From contig CM102286.1 of assembly GCA_046563655.1 (NCBI GenBank), positions 10,540,001 to 10,604,000 of the forward strand: a stretch of 64,000 nucleotides of DNA, read 5' to 3'. This DNA comes from Yuukianura sp. NJ FZ-2021 (lineage: Eukaryota). How positions within the stretch are numbered: position 1 is the stretch's first letter; every line of letters begins with the position of its first letter. Of this stretch, positions 1 through 64,000 are shown piece by piece. The notes beneath the pieces are model-generated. The model was not told where the DNA came from and did no database searches. It was given only the letters and a program-made list of their open reading frames with translations. Both the position numbers and the translations under genes were made by a program.

Positions 1-346
1 AGGAGAGGGAAGTTAAGGTTCGTATTCAAATTGGATCGTTGATACACAGAGTCACTAGTTCTCCAGGTACCTTATCGACAGAAATTTTCTGCTGGACAAC
101 ATTCGATGTTTATCGCAGTGTCAATTGCAGCCAAAAAATTTTCCTGTCGGAGAGAGATGTTAAGGTTCGTATTCACATTGCTGGATTCATATTGCAGCAT
201 CAGTGATGCTGCAATAATAGTATGATTTGACCGTCTGACCCTAAGCAAGTGTTTAAGAAGGTGTAGAGATGAGTTCGGGCTGAGTCATCCGTCCCCACAT
301 TTGAGGTGTCGCAAGATGGCTTCTTGCGACAGAACTGCTAAACTAG
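1..346 (+). mobile_element. 3' end of a Helitron-like element
   Basis: 10-bp stem TGTCGCAAGA/TCTTGCGACA (307-331), an 11-nt spacer, then CTAG (343-346) followed by T, which is the canonical Helitron 3' terminus. An internal ~147-bp-period repeat (GGAGAG..GTTAAGGTTCGTATTCA) occurs at ~2 and ~149. Confidence 0.6.
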
Positions 347-359
347 TTGAATGGAATTA

Positions 360-1341
360 TGCTCCGTTTCAAAAATATATTCCGCCTGTGTATTTCTCTG
401 GTCCCCGCTCCCAACGCCTCCCCCTCTACCTTTCTCCAAATTTTGAATCAGGTTGGCGCGAAATATTCTGGTTTGTTTACATTTTTTCAAAACTTTGCTT
501 ACAGCTGATTCTCTTCAAAAACACTTTTAAAGTTTCTCTGTCGTTAAGTTTTAATCTTTTTAAACCTAATTGCGAAAGGTTAGGTTAGTTTTGTTAGTTT
601 TGCACTGGTGAGTAAAGTGTAGCGATGAGTGCATTAACACCGCCGAATCCTCCTCCAGTACGTAAGATTAAGTCTCCAAACATTAAGTTGTCCGAGACTA
701 GATACATCCAAAACATCTATGAGTACTTGAAATTTGTGAAAGAGAACACTGGCAAAGAAAATATTCCAATTGGATTCGTTACTCCAGGGAAGAAAAACGT
801 AAGTACATAATACGTCGGATTGAAAATCAAATCAAATACTTCAATTCTGAATACGTCATATTTTGAAATTGTGTATGACTGTAAGAAATCAATTCCTGTA
901 ATTTCAGATTCCTCAAATCATAGGGAAAATGGTCGGGGTTACCGAAAGGGCAGTGACGAGGAATCATTTAAAGAGAACGGACTTGGAAAAGTACTGGATC
1001 AGAGACGGAATTTCGTCAATGACACCAATTCAACCCATTGTTTTCATGGTGAACACTGGAGACAGATGAAAGTGACGAGTTTGAAGAAACCGATAACGAG
1101 GAAAATTAAATCGCTAATTATCTGATAGTTTTATGTGAATGTTTTGTTTGTATACCATAAAAATGCTACTGAATATTAAAAAAGTTTTTTGGTTATTTTC
1201 GTGATGTCTTGCTTATTGTCACTACATTTCTAGGAGACGCATGGTTTTACCTCCAAGTTGAGACAAACCTCCTTCGAGAGAAAGTGAAAGCGGTGGGGGA
1301 GCCCGTCAAGAGGAGACGGAATATAACTTTGAAACGGAGTA
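360..1341 (+). mobile_element. Non-autonomous Tc1/mariner-like DNA transposon with a truncated, intron-containing HTH ORF
   Basis: ~28-bp imperfect TIRs T(G/A)CTCCGTTTCAAA..TATATTCCG, flanked by TA at 358-359 and 1342-1343. The ORF from 625 has a GTAAGT donor (~799) and continues as an HTH-like QIIGKMVGVTERAV. No DDE domain. Confidence 0.7.
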
Positions 1342-1829
1342 TAATTGGTGTTGTTCCTGTACTTTTGTGAATCAGTTTGTATGCCACATGTTTGCTCTCC
1401 CTCCGCAAACCCGCGTGGTTTATGTTTTTTATTACATATTACAAAGCCGATGTGCTTTACTTAAACAAGAACTCCTGTCATTGTCTTCAACCAATCTCAT
1501 GTTCACTACATTTTGGATTGGATAATTGCAGGATGTAACTAATTTTAATTTTAATTACAGCACCTTGCCCGCAAAGTAAGAATCACTAACAATAACAGTG
1601 ATTTCCTGAGCTACTGACCCGCAATTGTGCATAACAATAACACCATGCGGAATTATATTAGCAACTTTGAATTCAAAACTTTATTAATTCCTTTGTTATT
1701 TTATTTTCCCTAACTCTTTCCAATTAAAAGGCGTCGTAAAGCTATGGGAGTGTGAAGAAAAGAAAGTTTATGCGTCATTTCAAGAGAAAAAATTTGAGTA
1801 AATTTCAACCTTGGTAAGAACTTAAAAGT

Positions 1830-3764
1830 CTAAATGTACATAGGAAACGTTTCGGTAAGCACGTCCCGACAAACTTTGAAACTTCGGAAAGTCACACATT
1901 CCTGGCCGTCAGCACAGTCGGAGTTTTTTACGCAGAAGCAAGAGTCCATTAGTGAGCAGTGCTGCTCTTCTTTACTCAAAGTCAGCTGATTAGACACTCC
2001 AGTGACTCTTCTTCCAAAATTGTTCATAAACAGGCCATTCGGGTCGTACTTTTTCAGATAAGTGCGAAATTTGGCCAAATTCGGAGCATTACGCATGATC
2101 ATTTCTCTGCTGTGGAATGCTGCTCCGCTGGATGACCAGTGCGGTCTCCCGCCATGTTCAAAAACCTAAAAAAAACTCAATGTTTTCGAAAAAAAATTTA
2201 GGTACAGCTTTTTTCAACTTGAAAAGTTTTACCAGAGCCTGTCCAATTGCCTGATAAGCTGTTAGTCCCGCTCTAGCAGTGACATATCTGCGCCTGCGCA
2301 TTGGTGTGACGATCTCCACAATAAACGTTTCACGCCCGAATTCGTTCGACATCAGGCCTGTTGATGGGGCACCAAACTTCAAGAAAATGCCAATAAGTGG
2401 AAAATGTGCTGGATACTTGTTCAAAATACTTTTAATCGTCTTGACAACAGCATCGAATTTTTCAACTGGCATAGAAAATCCATTCACCACTGGATAAATC
2501 GCAAAGTCCCACCCACAGCTGCCCGGAGTGCAGCGATTGGTTGTCAGATCATGAGCGTAGCCAATGGCAGGATTCATAAGCGTTTCTCCACCATCTTCCG
2601 AAAAATATGCTTGCCGCTGTGGAACTTTATGATAAAAAGAATACTCCGCCAATCGCTCCATTGTGTTTAATAAAAGTCGGCTTCTGTATTTCTGCGCAAA
2701 CTCATAAATGCTTCGAATGACGGTAGCCATCAGTGGTGTGACGTCAAGTATTTGATGTACTTTGGCATTGCCAGTGACGTTGACACCCACGTACTTCCCT
2801 TTTGAGGCTACAACAGAACGCGTATTCGGGAACCACCAAAATTGGGCCCAATCGAACTCACGAGCCGTCTCTACCGGAAAACCGCCAAGAAGAACCGAAT
2901 CTGAAATCCGATAATTCTCAATTTTCATGTTGTACGCCTGTACGGTTCGGAATGTAGCGTCAACTATGATCCCAAGCAGACCCAAGTGAACTCTAAATGC
3001 ATCGAGGTCTTCTGGACGACTTTCGTCAATAATCACGGTTTTACCGGTACCGTCAATTACCGTTAACCCAATCACCAATGACGATATCGATACTGGATGA
3101 AGCAGAGTTGCCCCTCTGACGCCCGTTCCAAGTCCGCCACCAACCGTCACTCCACCATAAGAGGGAAAATGGCCAGCTAGAGCTCTTCCGCGAATTTTTA
3201 ATTCTTCTATTAAATCTCCCACTGCGCTTCCACCTCCGGCCGTGACCGTATTGGCAGCATTATCGAATCGAACGTAGTTGATTCTGCGCATGTCAATTGG
3301 AATTCCGTCAGTGCAGATTATGTCACTCATAGAATGGAGTGATCCAATGGCCTTTACCGTACTATTTAAACTGATGGCGCGAAAAACGATTTGGCGCAAT
3401 TCTTCAACATTGGATGGTCGCTGGATGTCGTACGCACTGGAGCAAACAACTTCCGTTTGATAATTTGTGTAACCAGCAGCCTTAAATAAAATACTAAAAA
3501 ATGTTTGCGTTAATTAGTAAGCGTAATCAAATGGAACTTAAACTATTGGAATTTTGCTTCCAGCGGAAGAGATTTTGTCACGCGGTATAAATTTTTAACA
3601 GTTGTATAATTGTCTTTAAGCTTTTTGGCCATATTTAATTTAAAAAAAATGAGAAATTGGAATTTTGAAATATATCTTCAAAATCTGCGCCAAACTTACG
3701 TAAAGTTGTCTAATTGTGCCATGAGCAACACTATTCCTATATGTGTAACAGAAAATGAAACCAT
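1830..3764 (-). CDS. Plant-type L-gulonolactone/D-arabinono-1,4-lactone oxidase-like flavoprotein, copy 1 (exons 3764-3700, 3493-2233, 2165-1830)
   Basis: FAD-binding GSLHS motif, HLGLLGII, GGRPHW, YDPNGLF and a Cys-rich C-terminal tail. GT-AG introns have compatible phases. The short hydrophobic first exon resembles a signal peptide. Confidence 0.85.
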
Positions 3765-4259
3765 CTTTAATTCAAATTTCAAAACTAGGTTAAGAATTTA
3801 ATTACAAATTAGAAATTTAAATCAACTTTTTCTTTTTCAAAAAACTCCCTAGACCCACTTTTTGAAATGAGTACAATTAAGTGTTGTATGCTTCAGTTGA
3901 TACTGAAAATTATACCAAAGTTATTTTATTATACTTGGTTATGTATATCTTGTGAAGTTTATAAACTACGATATCATGGGATTAAAAAATCAACTAGTTT
4001 TAGTTTATTCTTTAAACTTCTTATCATTAGCCAGAAATCAGCATACAAATTAATTGGAATTTTCAGGCTTAGTTTTTATGTGTGAAAACTGAATCCTCGT
4101 GGAGTTTTCCTAATGTGATAAGTGTCGAGGAAAATTTTGTGGTAAATGTAGGAGGCGATAGAATTATGCGAATTTCCTGTTAGATTTACTGTTTCATAAA
4201 AAAGTATCGAGAAAGTTTTATTAAGGTTTATGTAAGTTAGCCTTAATCGTTAATCTCAA

Positions 4260-4650
4260 GAACCCTAACGTTTCAATTTCGTTTGGTGTAACTGCGCTAG
4301 ATGAAGTTCCGCGGGTCACAGACTAATACTTTATACATCAATCGACTGCATATGACCTTTGCTTCCAAATGGCATGTCAGTTGCCCGTGTTTGATATTTT
4401 GTGAAGTTTTGGATTGGTAATACTCAAAGGTCACAGGTCCTGATGTCACCTAGCACATTCTATTCGGGGTAACCTCACAAAGAAACTGACAACTTACTTT
4501 TCCAAATCGGCTCAGTAGCTTCGGAGGAAACGTAGGAGACACACACGTACAGATGAACAGAGTCACGATTTTGAGTAAGTAGATTCCGTCCAAGGTTGTT
4601 TGACTACAAAAAGATTTTTTTAGCAGGTTGGGTACTACCTCGCGTGTTAA
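4260..4650. mobile_element. Possible DINE-1/HINE-like non-autonomous repeat
   Basis: Core TTCCAAATCGGCTCAGTAGC followed by a (CA)-rich tract resembles the DINE-1/Helentron core. Boundaries were not determined. Confidence 0.3.
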
Positions 4651-5040
4651 TAAAACAATGAAAATAAATTAGCACCAATTTTAGTACCAATCAATCCGAA
4701 GTATTTGTTATCAATTCTTATGCAAAATTTAAACAGTTCGGCTGTATTGTTATGACTACGACGCCCTGAGATGAAAAGGCAATTATTTTGCAAAATCAAA
4801 AAAAAACATAAGGTGTATTACCCTAGCTTTTAAAGAAAATCAATATCAACAAACGTTGGTTCCGTCTGTTATCGTCAGACACTTATACAGATCGTCTTCT
4901 TATTAAATGCGTGTATTTATTATTATGGCCAGTAATTGGTAAATTCTCGGCTTCAATTAATGTGAGATTGGCAAAGCTATACGAAGTGGTACGAAATAAC
5001 GTTTAAAACAGTAATTTTTAACTCACAAAGAAAAGAAATT

Positions 5041-7040
5041 TCAACGCTGGTAAGAACTGAAGAGCCTAAATCTAGGAAAAGTTTCGGTAAACACGTCGCG
5101 ACAAACTTTGAAGTTTCTGAAAATCACGCACTCCTGACCATCGGCACAGTCCGAGTTTCTTGCGCAGAAGCAGGAGTCCATCAGTGCGCAGTGCTGCTCT
5201 TCTGTGCTCAAAGTCAGCTGATTAGACACTCCCGTGACTCTTCTTCCAAAATTGTTCATGAACAGGCCATTCGGGTCGTACTTTTTCAGATACGTCCGAA
5301 ATTTAGCCAAATTTGGAGCACTACGCATGATCATTTCTCTGCTGTGGAACACCGCTCCGTTGGATGACCAGTGAGGTCTCCCGCCATGTTCAAACACCTA
5401 AAAATTAACAAGTTTTGAAAAAAAAGATTGCGGTAAAATTATTCTAAACTATTACTCTAAACTAAGCTTTTTACCAACGCCTGTTCAATTGCCTGGTACG
5501 CTGCAAGTCCCGCTCTGGCAGTGACGTATCTGCGCCTGCGCATTGGTGTGACGATCTCTATATTAAACGTTTCCCGTCCAAATTCAGATGACATCAGGCT
5601 GGTTGCCGGGGGACCAAATTTTAACAAAATGCCAATAAACGGAAAATGTGCTGGATACTGCTCCAGAATGCTTTTGATTGTCTTGATAACTGGATCAAAT
5701 TCTTCAATTGGCATAGAAAATCCGTTCACCACTGGATAAATCCCAAAGTCCCACCCACATTTGCCCGGAGTACAGCGATTGGTTGTCAGATCATGAGCGT
5801 AGCCAATGGCAGGATTCTTAAGCGTTTCTCCACCATCTTCCGAAAAATATGCTTGCCGCTGTGGAACTTTATGATAAAAAGAATACTCCGCCAATCGCTC
5901 CATTGTGTTTAATAAAAGTCGGCTTCTGTATTTCTGCGCAAACTCATAAATGCTTCGAATGACGGTAGCCATCAGTGGTGTGACGTCAAGTATTTGATGT
6001 ACTTTGGCATTCCCCGTGACGTTGACACCCACGTACTTCCCTTTTGAAGCAACAACAGAACGTGTATTCGGGAACCACCAAAATTGAGCCCAATCGAACT
6101 CACGAGCCGTCTCTACCGGAAAACCGCCAAGAAGAACCGAATCTGAAATCCGATAATTCTCAATTTTCATGTTGTACGCCTGTACGGTTCGGAATGTAGC
6201 GTCAACTATGATCCCAAGCAGACCCAAGTGAACTCTAAATGCATCGAGGTCTTCTGGACGACTTTCGTCAATAATCACGGTTTTACCGGTACCGTCAATT
6301 ACTGTCATCCGAATCACGAGTGACGATATCGATACTGGATGAATTAGAGTTGCCCCTCTGACGCCCGTTCCAAGTCCACCACCAACCGTTACCCCACCAT
6401 AAAACAGGAATTGGCCATCTAATGCTCTCCCGCGAATTTTCAATTCCTCAATCAAATCTGCCACGGTCGTTCCCCCTCCGGCCGTGACCGTGTTGGCGGC
6501 GGAATCGAATCGAACGTAGTTAATTCTGTGCATGTCAATTGGAATTCCGTCTGTACAGATTATGTCACTCATGGAATGGAGTGCTCCAAGGGCTTTTACG
6601 GTACTGTTCGTACTAATGGCACGAAAAACGATTTGGCGCAATTCTGCAACAGTGGATGGTCGCTGGATGTCGTGCATACTGGAACAAGGAACTTGCTTTT
6701 GATAATTTGTATAGCAAGTAGCACTGCAGAAAATTCTATAAACAAAAGAATTTTAGAAATAGAGTGATTATGAGACAAATATAATCAAGTCGAACTTTTT
6801 GTTAAATTCCTTTAGCTGAGGAGGAAGAGAAAGACTTAAGAGAAGTCTTAAATTTTAAATGTGAACTTGCATATACTCGCTTCGCTACTTTGTTTGGAAT
6901 TTGCAATTCATTAAAACACAAAGCTAGAATATTCCAGATCCAATTGAAAATAACTTACTATAAACTTAAACTTACTTAGTATTGTGTAGTTGTCCCAAAA
7001 TCAACACTATTCTTAATTTTGTAAACGAAAATGTCACCAT
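5041..7040 (-). CDS. Plant-type L-gulonolactone oxidase-like flavoprotein, copy 2 (exons 7040-6976, ~6723-5475, 5397-5041)
   Basis: GALHS, GGRPHW, YDPNGLF and CALMDSCFC..C..C tail. Same three-exon structure as copy 1, with a 65-nt first exon. Confidence 0.88.
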
Positions 7041-8197
7041 TTTAAAGCAAAATTTCCAAATTTAAAGTATGTTTGAAAGAATATTAAATCCTTAGAATTA
7101 AAATTTTAAATTCTCCTTTTTCAAAAAAATTTCTAATCTACTTCTTGAAGTGGATACGAAGAAGCTTTTTGTGCTTCAATCGATACTAAAAGAATTACGC
7201 CAAAACTATAGTATTTGTTAATAGCTTCTAGTGAAGCCTAAAAACTACGATGTCATGGGACTCAAAAATTCAACTAGTTTTACTTTATAGTACTTCACAA
7301 TGCTTATCATTAGCCAAAAATCGACAAATAAATTGGACTTTTCAGGGTAGGGTTAGTTTTTATGTGGGAAAAATGGGTCCTTGTTAAATTTTCCTAATTG
7401 CAAAAGAACATGGAACACACTCCTGTGAAAATCAGGGTTGATGGGATATTAATGAAATTTTAACTAAAGTTGTTTAGCATCAGTAGATCAATTTCTGCCA
7501 ATTTTCAAACTCTTAGAAACGATAAGGTCTAGGATTACGTAGGTCAAAGGTAACGTTGTCAGCATACAATGATCCCATATAAGTAGCTTATGTTTGGAAC
7601 GAGCCTGACAAGCTGATTCAGAGGACTATATTTGTGTTGCTATTTAGGACATTCAAATAAGCAAATTCTTTTCAAATTATTGCACGCTGAAATCAAAACA
7701 GCAAGTTACAACAGCAGCCAAAAATCAAGTTCAGTTACTAATTTAAAATAATTAACCTGGATAAAATGTTGTTAATTTTTTTGTTTTGAAACGAATCAGC
7801 TGAAAACTAAATCCGCATACTCTACTTCAATGTAAGCATAAGTTTTCTCAAATATCAAATTGGGAAAATTCAACAAAGGATTCAGTTCTCACAAATAAAA
7901 CTCACCCTGGAAATTCCAATTTATTTCTTTGTTGATTTCAGACTAATAAGCATTTTAAAGTATAAACTAAAACTAGTTGATTTTTTAGTGACATGACTTC
8001 GCATCGTGGTTTATATCATGATATAACGTCACAAGATGCACAAAATAAAGCTTACAGAAATCTTTTAATAGAGTATAATTTTTAGTACGAATTGAAACAT
8101 ACAAGCTTCTTCGTATTTGCGTCAAGAGGTGGGGTTAACCAGTGGGTTTGAAAAGTGATTTTTTTTTAAATATTAAACTTTGCAATTTTAATTAAAA

Positions 8198-11100
8198 ATG
8201 GCAACATTTTCGTTGACACTTTTAGGAATAGTCTTGGTCTTGGGACTAGTCTAAGTAATAATACACAGTGTGTGTCCGGGGGTGACTAAAGGTCGGAATT
8301 CTGCTGACTCCTCGGATTTGTATGAGGGGTGCACGCACACTATCAATGTGCGGACTTTACTAAACAACAGGTTACGTTTAGCACAACAACTCCTAACCTG
8401 TTCCTACGCATTGCAATGTAACTTACAAAAATAAATAATAAATGTATACCATAAAACACAATGTCCGTCAGGCTGCGAAGGCTGACGTACACTTTACACT
8501 GAGTCATTGTACTGTACCAATACTTTGGTGAGTACAAAACTAATTGTATCACACTGGATGCCAATTCAAAAATCAAATAAGTCTATAGTTTGCTAACTAA
8601 CCTAACATATAACCCTACTTTAATTCGATTATTATTAGGTTAGGCAAAAAAAAATCACACAACTTCGGGAGGGATACAACCAGGTGATGCTACCTTGAGT
8701 GTAGAGGTTTTAGCATGACTATACCTCTGAAGAGAACTTTTCCTCTGAAAGAGGGTTTAAGTGCACATTGTACAGAGTCATTGTTCTCTTTCATTTCGGT
8801 TTGCCTACTTATTGTATCCGTAAGCATGTAAAACTCAAAAAATGTACGTTTTGCAATTAAATACCTAATACCTAACCTGCACTACTCCTGCTGGCTTATA
8901 GTCTTCGTGCGGAGCAATCTATACCACATTACAAAATCCCCTTAGCCCTTTGCCGTTCGGTTGTCCTCTTCGTGTGTGAGTGGTGTGGCTAAAGGTCGAA
9001 TATCGGACTCCTCTGATTCATCATGAGAAAGGCGCACACTCTTATCTTTCCAGTTGGAGCAAAAAATACAAGGGATGGGATGCGGCAAAGCGGAATTGCA
9101 TCCGCTGTATCCTTGCGAAGGGTGACTGCGATATTTTTGTGGCGACTTCGTCCGTCAATCCAACCTTTTGATTTGCAGTGATGCAAATTCGTGTGAGAGG
9201 GGTCTGGCTAAAGACCGCATCGCTGACTCGAGCGAGGAAGAAAAGGTTTAGGTTTAGCAAAATCTGACAAAAGCTAACCAGTATTGCAACAAAATTTCAA
9301 ATCGGTAGTTTCGGAGAATAATTAGTAGTAAGTAGAGGGAATGAGCATGTCAATCTCAAGACATGGCTTAATTTCGGCCCCGGTTGAAAAGGTGATGGCG
9401 CCATAAGACCTCATTAGTTTAGAGCAAGATTGGAACTCGGTTGACGTAAGATTAACAACGGTGTATGTTCCCACCAACGGATTATTTTTTTGAAGGGGTA
9501 CTTAACGGTTCTGATATTATTTCTTTGTCCAGTTAGTCCGTCAATCAGGTTACATACGAAATCCTCGAGCCATCAGCGCCCCCGCCAGGGGGCGCCATGG
9601 CTCGTAAACAATAAGTAAGTTTACCGCAAATTTTGGAACTAGATTTTGAAAATTCTAATTTTGCATTTTTGAAAAATAGGAAAACTAAAAAACGTAAACA
9701 ATATAACATTTTTTGGATAATTTTATGCAGAGCTGCTACTTATACAAATTTTCAAACGGAAGCTGCTTGCTACAGTGCGTACGACATCCAGCGACCATAC
9801 AATGTGGACGAATTGCGCCAAATCGTTTTTCGAGCCATCAGTTTAAACAGTACCGTAAAAGCACTTGGAGCACGTCATTCCATGACTGACATAATCTGCA
9901 CTGACGGAATTCCAATTGACATGCGCAGAATCAACTACGTTCGATTCGATAATGCTGCCAACACTGTCACGGCCGGAGGTGGAACCGCCGTGGGAGATTT
10001 AATAGAAGAATTAAAAATTCGCGGTCGAGCTCTAGCTTGCCACTTTCCCTCTTACGGTGGAGTGACGGTTGGTGGTGGACTTGGAACGGGCGTCAGAGGG
10101 GCAACTCTAATTCATCCGGTATCGATATCGTCACTCGTGATTCGGATGACAGTAATTGACGGTACCGGTAAAACCGTGATTATTGACGAAAGTCGTCCAG
10201 AAGACCTCGATGCATTTAGAGTCCACTTGGGTCTGCTTGGGATCATAGTTGACGCTACATTCCAAACCGTAGCTGCTTACAACATGAAAATTGAGAATTA
10301 CCGGATTTCGGATTCGGTTCTTCTTGGCGGTTTTCCGGTAGAGACGGCTCGTGAGTTCGATTGGGCTCAATTTTGGTGGTTCCCGAATACGCGTTCTGTT
10401 GTTGCTTCAAAAGGGAAGTACGGGGGTGTCAACGTCACTGGCAATGCCAAAGTACATCAAATACTTGACGTCGAACCGCTGACGGCTACCGTCATTCGAA
10501 TCACTTACGAGTTTGCCCAAAAATACAGAAGTCGGCTTCTATTAAGCACAATTGAGCGTTTGGCGGAGTATTCTCTTTACCAGCAAATTCCACAGCGACA
10601 AGCTTATTTTTCGGAAGATGGGGGGAAAACCCTTAAAAATCCTGCCATTGGCTACGCTCATGATCTCACAACCAATCGCTGTACTCCGGGCAAATGTGGC
10701 TGGGACTTTGGGATTTATCCCATCATAGCGTCATTTTATGTACCAATTGAAGAGTTCGATGCTGTTATCAAGTCAATCCAAAGCATTCTGGAGGAGTATC
10801 CAGCACATTTTCCGCTTATTGGAATTTTGTTGAAATTTGGCGCCCCGGCAACAGGCCTGATGTCGAATGATTTCGGACGGGAAACGTTTAATATAGAGAT
10901 TGTCACACCAATGCGCAGGCGTAGATACGCCACTGCCAGAGCGGGACTCGCAGCGTACCAGGCAATTGAACAGGCTTTGGTAAAAAGTTTTAAAGTTTAG
11001 AATAATTTTACCGCAATCTTTTTTTTTCAAAACTTTTGAATTTTTAGGTGTTTGAACATGGCGGGAGACCTCACTGGGCAGCCAACGGAGCGGTGTTCCA

Positions 11101-11404
11101 CAGCAGAGAAATGATCATGCGTAGTGCTCCGAATTTGGCTAAATTTCGGACGTATCTGAAAAAGTACGACCCGAATGGCCTGTTTATGAACAATTTTGGA
11201 AGAAGAGTTACGGGAATGTCTAATCAGCTGACTTTGAGCACAGAAGAGCAGCACTGCGCACTGATGGACTCCTGCTTCTGCGCAAGAAACTCCGACTGTG
11301 CTGACGGGCAGGAGTGCGTGACTTTCAGAAGTTTCAAAGTGTGTCGGGACGTGTTTACCGAAACTTTTCCTAGATTTAGGCTCTTCAGTTCTCATCAACG
11401 TTGA
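8198..11404 (+). pseudogene. Plant-type L-gulonolactone oxidase-like copy 3, inverted; exon 1 broken, exons 2 (9731-10979) and 3 (11048-11404) intact
   Basis: Exon 1 homolog MATFSLTLLGIVLVLGLV at 8198 hits TAA at 8252 and is separated from its GTAAGT donor (9615) by a ~1.35-kb insertion. The downstream frame is open, with GARHS and GGRPHW. Confidence 0.7.
8262..9609. mobile_element. Unclassified insertion in exon 1 of oxidase copy 3
   Basis: Absent from copies 1 and 2. Flanked by AATAA direct repeats (8257-8261, 9610-9614). A GC-rich hairpin GCGCCCCC-gcca-GGGGGCGC lies near the right end. Confidence 0.55.
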
Positions 11405-11742
11405 AAGGAAGTGATATTAAAATACCGTACAAGGTCATCTGGACTTAATTTGTAGTTGAATCGTAATTGTTAACACTTGACAGTGATTAGAACAACGCCA
11501 CAGTAAGATGGAGTGTTTTCACATTTTTTGTGTACCCAATGCAAACATAAAAGCAATCATTTTTTTATCTAACTCAATGTCAAGGTCATGCCTGCGCATA
11601 AACACTTATTTATTTAGTCAATTGTGTGGTATAAATACTATGGCTTCGGTACAGTAAAAATTTCTAGTGTCTCTTACCTATCACTTGAAACAACACACTG
11701 TTAAAATTAATACAACATTGAAATTCCTTTAGCACGATAGAA

Positions 11743-13470
11743 ATGTTCATTCTCTTTGTGGTTATCTTGTTTCCCATTTTATTTCTCATTTTGTTGCAGC
11801 AATATTTGAATCGGGACGCGAATTACTGGAAGGAGCGTGGGGTTATTAGCCTAGAAAATGGAACGCAGATATCCTCCTTCTTTAACGTATGGAAAGATGC
11901 TAAGACACCAGTCGATGCCGACAACGACTTGTACAAAGCCCTTGGAGACGAAAAGTATGGCGGCAGGTTTGAATTTGGAACGCCAATGCTATTCGTAAAG
12001 GATTTGGACATAATAAAGCAACTCCTGGTAAAAGATTTTGGACATTTTATGAATCGGAGAGACTTCATTGACACGGATCCCCTGCTATCCAAAGCCTTAT
12101 TTTTTCTGCGTGGTTCAGAATGGAAAGAAGTCAGAACATTTCTGAGTCCTACTTTTACTTCAGGCAAAATCCGAAGAATGTTTCATCATTTCGAACGCTG
12201 CAGCCACTCGTTGAAGCAGTACATACTGAAGAACAGCCCAAAATGTTCGAGCTCTGGCAGAGGGGAGAACGGGTATGAAGTCAATGTATATGACGATACA
12301 AGACGCTTTGCAGTGGATGTTATTGGAGCAGCGGCGTTTGGTATGGAAACAGACGCTTTGAAGGAAAAGGATTCACACTTCTTTGCACAATGCAAAAAGA
12401 CATCCATCTCAATTCCATCACGACTGCTGAAATTTGTAGTGTTTTCGTTTTACCCGCGACTTGCAAACTTCTTCAAGGCACAATTCTTGGAAGCACCATT
12501 GACGGAGTACATGGTAGGACTTCTGCGTACATCCATCTTAACACGAGAAAGTAACAGTTCGGAAGGAAGAGACGATTTCCTTCAGCTGCTAATCGAAGCT
12601 AAAGCAGAGGACAAAACAAATTTCGAATTTACCACTGATTTGGCAGTTTCGCAAGCATTCAGTTTTTTAAATGCTGGGTAAGACTAAGCTCTTTTTAATA
12701 AGGCCTTTGTAATACAGAAGTATGAAAGTTTACAAACTGAATGTCGGACATTGCACGCTGTTCGGAATTGGTTGCTAAACTGAATAATTTACTTCAGGTT
12801 TGACGCAGTAGCCGGTACAATTGCGACCTTGACGTACATACTTTCTGTACATCAAGATATTCAAGAAAAACTGCGTGATGAAGTATTAGGTGCCTTGATA
12901 AACGAAAAGGTTACATATGAAGCTGTGAACAAAATGGAGTACTTGGATATGGTTGTTTCAGGTTAGCTCCAAGCATGTCATAATCGTTGACTTTGAGTTA
13001 ACTTTTATTTAGGAAATTCATTTAGTTTGGATAATTTTTTAGAAATGCTGAGAATGTATTCGCCAGCTCAACGATTGGAGCGTAAATGTGCAGAGGAGTA
13101 CGAGATGCCTGGCGCCAATTTCAAAATTCCCAAAGGAATGATGGTGGTGATTCCAATAGACAGCATCCACTACGACGAGAAGTACTATCCGAATCCCCAC
13201 CAGTTTATTCCTGAACGTTTTTCAGCTGAAAACAAAACCGCAAGAAATCCATATACGTATTTACCATTCGGCACTGGACCAAGAAATTGTATCGGAATGC
13301 GATTTGCTTTGGTCGAAACCAAAGTTGCCATTTGCCACTTGCTGCTCAACTTTCATCTGCGTCCAATCCCGGGAGTGACGCCAGTTCCGATACGAATGTG
13401 GAAAAAGTTTGGATTTACAAGAATCCACGACGATTTGAAGTTAGAATTTATTCCGCGAACTGGAAATTAA
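11743..13470 (+). CDS. Microsomal cytochrome P450, clan 3 (CYP6/CYP9-like); exons 11743-12677, 12798-12961, 13043-13470
   Basis: N-terminal membrane anchor, WKEVR C-helix, LSPTFTSGK, EMLR (ExxR), PERF and heme motif FGTGPRNCIG. Intron phases are consistent. Confidence 0.93.
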
Positions 13471-13592
13471 GTTTTGAATATGAAAAACGTTCAAATATTT
13501 TTGAAATAACTTCTACAGAATTATGTTCACGGTGTGGCTTCAACTATAAAAATCCACTCTAGATTCACTTAAGTTGTTAAATTGGAAGTAGG

Positions 13593-15559
13593 CTATGGTG
13601 AATGTTTCATTTCTGGCTCTACTTTGCACTCATTCACAGTAGTACCAATAAAATCAAGGTCATCATTATCACCGTCGTAGTCGTTAATGTCATCCGCATC
13701 TGTATAGGAAATGCCTCTTCGAGTACGCCTGCCTCGACTGCACCCCGCAACCTCGTCGCCATCGGAAGTGAAAATACTGGAGGGTGTATTCACTTCCACT
13801 TCATGTTGCTTCAAGGGTTTGTTTTTGACTTAACATTTTTTCAATGGGCAACGGTATTTTAAATGGCGCCTCAGTCCGCTCGTAGTATATGCAAATGTAA
13901 CTCCACAACTGCAACCAATCCGGCCTTGCTCTCCAAATTTTTTTGAGCAAACGCGTAGAACATGCTGCCTAAGGGATTCGAGAATAGCTTTCCACAGACA
14001 CTGCAAGTACCAGCAGTACTTGTACGAAAAGAAAGTTTGTGTTTTGGCAAACAGAAAAGGCGAATATGCTCTCTCAATGAATGTTTCTTTGGAAAAAATG
14101 TTTGACAGTACGGGCAAATTCCAGTGTATCGCGAAATGGATTTGACTATTGGTTTTCCTTGAGCAACTTTCCGTAAGCAGGATCTTGACAAGTGCCGATT
14201 GAGCATTTCTAACGTCGCCTTTGGTTTGTTGCAAAATTCACAAGCGTACTCTGGCTGTCCCTGGTGAAAAATTCGGTTGTGCTGGGCTCGGTCTTCAGCC
14301 GATTGAAACTTGCTGGGGCATGAATACAAACATGGAAATGTCGGTGTTGTTGCTGAGCTCTGTTTGCATTTTTCAATGTGTTGTTGCCTAAGTACACTGG
14401 AAGGAGAAACCTCACTTTAATTTTTTTCCCCACAAAACAGATTTTATATTTGTGAACATTTTAGGCACCTTAGAACTTACGTGGAAAGGATACATCTTTT
14501 GCAATATGGACAACTTTTTTGTGATGAATCATTGTGTTTGATTAGACTTTCTTCTTGGACTGTTTCTACTCCCGGTTCAGTTTTAACATGAGACCACGAA
14601 GCCATTTGCAGTTCCATTTCTTTTGTCACCAGATGCTTGCAGCGAGTATTTTTACAATGCTTCTTAAGGCCTTTCAGAGTCGCAAATTGATTGGAACAAA
14701 TCGCACATTTATATCGTTTCGAACGTCTGTGGTGGAGCTCAATATGAGCCGCAAGAGTAGCCGCTGTAGGAAGACAAGAAGAACATTCTTCACAGAAAAA
14801 TGAGGGTTTCGCTGGACAATTTTGGTAGTGGGACTTCCGTACTGTCTCATGGCTATATTAATAATGGAAGGCTTAATAAATCTGTCGAGTTATAAATACG
14901 GCTTGGAATGTCTAAGTGTCACAAACCTATTCAGAAATTGTTTACAATACTTGCATTGGGACTTCCTCCTCCGATTAGAACTATTGGGGATGTACACTTG
15001 ACCGCTTCGGGTTTGCCGTGTTTCTGTAGACAAAACTTCTGGTTCCTGGTCGTCACAAAAATTAGCATCGATATTACGCATGTCGGTGCGTTGCAAACAG
15101 ATGAATGGTAAAAACGCTTCGACAAGAGTTTCCAGGTTAAATGAATCAAGTGGAATTAGTTTGATCTTTGGGACAAATAATTCCGGCGTTTCAGAGTCTG
15201 GCATATCACGGATTTTCCAAATACTAAAAAGCAGAAATAATGTTTCAAATTATAGACTATAACTTAGGCTGATCTTAAAGAGGACTATAAGTTATAGTCC
15301 ACTTATAAGATCAGCCTAAATTCGAGAAGCATTGAAGGAGTGACAAGTTTTTTTTGAATAACGTATTGTTAGTGACTAACCCGTTAGAAGTGTGAAATAA
15401 TGAGGATTCAAGCACATCGTTTGTGCCTTCTGATCCGAAGGCTTTCGATTCATGTTTTTTCGCCCTATGTGTCAATAGCGTCCTTGCGTCCTGGAGAAGA
15501 ATTTTGCATTCGGGGCAGCGGTGCCACAATCCAGCACTTACCCGGGTAAGAGTAGCCAT
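13593..15559 (-). CDS. Multi-exon C2H2 zinc-finger protein
   Basis: Repeated CxxC..H..H/C units across spliced segments (CPEC..HRAKKH, CKYC, CEEC..HIELHH, CAIC, CPYC, CEFC), plus an acidic C-terminus. Exon borders are only partly resolved. Confidence 0.75.
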
Positions 15560-17420
15560 CGTCTAGTCACCAATGCCAACTCGTCACATGGTGAAATTGA
15601 TTTCCCGTTTAGCTAGCTTTGAAATATTTCTACAATATTTCGTAATAGTGAGTAAATATTCCTTGTCGTTACCAAACGGGTCGACTTACTAATGTTAGGT
15701 CTCTTTCTTAGGTCTTTCTCGGTGTAAGTTAGTTAGTAGCGTGTGCGCGCAATTATACCTACTAATTACTTACTTAATAGCAGTTAACGTTTGGTTTAGG
15801 TATGGTGTCCCTTGCTTCTGGTTTTATTTTTAATTTTAACAAAAATAAAATTGGAAGATGTCAAGATATCTGTTTCCGCCTTGTAATTCAAAAACATTGG
15901 GAAAAATTTCCTTGCTGTATAGATGGCGATAAAGACAGAATTCCACCAGGGGCGTCACTTTCTCCACATCCACGAATAACACAGAAAAGCCAACAATTTT
16001 TTACGAATCGGTCTTGATACTGGTGCAGCTTTATATCGACTGAAATAAACTTACAAAATTGACGACGTTCCATTCCATTGTATAGCTTAAACAGGTTACT
16101 TCCGTTAACGTCGCGAAATAATTTACGTTTAGTGAAGGACCATCCTGCATTTCCTTGATTTAATGCCCATATTCATAAACAAAGATTTGATATACTTTGA
16201 TAACCGTAAGTTATATGTATAAGTTTCTGTAGAATTCTGTCGGTTTTGGCGCTGACGAGGTTCACCTAAAACGAACACCCTGAAATAATTCCCGTGACAA
16301 CCACTTCCAAATTTACAAAACATATTTCCAAACTTTGTTGTAAATTAATTTTTTCAAAGAGTTCTGCCGCCTACGGGAATTGATTTTTGGCCCATTCCGC
16401 CTTCTCGTAGTGTTAATTTTTGGGCGCATGCATCGTGTATATTATTTTAAGTAAACATGACAAAGGAGGCAAAACTATTAAGTTTGATCTGGTTTGGGAT
16501 TGGGTCCGTTATGTGCCCAGACTTACATTTTTACAAAAGACAAAAAAAATCTAATTTAGCAGATTTGAATATTTAAATTATGTGAATTTGGAGTGCTGGC
16601 TGGAACGGTCAGTGAAGTGGCTGGCAATGTAATCCTTACCTCAGCCACTTCAAAATTCCAATTGGCATTTAATTTAAGAAATTAGGATTAGAACATAGTT
16701 ACGTTTTTACACTTCAGACTCTTTCAGAGCCACAGCAAAGGTTTTACTTGCTTGCAACTGGTTTACTCCTGTTGCCGCTTTTAACTACGACATTCAACAG
16801 GCAACGATGATTACATATGGCTGTCAGCTCTAAATTCCGAAGAAGTTTTTGTCTACAATGTTACCTGTCAGCCACAACAAGTGGCGCCTAATTAACAGAA
16901 TTAGGTGTAGAACATAGTCAGGTTGTTAACTTTTCACGCTTCTTCCATTCCGAGAATTTAATGAGAAATATTTGCAGGTAAAAAGTTAAGGCAAAACGAT
17001 GAAAGTAAAATGGGACATAAGAATTTAGCACTGGATAATGTTTTATTATCATGTGTGTCAGCTTTATTCTACAAAATATATTGGATTTTTTATATTACTT
17101 GAAGTTATCGTTAGTAATTTGAATGCATTTGGATTTTTCATATTGGTTCAGCTCTTTGAATAAAACCATAGTACTGAATTTGTTTTTGTAACAATGGTGT
17201 AAAAATAGGCTGGGTTGAGGAAAAACATCAAAGGCATTTTTCTTCGTGTTCCTTTATCTTCATAACATCAACAACACAGTATTAAAAAATTAAGATTTGA
17301 AGAACACGTCACCAAAAAGCTGGTTCAAACAGTACCAGTATTTTGAAGTCAAAGTTTCAAATTCAGTGTTCCATTTTGATACAATAGAAACGAGCAGTTT
17401 ATTAGTAAGTCGCCAACAAA

Positions 17421-18209
17421 ATGTCCGCTCACTCGAACTCTAGTGAAATCACTCCATCGGAAGAGTCGCCACAACGTGTAAAACTAAGGCGCAAAATTCT
17501 TCGGAAAAAGAAACATTCTCTCCAGACTCCAACTTTTGATGGCTCTGTTTACAGCGGATATGGAAAACAACGCAGAGAAAAAGCCGCCAATACAAATGTC
17601 AACGCACTACAACTGGAACAAACTGGCAAGTCGTTCTCAAATAACTTTTGGCTGCTATTTTAAACAAAGTAGTTGGCGGTTATACCTGCCTTTCCATTTA
17701 TGTTGTCTTATCATCTTACAACTAGGTCTAGAAGTAACACAGGTGCTACAAATTGGAATCGATCGGGAGAAAATTCCACCGTTGACCAAAGTTTCTGCGG
17801 TGACCTATGCGGAGAAGGAATCCCGAATTAGAAATTGGATTGAAGATGTCAGAAAAGCTGTCGTATTGGATGCCGTTACAAATTTTTTGGAACCGTTCTC
17901 CGGTATGGACTTCGTCACAGGGCCTTCCGACTTTCCACGTCAATGTGATGAAATTCCAGTAATAGAAGCAGCCGCGAGCACAACGGTTACTATATCCGTA
18001 GGAACCCAGTCTGTGCGACACAAACATCGTAAGTAACGACTGACAAAGATGTCGTACACAGAGTCACTAGTATTTAAAAATTGTATTTTTTACTCCCTGA
18101 AGGAAAATCAACAAAGCTGCCATGTATTAATCCTCTTGCCCTCTACAACATTTACGGAGACTAAAACGACTGGACTTTGCCAAATCAGCTTAAGTGAATA
18201 TGAATTGTA
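17421..18209 (+). CDS. Small uncharacterised spliced gene
   Basis: ORFs 17421 and 17536 join in frame through a GC-AG intron at 17626-17725. A further GTAAGT donor at ~18029 has an acceptor at ~18102, and AATAAA follows. No recognisable domain. Confidence 0.45.
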
Positions 18210-21200
18210 AGTTAGTGATTGTATATTTCCCACAAATAGGATTTTAATGAATTGAATTACACTTAATCTTCAATAAATAATGAACTAATGTTGAGTGTAA
18301 AAATGAGTTTGAAAAAGTTGACATTCCAGGTAAAATAATAAACTTTGAATGCTGTGATTTGTAAGAAAACGAAGACTAATGCGCCCTAAATCAGAAGTAA
18401 ATATGGCACCTAAGGAAGCGTAAATTTAAGTAGCCTAGTTCTGCTTTTTGAGGAGATAACGAGAATTAAATTTTCCATGAAATAGGATCCACTAAAGAAT
18501 GAAATGAATCATGAACTTCTGAGTAATTACGCGTGTTTTGGAGGATTGCGGAGAAATGGAGAGAGGTAGGTAGCATTGACGAGTAGTTGTTGAGTGACTA
18601 CTGATGAACAATCTGGGACTTGAACATCCTTGTTCAGGTTGGAAGATTGTCATCATTGGAATAACCCTTGTATCATGCTCACATTGAACAAAAAATTACA
18701 AAAAGTTCAAAGTCATCGCACCGTAGGCTTAGATCTGGGATCTGGATCTTGCGTCACATTCGCACATGGGACAGAATGGCAAAGAATTGTTAGAAGATCA
18801 GACGCGCACCTTAAGTTTGTGAATAATACACTAGGTTGTGTAGGATTTACTTGTGCTGTGCATCTACCTCTAAAGTCTTAAAAACAAAAACCTGTCTACC
18901 TTTACCTTTCTTCTGGTATGCACTGACCTTTGCAAAACCAAAATGCACTTCATCCCACATCAAACCTACCCTAAATACGGCTTTGCATCGTAAACTCTTT
19001 GTACATGAAAACCTCAAAAAAAATTACAACCCCACATTTCCAGTTTATGAAAATATCTTAGTTCATGTTAACTTAAATTTTATTTCGATTTTCTTTATAG
19101 TAATTATTTATGTTTTTAAAATTCATCGCCTCAATTTTTTCTTCCCAGAATTGTGGTTTTTAATTAACAGTACTAATTTTCCCTGGACTCTAGAAATCTG
19201 TGTTCGAGAGTAACAGTTTCATTCACTTGTCGCAACCAACATGTTGTTAACCTGTTTTCCGTTTGAGAAGGTGGGAATTTTTGAATTCGGCGTTTTCAAC
19301 CTCTCTTACCGGATCTACCTGTTGTTTCGGAGAGGAAACAGGGTCCTATCTGTTGTCTGTTGCAACTCCGTTTCCTCTCCAGCACTTTATATCCGTTTCC
19401 TCATCCTCTCAATGAAACCGGGCAGGAGAAAACGTGTGTATTTTATTAATACTTGGGATTGGAGGAGTGTTAAGGGTTATCAGGAGGGCCTGGAAGCGCC
19501 ATTTCCTCTTGCACCATTTGATTTAACCACGAAAATTATGAAACAATCAAAGGAAAAGGAAGAAACAAAATGTCGGAGAATGGGAATCGTTAAACCAAAG
19601 CCAATGACTTTATGCTGCCCACCGCCTATATTACTCCGTCCTATTCTGACTTGATAAGGTTACAAATGAATGAAACTCCGGAAAAGAACCAAACGTGGTT
19701 TGGTAACACTTCCGGAACTGAAATACAAAAGATAGTTATTTCAATTCATTCCAATATTTAACTAAACTGCTATCATTGCATCAGGTTTGAAACATGTAGA
19801 AAACGAAAGTTGAAGTAAAATCAAGATTTTGCGTAGACCTTATTGGGAATGCTCAATTTCGAAAGAAAAAAGCTTTCTATGAAAAAATAACGTTTTCTTG
19901 AAAACGTTTTGACGTATATGAAGAACATAATAACAAGCAAGTAAACTTTGAGTTATTAATCACGCTCACGTGGAATAAGAATTCTCACATCGGAAATTCA
20001 ACATGTTAATTTGCAAGCGTGACTTTCATGAAGAAAGTTTTCATTCAAAACATCAAACTGTCACATCCTCATTTCTAACTTTAATATTTTTCATATGTAA
20101 CTTTTAACCTAAAGTTCTCCAATAAATTTAAATCGAGTGGGGCGTCAGTAGGGGTAAAGTCATTTCAATATGCGATGATCATCCACTCCCCGAAGAAGTG
20201 AAAACTGAGCCACCCAAAATATACTGACACGTCATCATGTTCAAATGGATTTCTGGGAGCTTTTGAAGCGCGTTGAAGGGGTTTCCTCATCAGAAGAAAG
20301 CAAGACCATCTGCCCATTCATTTGTCGATGACTAAAGTCCATTGTTCGGACAACGGGGATGTTTCAAACAGAGTAGTACTGGGGACGAAATGAATGAATC
20401 ATAACAAATGCAGGGGTGAAGCTGGCTTTCGAAGCGGATTATTTTAAAAAACTATTTCCCCTATTCCAGCACTCTTTGGTTAATCAATAACTAAATCTGG
20501 AGAGAACTCCAGAGAGGCGTAAAAGGTATCGGAAGTCAATCAAAATATTCTGTGCTCAAATGTAACAACTCATGCCAAAGGTCATTTATTACACAAGAAA
20601 TAGTAATTACTCTATGACCACTACAGTCACAACCTAAGTACTCAAATTGAATTTTTAGTATAGCACTGAAGCTAAATTTTTTTTTCTAAATTGCGAGTTT
20701 GAATTTGATGTCAAACTTTGAAAGAAACCCGAACTATTTTTGAATCTGTTTTGAATTTCGGGTTGGAACTGCCTCGGGCGTTGTTGATTTTGGAGTTACA
20801 GAGAGGACGTTTGTTTTGTTCTGCTACTTGGAGGGGTTAATGGTTAAGGAAAGAAACTGCCTGTGTGTCAACACAATTAAGGAAAGCATGAATGGATTCT
20901 AAGCTTCCGCAACGCCTTCATGAATCATCGCCCCATTGCCTTTACTAGGATTTCGGAGGTCAGCTAGGAGCTAGGGCGCTAATCCATCTTAATTAGCTCC
21001 AAGGATCCTCCAGAAGCCTCAAGGGTCCCAACAACTTAGAAACAATGGCACAAACCATTGATTCAAACCGTGGTGAAAGTTAAGCCATGGAACTGGTCTT
21101 CCACAATAGCCAAAAATAGCATTTCTTTCATCTCGGAAATTCAATTCATTACATTCTATCCTAATCGCGTTCCTTCATTTCCGATGACCCGCCTGACCTC

Positions 21201-24200
21201 TCATAGCTCCAATCAACTTTTTCCATCGGGCAAAGTTTTTCCAATTCAAGTTGTTTGAATGGAGAGGTTCCAAGTGCTTCCACAAGTTCAAAAGGTCCAG
21301 ACGACGTTTTCCTCCTTAAGCTTCCGCTCTTTGACAAAAACAAATAAAAGAAACTCCCGTTCCCATGTCTTATTTTTGTCAACGGAAAACTTAAGATCTC
21401 CGTACAACAAAAGCCTCCAGAAAACATTATTTGACTCGTAAGAACCCGAAAGTCACAAAAGAACAATGTCATCTCCTATTTCCCTCCTAAATCCCTTTCA
21501 TTCACGGATCAGTTAGCTCGCTACACAAATTCGCAAGATCAAGTTACCCGCCGTTTGAATTTTTAGACGAGGCAGAATTGGAGCGGAAGTTAAGGAACCC
21601 TCAAGCTGTGTGAGATGTAACCGAAGTTATTACTCAAGGATCTTTATTTTTTGTTTTTGTTGAAACCGTTGGCCTTGTTAGTTTGACAAATATGAAGTGT
21701 TCTTATGAATGGAAATGAGACTTTAAGGACTTTTGTGTTTTGTTTCTCCACTTTCATTTTATCTTATGTGGAGGAAGTGGGTTGACTCGATTGGGAAAAC
21801 GTTTAGACAAACAGAACTGTCCGAACTGTCTCGGCCTTCCATTCATTGTCGCATTAGTGGTTGAGAAGGTTCTCATGCACTTTCCTTGGTCTGTTGTCGA
21901 AAGTGCAAATGGAGAACGCCTACGCAGAATTTGTCTGAAAAGCAGTGGGACGTAGCCCAATCCACTTTCACCGTAGATGCAGAAGAAAGTTTTTGCCTTT
22001 CGGAAGGCTTGAAATATGTCTTCACGGTTGAGGTGAAGTGAACCAACACATCAGAACGGAATGGACGCTATTTCAACTAATATACAAAAGTTGTGTGACA
22101 CAATGAAAAAAAAATTTTTTTTGCTAGCAACTAATTGGTGCTTATAGCAGTTTTTTGAGTTTTGAAATTGGCTTAAAAATATGAAGCATCTATGAGTTTT
22201 GAAAAATGCTTTTTAAAATAATTTGCAATAATATAACTCAGACTTATTTCAAATATCACAAAAAATTAAATCACACAAAATTAAAACTGGGGGTTTTAGT
22301 ATCAACGTTGCAAGTTTGCCAAATAAATAAATTTATAAAAATTTGCCGCCATTAGTTTTAAAATGATGGACGACAAGCACACTTTAGTCGGCTATTTATC
22401 AGACAATAGATGAATGTAAATCACATTGTTTGGTCATGGGTAATAACTTAAAGTATTTTGTCTTGATATATTACAGCAGGTTCGCACCAACTACACGCAA
22501 CTTGGAGCTGGAATGCCTACTTCATATCGTGTCATGTCGCCATGTCTCATTACAAATGGCGTGTGCTATTTTGAGAACAAAATCTCAAGTATTAGTTCTA
22601 TTTTTGGGCTCCAATTTTGGGTACATTTCATCTTCTCAAGAAAGTCTTTGAAGAACAAGCTTCTTATAATTTCCTTCTACAAGGTATTTTGCCCTAGAAA
22701 TTTAACGGAATGAAATATTACGTTGGATCAAAAGTATTCAGAGTGAAAGCTAAGCTCTTAAGCCTCTTTCAGCCACAGTCCCACTCAACCATACGACCTT
22801 CCTTAAGTCTTCCTGAACATTCTTTGGCTTCCACTTTTCGTCGTCATTTCTTTTCTTAACAAGGACGTCCTTTTCAGTCTGTTTGATTACTATATGCGAC
22901 AATTCAAAAGTTTAAAAATAGAACTTTACTCTCCGTTGCGTCCTTGCGTCATCTCTGCCCTTTGAATTTGAAATAAAAATAGTTTTGTTCATTCTCAGTC
23001 CCAAGTAAAGAGAATAAGAAAATAGACGCTTTGTCCCCCTTTCCAGATTTGAATTGAAAATTTCCATAGTTAATTCAATTGGATTTTATGAAATTAAAAT
23101 ACTGCTAATGTAGAGGAGGAGGGAGGTTTATTTTTGATTCTCTCACTTTGCAAACAAGGTTTCAGTGTAGACAGACAGTATAGTGTTGACTGAACTGAAA
23201 AGTCAGTGGAGCAGAAAGCTTTGAGTTGTGAATCATTACTCACTCTCCACAGAATTTGTCATGGAAATGTTGGACACATGTCAAGGGCCCTCTCTCTCCC
23301 TTCATCTGTTTGATCCGAAAACGGGGTTTGATGATCAGGAGCAAGAAGATGATGAATCCCGGGTCGCTTGATGAGTCATTTCGGTTTTTACGCACATTTT
23401 GTTTACCATTTAAGGTCCCTAGTGCGTATGGTGGTTTGAAAACTTTTTTCACCGGCCGCTTTTCCTTTCAATCGCTCCCGTTTCCCCATGCACACTGCAA
23501 TCACCTCTCTCCATCTGCATCATCTCCGTTTCATTATTATTTCTATTCATCGCTCAACAACTGGCAGAACCAAGGGAGAGACAGCCAACGGTCTAAACGT
23601 TGGCCAAGGCTCCATTCATTTCCAGAGTATTAGTAAGTTAGGTAGAGGAGGGACTTAAGGGCCCCTCTTCGGAAGCGCGTAACTGGGCGTCCTTTTATGC
23701 TGTGAGGAAATGTTTGCTTTTAGGATCCGTTTGTCCCGTGTTCAATGTAGGCCATATGCAGACTTTGGTGAATCAGAACAGTCACGGGAAGGGGGAGGGG
23801 GCCCTTTGTGTCACAAAAGGTCCCGAATCTGGATGAATCAGAGCCAAAAAGAGGAACAATAGACAAGGAAGCCACGTGCGATCAAAATATGAGAGTAAGT
23901 AATGACAATGGAAATTAGGAACTTTCCCAGATCATTTCGGAACTAAATTAGCATCTAGTACCAATTTCAATTCGGCATTGGCACATTAGTCACTCGCAGG
24001 GAAAGTTCAAACTTTCCAAAACAAAGTTTCCAAACTTAAAAGTAGTTTGTTAAAAACAAGTTATGCTGCCTAACCCATTTTCTTTTCTAAAAATTACAAA
24101 AATAACTTTTGTTTTGCTCGTTTAATTTACGTTGAAAAATCATGAGAGAGACATTGAATAAGACTGTTTTGCTTTTAGTACAATGCCCATTCAATTGTAG

Positions 24201-24855
24201 ACGAAGTTATTAACTTTCTCCGCCTACGCTCCATCCACCCACACGCTTTCACTCATTCCTTCCTCATCTAAGAACTTCTGTACTGACTTCTCAATTCCGC
24301 TTTCCTTTCACCTAACCTAACGTCGCCATTCAATTCCACCACAACAGCGAAAGTTTCCGTCGTTACTAATCGTGATTCTGAGTCAAACGGAAACCTTCCA
24401 TGTCCGCATCATCGTCATTCAAATGATTTAAACAGTTTCTAAAGTTCAAACAGTATTGCAAATTTTTTGAACTTTGCTTCACAAGCAACATTTTATGCCT
24501 AATCTCAGGCAGAGTTTAACTTAGGTTCAGAAAGTTTCAAATTTTAGCATGATCAACACTTACCACTCCTGATTGTTTATAAATATAGAAAATGCGAAGT
24601 TAAACAACTTAAATACTCAGGTATAATGCAGCATTATAAATTTTGAATGACAGGTCACTTGGGTAGGTTGTGATTGTGAATTGAGTGTATGTTAATAAGT
24701 GCAAAAGCAGGAATGGAAACTAGAAGAAGGTCATTTTGGCAAAGAGAAGCTTCTTCTTCAACCTTCGGCCTAGTCACCCAGTCTACCATATCCGTTCGTA
24801 ATGGCTCTAGTTGGTTAACGTTTGCAAAATTCACAATGATACGCTCAGCCTCTAC

Positions 24856-25713
24856 CAGAGGTGGTAGCCTGCAACTATTTTCCTCAACCTGCCCCGCCTG
24901 CACTGCAGGAATTTTTAGCCTGCACGCCTGCAGCCTGCAAAATTATCGAAAATCGGCAGCCTGCACGCCTGCACCTGCAAGGCTCTTCGGCAGGCCAGCC
25001 TGCCGCCTGCGCAGGCTGCCTGCAGTTAGCCTGCAATTTTTTTATACGAACTGTAATCTACGAAAATTTTAATATACACTTACAACTACTGCGTAAATTC
25101 GTTTGCGTATAATGGCAATTACTCAATCACCCTCGATTATCTGTCGGTTGTCCTTTCCAAACACGTAGGGAGAAAAATTCCTAGTAATAAATTGTTTTAC
25201 GACACTGCTACCTTACTTTTGGTTTGTTTAACTTTTAAAAATTCTGGATCCTTGCACATAAAAAAATCCTCAAAAGTTATACTGTCAAATCTTGGGTTGC
25301 CTACACGGGTAAGTGTAACGCCAACTTTACTTAACCATATTTCTGCCTCCGGATTCATTATTTATTGTTTAAAGGCCCTATAGTGCAACTAATGTGCAGC
25401 AAAAAGTTTGCATAGTTCCATTGACTTTAATTCTTCAACATTCCAAAGTAATTTTTCTATTCGTTTCTGTCTTTTCTTGAAGTTTCTGAGAATAAAACTC
25501 TCAAAAAATCACAACCCGCAGCCTGCAGGCCAAATGCAGGCTCCTGCAGGCGCCTGCAGAGCATTGCAGGCCGAACCCGCCCGCCTGCAACATTTCCAAA
25601 TAAAAACCTGCACGCCTGCAGCCTGCAAAAATCCACCGCAGGTTGAGCCCGCCTGCACGGGCTGCAGGTTGGCCTGCAACCTGCGCAGGTTTACCTGCAG
25701 GCTACCACCTCTG
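24856..25713. mobile_element. hAT-type MITE with subterminal CCTGCA repeat arrays
   Basis: 18-bp TIR CAGAGGTGGTAGCCTGCA and a perfect 8-bp TSD GCCTCTAC (24848-24855, 25714-25721). Confidence 0.92.
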
Positions 25714-28700
25714 GCCTCTACTCTTGGACGAGGAGTCCAATGTTTAAATGGAAGGCTCTTTTTCTTGCCAATAGGCCAAGTGCACTACTAATCAGCACAA
25801 ATGCCAGGTTTTATTTTATTTTTTTGCAAAAAGTTGAAGCATTTACGCGAGACCGGTTGGATATGGTTGGGCTTGGGCATAGTGAATGTTCTAGCTTAAA
25901 GTTGTTTGTGGGGCGAATAGGAAGGAGTAGTTGAGCAAGTCCCTGTTCGTCTGCTTCTGCCTCTCTCCAAAAAGTGATTCATGCTTCTACGTTGGAGTTG
26001 AACAGCTACACAGCAACTTCCTTCACCTTATTCGCTATTTGGCTTCCAAGCTTGACAGTACTATTCAAAACAATAGCAGTTCAGTTCAAAAGCTTACAGC
26101 TTACAGCTTTCAACGTTAAACAAGTTAACGCATCAAAACTTTTTTAAAACTCGGCAAACAATTTTTCTGTAAAGTTTATTTCATCAGAATTTCCAAATTT
26201 TAGTTTCTCATAAGTGTCTGACTCATCGAGGAATCGGCGTAAAAGTGATAGACAACATATCACTAAGGGCCCTCGACTTATCATATCAGGTAACGATAAA
26301 CAACTGTTGACAATGACTAATCCTATGGTTAGTGCAGAAGAGTCACTGCTCAATTTACATAGTGACTCCTCTAGCACTTGGTAGCTTTCAATACTCAGTT
26401 TTACAACTGGAAATATCACTTACAGTTCAGGTCCGCTATAAAACTTAACTAAAATTTAATTGACTTTAAATTTAATAGGCCAAATTCGTGTGAATACTTG
26501 AACTTTACTTGAGAAATTGTGAAAGCGTCAGTTCCTGCTTTCCAGTCAACCAGAATTTCCACATGGAGAAAAGTTGTAAACAATAGAGAGGCCCGAAGCT
26601 TTCTCCGGTCTCCTTTGAATCTTCCCGCTCTTAGAAACGAAGAACTCCACTTCTATACATAAGGTAAGAAGTAAACAATTAATTAGTTTGTCATAGAACC
26701 AAAGTCCTTAGAAGCGTTTACTCATTTTCTGTGTATCATACCAACATACCACGGTGTTTTACATTAGTCATGGAAGGACCCAAATGTCACTATTTTTTGT
26801 CTTTCAAATTCATAGTTGTTGAGCAACTTTTGTGCTTTCCATTTTCATACGTAACAACGCAACTAATGAACTTACTTTTGCTGATGAAAAGGAGATCCAG
26901 TGAGGGGAATTTCTTGATATGATGCGCAAATTTACCTGAAGAATTAGTCATCCATTCTCCTTTCGCAATATAAAAACAAATGGAAAAAACACTTTTTTTG
27001 CTCATTCCGGTTTTAGACTACGTGACGCGAAATGTTTTTTGAATGGACGAATCTCTTACGGATCATGCGACGATTCGGCCTTTAGTGCATTTGGTGTTAA
27101 AGACACTGGAATAACTCCGAAAAATTTAAATTTTAAAACGCATGTGGTTGCACAAAACAAAAATGAATAATGGACTCCCAAAGACGTCATAAAATTGAAA
27201 ATTGAATTGGCAAGAAGGACTTAAAGTTTATAAAGAATCTGGTAGAAGATTCATTCTTTTTGCAATTTGCGTCGTAACAGGAAGATTTTTATGACCACTT
27301 CACTGTTCCATGAGTCATATGGGGGATCACTTTACTTCTTTTATGCGTTGGATTTAAATTACGAAAATTTAACAAAATATCACTATACCTATGTTCCTTG
27401 TTTCCTACCTCCATCATTTTCTGGATTTATTCGTAGTTACTTCTAACGATTACCAAAGTTAAGACTTGTATTGTTTACTAGTTTCCTGTCTGAACTAATT
27501 TGGGTTTGAAGTGCTAAGGCGTCACTCTATTAGCGCCAACTGTTGAAACCTTTGGCATTTTGTTCAGGTTCAAGGGAATTCTTAATAAGTTGGAAGGTAG
27601 AAACCTTATACTTTTAGTCCGTTGACGCATACATGCAAATTTCAGCGGTACGGCAATTTTTTTAGGGTGTCGAAACCAGGAATTTTGTATTTTTCATAGC
27701 AAATTCTGCGAAAGTGAAGAATGCAGCACGACGGAAGTCGATAGTCATTTGCTGCCCAACCTGGTTTGCGACATCCGAAAGCGAGCCACACTTTGCCAGT
27801 TGCCACGTCTCAAATTTCTTTTTCTTGAATTTTCGCCGTTTGTTACGTTACAAATTTCGAACTTTCGAGTTTCGACTTTCACTCTTACTTTTTATTTCAT
27901 TTTCCTTATGATTCCTCGAAATGTTTGCACACAACGCAACATTATTTACCACATCCAGCGAATATATTATTTTTTCTGGAAAACACTCGATTCTGATTTG
28001 ATCTTTATCGTAGTCATATGACCTATTGATATGTATCAAATAAGAATTAAAATTATGGTATGATGCTACGTGTCTGATGCCACGATTATCTCTTCTCCAT
28101 TTTTAACGATGAAGGTGACTTGTTTCCTGGAGTGTCTTTTACGGTCATGCGCACTTTGTGAGAATGCTTTCAGGAGCACGTCCAGAGGGCGACCTTGGAG
28201 TGGATTTGCGCAGGATTGGAAATGACTCCTGTTTGTTCATTGCGCTGTTTTTCCATAGACTTGTCAAAACCAGAGACCACTTCCAGTTCAGAAGAATTTA
28301 TGTGACGAGGCAAAAGAGAGATCTTGAATAAGCCTGTTTACCCAAATCTTCTTGTGTGCCTCCGATATTCCAAGAAATCCCGGGTTTTATTCAAAGAAAG
28401 TTGTCGCAAAATTTTTTAACGACGACGGGGAAGAATTTGGGAAAAAAAAAGAAAATTTATTCTTCGTCCTACGTAAACAGTCTTCAATAGAGAAGCATGC
28501 ACGTGCTGCCCTTTACGACTTTTAAGTGAATGACGATTATGTTAACATAACAATTGCTTCCGCCTTTACAACTTAACAAATCGGAAAGTCCTTTTCCCGC
28601 CGTGTTTAAAGAATTTTTTATACTAACGATTTTGATAGTTCGATAAACCACATATTCTTGGCGTCATTTTTTGGCATAGGTTTGTGTTTATACTTTTTTT

Positions 28701-31700
28701 TTTGAAACTGTAATTGAAAAGCATCTTCAACAGTTGTGTTGCCTCAAGTGAATTTAAAATGGAAGAAGATGTTTTTAGCACTGCGTTTTGCCTTGTATTC
28801 ATTTCCATATTTGCACAGATGCTGTTCAAGGCAAGTGCTGACTGCTGAAGTGAGGCTAGTGGTTGTTACTAGTGCTGGTTTCACCATTTATTGCCAATGA
28901 CTCATCCAAGGTATATTTAGCTTTCCTGAGGCCTCAGTACACGCTCTGTTTATCTTTTTTATATTTGCAAAAGTGGCAGAGACTCTCCCGAGGCCTGCAA
29001 AATCATTCTACCAATTGCAGAAACAGTTTCATTTGTCTCAATGGAAAAGTACACTACATATGAACATATAGACTAATCTGGACAGTTAACCAAATGACCT
29101 TCCAACTTGGAATTGTAAGGACGCAAAAGACCTCAGCAGTAACTTTACAACCTCAGGATCAGGACAGTTTGGCGTGAACAGTTGCTCGTACGCTTGCTAT
29201 ATCTCTGTGAAAAGTTCGCATGAATAAGTTTGCCTGTTGAATTTTTGCACTAGTGGGGTATAGCAAGTTTATATCGTCAGTGATAAAAAAACAAAGGTTT
29301 CATTTAAGAGTTACGACAAAGAGTGAGTCATCGGTTGGAGGGTTGGTTCGTTGCCTGTGCTTGCGTAATATTGTTTTACTACGCGTGTAAATGCCTTCCA
29401 AAGTCTTTTGAAGTCCTCTTTTCCTTTGGTGTCGTGATGGAGATGGGAAATTTTAGGAAGAACAGGCAAAATAACGCCCTCAAAATAATGGTCCAAAACT
29501 TCTTCAGAGATTCCTTCAGGGGAGCTGGAAAAGCCAACAGGGAAGAAAAGTTTGAGGGTGTTTCACCCTAACGTTGATTTCCTTAGTCATACTGTAGGGC
29601 TCATGTAATACGTTTGAAATCGACCGGATTTGCCGCCTTTCCCTACCCTCTCCTCTGCCTTAAGTCGATTTTGGAAATGGCCACAGAGAAAAGTGATACT
29701 TCCTTTCTTAAGGAAGGGGAAGTAGCTGAGATGAATACTGATGATAACTTTGGTTAGGCTAAGAATATAACCTAACCTAGGTTAGGTATAGTAAAAGTTA
29801 GGCTAGGCATAGTAAAGCGAATGGCGGTATAGATAACACAAAGATCAGAGGAGAAGATGATTAATGCTTACCAAATAATTGTTGGCCTCTAACCTCCCTT
29901 AACAGTCTAGAAGTTGAACACTTTAGGGAATTAATGAGTTTCATTGTCCTCAACTTACGCAATTGTCTTTTACTATTGATAAAATGCATATTAAATTTTC
30001 AAATTCCAGCAACGTTGAGAAAATTCACTACGGTTTTTCTTACTGTAGTTAACGGCATTGTACCTTGAATCCTTTGAAATTCTGGGATTTATGCAACGCT
30101 CGAAATTTATTGTTCGAATAAATTTTGAACATTTTGAAGTGATTTTAAAACTTAGCATCGTGTGAGAACGAAGAAGGAAATGGATAGTTTTTGGTCGTGG
30201 GAACATAGAGGAAGTGAATTCAATTGAATTCACCTTCAACAAAGGACAGTCCCATTTTCCCATTCATGCCAAATAATAGCATCATAGTCGTTCCTAACTT
30301 CTTTTTAGTAGTTAAGCTTACTATGATCTTCTAAAGTTCTAAATGGAACATACAAGTTTAATTCAATTCTCAACAGCGGAAGTCCTTACATGGGTCTAAT
30401 CAGTTTCATGGCACTTTTGTATGTCGCAAACAAAAAATCATAGTTTTTCAAATTCGTTTTTTTTTCTAATTTTGTTCTTGAGATCCTTCCTGAACAGCAG
30501 TAACAAAAAGCATCAATTCTAAAATGTCCTAATGGGAATTGAAATTCTAAAGATAGCGCAAAGCGGATGCTAGCGTCCCTGGGAAAGGCTGCTTTTAAAA
30601 GATTTTCACACGGTCTTAAACACTTTCGACCTTCCTTAAATTAACGGAAGCGTTTTATTATTAAAATTTATTCGGCAGTGGGAAATAAATTATTCCTTGC
30701 CTTCTAAAGTTTCTGGATGTTTTTCAGAAAGTTTGGTTTTGGAGTTCTAATGTCATTTCCGCTGTTACTTTGGTATCGACTATTTACGGACTTCCGCTGC
30801 ACTTTGCGCTAACTAACAAAAACGGCTTTAGTTTTAAGGAAACAAGTTAAAATCTATTCTTAGCCAACAGTCACTCTGACCCCCAATGCGAAGCTAAGAA
30901 AGTAGCTAATTCAATCAACTTTGTTTCCATTGTAGTGGTTCTCAATCTGAAAATTGACTTTTGTGCTGCATGATTTTGTCCTTGACATTATGACAAGTAT
31001 CCCTTGATGTCGTCACCACCACACTTCCATCAAATTACACGAGCCACAAAACTACTCTAGGCGTCTAATTTGAACCAAAACACAAAAACACATTGGAACA
31101 TTGAGCATGCTACACGCTTCGTCAGATTCTGGAAGCTTTTAGGATAAAGTCGTAATAGAAAAGCCTAATGCCACTCAACCACTTAGCAGCCATATTTCCA
31201 TAAAAGAATTCCGGGAGAAAAAGTCTTTCAGAAGGTTTTTCATAGCATTTCAATAATGTAGAAGAGGCTAAAACTCAGTTTTTGGGTGATTCAATATATG
31301 ATTTTGAAGTTCCTTTGGAATGACGCTGCTTTTAGTGGGATGTGTCAATCTTAAGTGTGTAGGGCAGGTCGACGTAATCCGCCTCCAAGAATTCTTTTGT
31401 TTTTGCGGTGTTTCAGAGTGGGAAGGTAGGAAAAAAACATTTCCGGAGATTTTGATCCAGTCACTGCGTTCAAAATAGTTGCACAAATAAGTTTCGGATT
31501 TATTTGATTAAGGCCTGTCAGGAGGGGGAGAGAGACTTCTTTATTTGACAGGTTTTTTTCATGTGTACTGGCTCTGGTTCCATTAGATTAAAGCACTCGG
31601 ACCCTCCTTGTGACTTATTTCTACCTCCATTATTAAATACCCGGAGCACACTCAACCACAGTGATACGTGAAGAGTCAGCGTCTTTCCGGGTAACGACGC

Positions 31701-33424
31701 ATCTCTCATTCAATATATGAGGGTTCTCAGTTTTTTATGCCCAAAATACCCGGGTAGTTCTCCCGCTTTCTATTACGCAGCAACCATAGTGGACTTGGGG
31801 TGAGAGGTGAATCATCATTATCAAGTCATAATCTTTCACAGGAAAGACCTTATTGTTGAAACACTTTTTTACATACAACCCTCCTTTCTTTTTTCCTCTG
31901 AATAAAAACTGACAAAATGAAATCTTTTGGCCATATTTTAGAAAAAAAAATCTAAAAGTAGACTTTGAGTCTTGAGGAAACGTTAGTGTGAAGAACCCTA
32001 GAATGTTCTGTTAGTTTGGGGGAAGCCTCTCAATTGTCATAATTTGTGTAAGGAAGCCTAGGATTTAGAAATTAGTTCACAAGTGACTCAAACCCCTTCT
32101 TCTCAGTCATATCGACTGGCATCCGGACGAAACGTTCAGTTTTACGCTGACTGTCGGACGGACAAGTTGTAACTCAGTGGTTTCTTTCTACGCTTGACCA
32201 AACAAATATTTGTGTCATTAGTAACAACCACAATTCCACCAAGTGGACCAGCATTACTTCATCACTTAATTACTGGTAAACACTTTAAGACTTACTGTAG
32301 GTTAGGTTGAACGTACTAAAAGTTAGGTTAAGTTAAATCTGGGTATTGTCCTTTGAGGTACTTTAGTTCCACTAGGTTAGGGTTAGGTTTTCCTAAGGGC
32401 AGGGTGACTATCACGGTGGATGATCTCACAAAGTTAGAGTGAATTATTTGGGGAGACCCCTAACAACGCCTCCCAATTTGCTTGATTTATTTGAGAGATC
32501 AATTCCTTTCAGCTTTTAGTTTGGTTTTCGTGAAAGCTTAACTTTGGTGTCGTGTATACTTTCATATGCGAATGACTCTTTGCGTCTACCAAAAAAAGAA
32601 AGTATTAGTCATTCCTGGAGGGTTCTTTCTCTTGCAGCGGTTCCTGCAGATTGTTTTGTTGGTGGGTTTTGAATGGAGGGGTAGTTTTTTGGGAAGCTGA
32701 ATAGAACTTTCCCCGCGCACTTGAGAAGATGATGTGTTGGAAGGTGACTTCATCATCATGAGGCCCAAGCATCATCACATGACGAACAAACGTACATAAG
32801 GGAAGGGATTTCTTTGAAAATACTCAAAACTGCTGCGGAGACTCGAACGTCTTCCCCCTTCTTCAGGGGGAGACGCTTTCTCCACTTTCTTTTGCTTTCT
32901 TGCAAACTGAAGTGAACGGAGATAGGAAACAATGGAAAAGACGCCAGACTGGCTCAAAGCTTCGGCGGCAGTGACTCATGCCTTAAGTCGCTCAAATTGA
33001 AGGGGTGGGAAGTGGATGTAAGGAAAGCAAGCATCTTCTTCGGTCTACTTAAACTTGAATGTTTTTGAACAAAACTTCAAGGCTTTCCTTATCCTTCCTG
33101 CTCTTCTGGAAGCTCCTTTGTTTTTATGGTAATGGGCTATCCCTCGAGCTTCCTGTGCAATCGTGGTTAAACTGAAGTGGTTCCTACTTAATATGAACAA
33201 TGAAAAGACGCCAAAGCATTTCAATTCAACTAAACAAAAAAAAAGCTTTTGAATTGTTTCCTTCATTTTCCATTTTTCTCAAATTTAGATTTTAGATTCA
33301 AAACTCTATAAATAAAAAATTGCTAGTATTTCTTGGAAGAAATGGAATAATTGCTGCTGAAAATCGATTCAGAGCGATAATTGAAAATAACTTTTTCTTT
33401 TTTGTTAATTTGCAGACTTCGATA

Positions 33425-36400
33425 ATGTCTTCTTCTGGACCAGTAGAAACCGAAGTTCGCCAACCCTTTAGACGCCGTGAGAAACTCCGCCTGTCGCTTC
33501 ATCTTCAGCGAACAATACAGCCACCAGAAATGAATCCCGCAAAAGTCATCTTAGAACAACACGTTCGGATGATTAGTGCAGACGAACTCGCTCGAAAAAT
33601 TAATCTCCAGCCTCAGTCCAGCGCCAAATTTTTGCTACTCGACTGTCGTGGTTACTTGTGCTATACAGACTGTCATATCCAAGGAGCCGTTCACATCGCT
33701 TGCTCAGATCGGTTCAACCGACGAAGAGTTCAGAACACAGGAGCTTCTATCCTTGATTTGGTCAGTTTGAACAGTCGAAGAAACAAGGGGACCAATACTT
33801 GTCCAATGTCGCCTGTAACCGGTAGTAATGGTAAACTACGGGAAGTCATTGTGTACGACGAGGGTATCACGGATCTCAACCTCGAAGAATCTTCATGGTC
33901 GAATCCTACTTCCTTTGTAATTGCCCATCTCATCAGAGAAAACAGGCAGCCGACGTATCTTAAAGGTAACTAAAACCAATTTTCTGTTTTTGAAATTGAG
34001 TCTACCTTTGGCAAAATTGGATTTGAAACAAATTGCAACTCATTGAAAATTGGTAGGTTGGGGTTACTTATTTATGTACTTTCACCGTAGTATCGAATGG
34101 TTAGATTAATTGAGTTGTAGCAGATTGAAATAATAGCCTATTATAGGTCAGGTTGCATTAACGTGAAAAACGTGCTTCGGATAGAATGTTTGGCCACGTG
34201 AGGAAAAGGCTCTTTTTTTTGTTTCTTGACACAGGACAATTTTTGTGTTTAATTTTAAACACTTTCGTCATTTTTGGTCGTCATTTCCTGCAGGATAGAC
34301 GTCTTTCTTAATTGCAAATATCACGGTAGAAACAAACACTGTGCTATTTTTGGCACTTTCGTTTGAAATACCGCGCTACTTCAAATTTATAGCAGGAACG
34401 GATACTGTTTGTTGTTCAACAGCTTAATCATTGACGTTCATACGCGGTTTCCTTCTGCCAAAACCTCATTTTCGTCTTTTGATGTTTTTGCCAATTCTGT
34501 AAGCAATTTTTGACCAAATAAACCTTGGGTGCTTTGAATATTAAATTTAAATTAGAACTAGTATTGGCAAACAATCAAACTTTATGGACTCGGAGACATT
34601 GGACGCCAATGAATGAACTTTTGTAGATTTGTTTCAATGATGTGTAAAAAAATCCAAAAGTGAATATGGAGCTAGTAATAATTTTATGTTCAACTTGAGT
34701 AGGCTTTCTTTCAAACTAAAAACGACAAAAATTGCGTGGGAGCGGAAAAGCGACAAGGAGTTTTGATTGGAACTGGAGGCACTGGATTATTTGATCCAAC
34801 CTACGCAATTTCCACTCTAATGTTATTGTTACGATCCTACTTTCATATTTCTGGAGGCCAAGAAATGCACAAAAGTAATTCAAACCTTATACAAAATCAA
34901 TTCAAATGTCGAATTTATGGAATTTGAAAATCTGCTTCCATCCAGTCTGTCACTTGTCTGTGTGTCATTCTATGGTAACATAACGTCTTATCGGTCTCCA
35001 GCGGATGTAACCCCATTTTAACATTTCATTATGTTCTGTGGTTAGACTCTCAAAGACAAAAGTTTAAGAAACTAATGGGTGTGTGTACTACGTTTGTGTT
35101 AGGCTGACGAAGAAGTAATTACCATTATCTATCGGAAACCCTTAAACTTTTGAGTGGTCACACAAAAGTACTCTAATTTCAACGGAAGTTAACAAATACT
35201 GAACATAACTATTAGGACTTTGAAACATAAACTATTAAAACTTTGTTTTTCTTTTGTATGGAAAAACCGCAAAGTTAGAGAAAACGATAGGGGCTAGAAA
35301 TAGGGGATGAGTCAGTTTTAGTTAGGGTTGGTGCTTTTAAACCGCTGAAAGTGAATTGGAGGGGAATGAATTGGTGACATAGCACGTTTTGCAACTTAAA
35401 CCTTAGTCCGTTGATTTCCAAAGTTTATGTGTCAACTACTTTCGAAATTGGCAGACTGCTTGGGGCCACCGTATGCGTTGACTCTTTCATGACTTCATAA
35501 GTTTAGTTGCCAAAAGCCTTGTCCTATTTCTATTTTTGCGCATTTCTGGGGGCAAAACCAGCAAAAGTTTCAAGTTTAAACTTTCCCACTCATTCTACGC
35601 CATTTGTCACAAGTCCATGCTTCATTCATGTTTAGCTTTTTGTTTTGTCCGTTGAGCTGGCGTTCAATTGCGTGTTATTGCCACTTCCATTCTGAATTTT
35701 CTCGTTCATTTTGTTTCCGACATGCTTTAGAAAATTCTTGCTGTAAATTTTATAATTGCTAAAGTTAACAAGGAGTAAAATAGCTTGAATCGAAATTTAA
35801 AAAAAGTATTTGCTTAACCTTCTGAAAATAGTTTAATCTATTTTTGGCATAACACGTAGGCAAGGTGTGAAGGGATACTTTGATCTACCTTAAGTGCGAC
35901 ATCGTCACGCGTGACGTGGGGGCCTAAAGGGTGTGTACCCTAAAATTTTTAGGCTAAAATGAATGAATCATCGCAACAAAACGTTCAGACCTTGCTCAAC
36001 TGACAAGGAATGTTTCAATTGTTACGTTGCCAGAGGGCTGACTCAATAGTTCTATGCTATCACATGACATGCTCAATCAGATTCTGACAAAGCGTTTGGA
36101 GCAGGCCTCCTCATCGAGGTGAACGTTGTCATTCCAGCGATGAGTCGACCAGTGCTTTAAAATTTCTGTTCTGTCGCCACATTTTCCGAATTTTCTAGAA
36201 TGTATCATTTGAACACAACGACGACAGGTTCAATTGGAGGGAATTGCGTTAAAGCGGCCAGTTGCAGAAGAATACCAAAGTGTGATTAGGTACTTGGATA
36301 TTTTTCATGTTTGAATGAGCGGAAGTTGTAAGCATGTTTTGAGCCGAGGCGTCTAGAGCCCTTCAAAACGTTGTTCTAACCCTATCCATTTCCCCTCAAA

Positions 36401-38796
36401 ACTAATGTTCCTACCCAGAGTGTTACTATGATTAATCCAACTTCCTACGGTCTCATCTACGAGCCACTTGAATGACTAGTTTTCATGATACCATCACCCT
36501 CCTGATAGTGATTCAGCTCATTTCTCTAACAAAAACAGAGTGCGTGTGTCTGTGTGTACGTGTAGTTGGTGAAAGGCGAGTGAAAGCTAAGGTTCCGTTT
36601 CTAGACGAAGATTAGTGTGTTACAAAAATAGGAGACACGTAGAAGAATTAGTGTTGGACTGAATTAAGGATAGCTTGGTGAGCAAAGACAAGATAGCGCG
36701 ACGATGTTTAGGTTAGCGTAGGATAACCTAACCTAATGGGTCACAGTTCAAGGAAAATCTAAGTGAGTTCCAAATGAAAAGAGGCTTTCCCAGTGTAAGT
36801 TCCAGTTGAGCCCATTAGAAGTTCCCTTGGACAAAATCCTTTGACTCTATTTCATTTCCATGCGAAATCTCAATGGGAATCTCACCACTGGGGATTTCGT
36901 TTCTCTATTAAGGACAAGGCCCCGCAAATTTATGAGTCCCGGGAGTCCTTTTATGGGATTTTAGAGGTTGGATATAATCAGAGTATGGCTAGAGTTGACT
37001 TTCTTTCTTCTCCAGCCACAAATGAAATTAAACCTACAAAATCCAAGCTCTGACTGTGGAAAAAACAAGATCCGACAGCTTAGGTTTCATAAAACTGGGA
37101 AATTAGTTTCTAATCAGACATTCAATTGAGTTCTAGAAGGGGATCTGGATGATAATAAACAAAAGCAGTACTTTATACGGTGTAGGAATCGACATATTTT
37201 CCCGGCATTTTATGAAATTTGAGTGGGCAGAAATTATAACGACGGGAAAGGCGTGGGAGCTCAGAAAAATTCACGCAGCTCATAACATGTTTTGATGAAT
37301 CTTAAAAAAAGCGAGAAAAAAAACGAGCGGAGTTGTTGACATGAGTTTCCGTCTTTTGTTACTTTGATGTTTTTTCGTGTTTCCTATGCCTGAATATATC
37401 AAAAATCGTTTACTATATAAAGCACTCTTTCAATTAGTGTTTTTGATAACAGAGAAGTTGTTTACGAAATATGTCCACTTACAAAAGAAAGTGTTGCGGA
37501 ACTTCTCCGAATAAATGATTTGTTGGCCACCTTGGTCAGTTAGCTAACTAAATGTCCATTCAATTTCTTCCTGGTAAACACTCCTTTACCTTCAATAGAA
37601 AAACGACTAGAAATGTTTCATACAATTTAAAAGAAAATTCCAGACTGGTTTTTAGCGGTTATAACGAAATTGCGTTTTTTACGCGATCCAGAAAATGTAT
37701 CGCTGGAAAGCTGTTTTTTTTTTCAATTAAATTTCCAACGAAAGGATTCAAAGACGTTTGATGTTTTTTTTCTAGTTGGCACTTCTAACGATTCATTTCT
37801 TTTTCTTTTTTTCAGGTGGGATCAAAGAGTTCAGTCGTTACTATAGTGATCTTTGTGAAAACTTCGGAACCCACCCAGATCTCAACATGGACACTTCTAG
37901 TACAGCGTCAATAGGCATTGCTCCCCCACTGACGCTCATGTCCGCACCGCTGTTCCCGCTGCCTCAGTTCCCCATTTCCCCGTCAAATACGAACAACCAA
38001 GCGTTTGAAAATGAACCCCCTACGCAAGTTCTGCCATTCCTCTATGTCGGTAATGCTCGTGATGCGAACGACGCGGATTTACTTCGAAAACTTGGTATTC
38101 GCTATGTCCTGTCGGTAACAACAACAAGTCCTCTTCCCTTTAAAAATGGCGGTGGAGCGCCGAAGCTTGGTCTCTCAGATCTTTCAAATCAAGAGCCAGA
38201 ATTTCACACAAAACTGATTCCAGTATCTGACAACCTTGTGGAAAACTTGGCTCCATACTTTGAAGAAGCGTGTGATTTTATTGGTAAGTCGAACTGCTTC
38301 AATTTGGCTTCTTTTAGTTTTTTATTTCAATAAATTGAATTTATTAGTCTAACTCCATTGTTTCTTTTGGCATGTTTACAGAAGAAGCAAGAACTTCTGG
38401 CACGCGCGTCCTCATCCATTGTCACGCAGGAATTTCCAGGTATAAATCTAAAACTGAATTTAAATAGCTTCACACTTTCCGTTATACAAAATTTAATTTC
38501 GTTACTTAATTTAATTTTTTAATGATCAATAAAATAATTGATTTTTTTTTATAAATAGATCTCCAACTATCGCCATCGCCTATATTATGAAACACATCAA
38601 TTTGAGTACACTGGATGCCTACGCCTTCGTTCAGAAATACCGGCGTATCATCTCACCCAACCTTAACTTCATGGGTCAACTGATCGAGTACGAAACAAAA
38701 CTCAAAGGTCATTCGAGTCAAGTGGATTCATCTTGCTCCAACAGTACTGACAGCGTAAGCAGTGACACAAGTTCTGCCAGTGAATGTAGCCACTGA
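33425..38796 (+). CDS. Dual-specificity MAP-kinase phosphatase (DUSP10/MKP5/puckered-like); exons 33416-33965, 37816-38283, 38382-38439, 38559-38796
   Basis: Rhodanese/CH2 domain (LLDCR..HIQGA) with basic docking motif NRRR, VLPFLYVG, catalytic VLIHCHAGISRSPT assembled across a splice, and ISPNLNFMGQL. Upstream exons are possible. Confidence 0.92.
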
Positions 38797-40041
38797 ATAC
38801 TCCAAAGCCAGTTTGACTTTCTATGTTTGAATGTCACTTAACTAGTTGTAAGTGTTTAATTATGTCGCCCATTAGCTTAAGTGTATCGCCAACCCGATAG
38901 GGACAACGACGGAGATGGAGATTTGATTCTAAATAATAACAGGGTTACCATCCAATCAAAATTGTAAATTTTTATACTCTACGTAGAGTTAGTACGCGTT
39001 CCTATTGTTACTTGGCTACTACATGTATGACATTATAATAATCTAACATAACTTTAACTCGGAATTAATAATTAGACTCCACGGTATATTATGTGACCAA
39101 TTGTCCCGTTACTCTTGACGTTCTTTACAATTTATATTTTTGTGTTCAATGGTTTCATGCCAAAAACATAAGTCATTCCTAACTTCAAAATAATTTCCTG
39201 TTTTTAGAGAAGTCTATTTTTACGATAAAAAACATATCGAGTAAGTAGCGATGCGTTTTATTTTCAGGAAAAGTGTAAATTCCTAACGAAGCCCCTCTAG
39301 ACAAACTTTTCTTTTGTTAGATTCTAGTTCAAATTAATTACAAGCGTCAATATTACAAAATGACTATGAAGTTGTTCTCTTTGCACTAACAGAGGATAAG
39401 AACACACTAAACTAAGAACGTGTAAAGTCTAAAATCCTTTGTTTGAACTGACTCATCCATGCGTCTGTATAAAATGATTTCTGTTTGCTGACTGGACTCG
39501 GAAGGGATGTTGATCTCTGAATATCTGATTCAATATTTGTATTTGAGCTGGATATGGATAAATTCAGAGTTCAGAGTTTTAAACTCATCTCTTCCGAGTT
39601 GATTTGTCATCATTTGTTGTAGTCAGCGAAGATAAGTTCTAAAATGTAGTACATACTCAGTACGTTATTCTTATGATTAGGAGAGTCACTTCCTCCAAAG
39701 CTATTGTTTAAATAGACGACGATGCCAAAATATACACTAGGACTAAGACACTCTGGCACTCTAATCCTCCGGAGATGTTAATTTATTCAGAGAAAGTTGT
39801 AACTTTCTAAGGCTTAGGATTTAGACGACTGTTTCACAGCGTCGTTACTTTATATCTTACATATTTTTATGACAAACATCTTTAAAGTTAATGAGCTACA
39901 ATATTTTGACTAAATATGTATACTATTTATTTAATTAACTAAATATTTAAGACTTGTAAAAGCTTTTTGAAAGTAATTGATGAGAAAGGCCTCAACTTAA
40001 TCATGTATTTTTGAATCTAGTCGACAATTTGTAAGCTTTCC

Positions 40042-40944
40042 CACACAGAAAAAACAACAACTTAGGAAATGCTAAGGTCCTTTTTTCCTCTTTAAGTTCA
40101 ATCTGTACGACTAATTACAATTAAGAGTTGAGAGTTTTCATGTTTCATTGTCGACTAAAGGAAAAGAGTGGTTTGACACTTCAAAAGTAAATGCTATTAT
40201 ATGAATTTACTCACTATTACACTAACCTCTGTACGACCATAACTATTTGTTTTCTACCTTTCTCAAATGAGTTTTGTCCATTTGTCAAATGATTATTTAA
40301 CTAAAGTAAACATGGAATTGTACACAGTACTACATTTCACAAATGTAGCGGCCGAATTTTATTTCTTCATCCAAGAATGTTGCAAAGATTTCGTATAGTA
40401 GGGAGTTTGCGTTATAAATCTCAGAGAAAACTTATAGAATTTATAGAACGAAAGTTTTTCTATAATTTTCGACCTGTCTATAGTTTTGTGTCGACCTACT
40501 TTATAGAAGTTATGGAATATGTGGAAGTCTGTAATTTCTATAAATGTGACGCCCGGGTAGTAGAGTTTCCGATATCTCATTTTGGTCAAAACATAAGTTC
40601 TCCAAAAAGAATGCCGGGTGATGCATTCACCCAGAATCCAATGCCTAATTATGGGTTAGAAGAGTTAATGAAACATGGCTAGGAAACTTGTGTTATGATG
40701 TTTGCTTTGAACTGGTTACCTATGAATTTAGCTGTTTTAAAACCAAATTAATTAATTTGGTGAAGCTCAATACCCTTTGGGGTAGTTTAGGTTTTTCACT
40801 ATCCCGGTGAGTGTCACCCATTTTTCTGGTTTAAGAAGAAGTCTGAACGTCCTCAAGGATTTTCCAACTTTTCTGACACAATAACTTTATAGAAATTTGC
40901 TAGAAAGCTAGACTGAACTAGGTTGTGTTAGTTTTTCTCTGCTG
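40042..40944. mobile_element. Degenerate TIR element (candidate)
   Basis: Ends CACACAGAAAAAACAACAAC and GTTGTGTTAGTTTTTCTCTGCTG are roughly inverted. Internal TTATAGAA/TTCTATAA repeats. No TSD verified. Confidence 0.3.
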
Positions 40945-41008
40945 TATTCCTTTTGTTTTTCACATCTCTATCTCTCTGTTTTCTAAGCGTTGAACTGAGC
41001 GAGCACCA

Positions 41009-41722
41009 GTCAACTGACGGTTGAAGTAAACTTGGGCCGCGCGCATGTCTCCACCCGTTCAAATTTTCGCGCTGCTTCAATTGTCCCCACTTGGTGGGGA
41101 CAAATGTGTCCCCACCAGCCTTAAACAACGACTCCACCTAGCGGTTGGGGTCGCACTAACGAATTCGAGCTGGCAACGTCGTAGTGTTGCTGCAATGTAA
41201 AAAACCCGCTGTAGAAAAGGCCACTAGAGACTAGGGAACATGTAATCACCATTGCGTGCTTTACCAAACCTAACGCCGCGCCTTCGGCGCGGAAACTGCA
41301 AAGAAACTTCTTCGTGTAGTTTCAGCCCGAAACTTCTTGGTACAATGCAGTTTCCGCGCCGAAGGCGCGGCGTTAGGTTTGGTTAAGCATGCAATAGTGA
41401 CTATGTCTGTAGGTTTCGCTGATTGTCCTACAATAGTGATTTTGTCTGTAGGTTTTTCTGACTTAGTCTCACTATATTTATTACTTGTGCCCTGGGTGGG
41501 GGCAATGGAGCAACGGTACGACGTTGCCAGCTCGAATTCTCTAGTTGCACTTCAGCAGCTAGCGGTAGTCGGTGTAAGGCTGGTGGGTACACTTTTGTCC
41601 CCACAAAGTCAGGATAAATGTACCCACCCGGTGGGGACGCTGGGTGGGTACAATGGGGCAGCGCGAAAATTTGAACGGGTGGGGTCAGCCGCGCGGCCCA
41701 AGTTTACTTCAACCCAATTGAC
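41009..41722. mobile_element. Long-inverted-repeat (foldback/MITE) element containing a nested palindromic MITE at ~41246-41400
   Basis: GTTGAAGTAAACTTGGGCCGCGC..CCACCCGTTCAAATTTTCGCGCTGC and GAATTCGAGCTGGCAACGTCGTA recur in inverted form. The inner ~55-bp inverted arms read ACCAAACCTAACGCCGCGCCTTCGGCGCGGAAACTGCA. Confidence 0.8.
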
Positions 41723-41846
41723 CATTCGTGAGTCAGAGGTCACAGTATTTTTCCTATTGATTAGGTCCCTTAGCAACTGGCCAAGGGATGATAGCTTAAG
41801 TTCAACTTATCTTTCAGTTCAATTTCTACTTTTAGTTAGTTATTGT

Positions 41847-42255
41847 CAGTGTTGCTGGATATCCACTTTTTTGACATTTCATCCACGGCTGGATATCCAG
41901 TGGAAGAAATGGACGAAATGGATGAATCCAAAAGGGTGGAGCTAGACCCAAAAGGGTGGAGTTACACCAGCGGTTTTTGAATTGTTTGAAACTTAACAAA
42001 TAGAATAAATTCAAACAAGCGCCGAAAAAAACGGGAAATTGCGTTAAAACATATTTAACTTAATGTAATTAAATAATTAATACTTAATTACATTATTTTA
42101 TAATTTATAATGTAAATTTATTTGAAATTTGCGCTTATTTTCTGAGTGCAGCTGATTTCTTCCATCCACCGTCCAGTAGGACCTCATTTCATCCACTGGA
42201 TATCCAGTGGAAGTGGCAATTAAGCCACTGGACGTTTAAGCATCCAGCAACACTG
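41847..42255. mobile_element. hAT-type MITE
   Basis: TIR CAGTGTTGCTGGAT and a perfect 8-bp TSD GTTATTGT (41839-41846, 42256-42263). Subterminal TGGA/TCCA repeats. Confidence 0.92.
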
Positions 42256-43408
42256 GTTATTGTTAGTTAGGAAGGTTACCTCTGGAGGAGGCGGCACTGA
42301 TGGAGCCCTTTGCGACATGCCATCCTCACATTATTGCCCGATCATCGGTCAAACGGAAATCGCAAGGTACATTTCTTCGGTTAGAGGATTTGTCGTCGAC
42401 TATCTAACAGTCATCTACTCTACATTCCCCACATCTCCGCGAGTCAACTACACCGCCGTAACTATGCCTCAGGATGAAAGCACACAGACTCCCTCCGCGC
42501 CAAGAAAAAATGACGTATACTCGGATGACGGTGACACATTCAAGAATGACTTCATCTCATCAAACGCCGCAAGGATCTTTATGGTCGCCGACTTGAAGTT
42601 TTGCAAGCCAATGCCACATTCTTGCAACTAATTTTAAACAGTTTTGCAAACCAATACAATCTTAACTACTTGGCTTAAACCAACTTTAAGGAATTCCAGA
42701 ACGAGTATAGCCATCGGGTATATTTTAGATCAGATATACGAAGATTATTATTTCCAAGCCATTTCGTTAGTGTTGTCCCCGGATACACAATGTATAGTTC
42801 ATGCGGACACGCCTATTGACATTACAACCTCTTGTTTCTTTGGTGATTTTCAATGTAAAACTGCTTTTAACTTTCTTACATTAGACGAACTAATCTCCTT
42901 ATGGAACAGATTATAATACGAAACCAATCACCTAGTTGGACACGGCATGTACGCTTACATCCAGATTCATTTATTGTCCAGCAAGTCGCCATTATATCTC
43001 TCCGTAACATGCCAACACAATCCCAATTCGATTTTTGGTTAAAATGGCGGTACTTTCACAAAAATTTGAAAAATTTCAATCTCGAACTTACGACGTTGTA
43101 TCTCATTTTGATACTTTAAAACGTCAATTTACGACTTCCACCGACCGTGCACTATACGTTGTCCAACTAGAAATCTGAACTTACAAACACAAGTAAATTC
43201 ACTACCATTTGTCATTACTCTACAGATATGACGCTGGCCCACATTCTGAGAATTGCAATTATTATTTCCATTCTACTACCACATACCAGTCGTGGAGACA
43301 AAAACGATGAACATCCGATTTGATTCCAACCAATGGACTCAAATATTCGAAGAGGATGCGGAGATTATTCCCATGAATGTAACAAAAAAATGGACTATAG
43401 GACTCTTA

Positions 43409-46400
43409 TGCCAAGTTCGTCCATTTCAGGTTAAAATTGCACTAAGCTGAGCTTAGTTAAATTCAGTTTAGTTTTTTAACCGATGGTTAACTTTTGTTGG
43501 TTCAACGAACCAACTTTTCGAAAAACAAAAGTCTGGTTAATTTGAGAATAGCTGCTAGATTGGCTAGAAAACAAGCACCGCGAAAATTGAACAGCTTGTT
43601 TACAAATTTCAAAATCAATTTGGAACTTCCAAATTGAACAGATTGAGTTTATTTGTTTGTGGTCTCCGCTGAATTTACACTATTGGTAGTTATATTCTTG
43701 TTTCGATTAGTTTCTAGTTTTGATTAATTATCAAAGGTAATCCCCTTCAACAATTCTTCCGACTCGGACGCTGTTTACAAAGGTGAAGCCCTTGATACAT
43801 GTAAACTAGTGAATTTCTAACGTTGTAAGGTTAAATTATATCACTTTTCAAATGTGTTTGAAAAATGTAGCTCTAAACATTATTTTTGTCTTTGAATTTG
43901 CAGATACTCCGGTATTTGATACCGTCGAAACTGAGGAGATATTGGGACAAGACTCTCAAGCAGACAGCGTCGCTCAGACATCGATTACTGCAGTGGCTGA
44001 GGATAAGACGAACGTCACATCAACTTGTACTTTGCCGTACTGATGCTCGTCCTCCTACATCTAGTTCAGTGGTCCAAAACAACACGCCAAACCTAAAATC
44101 AACTACAAAGTTTGTCGCTCTCAGTCAAAAACACCCTTGAGGTTACTTATGCTTCCTGCTTTGCCAGCACGTCCTTTCCGGTTGCTCGTCAAACTACAAA
44201 TGAGTATGGTTTGGTAAAGCAGTGAAGATTAAATGTTTTCCAAACTGGCCAGTTTGTAATGTTCTGGCGCACACAGCATGCTGTATATACGCCAGGGTTC
44301 AGCAACAAATGATGTCTCGAGACCACTTTTTATGATTCCACGAGTTTATTTTATTGCACTTTCTAGAAAAAATTGGCAGAGGATTTTAAAACATTTTGCG
44401 ACCAGCCACTCCCATTGGTTGGGCTGGGCCATTTTTGAACGACATGTCGACCAATCAGAAGCGAGCTGCACGCCCATTGGCTGAAAATTGGTAAAAGGTT
44501 TGGGACTTTGACCAATCAAATTGCAGCAATGTACTGGCCACGCCCACTGATGCAACGACTCGTCGACCAATCAGAAGCGAGATGGACGCCAAATGGCTGA
44601 AATTGGTTTACAGGTTGGGATTTTTATCAAGCAAATTTCAGTATTTTACTGGCAAAGCCCTCTGGGGCAACAACAAGTCGATCAATCAAAAGCGAGCTGG
44701 ACGCCAATTGGCTGAAATTAATACACGGGCTGGGATTTTGACCAATCAAATTTCAGTATTGTACTAGCCACGCCCTCTGTGAACGACACGTCGACCAATA
44801 AGAAGCCAGGTTGACGCGCTTTGTCGTCAAACTCGACCTCGAGGGATTTGAACGTCCTTGGGCAGTTGACTTGCGATAAAGCTATTTCCCTGCCCATTCA
44901 AAACGACTAGTATGTGTAGTTTTGAAGGACTAGCGGACCAATAGTAAACGAGGTTGACGTCTAGCGGCAGAAATTAGTTGGTGTGATTTGTGATTTTGAA
45001 AAAACCAATACCAAAATGAGCACTGGGTGTCGTATAAACTTGCGTACCAACACTCCATGGATCATAAGCAATTAGATGGAAACGCTGACTAGTCAAATTG
45101 CGGCATTGAAATGGTTACGCAATGCTTTTGCGGTGAGTGAAACGTTATTCACTCGGCGAAAAGCTAGACGCCAGGCCTCCCACCAATGCTCTTGTGCTTG
45201 CAAATTAGGTTTGTATTGCAAAGAAGTTTGTATTTTGTACACGAGCCAATCAACTCACAAGGTCAAAAGTTTTCATTGCTTGAACTTGTCGTAAGTTTTT
45301 TTTTGTGCATTCTAATTAGCGATCGCGACACGGAAGTAATTGGCAATTAAAAAACCGCAAACGTGCAAGACGAACCGTAGGTTAGGTCTTGTGTCATCTC
45401 AAAATATTTTCGAAAGATATTTAGAAAGGAACCTATGTTTCCAAAGAAACATTTTTGAGAATTTACTATTTAAAAAGGTTTCCGAGAAAAATAGCTTCCG
45501 GGAAAGTAGTATTTTCAAACACAAAAAAAAATTAAAAGCCAAATTAAATGCCAAGTTTAAAATGAGCCCAAGCTATTAAAAAAAAAACTAAAAAGTTGCA
45601 TAAAAGTGCAAAGAAGAGAGGATTTTTCGGGTAGGTGCTTGGACTCAAACCACAAAACCGCAAAATATTTTTTTAAATTATTTTTAAAAACTAATTAAAC
45701 TCTTAAAACTACAGTTAGCATGGGCCAAAACCCAAATATAAAAAGTTGCACAAAGGTGCAAAAAGAAAAACGTTTTGTGCAAAAGAGAAGGGGGTAGGGG
45801 GGGGGGGTACGTTGGCCTCCCAAACCATTGACTCATCCCTTACTTTTTCATTGGTCCAGAAAATCAGAAAGTTCACGATCTACTGTACGCTCATGTTCAC
45901 CGACCATTGTAGCAATGTTGTGTAGAACAACTGTATCTACGACAATGCTAGGAATGCTATTCGCGTTCACTCCTAAGCCATATTTTAGTATCGCAAAATC
46001 TTCTTTTCAGTACTCCGTTAACGCTTTCAATGCAGTTTCGTGCTTGGACATGACTTTTGCTGCAGTTATCTTCTGCCTGGGTTTTTGGTGCTAGGAGGGG
46101 TCAGTAGGTAATCGCGACAAGCATATCCACTATCTCCTATCAATGATCCTTCAACTACTTCTCCATTTTCAAAAATCGCAAACTTATGAGAAAAATCGAA
46201 GATGGTACTATCGTGAGTAGATCGAGGCCATCGAGCTACGACATCGGTAATTTTCTTTTGCCAGAACGAAGGTCAGGGAGCGGTATGTTGTCCAGTAATT
46301 CCAGCTCATCATCCGAACTGTCATACCCGGTTAACATGATGCTAGAGTAATTGTGGTGCGGAACGTTAACTATAACTTCTATTGAAGTTAGTATTTACAA

Positions 46401-46679
46401 ATTAATAAATTATTAAGTTCTCAGCTTACGTGTTTTGTGTATTGTAAAATTAAAGATATTGAAGATAAGATACTGAAGTTGTTTTCAGTTTCACTCTTTT
46501 TTCAACTCTGGTTAACTCACTAACCGAGGAAATTCGGCTGGTTAAATTTAAACGCAGTTTAAGGAAGTTACACGGAGTTAACTTTTAACCGGCGTTGACT
46601 GAACCCAAAAAACTTAACTGGAGTTTAAATTCCAGTTTAAATACAGTTTATATTTAACCTGCAATAGACGAACCGGGCA
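43409..46679 (-). mobile_element. PIF/Harbinger transposon, degenerate, with transposase remnant at ~45850-46260 (-)
   Basis: Imperfect TIRs TGCC..GTTCGTC.ATT.CAGGTTAAA with TTA TSD. Minus-strand peptides ITDVVARWPRSTHDSTIF, LIGDSGYACRDYLLTP, RNCIESVNGVLKRR and VLHNI match the HARBI1-type DDE transposase motifs. Confidence 0.88.
44400..44820. repeat. ~115-bp degenerate tandem repeat (about 4 units) rich in CCAAT/ATTGG
   Basis: GTCGACCAATCAGAAGCGAG-like motif at ~44447, 44562, 44677 and 44790. Confidence 0.75.
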
Positions 46680-47389
46680 TTAAACACCACACCAGATGCG
46701 TGTCCCAACAGCATCAAAGACTGAATAATGATTTCTTTAACTCTATGGAGCGGTATTTCACCAGCAGAATCCATATCGAGGTGTCATTGCGTTAAGATCA
46801 CAACTTTAGCATACAATCAACCGGACCACAAGTGCGAACCTGCCGATTGCGCAATATTTATTCCGATCCAGTGAATACGTCCAGCTCTATGCCCATGTAT
46901 ACTGACCACAAGGATCCCGAATGGTATCCAATGTTCAAACCTAATGATATTACGTTTGGAACTAGGAATCACCTAGTCATTAACTCATCCATCCCCATCT
47001 TACCACCCGTGAATATTTTGAGAATACCTCAAATATTTCGTAAATATACTGTATGGAATATACGGTGATTCTTTTTTGTATTGCCATTTTTGCATGTAAA
47101 TGGTTCTAATTTTTTGTATACTGATAACTAAGATATTTAAACATTGAGGAACATACGCTTGAATTGTCTTAACTAAAACCATCGAAAATAATGCGTACAT
47201 GTTTAATGCTTCTTCTGCACTCACGCATATAGGTGTAAGTTTTATGAGCGGTTTACATGAGTGATTCTCATTTTTCTTTCTGACAGTATTTAGTGGTGAA
47301 TTATAGGTGCTGAGAATATATATAACAGAAGTTCGTTGTCAGTTAAGTTTTAAACAGAAGTGGTTTAGTTTTGTCTTTAACTTGTCCGT

Positions 47390-48950
47390 AATGGAGACGG
47401 AAGACTACAAAAACTTTTCAGTTGTGCTTTTCAAAGCCGCAAATAGGCTTTCAGTTGTTCCTTCATCATGGCTGGCGTTTGATGACGACAAACTACGGTG
47501 TCACTCGCCAATAAAACTAACCAAAAACGTAAGCAAACTGGCCGCATCGGCTGAGTCAAAGCCAGAGAAGGACTGGAAGACGTACGACATTGAAATCATT
47601 CGGTAAGGGAATTAGTATTTTAGTGCGTATTAAACTACTAATTCTGCTAGTAATCAACCTTCCTAGGATATTCATTTAATCAACGATTGTTCATTTTTTT
47701 TTCAGTTTCACTTGAAAAAGCCTTAAGAAAATCTAACTCTCTGCGAACTTCCAAAGTACTTGAGATTCAATATACTTCAGAAAGCGAGGGACAATCCCAA
47801 GTCCGATTACCAGCACCGACAGTACCACTGCATCACAATTTTCTTGAACAACCGCCGAACAACTGGCCTTCATACCTGTTCGGGAATTTGGTTCCTGTTT
47901 GGCAGATAGAGGAATTAGGTTACTAACTTTAACTTTAACTTTAGAATTACTCTGGAAGTGATGAGACTGAAAGGGGTTAGGAAGTACTTTTAATGCACTT
48001 TACATTACTTTTATCCACTTGAGTGGAGAGAAAAAGGGTTAAGCGTTAATTCTGATGCTGCATGCAATTTACTACTACTGTACGACTTGCGCACTAGAGT
48101 AGGTACAGTAAGTGTATGTACAAGTATGTACATCGCCGCCTTCTCAATCTTTTTATAGTGTAAGTCAACGCTCTTTGTATTATTTACTAATAGCATAAGC
48201 AAGGAGGAGTGTTCCTCCAATATACATATTCGAACAACAGTCTTCTTTTCATCTTCCTTCTGTAAGGTCTTCTCTTCTGATGAGTCATCGAGTAGCCCTT
48301 TTAAGTTGCCTTACCTTTCACCAATTACCATTTAGTAATTAACGTAAATAAACATGTACTACTCAATTGACGTTGGAGCGATCGTCGATTATTGAACCAC
48401 TACGAGCATCAACTAAACATCAATAATTCTACATTTCAACACCTTTAACCATAACTTGACGGAGTCAGAAGGTCATTGTCATACAGCTGTTTTGCCTTAT
48501 GAAAGGTACAAAATTGTAGTTGTGTTGTTGTTTATTTTAGAAACAGCTCCACCAGCAGTCAATGAAGCAGTTCCACTGAATCTTACATTGGTCAAGCGAT
48601 TGCTGAACTGCAGCACACGGTTCAACAACTGCAATACAGCATCGAGCAACAGCGATACGAGTTTCGAGGTGAATATTTATGTTAGCTTATCATATTACTG
48701 AATTTGGTATTCTTAATTATGACAGTTCTTATTTATTTTTAGAATTCCAATAAAGTTATCCTTGAGAATCAGACTACTTTGAAGAAGGAGTTTGCCTACT
48801 TACTCAAACTGGTTAGACAATCACTGTCTAGATTGCAAGAAACGCAGCAGCAAAACAGACACGATTACCCGTAATTGCTATTAACATCATTGGATGAGCT
48901 CTGCAGTACTGAGTCCGCAATTCATCATCAACTTCAGTACAATTTCTTAG
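47390..48950 (+). pseudogene. Degenerate spliced ORF resembling DNA-transposon accessory proteins (DUF4806-associated type)
   Basis: N-terminal pattern FSVVLF..VVPSSWL..C.SP..W..Y.I followed by a GTAAG donor and several short exon-like pieces. Identification is from recalled pattern only. Confidence 0.4.
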
Positions 48951-49109
48951 TAGGAAAATCAAATTCTAAAACCTCCGTTTGTCATAACTTAAGTTGTAAA
49001 GTTTGCATGATTGGTTTCATATGCATGAGCAGGCGGGCCTACGGTACCCAAGACAGCGTACTATATACTGCGACTTCTTCTGTCGTAAGATTTCAGAAAA
49101 GAAGTTCGA

Positions 49110-49638
49110 ATGACTGAAAACTCCTCTACCTCTTTATGGGCAGTTTACGTTGTAAACTACTACCTCACAGTAGTTACTGTAAAATACGCCTACACTGGAT
49201 ATGTAAGATCACCGGAAGCACTCAGCATGCAGGAGAACTGTGAGTTTGAGCATGAATATCCATCATCGGTGTGGTATAGTCGTATGGCAGTTACAAGGGG
49301 ACAGGAACGTATTTTCACCGTAAAAGCAAACTGGCATTTAGGTCACACACTAAACATGACTAACCTGCTGGAACTTCATGGACTGCTGGAAGAGGACAAG
49401 AAGCTGGAAGAAAAAATGGAACAGACGCCCATCAGTCATGAAGCCTACTGGAAGGACAATCCATGGACCGGAATTAACATCGGATTCCTGATGACCTCAA
49501 TAATAGCCATTTGCATTACTATGTGAATCTGCTACTGGAGAGCCAGAAAGGAAAGAATTCCAATCATCAAGATCTCTGCGACCAAACTTGAAGATTTGGC
49601 CAGTGAAAACGAGAAGAAAGAAAAAGATGAAGACTGAG
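49110..49638 (+). pseudogene. C-terminal fragment of an envelope/glycoprotein-like membrane protein
   Basis: Intronless. A charged helical segment is followed by hydrophobic WTGINIGFLMTSIIAICITM, one stop, then ICYWRARKER and a charged tail. Confidence 0.35.
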
Positions 49639-49819
49639 GAACAAGATTCAATTAGAAAAATATAGAAAATAGATTAATTCTATTTTTTGGGTGTAAAAAG
49701 GTTACTCTCCTTCTGTAAGATATGGATTCGGGAGAGCTTAACCCAAATTAATTAGAATTAAGAAATTTTTTTCAGCTATATGTTCTATATTTCTTTTCAT
49801 AAATATCTCAAGAAATCTA

Positions 49820-50226
49820 CAGAGGCTTTTTTAAGTACTGTCCCAAGGTCATGCCTATAGCGCTAAGTTAAGGTAGCCACCTTTTGGGAGAAAACTCAAC
49901 TTCTCTTTTCCCTCCACGAATTGCGCCGTTCTTTGCTAACCGACTATAACAGATCCCAAATTACCTAGAAAAACAAAGTTTAAAACTATCAGTTGAAAGT
50001 TGAAACTAACTTGTGATTGTTTAAATCTTAATTACTATTAATTACATCTGAGTTGTCAACCGAGTCCTGTTAAATTTTAATGCTTTATTTCAATTCTTTG
50101 AATTTAAATCCTTTCTACGTGTTGTTTTTGCGCAAAACTCGCGGGGGAGGAGTAGAGTTTGATAAAACTCAGAAGCGTCACGCTCAACATTCTTGAGACA
50201 ATAGGCAGTACTTAAAAAAGCCTCTG
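49820..50226. mobile_element. Tc1/mariner-type MITE
   Basis: Perfect 21-bp TIR CAGAGGCTTTTTTAAGTACTG flanked by TA on both sides. Confidence 0.88.
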
Positions 50227-51339
50227 TACTTAGGTGATCTAGGATGTGTTTCAGAAAATGTCGATTTTGAGGGAGAGTGTTGATTTTAGAGGTCAAAATT
50301 CGATCTTTTTTCACATAAAGTGAGTTGACATGTTAACCTAACCATAGGCGTTCTCACATGAAGTTTATGTGACAAATTAAGATTAGAAAGAACAAATTCT
50401 GACATCTCTGATTTCAAATTTATTGTTAAGGAGACCCTTAAGTCCTCAAGTTTCTTTTTAGTCTTGAAGCTTCCGGATTGTTCTGGAAGCTTCGGTCAAG
50501 TTCTATCGAAGTTAACAAAAGAAGGATTGCGAGTCCTGGACAGTCGACAGTCTTTTCTGACAGTCTTCCTAACATCAACCTAAAAGAACGCATTCTCAAA
50601 GTCTCTTTCTAAAATCTAAGATTTAACTTTTCCCTTTTGAAATATTAAATCAGCAACTAAAACAAAAACAAAAAGATAAAAGATCCATCAGTGAAATATC
50701 ATTTATTTGAATTCCACCACAACAGTACTAACGCATACTATACCTGGACAGGCACTTCCTACAGCTCAGTTACAAGTTACTATATTACAATTCACAATGT
50801 CTACTACAATAACAATCGGCTAATGCAACAACATAAAAGTTGTCGTAGCGCTCGCTGTAGATGCGACACAGTGCGAATTCTTGACTTCGTATTTAGTATG
50901 GGGGGATAGGTACAAGCTTTACGTCCCTGCTTACACTTGTAAAATATTTATCTTTCAAACTCAAACGTGTGCCTTCTCTCATCAGGCAATCAAATGCCCT
51001 CATCTCGGGATTGCCAACCTAATTTCGACCTACCAAATTACAACCTAATTTCGACCCTACCGATGTGGAAAACGAACTCCTCCAAAGCAGCACCTCCTGT
51101 CTCCTAGTTCAAATATAGCTCATACAATTCGACTCGGTTGTTTTGTGATTGACCTCACTTGACCTTCCACGTCTTCCGCCTATATCGGTAGTGCGGCGTA
51201 ACCATTTAGCCGCAAACCGAACATTCTTCGCATTTAGATTTCCTCTCAGTGATCCAGTGACTGTCACCCAGTGACCCAGTTCAGTTCAAGGTCAACCTAG
51301 TAACCTCTGACCTGTCCATTAACCGTGCCACTCTTCCCC

Positions 51340-51990
51340 ACTTTGTGGGAGCAAGTTACAAGTTACGCCGCAGCTCCGGCTCCTCCATTTTCTACGCCTT
51401 GTCGACGACGCCCGCTTCGGCTCATAAACGTTCAACGTCCTGGCTACGCCGCCCCACTGGCTCGACCATGGGTTCTTCCGCAACTGCTATGCTGCAACAA
51501 GCGGAGGCCTCCTCAATTATCTGGATCGTGTCGCCTGAGGTTAACGCACCTCATCCGAAATTTACGCCCTACGTCCCGACTAAACCAGCCTCAGCCTGCG
51601 CTATTCTCTACGCCGTGTGCCACTACGCAACGTCGGAACTCCGTCCGCAAGGACATACATGGCCTGGATCTTCGGGTTAGGTCACCCCCTCCGCCGCCGT
51701 ATGCATCCTCTCCGTTTCTGCGCCCTGACGACGACGCCCACTCAGGCTCAATGAACTTCTACGCCCTGGGAGCTCTGTCCGCAAGGACACACATACGCCT
51801 GCATCGTTTGGTGAGGTCACCGCTACGCCGAAGCATCCATGCTCGTCAGAGTCTGCGCCCTGCGTCGCGGGACGCCGGACGTAGATCGTCCGGTGAGGTC
51901 ACCCCTTCTCCGCCGTACCCAACCTCTCCGGTTTTGGGCCCTCTGCGCTCTGGACACTACATCCCCGCTAGTCTCTGCGCCCGCTCGTGA
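51340..51990. repeat. GC-rich degenerate tandem repeat
   Basis: Recurring GTCCGCAAGGACA(T/C)ACAT, AGGTCACC and TCTACGCC motifs. GC content is markedly above the flanks. Confidence 0.55.
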
Positions 51991-52249
51991 ATATGTTAAC
52001 CTAACCTAAGGAAAACCTTGCTTTAACCTTCATATTCTGTCTTACTCTTTCACCTCATGTCAATTTCCACATTCCCAATTTTAGACCTAAGACATACATT
52101 TAGAGGGAGCTAATGATCGTTTACACCTTTGGAAGGCTTTCCTCAGTGTACACGAGATGGCGGAAAGAGGTGACACAGCCGCGGTTTGTTTCAACTACAC
52201 CGTTCACCGTGTGCTTTGGTAGAGTTGCAAACCATTGAGAAAAAACTTC

Positions 52250-53295
52250 CAAATTTTTTCACGTTTTCCAGTCTTCTTTGATACATTTGGCGGATGAATC
52301 ATGCACACACTTTAAAAGTGTGACTACAAGTCTCTTAATTAAAACCTTTTTTTGTCGGTTGTTCATTTAACATATCGACTAAACGGTGACACCACTTGAA
52401 GAACAATTCAACCGTCTTCGTGTTAACCATATCTTATGGTCAGGAGTGGATGTTCAGTGATATAACCAGTGATTGATTAATTCCTGTGGCACAGGTTATG
52501 ACCTAGTTGGGACTTTATAGCTCTCACCCTATATCAGGATGGAGCTCAAATTTCGAAATTTGGAAAAGTTTTTACACTCGCCAAAGTAAAGTTTCGTTTT
52601 CTCCCTGAAAACCTCCAACATGTCAATACGTTTATGTGTGAGGCATCGATACAATTGTCAATTGAGAAAGCTGCAATCCCTAAGAATATTGAAGTTAATC
52701 ATGAAGGACGAAACTATGTACTCCAAATGGATACTGAAGCACAAAAAAAAGTTTGATGATATTCAAGCATCTCTCGAATCGAGCGAACAATATCTTTCTT
52801 GTTTACCCAAATTAAGTGAAAAAAACATTAAAGAACTTTCTAATGATGTGAGTAATTATAACATTAAAAAGCAATTAACCAATTAAAAAATGACACTTGT
52901 CCAGGTCTTGATGGCCTCACAAGCGAATTTATTTTAAAATTTTGTGACGAATTCTCGGAAATCTATTTTTGGTTATGGAAACAATCTATATGTCAAAACG
53001 TAATGCCTAAGAGCATGCGTGCTGGCGTACTCAATTTAATTTATAAAAAAGGAAATCCTAACGAACTTTCTAATTGGCGTCCAATAATTTTGTCAAGTTG
53101 TGACTACAAAGTTTGCTCTACCATATTTAAAAGTCGCATTTAAAATGTTATAGCTAGTCTAATTTCTCCAGCACAAACTTGCAGTATCCATGAAAGAAGT
53201 AATTTTGATAATCTTCATTTTGTACATGAAAACGTAAATAACGCCACCACAGGCGCGTTTCTTTCAATCGATCAAGAATCTGGTTTTGATAATAT
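52250..53295 (+). mobile_element. L1/Tx1-like non-LTR retrotransposon ORF2 remnant, cut by the Gypsy LTR
   Basis: Frameshifted peptides GDHH (endonuclease end), CPGLDGLTSEF, LIYKKG..NWRPIILSSCDYK, LISPAQT and LSIDQESGFDNI (RT domains 0-3), ending exactly at the LTR. Confidence 0.85.
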
Positions 53296-53520
53296 TGTAA
53301 CGAAGTCGTTGACCTTTCGGTTACTCATCTTATGGTAAACTCATTTTCATAACTTTTGCGAATTGTAAAGTTAGCATGCAAAAACATATTGATTGTTATT
53401 TTACATTGTGTAAACTTTGGGCCCATAATGTAGCCAGTCCTAGTCTTTTGAGAGAGTTTAGAGGTCGTGAGAGGTCAAGTTCAGCCCCAGTATCCGGTTA
53501 GCGTAAGGCTAACCGTGACA
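53296..53520 (+). repeat. 5' LTR (225 bp) of the Gypsy element, followed by a primer-binding site
   Basis: TGTAAC...GTGACA termini. Perfect stem CGGTTAGC/GCTAACCG at 53495-53515. TGGTGGACGAGCC starts 2 nt downstream (53523). No second copy was found in the window. Confidence 0.75.
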
Positions 53521-53591
53521 AGTGGTGGACGAGCCAAGTTGTGTTTTGTCTAAAAAGTTAGATTAAAACTGTACAGTACTCAGCCTTTTGC

Positions 53592-54452
53592 ATGTCCGAA
53601 GAAGAAAGTTCTTCAGAAATGGCTACAGCTAATGTAACTAGTGACCTTAAGAATGTTTTAAGGTCAATCCCTAAGTTCAATGGAAAAACGAACATAGAGT
53701 TGTTCTGTGCAAGATGCGATGCAGTGATCGCAGCAGGTCAGATTGACACGAGGTCAATTATCCTGAATTTCCACTTCCTAATTGAAGGAGAAGTCTAAGA
53801 TTGGTGGAGTTGGACACAGTTAAAGTTCATTAAGGACTTAACGGCCCTTAATCGTGACCAAAAGTGGACAGAACTGAAAGCGGCTCTAAAAATGTTGTAC
53901 GAGCCGGAGTCAGTTCGTAAAGAAGCTAAAACCGCTTCAAAAACAATTCGGTTTACTGACTGTGCGTCAGCGGGTGAATACGTCACCAAAAAGTTATGTT
54001 ACTTTGGGATTATGAATCCCAATATGAGCGATGAGAACCAAGTTGAAAAGTTAATTAAGGGATTACCTGAGAACTTGCGGAACATTATGTATTGTTCAGA
54101 ACCAAAAACAACGGCTGAATATTTGCAAAAGTTGCGAAAATTAGATAAGCCGACCAGTAATGTGATGAAAGAATTCACATTTAAATCACAGAACACTGCT
54201 AGTAACAGTCATACTAGAAAGGTTGTCGAGAGTTCGTCTCGAACAACGTCCTGATAAGGATGATCGTCGTCTAAATCGGTTAAGCCAAATGGATGTTTCT
54301 ATTGAAAGGAAACTGATTACTTACTAAACTGATTACTGATTACTTAGGACTGTCCAAAGTGTCCTTATAAAAGAGAACCGAAAAGCTCAAGTTCAGTGAT
54401 GAATGTCACAAGTGATGTCACTGATGATGTAGTTTGTTCAAAAAACCAGTAG
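53592..54452 (+). pseudogene. gag: Gypsy gag with premature stops and a degenerate CCHC knuckle
   Basis: IPKFNGK, ..LIKGLPE.., GCFY*KETD...DCPK. Ends at TCA AAA AAC CAG TAG. Confidence 0.8.
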
Positions 54453-54479
54453 AGAAAGTGGAGTTCTACCACTTTAAAA

Positions 54480-56076
54480 ATGGAACAAACACCAAAACTA
54501 GGTAGTCAGATTTGTGATAAGATCACAAATGTAAACAAACACAAAAGTTGTGTTGAAACAGCTGATGTTTCATGTTTAGTATTAAGTCCTATTCTGCGCA
54601 GGTCAGGAGGGAAATCTAGTGCAAAAGTCAGAAAAAGTTCTAAAATTGCAAAATCAGGGCCGTACACCTCAGTTGAAGGACAAAAGTTGTCAGCTTCATT
54701 TAGAGATAGGCGTATTGGACCCAAAATAGTTACTGAATTTTTGATCAGTGGATCAAAATTCAATATTCGAGTTGATGAGGGCAGTAACATAAGTGTTATC
54801 AGCCCTGAGTTCTTGTCAAAAGTGACAAAAGCTGTACATAAAAGTTATGCAGTGCCGACACTGACAGTGCAGACGGCCCTGCAGAAAATCCAAATTTCGG
54901 AGTTCGTTGAATTAAAAGTAATTCACGAAGGTGAAAGTATCCTGTGGGGCTTTCACATTATGCCCGGATTTTTAGAGGAGATTTTGTTAGGAACAGATTG
55001 GACAACAAGGTCCAAATGTTCAAAATCTCAAAATTCAAGTCCAGAAATCGGCGAAAGTCTAAGTGACACAGTTCCCGATTTACCAAATTCAGATGAAATG
55101 TCAAAAGGTCAAGTTGAAAATCCTGTGTGGAAATTCAAATTAGTCGAGTCAGTTACGCTACCTCCGTGGAATTGCGTAAAATTAAAAGTTCATTGCCCTA
55201 AGTTAGTTTCAGGTTCGGTTGTGATGAGTCCAAACCGAGATTTACAATTTGAATATATGTTAATGCAGCCGTATGTGTACGCTGTCATTAAAAATAGCGA
55301 GACGGACCTGTGGGTCACTAACCTGAACAGAGTTCCGGTTACAGTCAACAAAAACACCACAATTGCTACTGCGCATGCGTGCGCAGAAAAAGCTACAGTA
55401 ATGGTTCTAAGTGAACAAATGGAAGAATCTCAAGTCAAAATTAGTCCCAAGGTCAAGGGTGACCTTCAAGTTAAGTTGGGGGAGCAGTTGACCCTCCATG
55501 AAAAGCGGGAAATTTTGAAAATATTAGAAGATTATTCGGATGTCTTTGTGACAGACGAATCAAAAGTTGGTAAGACCAACTTAGTTAAGCACAAAATAGA
55601 TACAGGGGATCATCCGCCTGTCCCACTTGTACCATGCTTCCTTTGTGGAACGGGGTAGGATCAAAGAGAAAGTACAAGATTTGTTCAGGGCCGGCATTGT
55701 CGAAGAGTCGACCTCGCCATGGGCCGCACCTGTGGTATTAGTACCAAAGAAAGATGGAACTTGGAGGTTATGTTGTGACTTCCGGAAGTTGAATTCCATC
55801 ACAAAGAAAAATGCATATCCTTTACCAAGGATGGAAGATGCATTAGATAGATTGGGCGGAGCCAAATATTTTTCAGTTTTGGATTTAGTCTCTGGGTTCT
55901 ACCAAATTGAGGTAGATGAGCAAGACAGAGAAAAGACCGCCATTGTAACACCAGATGGGTTATACCAATTTAGACGTCTTCCAGTGTGATTATGCAATTC
56001 ACATTCGACATTCCAGTATTTGATGGATATTGTTCTATCAAAATTAAAATGGTCCAGTGTCTTAGTGTACCTGGAT
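54480..56076 (+). pseudogene. pol: Gypsy pol 5' part: protease, dUTPase-like spacer, RT up to YLD
   Basis: Frameshift near 55627. TGA at 55987 replaces the G of the usual P.GL motif, and the frame continues LCNSHSTFQYLMDIVLSKLKWSSVLVYLD. Confidence 0.9.
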
Positions 56077-56396
56077 TGTGGATGTGTATTATTCAAAGTA
56101 TGATGGGTTGGTGTTGGATGATATTAATGTGAGGGGGCTTTCTGATGAAGACAAGATACATTTGGTGGATTTGGATTTGCCTACGAACATAAATGTTCGT
56201 TATCATGTTGCTTATATCCCTGCGAAATTCCCTCGAATATTCACTACTAACTTGAACAAGGTTGAATTTTTTGCTTGTAACAATGAGGCGCAAAAAAAAG
56301 GCTACTTGGAATCGGGTGAGCTTTCATACTTTTTTGAATGATTTATACACCCGCCCAGTTGAGGTAGTTACAATTGATGATGAGATTCATGAATAA
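56077..56396 (+). other. rep: Endogenous CRESS-DNA virus Rep fragment (C-terminal SF3 helicase)
   Basis: YDGLVLDD (Walker B), IHLVD..NINVRYHVAYIPAKFPRIFTTN (motifs B' and C). After a frameshift in an A-run it reads KATWNRV..DEIHE-TAA, with AATAAA overlapping the stop. Confidence 0.8.
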
Positions 56397-56404
56397 AATG
56401 TTTA

Positions 56405-56970
56405 TTAAGCAGGGAGCTGCTGTTGTCTAACTTGAAAGTAGTGGTATTGTTGTAAATCTAGTTTTATAGTAGTAAGTTGTTTATAATTTTCTTGAATTGA
56501 GAGGTCTAGTGCTGCTGTTATGTCCGTCACACCAAGGAGTAGGCCCCCGTTGGATTCGTATTCAGCTACGGGTGCGACGTTGTTGTTTAGTTGAGTCCAA
56601 TAGTGGGGGGTCCAATTGTTGCCTGTCCATTTGGAAACATTTTCCGTTCCCCACCAGCTTTTGTATTGTCGTGGGCATTTAAATGTGAATTTTTTAGACC
56701 GCCCTATGCCAATTTTTTTGACTCCATTGTTTTGAGTCCAAGTCCGGGGGTCGACGGATTCTGGGGTAGAATAGCGTTGGAGAAAGTCAACATGAATTGG
56801 ATGGTCCCTGTGTTGGATGATTTGGGTTGGCGCTTCGAGTCCTTTTTGGTCGTTGAGTTTGTATATAACTGAGGTGATCTCAACTGGTTTGACGACGTAG
56901 GTGGAGCCTGTGTATCTCATCATCATCCAGTTTTGAGTTTTTGTGAAGAGGATGGTTCTGGTTTTGATTG
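56405..56970 (-). other. Endogenous CRESS-DNA virus capsid-like ORF fragment, convergent with Rep
   Basis: Open, intronless 173+ aa frame ending 8 nt from the Rep stop with its own AATAAA. Beta-rich composition (GVKKIGIGRSKKFTFKCP, TIKLDLQQYHYFQVR). The assignment rests mainly on position. Confidence 0.6.
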
Positions 56971-57007
56971 TAAATGTAAATGTAAATGTAAATAGGACAA
57001 CATTTTA

Positions 57008-57376
57008 TTGGTACGATTTAGAACAATTCAGTGTCTATTATTGGACGTTAGTAGAAAAACAGCAGCGGAGAAGATTTTCTCAGAGTATTCTTGGATTGAG
57101 TTTAATCAAAGTCAACAAGAGTGGGAAGTTTATTTGGGGAGACATTTGGATCAGTTTTTCAAAGATCGAATTTATCGAGTGATTGAGTTAATTGAAGAGT
57201 ATTCTGACGACGACGACAGTTACGAAGAGCACATTAGCTACAAGTTTCGTGAATGTTTAGAAGACTGGCGGTATAGTTACATTGACATTGAACTTTCAAA
57301 TTTGAATTCAAGCCGAGCTCTCATCAATCCAGTGTTGTTTGACTACCACTTCACCGTTTATGAATCCGAATCATGA
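57008..57376 (+). other. Densovirus NS3-like ORF fragment
   Basis: Acidic/aromatic ORF directly upstream of and overlapping the NS1 (57360) and NS2 (57373) ATGs, which is the ambidensovirus layout. Confidence 0.5.
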
Positions 57377-58776
57377 GCCAAATGTAGACGCCAGAAGCCC
57401 CAATCCCTCCAATCGCTCCGTCTACGAAAATCGAAGTCTGTCGAAAATTTCGAGATCCAAGCGTCGAGCTCCTTTGGAAACTCACGATTCAACACCAAAA
57501 AGACGCGATGGGTACATCTCATCGGATTCCAGGGACGAGGCTCTGAGTATGATGACGCTACCTTCAAGCAACATGTACAATCCTTCACAGAAGATGTCAT
57601 TGCCACATGCCACTCAAGATGCACCCAAGGATTCAGACTTTGACGCCGACAACAGCCACTTCCATGTCGTCTTCAAGTATTACCGAGGATCCCGAGTTTT
57701 TGAACTCTGGAATCATTGGATTAATCGATTCAACTATTACTTCAAGGCCAGCGACGTCTCGAATGTCGAGCGCCTCCGAGAATATTTACATCGCGGGGAG
57801 GGACGGGACATACTATACGAAAAAGCTAACTACGTCCCGGACTACATCCCACGTGACACTGGATTTCAGCGTCTCCGAGCATCCAACAGTAAGTACCACT
57901 TGACAATTATATTTTCAAACTACTTTTTATGATTGTCTCTTGTTACTTTCAGATTCAATCAGCGAAGTTCGGTCCGAAAATTAGGCAAGTGAAAGCCCAA
58001 ATTCCGAAGGACCACCCAATTCTCCAGCAGTTGATGAACTTCAGGGATCACACTTGGCAACAGTCATGGAAGGACGTCAAGGTGGAGACGCACCAAAAGG
58101 TAAGCGTCGCGTCGTCTTACTATCGACGATGATTGAAAAGTACAAGCCAGAGACATCTCTTGAATTTATTCAAGCAATTCAAACCTTAGGCACCAGATTT
58201 GAAAAGGATTTTCTTCAATACAATAACGTTTCAAGCCAGTTTTCTTATTTACTAGATACTCAAATTTACAATAATCATCTTCAAAACAAGTAGACTCCTT
58301 GGCTTTCTCTTATTGAAACTTGTCCAATTGATGCTCTTTCCATTCGAAAAAATTTATTGTCAGTTGAAGACACTGAAGGATGGCTTCTTTCAATTCTTGA
58401 ATTTAATTCAATTAATCCTTTTGATTTTGTGTCTACAATTTATGAAGTTATGGATAGACGTAAGCCTAAAAACAATACAATTTGGTTTAAAGGTCCTCCC
58501 AATTGTGGAAAGAGTCTGATTGCAAATTCAATTGGAGATAGTTGTAGTTATGCTTTTCGTGGGGATCAGCCTGACCCACGTGAAGCTAGGTTTGTCTTTG
58601 CAGGCTTAGCCACAGCACGTGTAGGGATTATGAATGAATTTCGAGTTTATAGTAATACTGTAGATAAAGTTTTACTCATTCTTGAAGGAGCTGACGTAAT
58701 TAACGACGTCAAATGTAAACAAGGCGTAAACATTCAAAGAACTCCAATTATTATTACAACAAATGGAAATGTTTGG
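57360..58776 (+). other. NS1: Endogenous densovirus/parvovirus NS1 with overlapping NS2-like frame (57373-58132) and a 64-nt intron at 57889-57952
   Basis: HUH motif SHFHVV, EYLHRGEGR, Walker A GPPNCGKS, Walker B IMNE, motif C PIIITTN. Two in-frame TAG stops. Confidence 0.9.
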
Positions 58777-61053
58777 AGCCCTACTTTTGAAGTACACCAG
58801 CAAAGGCTGTTGACGGTCCTGCAGAGGCTAAGAGATGCCAACTTAACTTTGAAAAGTTCAAAGTGTAGTTTTGGAGAAAGCAAGATTAAGTATCTTGGTC
58901 ATTTGATTTCTGCAGACGGAATCGAAGTTGACCCTGAAAAAGTTTCAGCAGTGACGAAATTTTCAGTGCCGTCAAATCAGACCCACATTCGTTCTTTTGT
59001 GAACATGTGTGGTTATTATAGGCGTTTTATCAAGGATTTTGGTAAAATAGTTACGCCACTGAATTTTCTTTTACGTAAAGATCAACCTTTTGTTTGGGGT
59101 AAAGAACAGCAAAGTGCGTTTGACACCCTAAAACTTGCATTAGTTTCAAGCCCTATCTTAGCGTTTCCGTTAGAAAACTGTTCTAACGAAATTCATTGTG
59201 ATAGTTCTGGATATGGAGTTGGCGCGACATTGGTCCAAATCCAGGAGGGTAAGCCCAAGGTCATTGCTTATGCTAGTCGTAGCATGACAGACATTGAAAA
59301 ACGATATACGGCAAGTGAGCAAGAGTGCTTAGCTGTCGTATTCGCAGTTCAGAAGTTTAGGCCGTATGTGTATGGTACACATTTTTCAGTGCTCACTGAC
59401 CACAGTGCGCTAAAGTGGCTATTTTCTGTCAAAAACCCACATGGTAGGTTAGCCCGTTGGTCGTTCTTGCTACAGACGCAAGATATGACGATTATTCATC
59501 GTGCGGGTAAAGCGTCTAACGATGTAGACCCACTGTCAAGATATCCAGTAGGATCGGCCGAGTCTGTGGATTCGTCAGACCTACTACTGGTTAAGTGCAC
59601 TTCAAAAAGTAAACAAAGTGAAAGTGAAATTCAATCAGTTTGTAATTTCTCTCATTCTCAAGTTAAGTCACTTAGTGAGAAAGTGTTAAGTGAAGTGTTG
59701 TCATTGGAAGGAGTCAACATGCAAGTTCAGCAGCAGCAGGATCCTTGGATTCGAAAGATTGTGACTTTCATCCAAAATGCTGAAAACAAAGTGAAACAGT
59801 CGAAGAAACCTCCAGTGAAACACTTAGACGACTTCAGTTTACAGAATGGAGTTCTGTATATTGCTAATTTTGAAGAAAGTGAACGTTCGTGGAGATTAGT
59901 TCTTCCGAAAAGTCTTCGGAAAGACGTTCTGAAGTCGATACATTCAAGTGACCTAGGTGCTCACTTAGGAATGACAAGAACATGGATTTTGGTAAGATCT
60001 CGTTTTTATTGGCCTGGTATTTATCGTGACACCAGAAGATTTGTTCTAGGATGTCAGATTTGCCAAGTACATAGAGTTAGACGAGGTCAAGAATATGGAA
60101 CAATGCAAGATTTCGAAGAGGTCAGTAGTCCCTTCGAAAGAGTAGGCGTTGATTTCATAGGCCCTTTTGTAGCGTCACGTGGTAACGCAAATAAGTATGC
60201 GTTAATCATGGTTGATCATTTTAGCCGTTACGTAGAGTCCGTTGCTGTTCCGAATGCGACAGCAGAAGTAGTAATTGACGGAATTGTGAATAAGATCATT
60301 TTACGGCATTCGTTGCCAAAAGAGTTCGTTTTGGACCAAGGGAGGCAGTTCACTGCTAATTTAGTGAAATTAGCAAAAGAAAAGTTAAAGTTCAAGGTGA
60401 ACTTTACGTCCCCTTACCATCCTCAAGCAAACCGATTAACGGAAAGGTGCAATCAGACCCTTAAGATGTCGATTGCAAAACTTACAGAGCCTGATCAAGC
60501 AAATTGGGACAATTGTTTAAGTTCAGCTACTTTCGCGTATAATGTAACGCGACAGGAAAGTACTGAATATAGTCCATTTTTTTTAGTCCATGGTAGACAG
60601 CCTAGACTGCCTATAGACATGGATTTACCAGTTGATGAAACTGTAGAGGTTAGGACACCGTTTCCTAAAGAGTTAATGGCTGCTAGGTGCAAAGCCATTG
60701 TTAATTCTAGAAGAGCTCATGAGAAATCTAAAGTTAGATTTGACAGGAATAAGAGAGATAGTCCTTTTGTCATAGGTGACAAAGTGTTAAGAACAGTACC
60801 GACAATTAAGAAAGGTTTGTCCCAGGCATTTTTGCCTAAGAAAACAGGACCATTCGTCATCGTGAAAAAAGTTTCCGATGTAAATTTTCAAATTAACGCA
60901 TTGTTCGGAAAGAGAAAGAAGCCATTTACAGTTCATGTGAGGGATTTGACCCCTTACTACAGTGATTTTGAGTCAGACTCATCATTTACATCTGCAGAAA
61001 TAAGTTCCAGATCGAACGAAGTCACTAGTTCAAGTACAAAAAGTTGTACTTAG
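58357..61053 (+). CDS. Chimeric 898-codon ORF: NS1 SF3 helicase fused to Gypsy RT C-terminus, RNase H and integrase
   Basis: Continuous frame ..RTPIIITTNGN-VW-SPTFEVHQQRL..KCSFG..YLGH. Expression is not demonstrated. Confidence 0.75.
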   Translation: MSVEDTEGWLLSILEFNSINPFDFVSTIYEVMDRRKPKNNTIWFKGPPNCGKSLIANSIGDSCSYAFRGDQPDPREARFVFAGLATARVGIMNEFRVYSNTVDKVLLILEGADVINDVKCKQGVNIQRTPIIITTNGNVWSPTFEVHQQRLLTVLQRLRDANLTLKSSKCSFGESKIKYLGHLISADGIEVDPEKVSAVTKFSVPSNQTHIRSFVNMCGYYRRFIKDFGKIVTPLNFLLRKDQPFVWGKEQQSAFDTLKLALVSSPILAFPLENCSNEIHCDSSGYGVGATLVQIQEGKPKVIAYASRSMTDIEKRYTASEQECLAVVFAVQKFRPYVYGTHFSVLTDHSALKWLFSVKNPHGRLARWSFLLQTQDMTIIHRAGKASNDVDPLSRYPVGSAESVDSSDLLLVKCTSKSKQSESEIQSVCNFSHSQVKSLSEKVLSEVLSLEGVNMQVQQQQDPWIRKIVTFIQNAENKVKQSKKPPVKHLDDFSLQNGVLYIANFEESERSWRLVLPKSLRKDVLKSIHSSDLGAHLGMTRTWILVRSRFYWPGIYRDTRRFVLGCQICQVHRVRRGQEYGTMQDFEEVSSPFERVGVDFIGPFVASRGNANKYALIMVDHFSRYVESVAVPNATAEVVIDGIVNKIILRHSLPKEFVLDQGRQFTANLVKLAKEKLKFKVNFTSPYHPQANRLTERCNQTLKMSIAKLTEPDQANWDNCLSSATFAYNVTRQESTEYSPFFLVHGRQPRLPIDMDLPVDETVEVRTPFPKELMAARCKAIVNSRRAHEKSKVRFDRNKRDSPFVIGDKVLRTVPTIKKGLSQAFLPKKTGPFVIVKKVSDVNFQINALFGKRKKPFTVHVRDLTPYYSDFESDSSFTSAEISSRSNEVTSSSTKSCT

Positions 61054-61539
61054 AGTAGTGATGCAAAATAGTGCAACTAGTAAAACGGACAGTGTTAGTT
61101 ACACAAAGTCCAGTACCTCCAGTCAAGGTCAGAAGAGTTCATACAGGAGGCAGTTGCCTATAAAAGTAGTTCCTGACATTGATTCTAGTTCATTTCCAGT
61201 TCAAAACCCTGACGGTGCTGACGACGAGTCGTTTGAAGAAGTTCAACTCAGAAGGTCAACAAGAGTACGTAAGGCACCGAAACGCTATGGTTGGTCCAGC
61301 GAAGAAAACTGACAGTAAGTTCTGGACTAAGGTATAAGTACCTTCGGTTCATGCACAGTCGCCTGTGTTCAATTTTCGAAATTGGAAGTTAGTTTGTAAG
61401 TCACTTTGTAGGAATTAGTAATTTATATTATTGTATCTTCAGAGAGGAGCAATTGGCTCTCCTCAACATCGGTCCAGATGACGAAGAGGAAGTTGATTGG
61501 GATTTAGTCAATGGCAGTAGTAACCACTCTGTGGGCGCT

Positions 61540-61731
61540 AGTAAAAACAAACTTGACCTGTAGGTCAAAACATGTAAACATGACCTACTTTTCGACACCC
61601 AACTTTTGTCAGTGCAGGACACCCAACTTTTGTCAGTGCAACTGCACTGACAAAAGTTGCACTGTCTGCGAGTAAAAACAAAAACAAAAACAAACCTGAC
61701 CTACAGTTCAAAAATGTAAACATGACCTAGT
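61540..61731. repeat. Local duplication plus perfect 17-bp hairpin
   Basis: AGTAAAAACAAA..TGACCT..ATGTAAACATGACCTA twice, ACACCCAACTTTTGTCAGTGCA twice, and inverted arms at 61624-61640 and 61643-61659. Confidence 0.8.
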
Positions 61732-62339
61732 TGCACTTTCAGAGTGCATGAGAAAATGATGATCTCATTTCTTCTCCCAGTGGAGAAGAGTATACGAGAG
61801 TAATCTTAGTTTAGCCCGTGGAACTGAGATGGGACCTTTCCATCACAGTTTTACTGGCTAAACCATGGTTTTTGGGAGGTGTGGTTTTTGAGAAAGTGAG
61901 ATGCATCCCCCACTCCTCATTCCCACCCTGATGTGTCTTTACACAAAAAGCAGTTCTTCTAAAGCTTGGAGCGCGAGTGTTCCAGAAGTTAGTTTTTTTC
62001 TGTGTAACTTCACCATCTCATTTCTCATATCCCACCATTGAGTTTATGAGTTTTGTGCAGAAAAAGATTAAACTAACTTTTGGAACACCCGAGCCAGAGT
62101 GCGAATATGTCATAGGTGAAAGCAGAAATGTTTAAACAAAAGTTTCATCTTTGACAAAGTAGCATGTGCAATGTATCAATTTGTTATGACACTTAATTTT
62201 TATGACTTTCTTTCGCATTAATCAATACCCTGTGTGGCATCTTTGGAAATTTTGGTATTCAAATTTAGTTTAGTTGTTGAGCTTACAAATCAAAGTGTTC
62301 CAAAAAAGTTAGAACAAAAATTCGAAAACAATGACGGTG

Positions 62340-63718
62340 ATTTGTGGAATATGTCTTGTAGACATTTTGGAAGATGTGAGCGATGTGTTGTGGGCGATTT
62401 AGTGCTCACACGTATTTCACAAGTAAGTGAAAAATAATTTCTGAATATTTTTGATTCATTTTCAAAAAAAAATTTCTATGTTGTTTTACAAAAAAAAAAT
62501 AATTCTTTCGCTTGTTTTGAAATTCGTTATCTTTTGTTGTTTCAGACGATGCCTCCTCATTGCAAATCAATCTTGGATATATCGAAAAATTGATAAAGGA
62601 CGTGCGAAGGCAAAAGCTGAGAAAAGGCCTTACGTCAAACCTGAAAAATTCGAGTAAGTTTTTTTACCATACCATTTACCATATTCTTAGTAATAATTGT
62701 AATTTTGTATTTGTTTTTAGACCGCAATGTCCATTGTGTTTAACTCCGATGGAATTTAACCCGGAAACGAGCGAGACTTCTCCGTCCGTGGCTGGGATGA
62801 GGATTATTTTGAGCGAAGATGAGACGCCAAGACCAAGGTAAAATTTCGAAAAATTAAGCCCTATTAATTAATTAATTTGGTATATGAAGTTGAATGTTGT
62901 CTGTTTTGATTAGAACTCCACCACTTACCCCGCCACCCCCACCGCCCCCACCCACTGCACATGCCTCGACTTCGACAGGTTCAACATCCCCGTCACTTCT
63001 GGAATGCAGGTAAGTATTTTATTTTGTAAGAAAAAATTCGGCTTACAATTTTAAAACTAATCTTGGTTTGTAAAATTTCTTTTTGTTTTTTAGATGTATC
63101 AGCAAACAACCAAACTACTGCGAGTTGGTTGAAGAAAAAGTCAGGCAGCAGCGAATGAAAATTTATTCCGAAAAAAAACGTGCGGATGATGCCGAGGCAG
63201 TTCTGACAGATGTTTTGAGCCAAATTCCGCAACGACAAACCAACACTGAGGAAGCTGCACCGAATCAACATAAGCGACGGAGGACAGATTCCGATTTGAA
63301 CCGAGCTAATCCTGGACCGTCACGGAATTTGACCCCGACAACTGCAGGACCGTCACCTAATTCTTCACAGCCGACTGCAGGACCATCACGGAAATCGCTT
63401 CCGCCAAGTTCAGGACCGTCACGGTTGCCAACTGCAGGACCGTCACGGAACTCGGTCCAGGCAACTGCAGGGCCGTCGCGCAATCCACCAGAGCCGACTG
63501 CAGGACCGTCACGATATGTAGTGAAGCCGTATGCAGGGCCGTCACACAATCCAACACAAGCAACTGCAGGGCCGTCGCGCAATACAGCACAACCGGCGGT
63601 AAGAAATGCAGAATGTGACAACTCTGCTCGACAACTTCAGGTCAGATTGCGACGTCTGACACAAGAAGAAGTTGACTCGGTCTACATTGATTCCGGGGAG
63701 GAGGAGGCGGACCATTAG
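62340..63718 (+). CDS. Multi-exon uncharacterised gene with CxxC motifs, a polyproline stretch and a TAGPS repeat tail
   Basis: Short GT-AG introns, CERC and CPLC motifs, and a final exon with nine GPS-centred repeats (mostly 33 bp). The start was not located. Confidence 0.55.
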
Positions 63719-63861
63719 TTTATGCTTTATTAAATTTTGAGTAAAATATTTTAAAACAAATTTCAATTCAAAAAAATCTGAAAAAGAAACTGTTAATATG
63801 CTAAGACAATAAGCTGTGTATTACTTGGGATGTTGAGTTTTAAAAAAGTTTCAACACATCT

Positions 63862-63975
63862 ACCACCACCACAACCACCACAACCCCAAGAAACACCACC
63901 ACCACCACCACCACCACTCCCAACAAACACCACCACCACCACCACTCCCAACAAACACCACCACCACCACCACAA
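63862..63975. repeat. (CCA)n-rich microsatellite
   Basis: Interrupted CCA/CAA runs. Confidence 0.9.
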
Positions 63976-64000
63976 TCAGTTATAAACAACCTTTTAAAAG

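Follow-up and report, generated by a model that had tools for sequence, protein, structure and literature searches.

A composite of virus-derived DNA in the catalytic motif of a Ty3/Gypsy reverse transcriptase, probably joined from two ssDNA-virus sources

Results

A Ty3/Gypsy element interrupted in its reverse transcriptase gene

The window (the whole 64-kb stretch of DNA analysed) contains a Ty3/Gypsy element whose reverse transcriptase (RT) is split by a long insert. Its gag-like ORFs at 53592–54254 (+ strand, first Met at 53592) are divided by a stop codon at 53796–53798; the gag assignment is weak because the Pfam match to Retrotrans_gag (9e-4) scores 19.9 bits against a cutoff of 24.1. 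A protease-region ORF of pol follows at 54453–55658 (+ strand; Pfam gag-asp_proteas, 0.0091, under the cutoff) and ends through a frame shift near 55619, a 2-nt gap with respect to other family copies: Gypsy-family contigs from two of the public runs described below (X1 and X3) have 2 letters inserted after this position.

The N-terminal part of RT, comprising fingers and palm as far as Y-L-D, spans 55600–56076 on the + strand, matches positions 1–120 of Pfam RVT_1 (2.6e-14) and Ty3 RT (4OL8; 4.6e-34), and contains an in-frame TGA at 55987–55989. It stops at TAC CTG GAT (..VYLD, 56068–56076), and the RT frame (position mod 3 = 1) picks up again at 58771 with VWSPTFEVHQQRL (VWSPTFE), a break and same-frame resumption that a sequence-only reading of this DNA had described. 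In an alignment with 4OL8, Y213-L214-D215 mark the end of the left piece and I219-F220-S221 the start of the right one; three residues are absent in between, within the one to three codons of the YLDD region that had been thought missing. From 58771 to 61053 (+ strand), 758 open codons encode the C-terminal part of RT (3.5e-32 against Ty3 RT), RNase H (Pfam RT_RNaseH, 2.5e-34) and integrase (Integrase_H2C2, 2e-19; rve, 1.1e-12). No LTR pair for the element was detectable within the window. The insert is surrounded by ~10 kb of TE-derived sequence, made up of a LINE-like fragment, Gypsy and repeats; ordinary genes, and no large TE cluster, are found upstream in the window.

Boundaries of the insert and contigs that cross its joints

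The insert occupies 56077–58769. In uninterrupted Gypsy-family contigs (depth 278.8 in X1 and 187.1 in X2), 56076 is joined to 58770 with 8 letters between them, and therefore 2693 nt have replaced 8 nt of RT. Alignment to such intact copies had been proposed earlier as a way to define the deletion and any microhomology; the aligner reported 0 letters fitting both sides of the 56076/58770 joint. Neither a TSD nor a TIR was found at the insert ends, in agreement with the sequence-only reading. Five nucleotides of the left flank, TGGAT, are repeated 2 nt inside the insert, perhaps through templated synthesis, perhaps by chance.

Junctions were checked in contigs separately assembled from four public runs, X1–X4. 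Three of these (X1, X2 and X4) come from one sample, perhaps the window's own source; X3 carries a different organism label, belongs to a different study and is ~1.8% divergent. All three joints are crossed: the left by X2 record 10 (55954–56298), the internal joint between the two virus-derived pieces by X3 record 22 (56833–57764) and also by X1, and the right by X3 record 23 (57890–59400) and X4 record 24. Among the X3 pieces listed, none holds the left junction. X1 record 6 (2751 nt, 56047–58799) extends 30 nt into both flanks, one letter under the 31 letters of flank from which the tool counts a contig as bridging.

The whole insert is a single contig in X1, of even depth (55.2) and without branches; uninterrupted family copies in that run reach ~279 versus 55 for the insert, depth not being the same as copy number. 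Only one further contig, from X4, shares this right junction; it runs upstream into sequence of window positions 53391–53420 and is therefore a deletion variant of the same locus, not a transposed copy. With uninterrupted copies deeper than the insert and the X4 contig so explained, the earlier description of the insert as retrotransposon-carried is not supported.

The right piece: a parvoviral NS1

The right part of the insert can be assigned on solid sequence grounds to NS1 of Parvoviridae. It matches Pfam PF01057 (Parvo_NS1; 3e-22, 79.4 bits, cutoff 20) and AAV Rep40 (4.5e-10), and its only detectable relative, P0001 (571 aa), aligns at 6.3e-70 with 48–52% identity. Neither tblastn with P0001 nor self-blastn revealed a second copy of the insert within the 64-kb window. 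In the N-terminal part of NS1 (57360–57888, + strand), tblastn placed P0001 residues 67–135 on 57633–57839 at 36% identity, and HFHVVF (57657–57674) and LYEK (57813–57824) are conserved between the two; searched alone, this part gave no Pfam or PDB match. A 64-nt GT..AG intron-like stretch follows at 57889–57952 (+ strand; GTAAGT, a pyrimidine run, CAG). If it is skipped, the two NS1 frames join, and P0001 is continuous there; host introns in the window measure 57–125 nt.

The NS1 linker and SF3 helicase lie at 57953–58773 (+ strand; Pfam, P0001 and AAV Rep40), with Walker A at 58492–58515, Walker B at 58624–58641 and motif C at 58747–58764. The gene is cut just past motif C, at the equivalent of residue 425 of 571 in P0001, and a chimeric stop-to-stop ORF (58294–61053, 919 aa) puts the NS1 helicase in frame with the C-terminal part of RT. 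Two in-frame TAG stops interrupt NS1, at 57982–57984 and 58291–58293; the X1 and X3 contigs have a different letter at 57984 and lack that stop. Upstream of NS1 is a 126-aa ORF without Met (56996–57376, + strand), for which Pfam returned no match even at E 10; it could be a leader or accessory ORF of the parvovirus-like piece. Thus, of the densovirus NS cassette claimed earlier, NS1 holds and the upstream ORF is without a match.

The left piece: convergent Rep-like and capsid-like ORFs

The left piece looks viral in origin. At its left end is a Rep-like SF3-helicase C-terminal fragment (56077–56396, + strand), recognized through ESM Atlas look-alikes, with LVLDD at 56108–56122 and IFTTN at 56237–56251, which we take to be Walker-B-like and motif-C-like, respectively. 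The ORF has a frameshift in an A-run (56288–56295) and a stop in the window frame at 56339–56341; read through with X at the frameshift, it ends at a stop at 56394–56396. The tail beyond motif C is short, at 32–50 aa. The top rows in the Atlas are Rep fragments of Cressdnaviricota (0.95), which make up 29 of the 30 neighbours, along with one Parvo_NS1 row. No match was found in Pfam, PDB, IMG/VR or a 5.8-billion-protein search confined to proteins of 161–2000 aa.

On the opposite strand, a 199-aa capsid-like ORF (56405–57004, − strand) has its C-terminal stop but no start, the N-terminal side being cut. ORFs of at least 199 aa arise by chance 0.06 times per shuffled 64-kb window. Its Atlas neighbours are ssDNA-virus capsids, the top rows parvoviral VP (0.93), and the top cluster has PF00740 in 73% of its members; since recognition was 2130, under the threshold of 2300, this evidence is weak. 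Pfam, PDB, a near-length search among 5.8 billion proteins, the 1.84 billion representatives and IMG/VR yielded no sequence match, and an AF2 model reached a pLDDT of 28.7. The two ORFs converge on back-to-back poly(A) signals at 56392–56406 (AATAAA at 56392–56397 on the + strand and 56401–56406 on the − strand), each overlapping the stop of its own ORF, and the stops are 8 nt apart. The convergent ORFs of the CRESS-DNA Rep/Cap junction claimed earlier are real; the CRESS label itself found no sequence match and is suggested solely by the language-model look-alikes.

At the joint of the two virus-derived pieces lies a (TGTAAA)x4 microsatellite (56969–56992), and an 11-nt perfect inverted repeat (56392–56402 and 56999–57009) flanks the capsid-like segment.

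Decay and variants of the locus

Both the cassette and its Gypsy host are decaying through stops, frameshifts and deletion variants, and nothing suggests a working cassette. The X1 contig has a 2-nt gap at 57433, and X4 varies at 53421–57160 and 58946–59034. In X3, the 3′ end of the Rep-like ORF occurs in two forms, one with a 189-nt deletion (56265–56453) and ~1% different (record 18), the other undeleted and differing at 16 of 178 nt (record 19).

Discussion

The insertion of virus-derived DNA into a Gypsy RT at its YLDD region, as the sequence-only reading proposed, is genuine. Our preferred account of its origin, to which we give a probability of roughly 60%, is that a composite EVE was formed when two ssDNA-virus pieces were joined as dsDNA into a break in one Ty3/Gypsy DNA copy. 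The break would have fallen in the YLDD-motif codons of that copy. Piece 1 (56077 to ~56968) would be the convergent 3′ region of an ambisense virus, with the Rep-like tail on the + strand and the capsid-like ORF on the − strand, and piece 2 (~56993 to 58769) the 5′ two-thirds of a parvovirus/densovirus-like NS region ending past motif C. Host end-joining would have cost 8 nt of target without duplicating the site, the short hexamer repeat would have remained at the internal joint, and the in-frame resumption of RT would be chance (1 in 3). The composite would then have been inherited as a low-copy locus that two sampled lineages share. Anatomy, junctions, NS1 identity and decay are shown directly. 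We infer the joining pathway from the form of the junctions alone, and the family of virus behind piece 1 and the number of events, one or two, that built the composite are equally provisional.

End-joining of viral dsDNA is favoured over template switching because there is no TSD or TIR, only 8 nt were lost, one fragment is ambisense and an intron-like stretch is present. Piece 1 would derive from genomic DNA and not from one mRNA, since it holds two convergent gene 3′ ends and an intergenic spacer, and the retained 64-nt GT..AG stretch, missing in P0001, points to a DNA source for piece 2 as well. The two SF3-helicase segments overlap from Walker B to motif C without significant mutual similarity (BLASTP E 0.33 and 0.099), which argues for two different viral sources, as had been claimed. 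As the window has no detectable LTR pair, this copy may not have been an ordinary integrated one before the insertion, and a chimera that arose on Gypsy DNA outside the chromosomes and was integrated later is conceivable.

The insert is a real yet fairly ordinary viral fossil. Like the IHHNV EVE clusters described in Penaeus monodon (PMC9357335) and the Parvoviridae-like EVEs reported from Armadillidium vulgare (PMC4231630), it contains a truncated NS1 with stops, lies among retrotransposon sequences, lacks ITRs and TSDs, and is germline-inherited; the absence of TSDs is noted for the isopod EVEs (PMC4231630). Unlike the elements in those accounts, its NS1 has a single detectable relative at ~50% identity, adjoins part of another, unrelated virus-like genome, and is placed inside the catalytic motif of one Gypsy and not between TE pieces. 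The opossum circovirus-like rep/cap element, with rep and cap as opposite-orientation neighbours, and parvoviral rep+cap elements were attributed to genomic viral DNA and end-joining by the same reasoning (PMC3205384); here, in contrast to the opossum element as described, 3′ ends alone are present, with no HUH domain or origin stem-loop, and membership of Cressdnaviricota is not backed by sequence statistics. Densovirus DNA transfected into insect cells shows scrambled integration within repeats and TEs (PMC5978394). The Junonia coenia densovirus integrants reported in Sf9 cells resemble our locus in their random, rearranged integration by cellular recombination and in not retaining a complete viral genome, but were somatic and derived from one virus, whereas the present insert is a germline fossil with two sources (PMC5978394).

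We regard it as unlikely that the composite, or each half of it, was copied second-hand from an existing EVE cluster by templated repair or ectopic recombination. Shrimp parvovirus EVE clusters are described as scrambled and interleaved with retrotransposon pieces (PMC9357335), a microsatellite is located at the internal joint, and the two X3 forms of the Rep-like 3′ end hint at more than one copy there; however, the unbranched, even-depth contig in X1 agrees with there being one locus in that sample, and nothing further was found in the 64-kb window. A functional overlay, in which the cassette was retained as an antiviral piRNA source or archive, is doubtful: published accounts treat the EVE clusters of mosquito and shrimp as piRNA-like loci (10.1101/127498; PMC9357335) and the locus lies within ~10 kb of TE-derived sequence, but the sampled runs contain variants of it with large deletions, which speak against strong constraint, and the upstream window holds ordinary genes instead of a large TE cluster.

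Capture by RT template switching, as originally proposed, has little chance of being correct. By such copy-choice, RT would have jumped from Gypsy RNA to one viral RNA, then to a second, and back to Gypsy RNA before the chimeric cDNA integrated. The break does sit within the element's own RT gene, the NS1 and Rep-like ORFs, both on the + strand, share the Gypsy polarity, and with no LTR pair found more than one mode of integration is conceivable. Whitfield et al. took a shared-polarity bias as a sign of copy-choice, and the Aedes nrEVE/LTR-retrotransposon hybrids they describe likewise have viral fragments adjoining Ty3/gypsy in the same polarity, but they derive from RNA viruses (10.1101/127498), whereas our insert comes from DNA viruses and its junctions point to end-joining. 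Copy-choice does not predict flanks collinear within 8 nt, with re-entry at most 8 nt from departure and 0 shared letters at the joint. Moreover, piece 1 carries sense and antisense genes with an intergenic spacer, which no normal mRNA would, the intron-like stretch is still in piece 2, and uninterrupted copies exist, the insert contig being less deep.

Ambisense densoviruses have convergent NS1 and VP genes. On a one-virus reading, the whole insert would be a rearranged piece, or a concatemer, of one ambisense parvovirus-like genome, the Rep-like tail its NS1 C-terminus and the capsid-like ORF its VP, a view we consider very improbable. The capsid-like ORF is closest to parvoviral VP clusters in the Atlas and is bracketed by the 11-nt inverted repeat, but such a match is estimated to occur by chance about once per 3 kb. 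Walker B to motif C occurs twice, in versions not significantly similar (E 0.33), the Rep-like tail does not match the C-terminal 146 residues of P0001 and runs for just 32–50 aa past motif C, and the Atlas neighbours of the Rep-like fragment are overwhelmingly Cressdnaviricota (29/30).

Finally, it is scarcely credible that the junctions are absent from the organism and reflect an assembly chimera: the flanks are a multi-copy repeat, error-prone for assemblers, and three of the four runs share a sample that may be the window's source, but contigs cross the left (X2, and X1 by 30 nt), internal (X1 and X3) and right joints (X3, X4, and X1 by 30 nt), the last two also under the second organism label and study, in sequence ~1.8% different.

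Interruption of a Ty3/Gypsy reverse transcriptase by a 2693-nt insert

The reverse transcriptase (RT) of a Gypsy-type element breaks off after ..SVLVYLD at position 56076 and resumes in the same frame as VWSPTFEVHQQRL at 58771. Aligned with the Ty3 RT structure 4OL8, the left piece stops at Y213-L214-D215 and the right piece starts at I219-F220-S221, leaving 3 residues absent. Contigs of four public sequencing runs (X1–X4) were compared with positions 55400–59400, and in X1 and X2 we found empty-site contigs (depth 278.8 and 187.1, respectively) that join 56076 to 58770 through 8 letters. The insert is therefore defined as 56077–58769, 2693 nt that replace 8 nt. The net length change, +2685 nt, is divisible by three, as expected by chance in one case out of three. 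Alignment of the empty-site contigs reported 0 letters fitting both sides of a joint, and neither a target site duplication (TSD) nor a terminal inverted repeat (TIR) was found at the insert ends. The sequence reading, the 4OL8 alignment and the empty-site contigs thus uphold the interruption with in-frame resumption proposed in the sequence-only reading, and a repeat check of the insert ends agrees with the lack of TSD and TIR noted there; the proposed loss of 1–3 codons, with intact copies now aligned, becomes 3 residues absent relative to Ty3 and 8 nt replaced.

All three junctions, for which confirmation had been called for, are spanned by contigs: the left joint in X2, the internal joint in X1 and X3, and the right joint in X3 and X4. 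Record 6 of X1 (2751 nt, depth 55.2) covers 56047–58799, the entire insert with 30 nt of each flank, the flanks being 1 letter below the 31-letter bridging rule of the tool. X2 record 10 (55954–56298) crosses the left joint, X3 record 22 (56833–57764, 16 differences) the internal joint, and X3 record 23 (57890–59400, 27 differences) the right joint, as does X4 record 24. X1, X2 and X4 derive from a single sample, possibly the source of the window, and X3 belongs to a separate study with a different organism label. The left joint is absent among the X3 pieces listed; the X3 bin 55936–56069 and X4 before 57142 are uncovered, and such holes prove nothing. An assembly chimera is unlikely. Loose ends of X2 contigs were also noted (55611, 57152 and 58049), 3 of 4 starting with GATC, as expected for proximity-ligation (Hi-C-type) joints rather than structural variants.

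The interrupted element comprises gag-like ORFs from 53592 (Retrotrans_gag, 9e-4) and a protease-region ORF at 54453–55658 (gag-asp_proteas, 0.0091), both below the Pfam cutoff, followed by the N-terminal part of RT (55600–56076) and, beyond the insert, the C-terminal part of RT with RNase H and integrase (58771–61053), these last two delimited by ORF and Pfam. Pfam domains in pol follow the order RVT_1, RT_RNaseH, Integrase_H2C2, rve, and the left and right RT pieces match Ty3 RT 4OL8 at 4.6e-34 and 3.5e-32. By its pol order of RT, RNase H and integrase and its Ty3-related RT, the element is classified from sequence as Ty3/Gypsy (Metaviridae). Repeat search, self-blastn and local alignment found no LTR pair within the window; repeat search and self-blastn found no direct repeats flanking 53.5–61.3 kb, and local alignment of 53140–53560 with 61000–64000 scored 24, below the highest score of shuffled sequence (32). 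Given the missing LTRs, this Gypsy copy is truncated or rearranged. By eye, a PBS-like stretch starting with TGG lies just upstream of gag (53524–53540), with no LTR before it.

The right part of the insert is a parvoviral NS1 fragment by sequence

Translated 58294–58776 matches Pfam Parvo_NS1 (PF01057) at 3e-22 (79.4 bits, cutoff 20, HMM positions 84–210 of 271) and AAV Rep40/Rep68 at 4.5e-10, and an SF3 helicase with Walker A, Walker B and motif C is present. On this sequence evidence, the right piece is assigned to NS1/Rep of the Parvoviridae. A search for longer proteins returned one relative, a 571-aa protein (P0001) encoded on a 4155-nt Logan contig and forming a cluster of one. In tblastn, its residues 67–135 align with 57633–57839 (frame 3) and residues 150–425 with 57949–58773 (frame 1), the latter at 48% identity. 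Skipping 57889–57952 joins the two NS1 frames exactly. These 64 nt start with GTAAGT, contain a pyrimidine run, end with CAG, and fall within the length range of host introns (57–125 nt for the short introns of window genes), and we regard them as a putative intron. HFHVVF and LYEK, which line up with HLHVLY and LYEK in P0001, may be the N-terminal HUH nuclease motifs (HuH and Tyr) of NS1; the N-terminal part alone has no Pfam or PDB match.

The reading frame is interrupted by TAG stops at 57982 and 58291. The X1 and X3 contigs differ from the window in the letter at 57984, and X1 also shows a 2-nt gap at 57433; defects thus differ between copies, as expected of a pseudogene. NS1 homology stops at V (58771–58773), 1–2 residues past motif C, and the piece contains nothing that corresponds to the C-terminal 146 residues of P0001. 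No terminal inverted repeats were found at its ends, and no VP homology was detected in the insert by sequence search (Pfam, 5.8 billion proteins, 1.84 billion representatives). Lacking ITRs and VP, the right piece is a fragment and no full parvovirus genome. Searches for NS1 relatives in IMG/VR (with the helicase, P0001 and the NS1 alignment A1 as queries) and in JGI metagenomes (with A1) returned none. A 126-aa ORF immediately upstream of NS1 (56996–57376) has no match in Pfam. Of the "densovirus NS cassette" described from sequence, the parvoviral NS1 is thus supported by Pfam, AAV Rep and P0001, and the "cassette" is not, its upstream ORF being matchless; "densovirus-like" would be a label suggested by the invertebrate-like host context.

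An extended ORF was also observed here. A 919-aa stop-to-stop frame (58294–61053) places the NS1 helicase, from Walker A to motif C, in-frame with RT thumb, RNase H and integrase, and probably arose by accident as a by-product of the in-frame joint.

The left part of the insert has the layout of an ambisense ssDNA virus

The left piece contains a 91-aa Rep-like ORF on the plus strand (56066–56341) and, converging on it from the minus strand, a 199-aa capsid-like ORF (56405–57004); an ORF of the latter length is expected by chance 0.06 times per shuffled window. In the Rep-like ORF, we take LVLDD to be a Walker-B-like motif and IFTTN a motif-C-like sequence. The fragment begins about 10 residues ahead of the Walker-B-like motif, and the nuclease domain and Walker A are absent; the 5′ intergenic region, in which an origin stem-loop with a nonanucleotide would be sought, lies outside the fragment. 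Its frame shifts inside an A-run at 56288–56295, where an X3 contig shows a one-letter length difference (depth 2.6, a possible error). Read through the break with an X, it stops at 56394–56396, within AATAAA; the capsid-like ORF stops at 56405–56407, overlapping an AATAAA of its own strand. The two stops are 8 nt apart, with poly(A) signals back-to-back on both strands, which is the compact 3′ layout of an ambisense ssDNA virus. This convergent layout also occurs in ambisense parvoviruses and hence is not diagnostic of Cressdnaviricota.

Sequence searches with both ORFs were empty. The capsid-like ORF has no relatives among proteins of 109–349 aa in the set of 5.8 billion, 0 matches among 1.84 billion representatives (E up to 0.001), and none in Pfam (E up to 10), PDB (E up to 10) or IMG/VR. 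The Rep-like ORF has no relative among the 161–2000-aa proteins of the 5.8-billion word search and no match in Pfam (E up to 10) or IMG/VR; its read-through version (P0002) found nothing in PDB or Pfam. A PDB match of the Rep-like ORF to DDX53 (E 0.26) was rejected as a chance row. In the ESM Atlas, fragments of Cressdnaviricota Rep rank on top for the Rep-like fragment (0.95, 207 of 256 features in common); 29 of 30 hits fall in CRESS-dominated sets, and one row is Parvo_NS1. We treat this model-based resemblance as a lead only. The capsid-like ORF retrieves ssDNA-virus capsids, with parvoviral VP clusters at the top (0.93) and recognition under the tool threshold. Single-sequence AlphaFold2 models were unusable (pLDDT 28.7 for the capsid-like and 36.1 for the Rep-like ORF). 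The piece looks viral; what survives of the proposed "CRESS-DNA Rep/Cap" is the pair of convergent ORFs, the CRESS label having drawn no sequence match and only the ESM Atlas lead.

Over the same motifs, the Rep-like fragment has no significant similarity to the NS1 of the window or to P0001. The insert is therefore composed of two sources and not one gene, in line with the two unrelated viruses originally proposed. A (TGTAAA)x4 repeat marks the joint between the pieces (56969–56992). An 11-nt perfect inverted repeat (56392–56402 and 56999–57009) surrounds the capsid-like segment and could mark an inversion or be due to chance, with about 1 such match estimated per 3 kb.

Copies and variants of the locus

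In X1, uninterrupted RT contigs have depths of 250–326 and the insert contig 55.2, values that do not equate to copy number. An X4 contig (4373 nt, from the same sample as X1) has the right joint in common with the window and joins 53391–53420 directly to 57161: of the 60 letters upstream of 57161, the 30 shown are those of window positions 53391–53420. This match identifies a 3.7-kb deletion variant of the window locus and no new insertion. The variant has lost gag, protease, the N-terminal part of RT, the left joint and the left viral piece (53421–57160); 89 nt at 58946–59034 are swapped for 6 letters, and the 919-aa fusion ORF is disrupted. The idea of a retrotransposon-carried capture is thus not substantiated by this contig, and we saw no evidence in the run contigs of retrotransposition after capture. 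No function of the cassette is indicated, and the archive-like piRNA role suggested in the sequence-only reading would be improbable. The locus is a real composite endogenous viral element (EVE) within one decaying Gypsy copy, of a kind of EVE already known.

Origin of the composite

In the most likely scenario, a DNA copy of the Gypsy element was broken and double-stranded viral DNA was joined in at the break. Four features argue for such an event: the flanks are collinear within 8 nt and carry no duplication; the left piece is a genome stretch, with sense and antisense genes and a spacer, and no transcript; an intron-like stretch is retained in the right piece; and both virus pieces are cut arbitrarily inside coding regions. 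The same reasoning led to the proposal of NHEJ for neighbouring rep and cap elements in vertebrates (PMC3205384). Experimentally integrated densovirus DNA is scrambled and lies in repeats and TEs (PMC5978394), a pattern that this insert matches, and isopod EVEs (PMC4231630) share with it the absence of TSDs.

The composite may instead have been assembled second-hand from an older EVE locus, an unlikely origin to which X3, where the Rep-like 3′ end occurs in two forms (records 18 and 19), lends some support. The lack of LTRs on the element also leaves room for a chimera built on extrachromosomal Gypsy DNA as a scaffold, which would have captured fragments of replicating ssDNA viruses and integrated without integrase, thereby explaining the missing LTRs; on this reading the left piece would also be the sole known trace of an ssDNA-virus lineage. 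We hold this to be quite improbable. If true, the retrotransposon-viral DNA chimera pathway, which is known from RNA viruses, would extend to DNA viruses as well. Copy-choice by RT, from the Gypsy template to viral templates and back, has been proposed for RNA-virus EVEs adjoining Ty3/gypsy elements (10.1101/127498). It corresponds to the template-switching capture favored in the sequence-only reading and would require leaving and re-entering the Gypsy template within 8 nt and without homology; this 8-nt collinearity, the genomic nature of the left piece and the intron-like stretch speak against it and make it very improbable. An insert that is its own transposon was rejected for the lack of TIR or TSD, and site-specific integration mediated by Rep or NS1 because both virus pieces join within coding regions, far from any origin.

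With joining of viral DNA into a break as the preferred reading, the empty-site comparison (8 nt lost, no duplication) offers a tidy case of a DNA-virus EVE formed by break repair, and a caution that an EVE beside a Gypsy element need not mean RT-mediated capture. The locus records two small ssDNA viruses once present in the germline of an invertebrate-like host lineage, one from a parvovirus lineage otherwise represented to date by just one 4.1-kb contig, the other an ambisense virus without recognisable relatives. Its main value lies in this orphan ambisense fragment and in the clean empty-site comparison. Full-text literature searches listed no EVE of two ssDNA viruses within a retrotransposon RT motif; a new mechanism would be indicated only if this RT position held further inserts or the locus yielded small RNAs.

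Surroundings of the element in the window

The window is eukaryotic, and genes are densely packed along most of it. Three ALO/FAD-oxidase paralogues with FAD_binding_4 and ALO (D-arabinono-1,4-lactone oxidase-like) domains lie at 1800–3505 (−), 5036–6742 (−) and 9705–11406 (+); they are 88–90% identical at the DNA level, and one of the three is inverted. Other genes include a P450 and C2H2 zinc fingers. TE-derived sequence begins at about 52.9 kb with ORFs at 52868–53300, truncated immediately 5′ of the Gypsy element, which by eye we take to be the N-terminal part of a LINE-like (non-LTR) RT; Pfam at E 0.001 gave no match for them. On the 3′ side of Gypsy pol, a palindromic stretch between two direct copies of a word of about 20 nt forms, by eye, a foldback/MITE-like candidate (61560–61735). 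Further downstream, a repeat with a 33-nt period occurs 8 times at 63281–63612 within a 214-aa ORF, each unit encoding 11 residues rich in Pro, Ser and Gly.

Follow-up and report, generated by a model that had tools for sequence, protein, structure and literature searches.

How did a fragment of a CRESS-DNA virus, spanning the point where two convergent genes end, come to be part of an animal genome? The question is raised by one segment of the window, by which we mean the whole stretch of 64,000 nucleotides analysed here. The initial annotation had delimited the fragment as 56077..56970: its left edge, 56077, is exact, but the viral insert continues to 58769. The annotation also missed the setting. 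The CRESS piece, 892 nucleotides long, is the left third of an insert of 2,693 nucleotides (56077-58769), in which it is followed by a TGTAAA repeat and by a piece of parvovirus NS genes, and this insert takes the place of 8 bases at the YLDD motif of the reverse transcriptase of a Ty3/gypsy element. What is notable is the two-virus insert as a whole, together with its resolved empty site, and not the junction that had been highlighted. The host element has the following parts:

53436..53520, plus strand: remnant (3' end) of the 5' LTR, then a primer-site-like TGGTGG; 86% identical over 85 nt to the LTR end 14 kb downstream, past the right edge of the window.
53521..56076, plus strand: gag, protease and 5' half of the reverse transcriptase (Pfam), with several stops and frame breaks, ending in ...LVYLD.
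58770..61053, plus strand: 3' half of the reverse transcriptase, RNase H and integrase (Pfam RT_RNaseH, rve, Integrase_H2C2), open and in frame with the cut NS1.
61516..64000, no strand assigned: a later insertion with terminal inverted repeats of ~450 nt, reaching to 66799 past the window; 89% inverted match between 61516-61964 and 66383-66799.

The Pfam matches of the left half are Retrotrans_gag (E 9e-4), gag-asp_proteas (E 9e-3) and RVT_1 (E 2.6e-14). At the insertion point, eight of the nine related loci in the genome, which are ~70% identical, read an uninterrupted LVYLDD. On the right side, the cut NS1 helicase shares a frame of 919 open codons (58294-61053) with the reverse transcriptase thumb, RNase H and integrase. 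The inverted-repeat insertion splits the third ORF of the element. The 5' LTR is cut, the downstream LTR leads into the gag of another element, and the pair is too damaged for dating or for recognising a target-site duplication. Another contig carries a young relative whose gag, pol and third ORF are laid out in the same way and whose LTRs are 99.4% alike.

Each of the two viral pieces occurs once in the 98.7-Mb assembly. Four public runs, X1 to X4, from two samples and two studies, also contain the stretch and were compared over 53000-62000; the one that covers it best, X1, may be the assembly's own sample, and no RNA dataset is listed among the public runs that contain it. The empty element is visible in X1 and X2, where a joint leads from 56076 to 58770, skipping 2,693 bases, with 8 other letters in between. 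Depth in X1 is 279 on the empty form versus 55 on the insert, so several insert-free copies exist there. Contigs of the parent type differ from the window copy by ~4-5% (19/473, 26/538 and 15/301), and no close family member other than the chimeric copy was found in the assembly or, as judged from depth, in runs X3 and X4. Record 11 of X2 bridges the left joint, in one study only, and record 6 of X1 reaches 30 letters across it, one below the threshold; the inner joint is bridged by record 6 of X1, record 13 of X2 and record 21 of X3, and the right joint by record 22 of X3 and record 29 of X4, so that these two joints are each bridged in two studies. The insert alleles differ from the window by 0.3-1.8%: at 9 of 2,751 positions in X1, 13 of 1,785 in X4, and 16 of 932 or 27 of 1,535 in X3. 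Two deletion alleles are present. In X3, one contig of depth 3.75 lacks 189 bases between 56264 and 56454, including the whole termination zone; in X4, a contig of depth 33 lacks 3,740 bases between 53420 and 57161, from gag to the end of the CRESS piece. Since the empty element is seen and all three joints are bridged in public runs, the insert is no artefact of assembly: it is inherited, polymorphic and decaying.

The features of the insert itself, in order, are:

56077..56396, plus strand: 3' end of a CRESS-virus Rep, with SF3 Walker B, B' and C and a C-terminal tail; 46% identity over 68 aa to the Rep of genome L013, 68 bits with a profile.
56392..56407, no strand assigned: convergent termination zone read from the sequence, AATAAA on the plus and on the minus strand back to back, each overlapping a stop.
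56405..56968, minus strand: probable capsid gene, 3' 187 codons, 5'-truncated and without stops, so named from its open frame, its position and a weak Atlas lead.
56969..56993, plus strand: (TGTAAA)4.2 tandem repeat at the joint of the two viral pieces (TRF, 100% matches).
56994..58769, plus strand: parvovirus-type NS piece; Pfam Parvo_NS1, E 4.6e-21, above the cut-off; best PDB match AAV Rep, E 3.5e-10.
57889..57952, plus strand: predicted retained intron of 64 nt, GTAAGT...TTTCAG, with stops in all three frames and supported by register.

Which virus left the Rep piece? The helicase motifs lie in the frame 56066-56338. The Rep stop at 56394-56396, given by the initial annotation, is present, but it ends another frame, the two being separated by a break in the A run 56292-56299; the frame of the tail aligns by eye with the C-terminal ends of related Reps. 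On its own the tail, which is short, has no significant BLAST match (best E 0.21), and the Rep piece alone has no Pfam match; comparing it with longer proteins in a word-indexed search gives nothing either. Viral contigs, when scanned, yield one relative, the circular 3,073-nt IMG/VR genome L013 (IMGVR_UViG_3300020030_001703), whose Rep matches with E 3e-17. A search with that Rep returns 41 proteins at E<=1e-10, and the window piece itself matches 34 of the 41 at E<1e-5. With the profile A2, built from 12 of these relatives, the Rep piece reaches its 68 bits (E 3e-20); three circovirus-type helicases reach 7-19 bits, and in the window's own parvoviral NS1 the profile finds no domain. Among 72,556 PLSDB plasmids, tblastn finds no match to the Rep piece at E<=1, nor to a full-length relative at E<=0.01; algal plasmids are presumably absent from this set. 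Judged by its sequence, the piece belongs to an SF3 helicase of CRESS type and comes neither from a parvovirus nor from a listed plasmid; the initial annotation had proposed a CRESS Rep and named grouping with parvoviral or plasmid Reps among the outcomes that would speak against it.

The phylogeny that the annotation called for goes part of the way. In a tree of 105 pieces of ~67 aa, built with no family-labelled references, the window piece falls with like-type pieces in a group of 100 tips, with support 0.44, and sits on a long branch; it is not placed in a family. The family of the CRESS donor cannot be set, the nuclease half being missing, for the piece begins just before Walker B. Relatives carry that half: Viral_Rep (PF02407) is found in 27 of the 28 members of alignment A1, and weak Gemini_AL1_M matches in 13 of the 28. 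On its motifs, with weak backing from these Gemini_AL1_M matches, the piece may be a 'geminivirus-like helicase'; PMC6668415 grouped Reps of this kind with geminiviruses and genomoviruses, CRESSV6 and Pyropia plasmids. Of four relatives checked, one is named 'Cressdnaviricota sp.' (AXH76870.1). PMC5923481 reports that 71% of unclassified CRESS Reps are chimeric. With L013 and the AXH76870.1 cluster the window piece shares the SF3 helicase type, at ~27-48% identity over 50-85 aa, and with L013 also the convergent AATAAA/TTTATT junction. Unlike these relatives, it has a long-branched helicase, no nuclease domain, and a capsid-like ORF that is unrelated to theirs. An inherited insert with a helicase related to those of unclassified CRESS genomes agrees with the annotation's suggestion that a probably unclassified CRESS lineage is linked to this host.

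The zone where the two genes meet reads as the annotation described it, two convergent stops overlapping back-to-back AATAAA signals. The plus-strand TAA at 56394-56396 is enclosed by AATAAA at 56392-56397; on the minus strand the stop, at plus letters 56405-56407, overlaps TTTATT at 56401-56406; the gap between the hexamers is 3 nt. An AATAAA followed by a TTTATT at most 15 nt away arises in 96 of 20,000 shuffles of the piece, and a pair within 15 nt occurs twice in the 64-kb window. To see how common the arrangement is, we surveyed 81 related loci, of which 69 are distinct and have a readable Rep stop, and 37 of these have a convergent frame of at least 120 codons; this detection is crude, as linearised circles can conceal a convergent gene. 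Both hexamers lie near the Rep stop in 13 of the 37 loci with a convergent frame, versus 3 of the 32 without. In 9 of the 37 they stand head to head at most 15 nt apart, as in the window, and in intact CRESS genomes such as L052, L053 and L038 the zones are almost the same as the window's. The back-to-back junction is therefore ordinary CRESS-virus anatomy, common in related genomes, and sharing it supports a single CRESS donor for the Rep and the minus-strand ORF. The same helicase type is paired with convergent ORFs of 450-520 codons in L036, L038, L043, L047, L052, L061 and L102.

The annotation had argued that no single normally terminated mRNA could have been the template, and this holds: the CRESS piece crosses both poly(A) signals, extending past them by ~315 nt in one direction and ~560 nt in the opposite one, which excludes such an mRNA. 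It overrated the junction, which is common among relatives, and for DNA viruses capture from a DNA template is the norm (PMC6455143). The value of the junction, not rare by itself, is to be one of two marks of a template other than mRNA.

What does the minus strand encode? A fully open frame of its length, 187 codons, appears in 0 of 5,000 shuffles: it is a real frame and not a product of chance. That it encodes a capsid is probable and rests on its position. In the ESM Atlas, all ten listed clusters are viral and nine of them contain ssDNA-virus capsid families (scores 0.87-0.90); the clusters mix parvovirus, smacovirus, gyrovirus, circovirus and microvirus types, and with a recognition of 2013 (<2300) they are a lead only. 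Searches of Pfam, of PDB sequences, of a word-indexed protein set restricted to similar lengths, and of viral contigs return no match. Neither do relatives supply one: the best E against 547 ORFs of the 81 related loci (tblastn and phmmer) is 0.25, and the best score against 11 profiles of their non-Rep ORF families is 1.5 bits. The sole phmmer match among 1.84 billion representatives, a PKD-repeat protein with E 4e-4 summed over six stretches, was judged to be chance. The jelly-roll capsid expected by the annotation thus receives the weak Atlas lead but no fold: two single-sequence AF2 models have pLDDT 29 and 27, too low for a fold reading, and a Foldseek search with the first, uninformative at pLDDT 29, gives nothing at E<=0.001. 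A circular genome carrying both ORFs, which the annotation had suggested looking for, was found neither in viral contigs nor among the 81 related loci.

The piece of the other virus comprises an upstream 126-codon ORF, NS1 with the HFH motif region and an overlapping NS2-like frame; the NS1 SF3 helicase is cut just past motif C, and there are two stops in the NS1 frame. To judge from that helicase, the donor of 56994-58769 is of parvovirus type. The length of the predicted intron would bring into register both the flanking NS1 frames and the NS2-like frames, so that one putative intron would serve both. The piece is an internal NS fragment with no terminal hairpin; it has no relative in viral contigs, and the ESM Atlas gave nothing useful for the N-terminal exon of NS1.

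How, then, did the two pieces enter the element? Two independent marks, the crossed poly(A) signals and the retained NS intron, point to a template that was not mRNA, and both viral pieces were most likely copied from DNA. LINE-type retroposition was discarded because none of the joints carries a poly(A) tail; integration led by Rep or NS1 at an origin was likewise discarded, as neither piece has an origin or a terminal hairpin. We consider it fairly probable that the insert is a two-virus endogenous element that arose when end joining closed a chromosome break and captured two viral DNAs; the weights that we give to mechanisms are matters of judgement and not of computation. A germline cell would have carried a CRESS virus and a parvovirus, their DNA replicating in the nucleus. 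One chromosomal Ty3/gypsy copy would have broken and lost 8 bases, and end joining would have taken in two fragments in succession, one from within the parvovirus NS region and one from the CRESS virus, across the meeting point of Rep and capsid, with slipped synthesis of the repeat at the joint between them. The insert would have killed the reverse transcriptase of that copy and decayed neutrally afterwards, possibly as a source of antiviral small RNAs.

End joining fits the loss of 8 bases, the two captured fragments and the repeat filler; multi-fragment capture at a break by this route is documented in yeast (PMC1976456), and PMC6455143 states it as the route for integration of DNA viruses. 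Three observations weigh against it. Rep, NS and pol are co-oriented, which copy-choice predicts and which chance gives one time in four; retrotransposons, to which the target belongs, make up a minority of the genome; and no allele of this locus with the element but lacking the insert is seen, as the contigs do not place the empty form of X1 and X2 at any locus. Nor could microhomology be counted at the junctions, the donor viruses not being found in viral contigs.

The co-orientation leads to the main competitor. It is possible, if rather unlikely, that the element's own reverse transcriptase jumped to a parvovirus strand, then to a CRESS strand, and back to the element 8 bases further on, and that the parent integrase inserted the cDNA. 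The substrates, equally tentative, would be plus-sense unspliced RNA or ssDNA of the parvovirus, and Rep-sense virion ssDNA or read-through RNA of the CRESS virus. All three pieces are co-oriented and inside an LTR element, as this account would have it, and slippage of the reverse transcriptase could account for the short repeat at the inner joint. In Aedes cells, the nearest endogenous viral element (EVE) has the same polarity as the LTR for 543 of 614 LTRs (bioRxiv 10.1101/127498), and hybrids of RNA viruses and Ty3 elements arise in this way, with no need of homology (PMC6797480). The usual partner of such switches is cytoplasmic mRNA, however, which would be spliced and would end at poly(A) signals, and both pieces differ from this: they do not fit a template of viral mRNA or genomic RNA, while unspliced or read-through RNA is compatible. 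Three switches would be required, with a return within 8 bases.

Virion polarity enters here as well. The nonanucleotide ANTATTAC does not occur in 56077-56968, which is what one would expect of a region facing away from the origin. Three close relatives, L013, L074 and L075, were checked, and all carry the origin stem-loop on the Rep-sense strand; that strand would then be the packaged ssDNA, which a reverse transcriptase might copy. Across the 37 convergent relatives, however, polarity is mixed and that of the donor virion uncertain: a nonanucleotide-like match lies on the plus strand only in 8, on the minus strand only in 8, on both in 5 and on neither in 16. Strand skew gives no guide to polarity, its median being near 0 in 34 relatives.

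A bolder version seems doubtful to us: a Ty3/gypsy reverse transcriptase would have copied two co-infecting ssDNA genomes by successive switches and carried them into the germline in one step; the resulting immune memory of two viruses would have been retained while other copies of the element turned over; and a spliced helicase of the same CRESS lineage, at the locus L032 described below, would have been domesticated in this host lineage as well. If this were true, retrotransposon-driven capture would extend from RNA viruses to the virion strands of ssDNA viruses.

The other alternatives question the pieces themselves. The minus-strand ORF might come from the parvovirus or from a third source, the termination zone being a coincidence or a fourth joint. 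We hold this to be unlikely. The top Atlas cluster and several others are indeed parvovirus capsid clusters, and the ORF resembles no ORF of the related CRESS loci. But the zone nearly copies those of L052, L053 and L038, its two halves have in common a plus strand rich in G+T, in which the parvovirus piece differs from them, and CRESS capsids are swapped freely and may show no detectable similarity (PMC7493932).

It is less likely still that recombination between the two viruses, inside a co-infected nucleus, came first and that the hybrid was captured as one fragment by either route. CRESS viruses and parvoviruses both replicate in the nucleus as ssDNA with HUH nickases, and the chimeric Reps of PMC5923481 lend the idea some credit. 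The inner joint, however, cuts the capsid-like ORF mid-gene and sets it back to back with NS, an arrangement that would make no working virus, and no such hybrid was found in viral contigs. Finally, an assembly chimera of host and contaminating viral reads, for which one could cite the single copy in the assembly and the possible identity of X1 with its sample, can be discounted: all three joints are bridged in short public contigs, the alleles have diverged and have their own deletions, and the viral frames have acquired stops and a frame break.

On the preferred reading, end joining at a break, both viruses were probably present in one cell. Under any reading, the locus is a base-resolved fossil of the germline entry of non-retroviral DNA viruses, with the empty site, three joints and several alleles visible, and one population test could thereby separate break repair from template switching. 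It links to one animal host an unclassified CRESS lineage with an orphan capsid-like ORF and a parvovirus with apparently spliced NS genes.

Several known systems resemble it in part. Like endogenous circoviral and CRESS elements, the piece is a germline fragment of a Rep-encoding circular ssDNA virus; unlike them, it is fused to a parvovirus piece in an LTR-retrotransposon reverse transcriptase, and its empty site is known to the base. Few elements combine rep with cap; 362 chordate genomes yielded four cases (Dennis et al., bioRxiv 10.1101/207399; Kinsella et al. 2020, PMC7493932). Carnivore CRESS elements have been amplified by retrotransposons to 10-20 copies, whereas the window insert is single copy. 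An isopod genome holds circovirus-like and parvovirus EVEs (Theze et al. 2014, PMC4231630), but these are separate, nearly all with a single ORF, and were judged not to be transposon-made. The EVEs of Aedes in Ty3/gypsy and Pao elements (bioRxiv 10.1101/127498; PMC6797480) are, like the present insert, viral fragments embedded co-oriented in a transposon-dense region; their donors are RNA viruses, whereas here the donors are ssDNA viruses and both pieces lack mRNA features. The densovirus EVE in a piRNA cluster of Diaphorina citri (review PMC9962485) lies in an arthropod genome and is, like the NS piece, parvovirus-derived, but it involves one virus and its small RNAs were shown, whereas the window insert joins two viruses. 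CRESS and parvovirus EVEs are thus known in animals, and both in one crustacean genome; of two ssDNA-virus families fused in one LTR element, no report was found in the mostly open-access literature searched, and tables of arthropod EVEs could hold similar cases.

The only other match to the window's helicase type in the genome is a single-copy locus, L032:801-1803 (G000:C3:5800629-5801631). There an exon with Walker A precedes an exon with Walker B, B', C and an RR motif, all motifs being intact; an apparent GT-AG intron of 397 nt, in phase 0, lies at L032:1095-1491, and more open frames are found upstream. In the tree L032 is the sister of the window Rep piece, with support 0.76 and long branches. 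Its sequence suggests that it is possibly a domesticated viral helicase, and if it is real, the CRESS lineage met the host line more than once.

The host element and its neighbours offer some further observations. The third ORF after pol has a CCHC zinc knuckle beyond gag's own (G000:C4:10606800-10607766 and G000:C8:6486050-6486787), and the gag that adjoins the downstream LTR is that of a related element. Several of the indels that break the gag-protease-RT half are absent in X3, so they may be recent or specific to a haplotype. The inverted-repeat insertion, 5.3 kb long (61516 to G000:C4:10606799), belongs to a multi-copy family, and a contig of X2 without it joins 61515 directly to the sequence beyond; it contains an intron-bearing ORF with 33-nt coding repeats (63074-63715) and a minus-strand frame (65547-65888) that by eye resembles a BIR-type domain. 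Directly left of the cut 5' LTR, 52600-53300 holds decayed frames that look by eye like the reverse transcriptase of a non-LTR retrotransposon, and 51200-52000 is a GC-rich patch (55%) with internal repeats. At the far left of the window, 2161-3513, 5460-6752 and 9615-10997 are three long-exon paralogues of an FAD-linked gene resembling arabinono-lactone oxidase, with Pfam FAD_binding_4 and ALO on the first, and they adjoin a cytochrome P450 gene at 11722-13467.

Follow-up and report, generated by a model that had tools for sequence, protein, structure and literature searches.

Endogenous parvoviral elements (EPVs), Ty3/Gypsy (Metaviridae) retrotransposons, and viral sequences joined to transposons or to host genes are the described systems closest to the locus reported here. 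In Aedes, non-retroviral RNA virus insertions are reported to be embedded in or flanked by Ty3/gypsy elements (PMC5497376). In guinea pigs, enRep-Myo9, a 3'-truncated endogenous Rep combined with a host gene, is reported to be transcribed, translatable and conserved between species (10.1101/572735).

The present locus carries, as EPVs do, an NS1 fragment with HxH and SF3 motifs, stops, frame changes and a 3' truncation, but here a retrotransposon's coding region encloses the fragment, which is in frame with the element's pol. As in the Aedes insertions, viral sequence is nested in Ty3/gypsy; in contrast to them, the donor here is a DNA virus, the neighborhood is gene rich rather than a transposon-rich cluster, and the break in the RT active-site motif is resolved to a single base (PMC5497376). 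With enRep-Myo9 the locus shares a 3'-truncated parvoviral replicase in frame with an unrelated coding sequence, whereas its partner is a transposon pol instead of a host gene and the fusion is seen here in genomic sequence and DNA contigs (10.1101/572735). The transposon itself follows the protease-RT-RNase H-integrase order of Ty3/Gypsy pol and keeps its invariant columns. It differs in that RT is split at the YLDD motif, that breaks affect gag, protease/RT and the tail, and that LTRs were not found as direct repeats between 51000-53800 and 61250-64000 (best match, 31 nt, E value of 0.45).

The window is a stretch of 64,000 nucleotides from Yuukianura sp. NJ FZ-2021 (contig CM102286.1), and all positions are given within it. 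Its features are as follows.

53595..54250, + strand: Gypsy gag (Pfam Retrotrans_gag, translation)
54251..54452, + strand: gag/pol boundary, a zinc-knuckle-like stretch with several in-frame stops (translation, contigs)
54453..55619, + strand: Gypsy protease and pre-RT, 401 open codons (weak gag-asp_proteas match, tblastn frames)
55621..56076, + strand: Gypsy RT from the fingers through the palm, ending at the YLD of YLDD (RVT_1, 53.9 bits, profile 1-120)
56077..58769, + strand: insert of 2693 nt in place of 8 Gypsy RT letters (run contigs)
56077..57493, no strand assigned: left part of the insert, no relative found in Pfam, protein and PDB searches
57494..58293, + strand: parvovirus-like NS1 N-terminal half, broken, with the HxH nuclease motif near 57657-57671
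58294..58769, + strand: NS1 SF3 helicase core, ending 2 codons past motif C (Parvo_NS1)
58294..61053, + strand: chimeric stop-free frame, 919 codons from stop to stop
58770..59094, + strand: Gypsy RT thumb/connection, restarting just past the YLDD motif (RVT_1 profile 161-203, alignment)
59095..59475, + strand: RNase H domain (Pfam RT_RNaseH_2 and RT_RNaseH, invariant acidic columns)
59905..60945, + strand: integrase (Pfam, alignment)
59905-60075, + strand: integrase zinc-binding H2C2 domain
60130-60423, + strand: integrase catalytic core
60847-60945, + strand: integrase C-terminal SH3-like domain
61051..61312, + strand: broken pol tail (in-frame TAG at 61051-61053, ORF 61004-61312)

An earlier note had described a stop-free frame of 898 codons from 58357 in which the Walker A/B and motif C sequences of a parvoviral NS1 read straight into Gypsy pol. 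The frame exists, although the extent given was too short; its first in-frame ATG, recognized before by its context YEVMDRRK, is at 58450 and leaves 867 codons. The helicase joins the RT thumb at 58769/58770, and RNase H and integrase follow in the same frame, as read from the translation, Pfam and tblastn. Parvo_NS1 matches residues 31 to 160 (75.4 bits, cut-off of 20, covering positions 84-210 of the 271 in the profile), and the tail of RVT_1 matches residues 163 to 203 (profile positions 161-203 of 205) with 21.4 bits, which is under its cut-off of 29.6. Further downstream, RT_RNaseH and RT_RNaseH_2 score 117.6 and 107.9 bits, and Integrase_H2C2, rve and Integrase_p58_C score 69.3, 47.8 and 27.8 bits. 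The RT palm is absent from the frame, and gag and protease are out of frame with it. The RNase H acidic residues D303, E344, D369 and D412 and the integrase residues H550/H557/C587/C590 and D620/D681/E717, which we take to be the catalytic ones, all lie in columns invariant across eight aligned pol sequences, and the window keeps every such column. The RNase H and HHCC/DDE integrase motifs thus appear intact, as had been claimed.

The helicase part presents Walker A (GPPNCGKS, 58492-58515), Walker B (58621-58638) and motif C (58747-58764) in order. Walker A, Walker B (a hydrophobic run to NE) and the TTN of motif C occupy columns invariant among six relatives. This piece is 68% identical to the relative P0127. 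All 57 columns that are invariant across the seven aligned rows, the window included, are by that count kept; among the 63 columns invariant in the relatives the window differs at 6, and the replacement is conservative in each of the six. The relatives continue for 60 or more residues (63 to 145) beyond motif C, a part that the NS1 of the window lacks. It includes an arginine aligned to the "ERM" of the solved NS1 structure 9kbj, presumably the arginine finger, going by AAV Rep. The alignment therefore bears out the suggestion that the helicase is cut after motif C and is without its arginine-finger region. Upstream, the HUH nuclease region (HxH, 57624-57845) is in a different frame from the helicase and is separated from it by two in-frame stops (57982-57984 and 58291-58293), with one sure frame change at about 57850-57950 and one possible change at about 57600. 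The nearest NS1 relatives are proteins of 285 to 591 amino acids on contigs of 2.9 to 4.3 kb, with identities of at most 69%. The protein searches returned no named virus matching the NS1 part, so a parvovirus subfamily is not assignable; the locus documents a parvovirus-like NS1 lineage of which all relatives found are without names.

The Gypsy copy around the insert is damaged. Its gag contains an in-frame stop at 53796-53798, and at 53796 every X1 and X4 contig compared (public sequencing runs, described below) has another letter. The gag/pol boundary carries indels relative to other copies at 54250, 54270, 54322 and 54330, a 2-nt gap at 55619 shifts RT to another frame, and a stop at 55987-55989 falls inside the conserved P-x-G-L stretch of RT. 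RT and integrase profiles are found in the expected positions of the pol order, whereas the palm is not intact, with its YxDD motif cut after Y-L-D at 56076 and the stop at 55987 upstream of it. Stops and frame changes read in the translations agree with the damage described earlier for gag, the 5' RT and the upstream NS1. At the other end, other copies have neither the stop at 61051 nor the 8-nt gap at 61059; these two cut off the conserved RRSTR..RY end of pol, which is in frame in relatives and here continues in another frame up to 61312, so the 3' pol is not exempt from damage. The relative P0007 is 76% identical over the 5' RT (to 56076) and 52% over the 3' pol; among database proteins the nearest Gypsy match reaches 63% identity.

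The window was compared with contigs of four public DNA runs (X1 to X4) from two studies and under two organism labels, and the copy number of the insert was read from contig depths in these runs. Contigs in X1 (depth, 279) and X4 (depth, 187) join 56076 to 58770 with eight other letters between, and are uninterrupted copies of the same Gypsy. These copies, with 8 letters where the window has 2693, show that the chimera arose by a 2.7-kb insertion into one copy. In tblastn, RT homology ends at 56076 and restarts at 58771 with its phase unchanged, and NS1 homology ends at 58773; the insertion site is the RT YLDD motif, just past the Y-L-D codons. Junction-bearing contigs were present in all four runs examined. 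One X1 contig (record 6; 2751 nt, depth 55) spans 56047-58799 and so carries the whole insert, and X4 record 25 spans the left junction (55954-56298). The insert is the shallowest of all contigs compared, with the Gypsy parts about 3 to 10 times deeper (bins summing to ~170-560). Under the second organism label, X3 record 21 covers 57890-59424 with 27 differences (about 1.8%), no gaps and thus no indel in the initial 1.1 kb of the ORF. X2 record 14 represents a second form of the locus, which keeps the NS1/RT junction and has 6 nt in place of the 89 nt at 58945-59035; the net loss of 83 nt breaks the frame 175 nt past the junction. In the same contig the 5' leader of the element (53420) is joined straight to 57161 within the insert. 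The locus preserves a DNA-virus fossil within a retrotransposon; its borders are placed to the exact base and sister copies supply the empty site, which gives it value for dating and for studying how parvoviral DNA reaches germline chromosomes.

The chimeric frame is most probably an incidental in-frame junction, a by-product rather than a functional gene, a reading to which we give a probability of about 0.65. A single copy of a multi-copy Ty3/Gypsy took the 2693-nt insertion, probably at the DNA level, and the NS1/Rep gene of a parvovirus-like genome supplied no less than the right-hand 1.3 kb. The insert stands in place of 8 letters behind the Y-L-D codons of RT, and its right end, 2 codons past motif C, would owe it to a 1-in-3 chance that it reads on in phase into what is left of pol (RT thumb, RNase H, integrase). 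The outcome would be a 919-codon by-product frame with no RT palm and a helicase without its arginine-finger region. The rest of the copy is decaying, with breaks in gag, the gag/pol boundary, protease/RT, the upstream NS1 and the pol tail. The earlier note had offered a chance frame match and a retained chimera as the two options. The chance match is favored because the fusion is the right edge of a low-copy insert in a multi-copy Gypsy, because the pol tail is broken and the second form loses the frame after the junction, and because no such fusion protein was retrieved: NS1 and RT/integrase families occurred in one protein in 0 of 4, 0 of 120 matches listed of 1127 and 0 of 103 matches in three protein searches. 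Likewise, no case of a parvoviral helicase joined to a retrotransposon pol was found in the literature within a limited set of papers and terms. The frame is probably without function.

The viral DNA probably entered by end-joining at a break in the chromosome and not through template switching in reverse transcription. It is highly improbable that a Gypsy RNA or cDNA captured NS1 by template switching and that the product was then copied in trans to more than one copy. The 53420/57161 joint, which accompanies the same NS1/RT junction in X2 record 14, is of the kind of internal deletion that arises in reverse transcription, and X4 record 28, which departs from the window sequence at 58049, together with the X4 depth of 7 to 91 along the insert, hints at further partial copies. 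Template switching has also been proposed for the RNA virus insertions beside Ty3/gypsy (PMC5497376). Against such mobilization, the insert has the low depth described above and a single contig in X1, no LTR pair surrounds the copy in the intervals searched, and the long opposite-strand frame in the left 1.4 kb is easier to reconcile with double-stranded DNA than with a single mRNA. As for the second form, it may be no more than the other allele.

The length of the open frame was set against the damage in the rest of the element. The scorable coding sequence of 6.2 to 6.3 kb holds 9 to 16 disruptions, yet includes one gap of 2.76 kb. Under evenly spread damage the probability of such a run, which was chosen post hoc for its length, is 0.0017 with 16 events (liberal count), 0.034 with 10 (middle) and 0.047 with 9 (strict). 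The run is nominally longer than even damage gives; the result is marginal under the strict count, and the pol tail just behind the run is broken. Disruptions in the 5' Gypsy versus the 3' Gypsy number 10 versus 2 (P of 0.017) or 6 versus 1 (P of 0.059). At columns conserved in at least 95% of 111 relatives, the 3' pol keeps 42 of 42 and the 5' RT misses 2 of 7; the corresponding misses are 5/67 versus 4/20 at 90% (Fisher, 0.20) and 15/124 versus 10/43 at 80% (Fisher, 0.087), although as tests of decay these comparisons have low power. Among 28 in-frame differences from other copies, a tally drawn from 40 of 541 differences listed, 14 are synonymous and 16 are at codon position 3. This indicates that much of the 1 to 5% divergence is lineage divergence under selection rather than decay at this site, so that fewer neutral hits are expected in the ORF. 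With neutral change of 0.2 to 0.5%, the probability that the ORF would be open is 0.05 to 0.79; at a d of 0.01 it is only 0.003 to 0.3, if the locus is that old. The junction under the second organism label, about 1.8% different, would make neutral openness less likely if it reflects such an age.

These figures bear on the possibility that the chimera has been retained, with the host expressing the ORF from the ATG at 58450 as a truncated NS1 helicase, RNase H and integrase. Its possible role would be that of a dominant-negative or decoy against a related parvovirus, or of a domesticated integrase-type gene; an endogenous parvoviral element with antiviral activity has reportedly been found. 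The open run beyond expectation argues for retention, as do the flank damage that halts at the ORF borders on both sides, the complete set of strictly conserved pol columns and NS1 motifs, the conservative nature of the helicase changes at invariant columns, and the junction, free of indels, under the second organism label. The enRep-Myo9 fusion of a truncated endogenous Rep and a host gene, reported to be conserved, provides a precedent (10.1101/572735). Nevertheless, the ORF was picked for its length, its helicase lacks the arginine-finger region and all beyond, the conserved pol tail has been cut away, one run holds the frame-broken second form, and the protein searches returned no like fusion. 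Retention is accordingly considered quite unlikely. That virus and transposon together have formed a host gene read from this ATG, for example a dominant-negative product poisoning NS1 hexamers of the related virus or tethering them to DNA, is very doubtful; its footprint would be the long open run amid damaged flanks together with the junction under two organism labels. Were expression and constraint to be shown, the chimera would count as a rare host gene made from two parasites and as a candidate antiviral factor.

The same open run could instead reflect the youth of the segment and not selection, if, once the flanks had decayed, recombination or gene conversion had overwritten the 3' pol with that of a younger, intact Gypsy copy, or if assembly polishing had drawn it towards such a copy, and if the 159-codon helicase piece were open by chance. 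Over the NS1 part the two forms of the locus differ at 13 of 1785 letters (0.7%), and over the 3' pol at 75 of 2520 (3%), a mosaic expected of conversion or copy choice. Intact-looking family copies are abundant, at about 3 to 10 times the insert depth, and 477 nt of open sequence is unremarkable at the flank rates, with about 1 to 2 hits expected. However, the window differs from the high-depth contigs to a similar degree in the 3' pol (4/557, 15/301 and 19/429) and in the 5' part (5/250, 2/250 and 19/473), Logan contigs across repeats may themselves be mosaics, and the stop and 8-nt gap at 61051-61059 are not in other copies. Such overwriting is therefore judged unlikely, and the incidental junction remains the preferred reading.

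The left 1.4 kb of the insert gave no Pfam match, no relative among 1.84 billion representatives and none in the PDB. No related virus contigs were found in viral_contigs or metagenome_contigs, searches for parvoviral terminal hairpins or inverted repeats gave only short chance-level pairs, and Rfam matched nothing in the window. A reading of the minus-strand frame 57004-56405 (199 codons) as a parvoviral capsid remnant, and of the whole insert as an ambisense genome in circular permutation, was considered and dropped because of the lack of relatives, Pfam and PDB matches just given and because the single-sequence fold of this frame reached a pLDDT of 28.7. For two further open frames on the plus strand (56066-56341 and 56996-57376), tblastn with NS1 relatives gives weak matches that do not agree with one another (best E value of 0.005, on a 2.8-kb target). 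A 6-nt microsatellite lies at 56952-57001.

The stop-free frame runs from 58294 to a TAG at 61051-61053, 919 codons in the standard code, with its earliest ATG at 58450; it contains the 898 codons from 58357 that an earlier note had reported as open. Pfam matches on this frame are as follows.

ORF residues 31-160: Parvo_NS1, 75.4 bits (cut-off 20), profile positions 84-210 of 271
ORF residues 163-203: RVT_1, end only, 21.4 bits (below the cut-off of 29.6), profile positions 161-203 of 205
RT_RNaseH and RT_RNaseH_2: 117.6 and 107.9 bits
Integrase_H2C2: 69.3 bits
rve: 47.8 bits
Integrase_p58_C: 27.8 bits

Walker A, Walker B and motif C, which the earlier note had assigned to the helicase, are legible in the translation at columns invariant across six NS1 relatives. 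The RNase H and integrase motifs also proved intact as described, since the acidic residues of the former and the HHCC and D,D,E residues of the latter occupy invariant columns in an alignment of eight sequences, presumably the catalytic ones. The NS1 gene terminates two codons past motif C, and its relatives continue for at least 60 residues beyond that motif, including an arginine aligned to "ERM" of the solved NS1 (9kbj); the helicase is thus cut before the arginine-finger region, as had been proposed.

The surrounding Gypsy copy is damaged upstream of this frame, and no LTR pair was found around it.

53595-54250: gag, stop at 53796
between gag and protease: gag/pol boundary, damaged
54453-55619: protease
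55621-56076: 5' RT, stop at 55987, frame change at 55619

Stops had been claimed in gag, the 5' RT and the upstream NS1, and all were seen, the last as two in-frame stops that, together with at least one frame change, break the NS1 N-terminal half (HxH motif). In tblastn with Gypsy relatives, RT homology runs to the Y-L-D residues of the YLDD motif, where it stops at 56076, and restarts at 58771 with its phase unchanged. Just 5' of the copy, short open frames at 52500-53150 (plus strand) resemble, as read from the translation, an N-terminal non-LTR (LINE-type) RT with a "PGLDG" stretch; they have no Pfam match at E 0.001.

Within the insert (56077-58769), approximately 57494-58769 is a parvovirus-like NS1 gene. 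Its closest proteins are unnamed, 285 to 591 amino acids long, from contigs of 2.9 to 4.3 kb, and at most 69% identical; the helicase piece shares 68% identity with one such relative, P0127. The left 1.4 kb (56077-57493) carries a minus-strand frame of 199 codons (57004-56405), long for a sequence of 40% G+C. This frame showed no relatives in 1.84 billion representatives, Pfam or PDB and no confident fold in structure prediction, and a "capsid" reading of it was withdrawn on these grounds.

Contigs from four public DNA runs, three from one sample (X1, X2 and X4) and one from another study and organism label (X3), were compared with 53000-62000. A joint from 56076 to 58770, omitting 2,693 nt with 8 other letters between, occurs in X1 (depth 279) and X4 (depth 187); these contigs represent copies of this Gypsy without the interruption. 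Both junctions lie on one X1 contig (2,751 nt, depth 55, spanning 56047-58799), and the left is also spanned by X4 record 25 and the right by X2 record 14 and X3 record 21. These junction-bearing contigs show that the in-frame chimera of NS1 helicase and pol is genuine and did not arise in assembly: in one Gypsy copy, 8 letters gave way to a 2,693-nt insertion, whose right-hand edge forms the chimera. It was thus the insertion of a parvovirus-like fragment at the YLDD motif that gave rise to it. No letters are shared at the joints, which fits blunt end-joining. The locus belongs to known classes, namely, endogenous parvoviral elements and viral insertions nested in Ty3/gypsy elements, and virus sequence lies within Ty3/gypsy here as in the cases described in PMC5497376.

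Gypsy bins in X1 total roughly 170 to 560 against a depth of 55 for the insert contig, so the family is several-fold commoner than the insert. Contigs also join across 59068-60437, 59737-60620 and 59786-60923 (depths 105 to 283), indicating abundant internally deleted family members without RNase H/integrase parts. Depth over the insert in X4 ranges from 7 to 91, and one 1,133-nt X4 contig matches the window only in its first 362 letters (57688-58049), diverging at 58049. Additional partial copies of the NS1 fragment may exist elsewhere in the genome.

The chimera is probably (about 65%) an incidental by-product within a decaying Gypsy copy. A retained and expressed chimera, for which a conserved truncated-Rep fusion gene (10.1101/572735) is a precedent, is unlikely. 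In its favor, 9 to 16 disruptions fall within 6.2 to 6.3 kb of scorable coding sequence against an open gap of 2.76 kb (P under uniform placement, 0.047 by the strict count, 0.034 by the middle one and 0.0017 by the liberal one). The stop-density comparison suggested by the earlier note shows a gap nominally longer than uniform damage would leave, but the run tested was chosen for its length. The 3' pol retains all 42 columns whose conservation across 111 relatives is 95% or more (those of at least 900 amino acids among 120 matches listed; 9 shorter ones were dropped), and the 5' RT misses 2 of 7, a contrast that is not significant at lower conservation thresholds (Fisher, 0.20 and 0.087). The junction also recurs under the second organism label (X3), where 57890-59424 is free of gaps and shows 27 differences.

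Against retention, the in-frame match is a 1-in-3 event, and the frame has neither the RT palm nor the back half of the helicase. The TAG at 61051, together with 8 nt missing at 61059 in comparison with other copies, severs the pol tail that is conserved in relatives (RRSTR..RY). Three protein searches returned no protein combining NS1 with RT/integrase families (0/4, 0/120 among the matches listed and 0/103). X2 record 14, which represents another form of the locus, has the same junction, but 89 nt at 58945-59035 are replaced by 6 and the frame is lost 175 nt beyond the junction; this form also fuses 53420 directly to 57161. A mobilised chimeric element is more improbable again.

Between the two forms, divergence is 0.7% in the NS1 part but 3% in the 3' pol. 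Gene conversion or copy-choice recombination would be expected to leave such a mosaic, and could make the 3' pol younger than the sequence on either side with no need for selection on the chimera. Such refreshing of the 3' half is unlikely, if slightly less so than retention. From gag onward, 29 differences from other copies were scored of the 40 shown out of 541 (11 upstream non-coding rows were dropped). All but one (28/29) lie in clean frame, with 14 synonymous and 16 at codon position 3, so much of this divergence predates the insertion and is no measure of decay in place.

Elsewhere the window is made up of ordinary gene space.

2158-3513, minus strand: FAD_binding_4 and ALO (D-arabinono-1,4-lactone oxidase type) ORF, 451 codons, single frame
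5457-6752, minus strand: FAD_binding_4 and ALO ORF, 431 codons, single frame
9615-11000, plus strand: FAD_binding_4 and ALO ORF, 461 codons, single frame
11722-13470, plus strand: cytochrome P450, two open pieces (profile positions 43-274 and 330-458)
13871-14416, strand opposite the P450: adjoining C2H2 zinc-finger frame
33296-33973, plus strand: Rhodanese domain
37776-38333, plus strand: dual-specificity phosphatase catalytic domain, weak (26.2 bits, below the Pfam cut-off of 33.5)

The first three appear to be members of a small tandem gene family, sugar-lactone oxidase-like, whose exons are very long. Rhodanese followed by phosphatase is the layout of a putative MAP-kinase phosphatase-type gene, with a predicted intron of about 4 kb between them. 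A 33-nt unit repeated eight times at 63281-63612 (plus strand), within a 214-codon open frame, encodes a repeated P-T-A-G-P-S-R-N-like peptide with no Pfam match.
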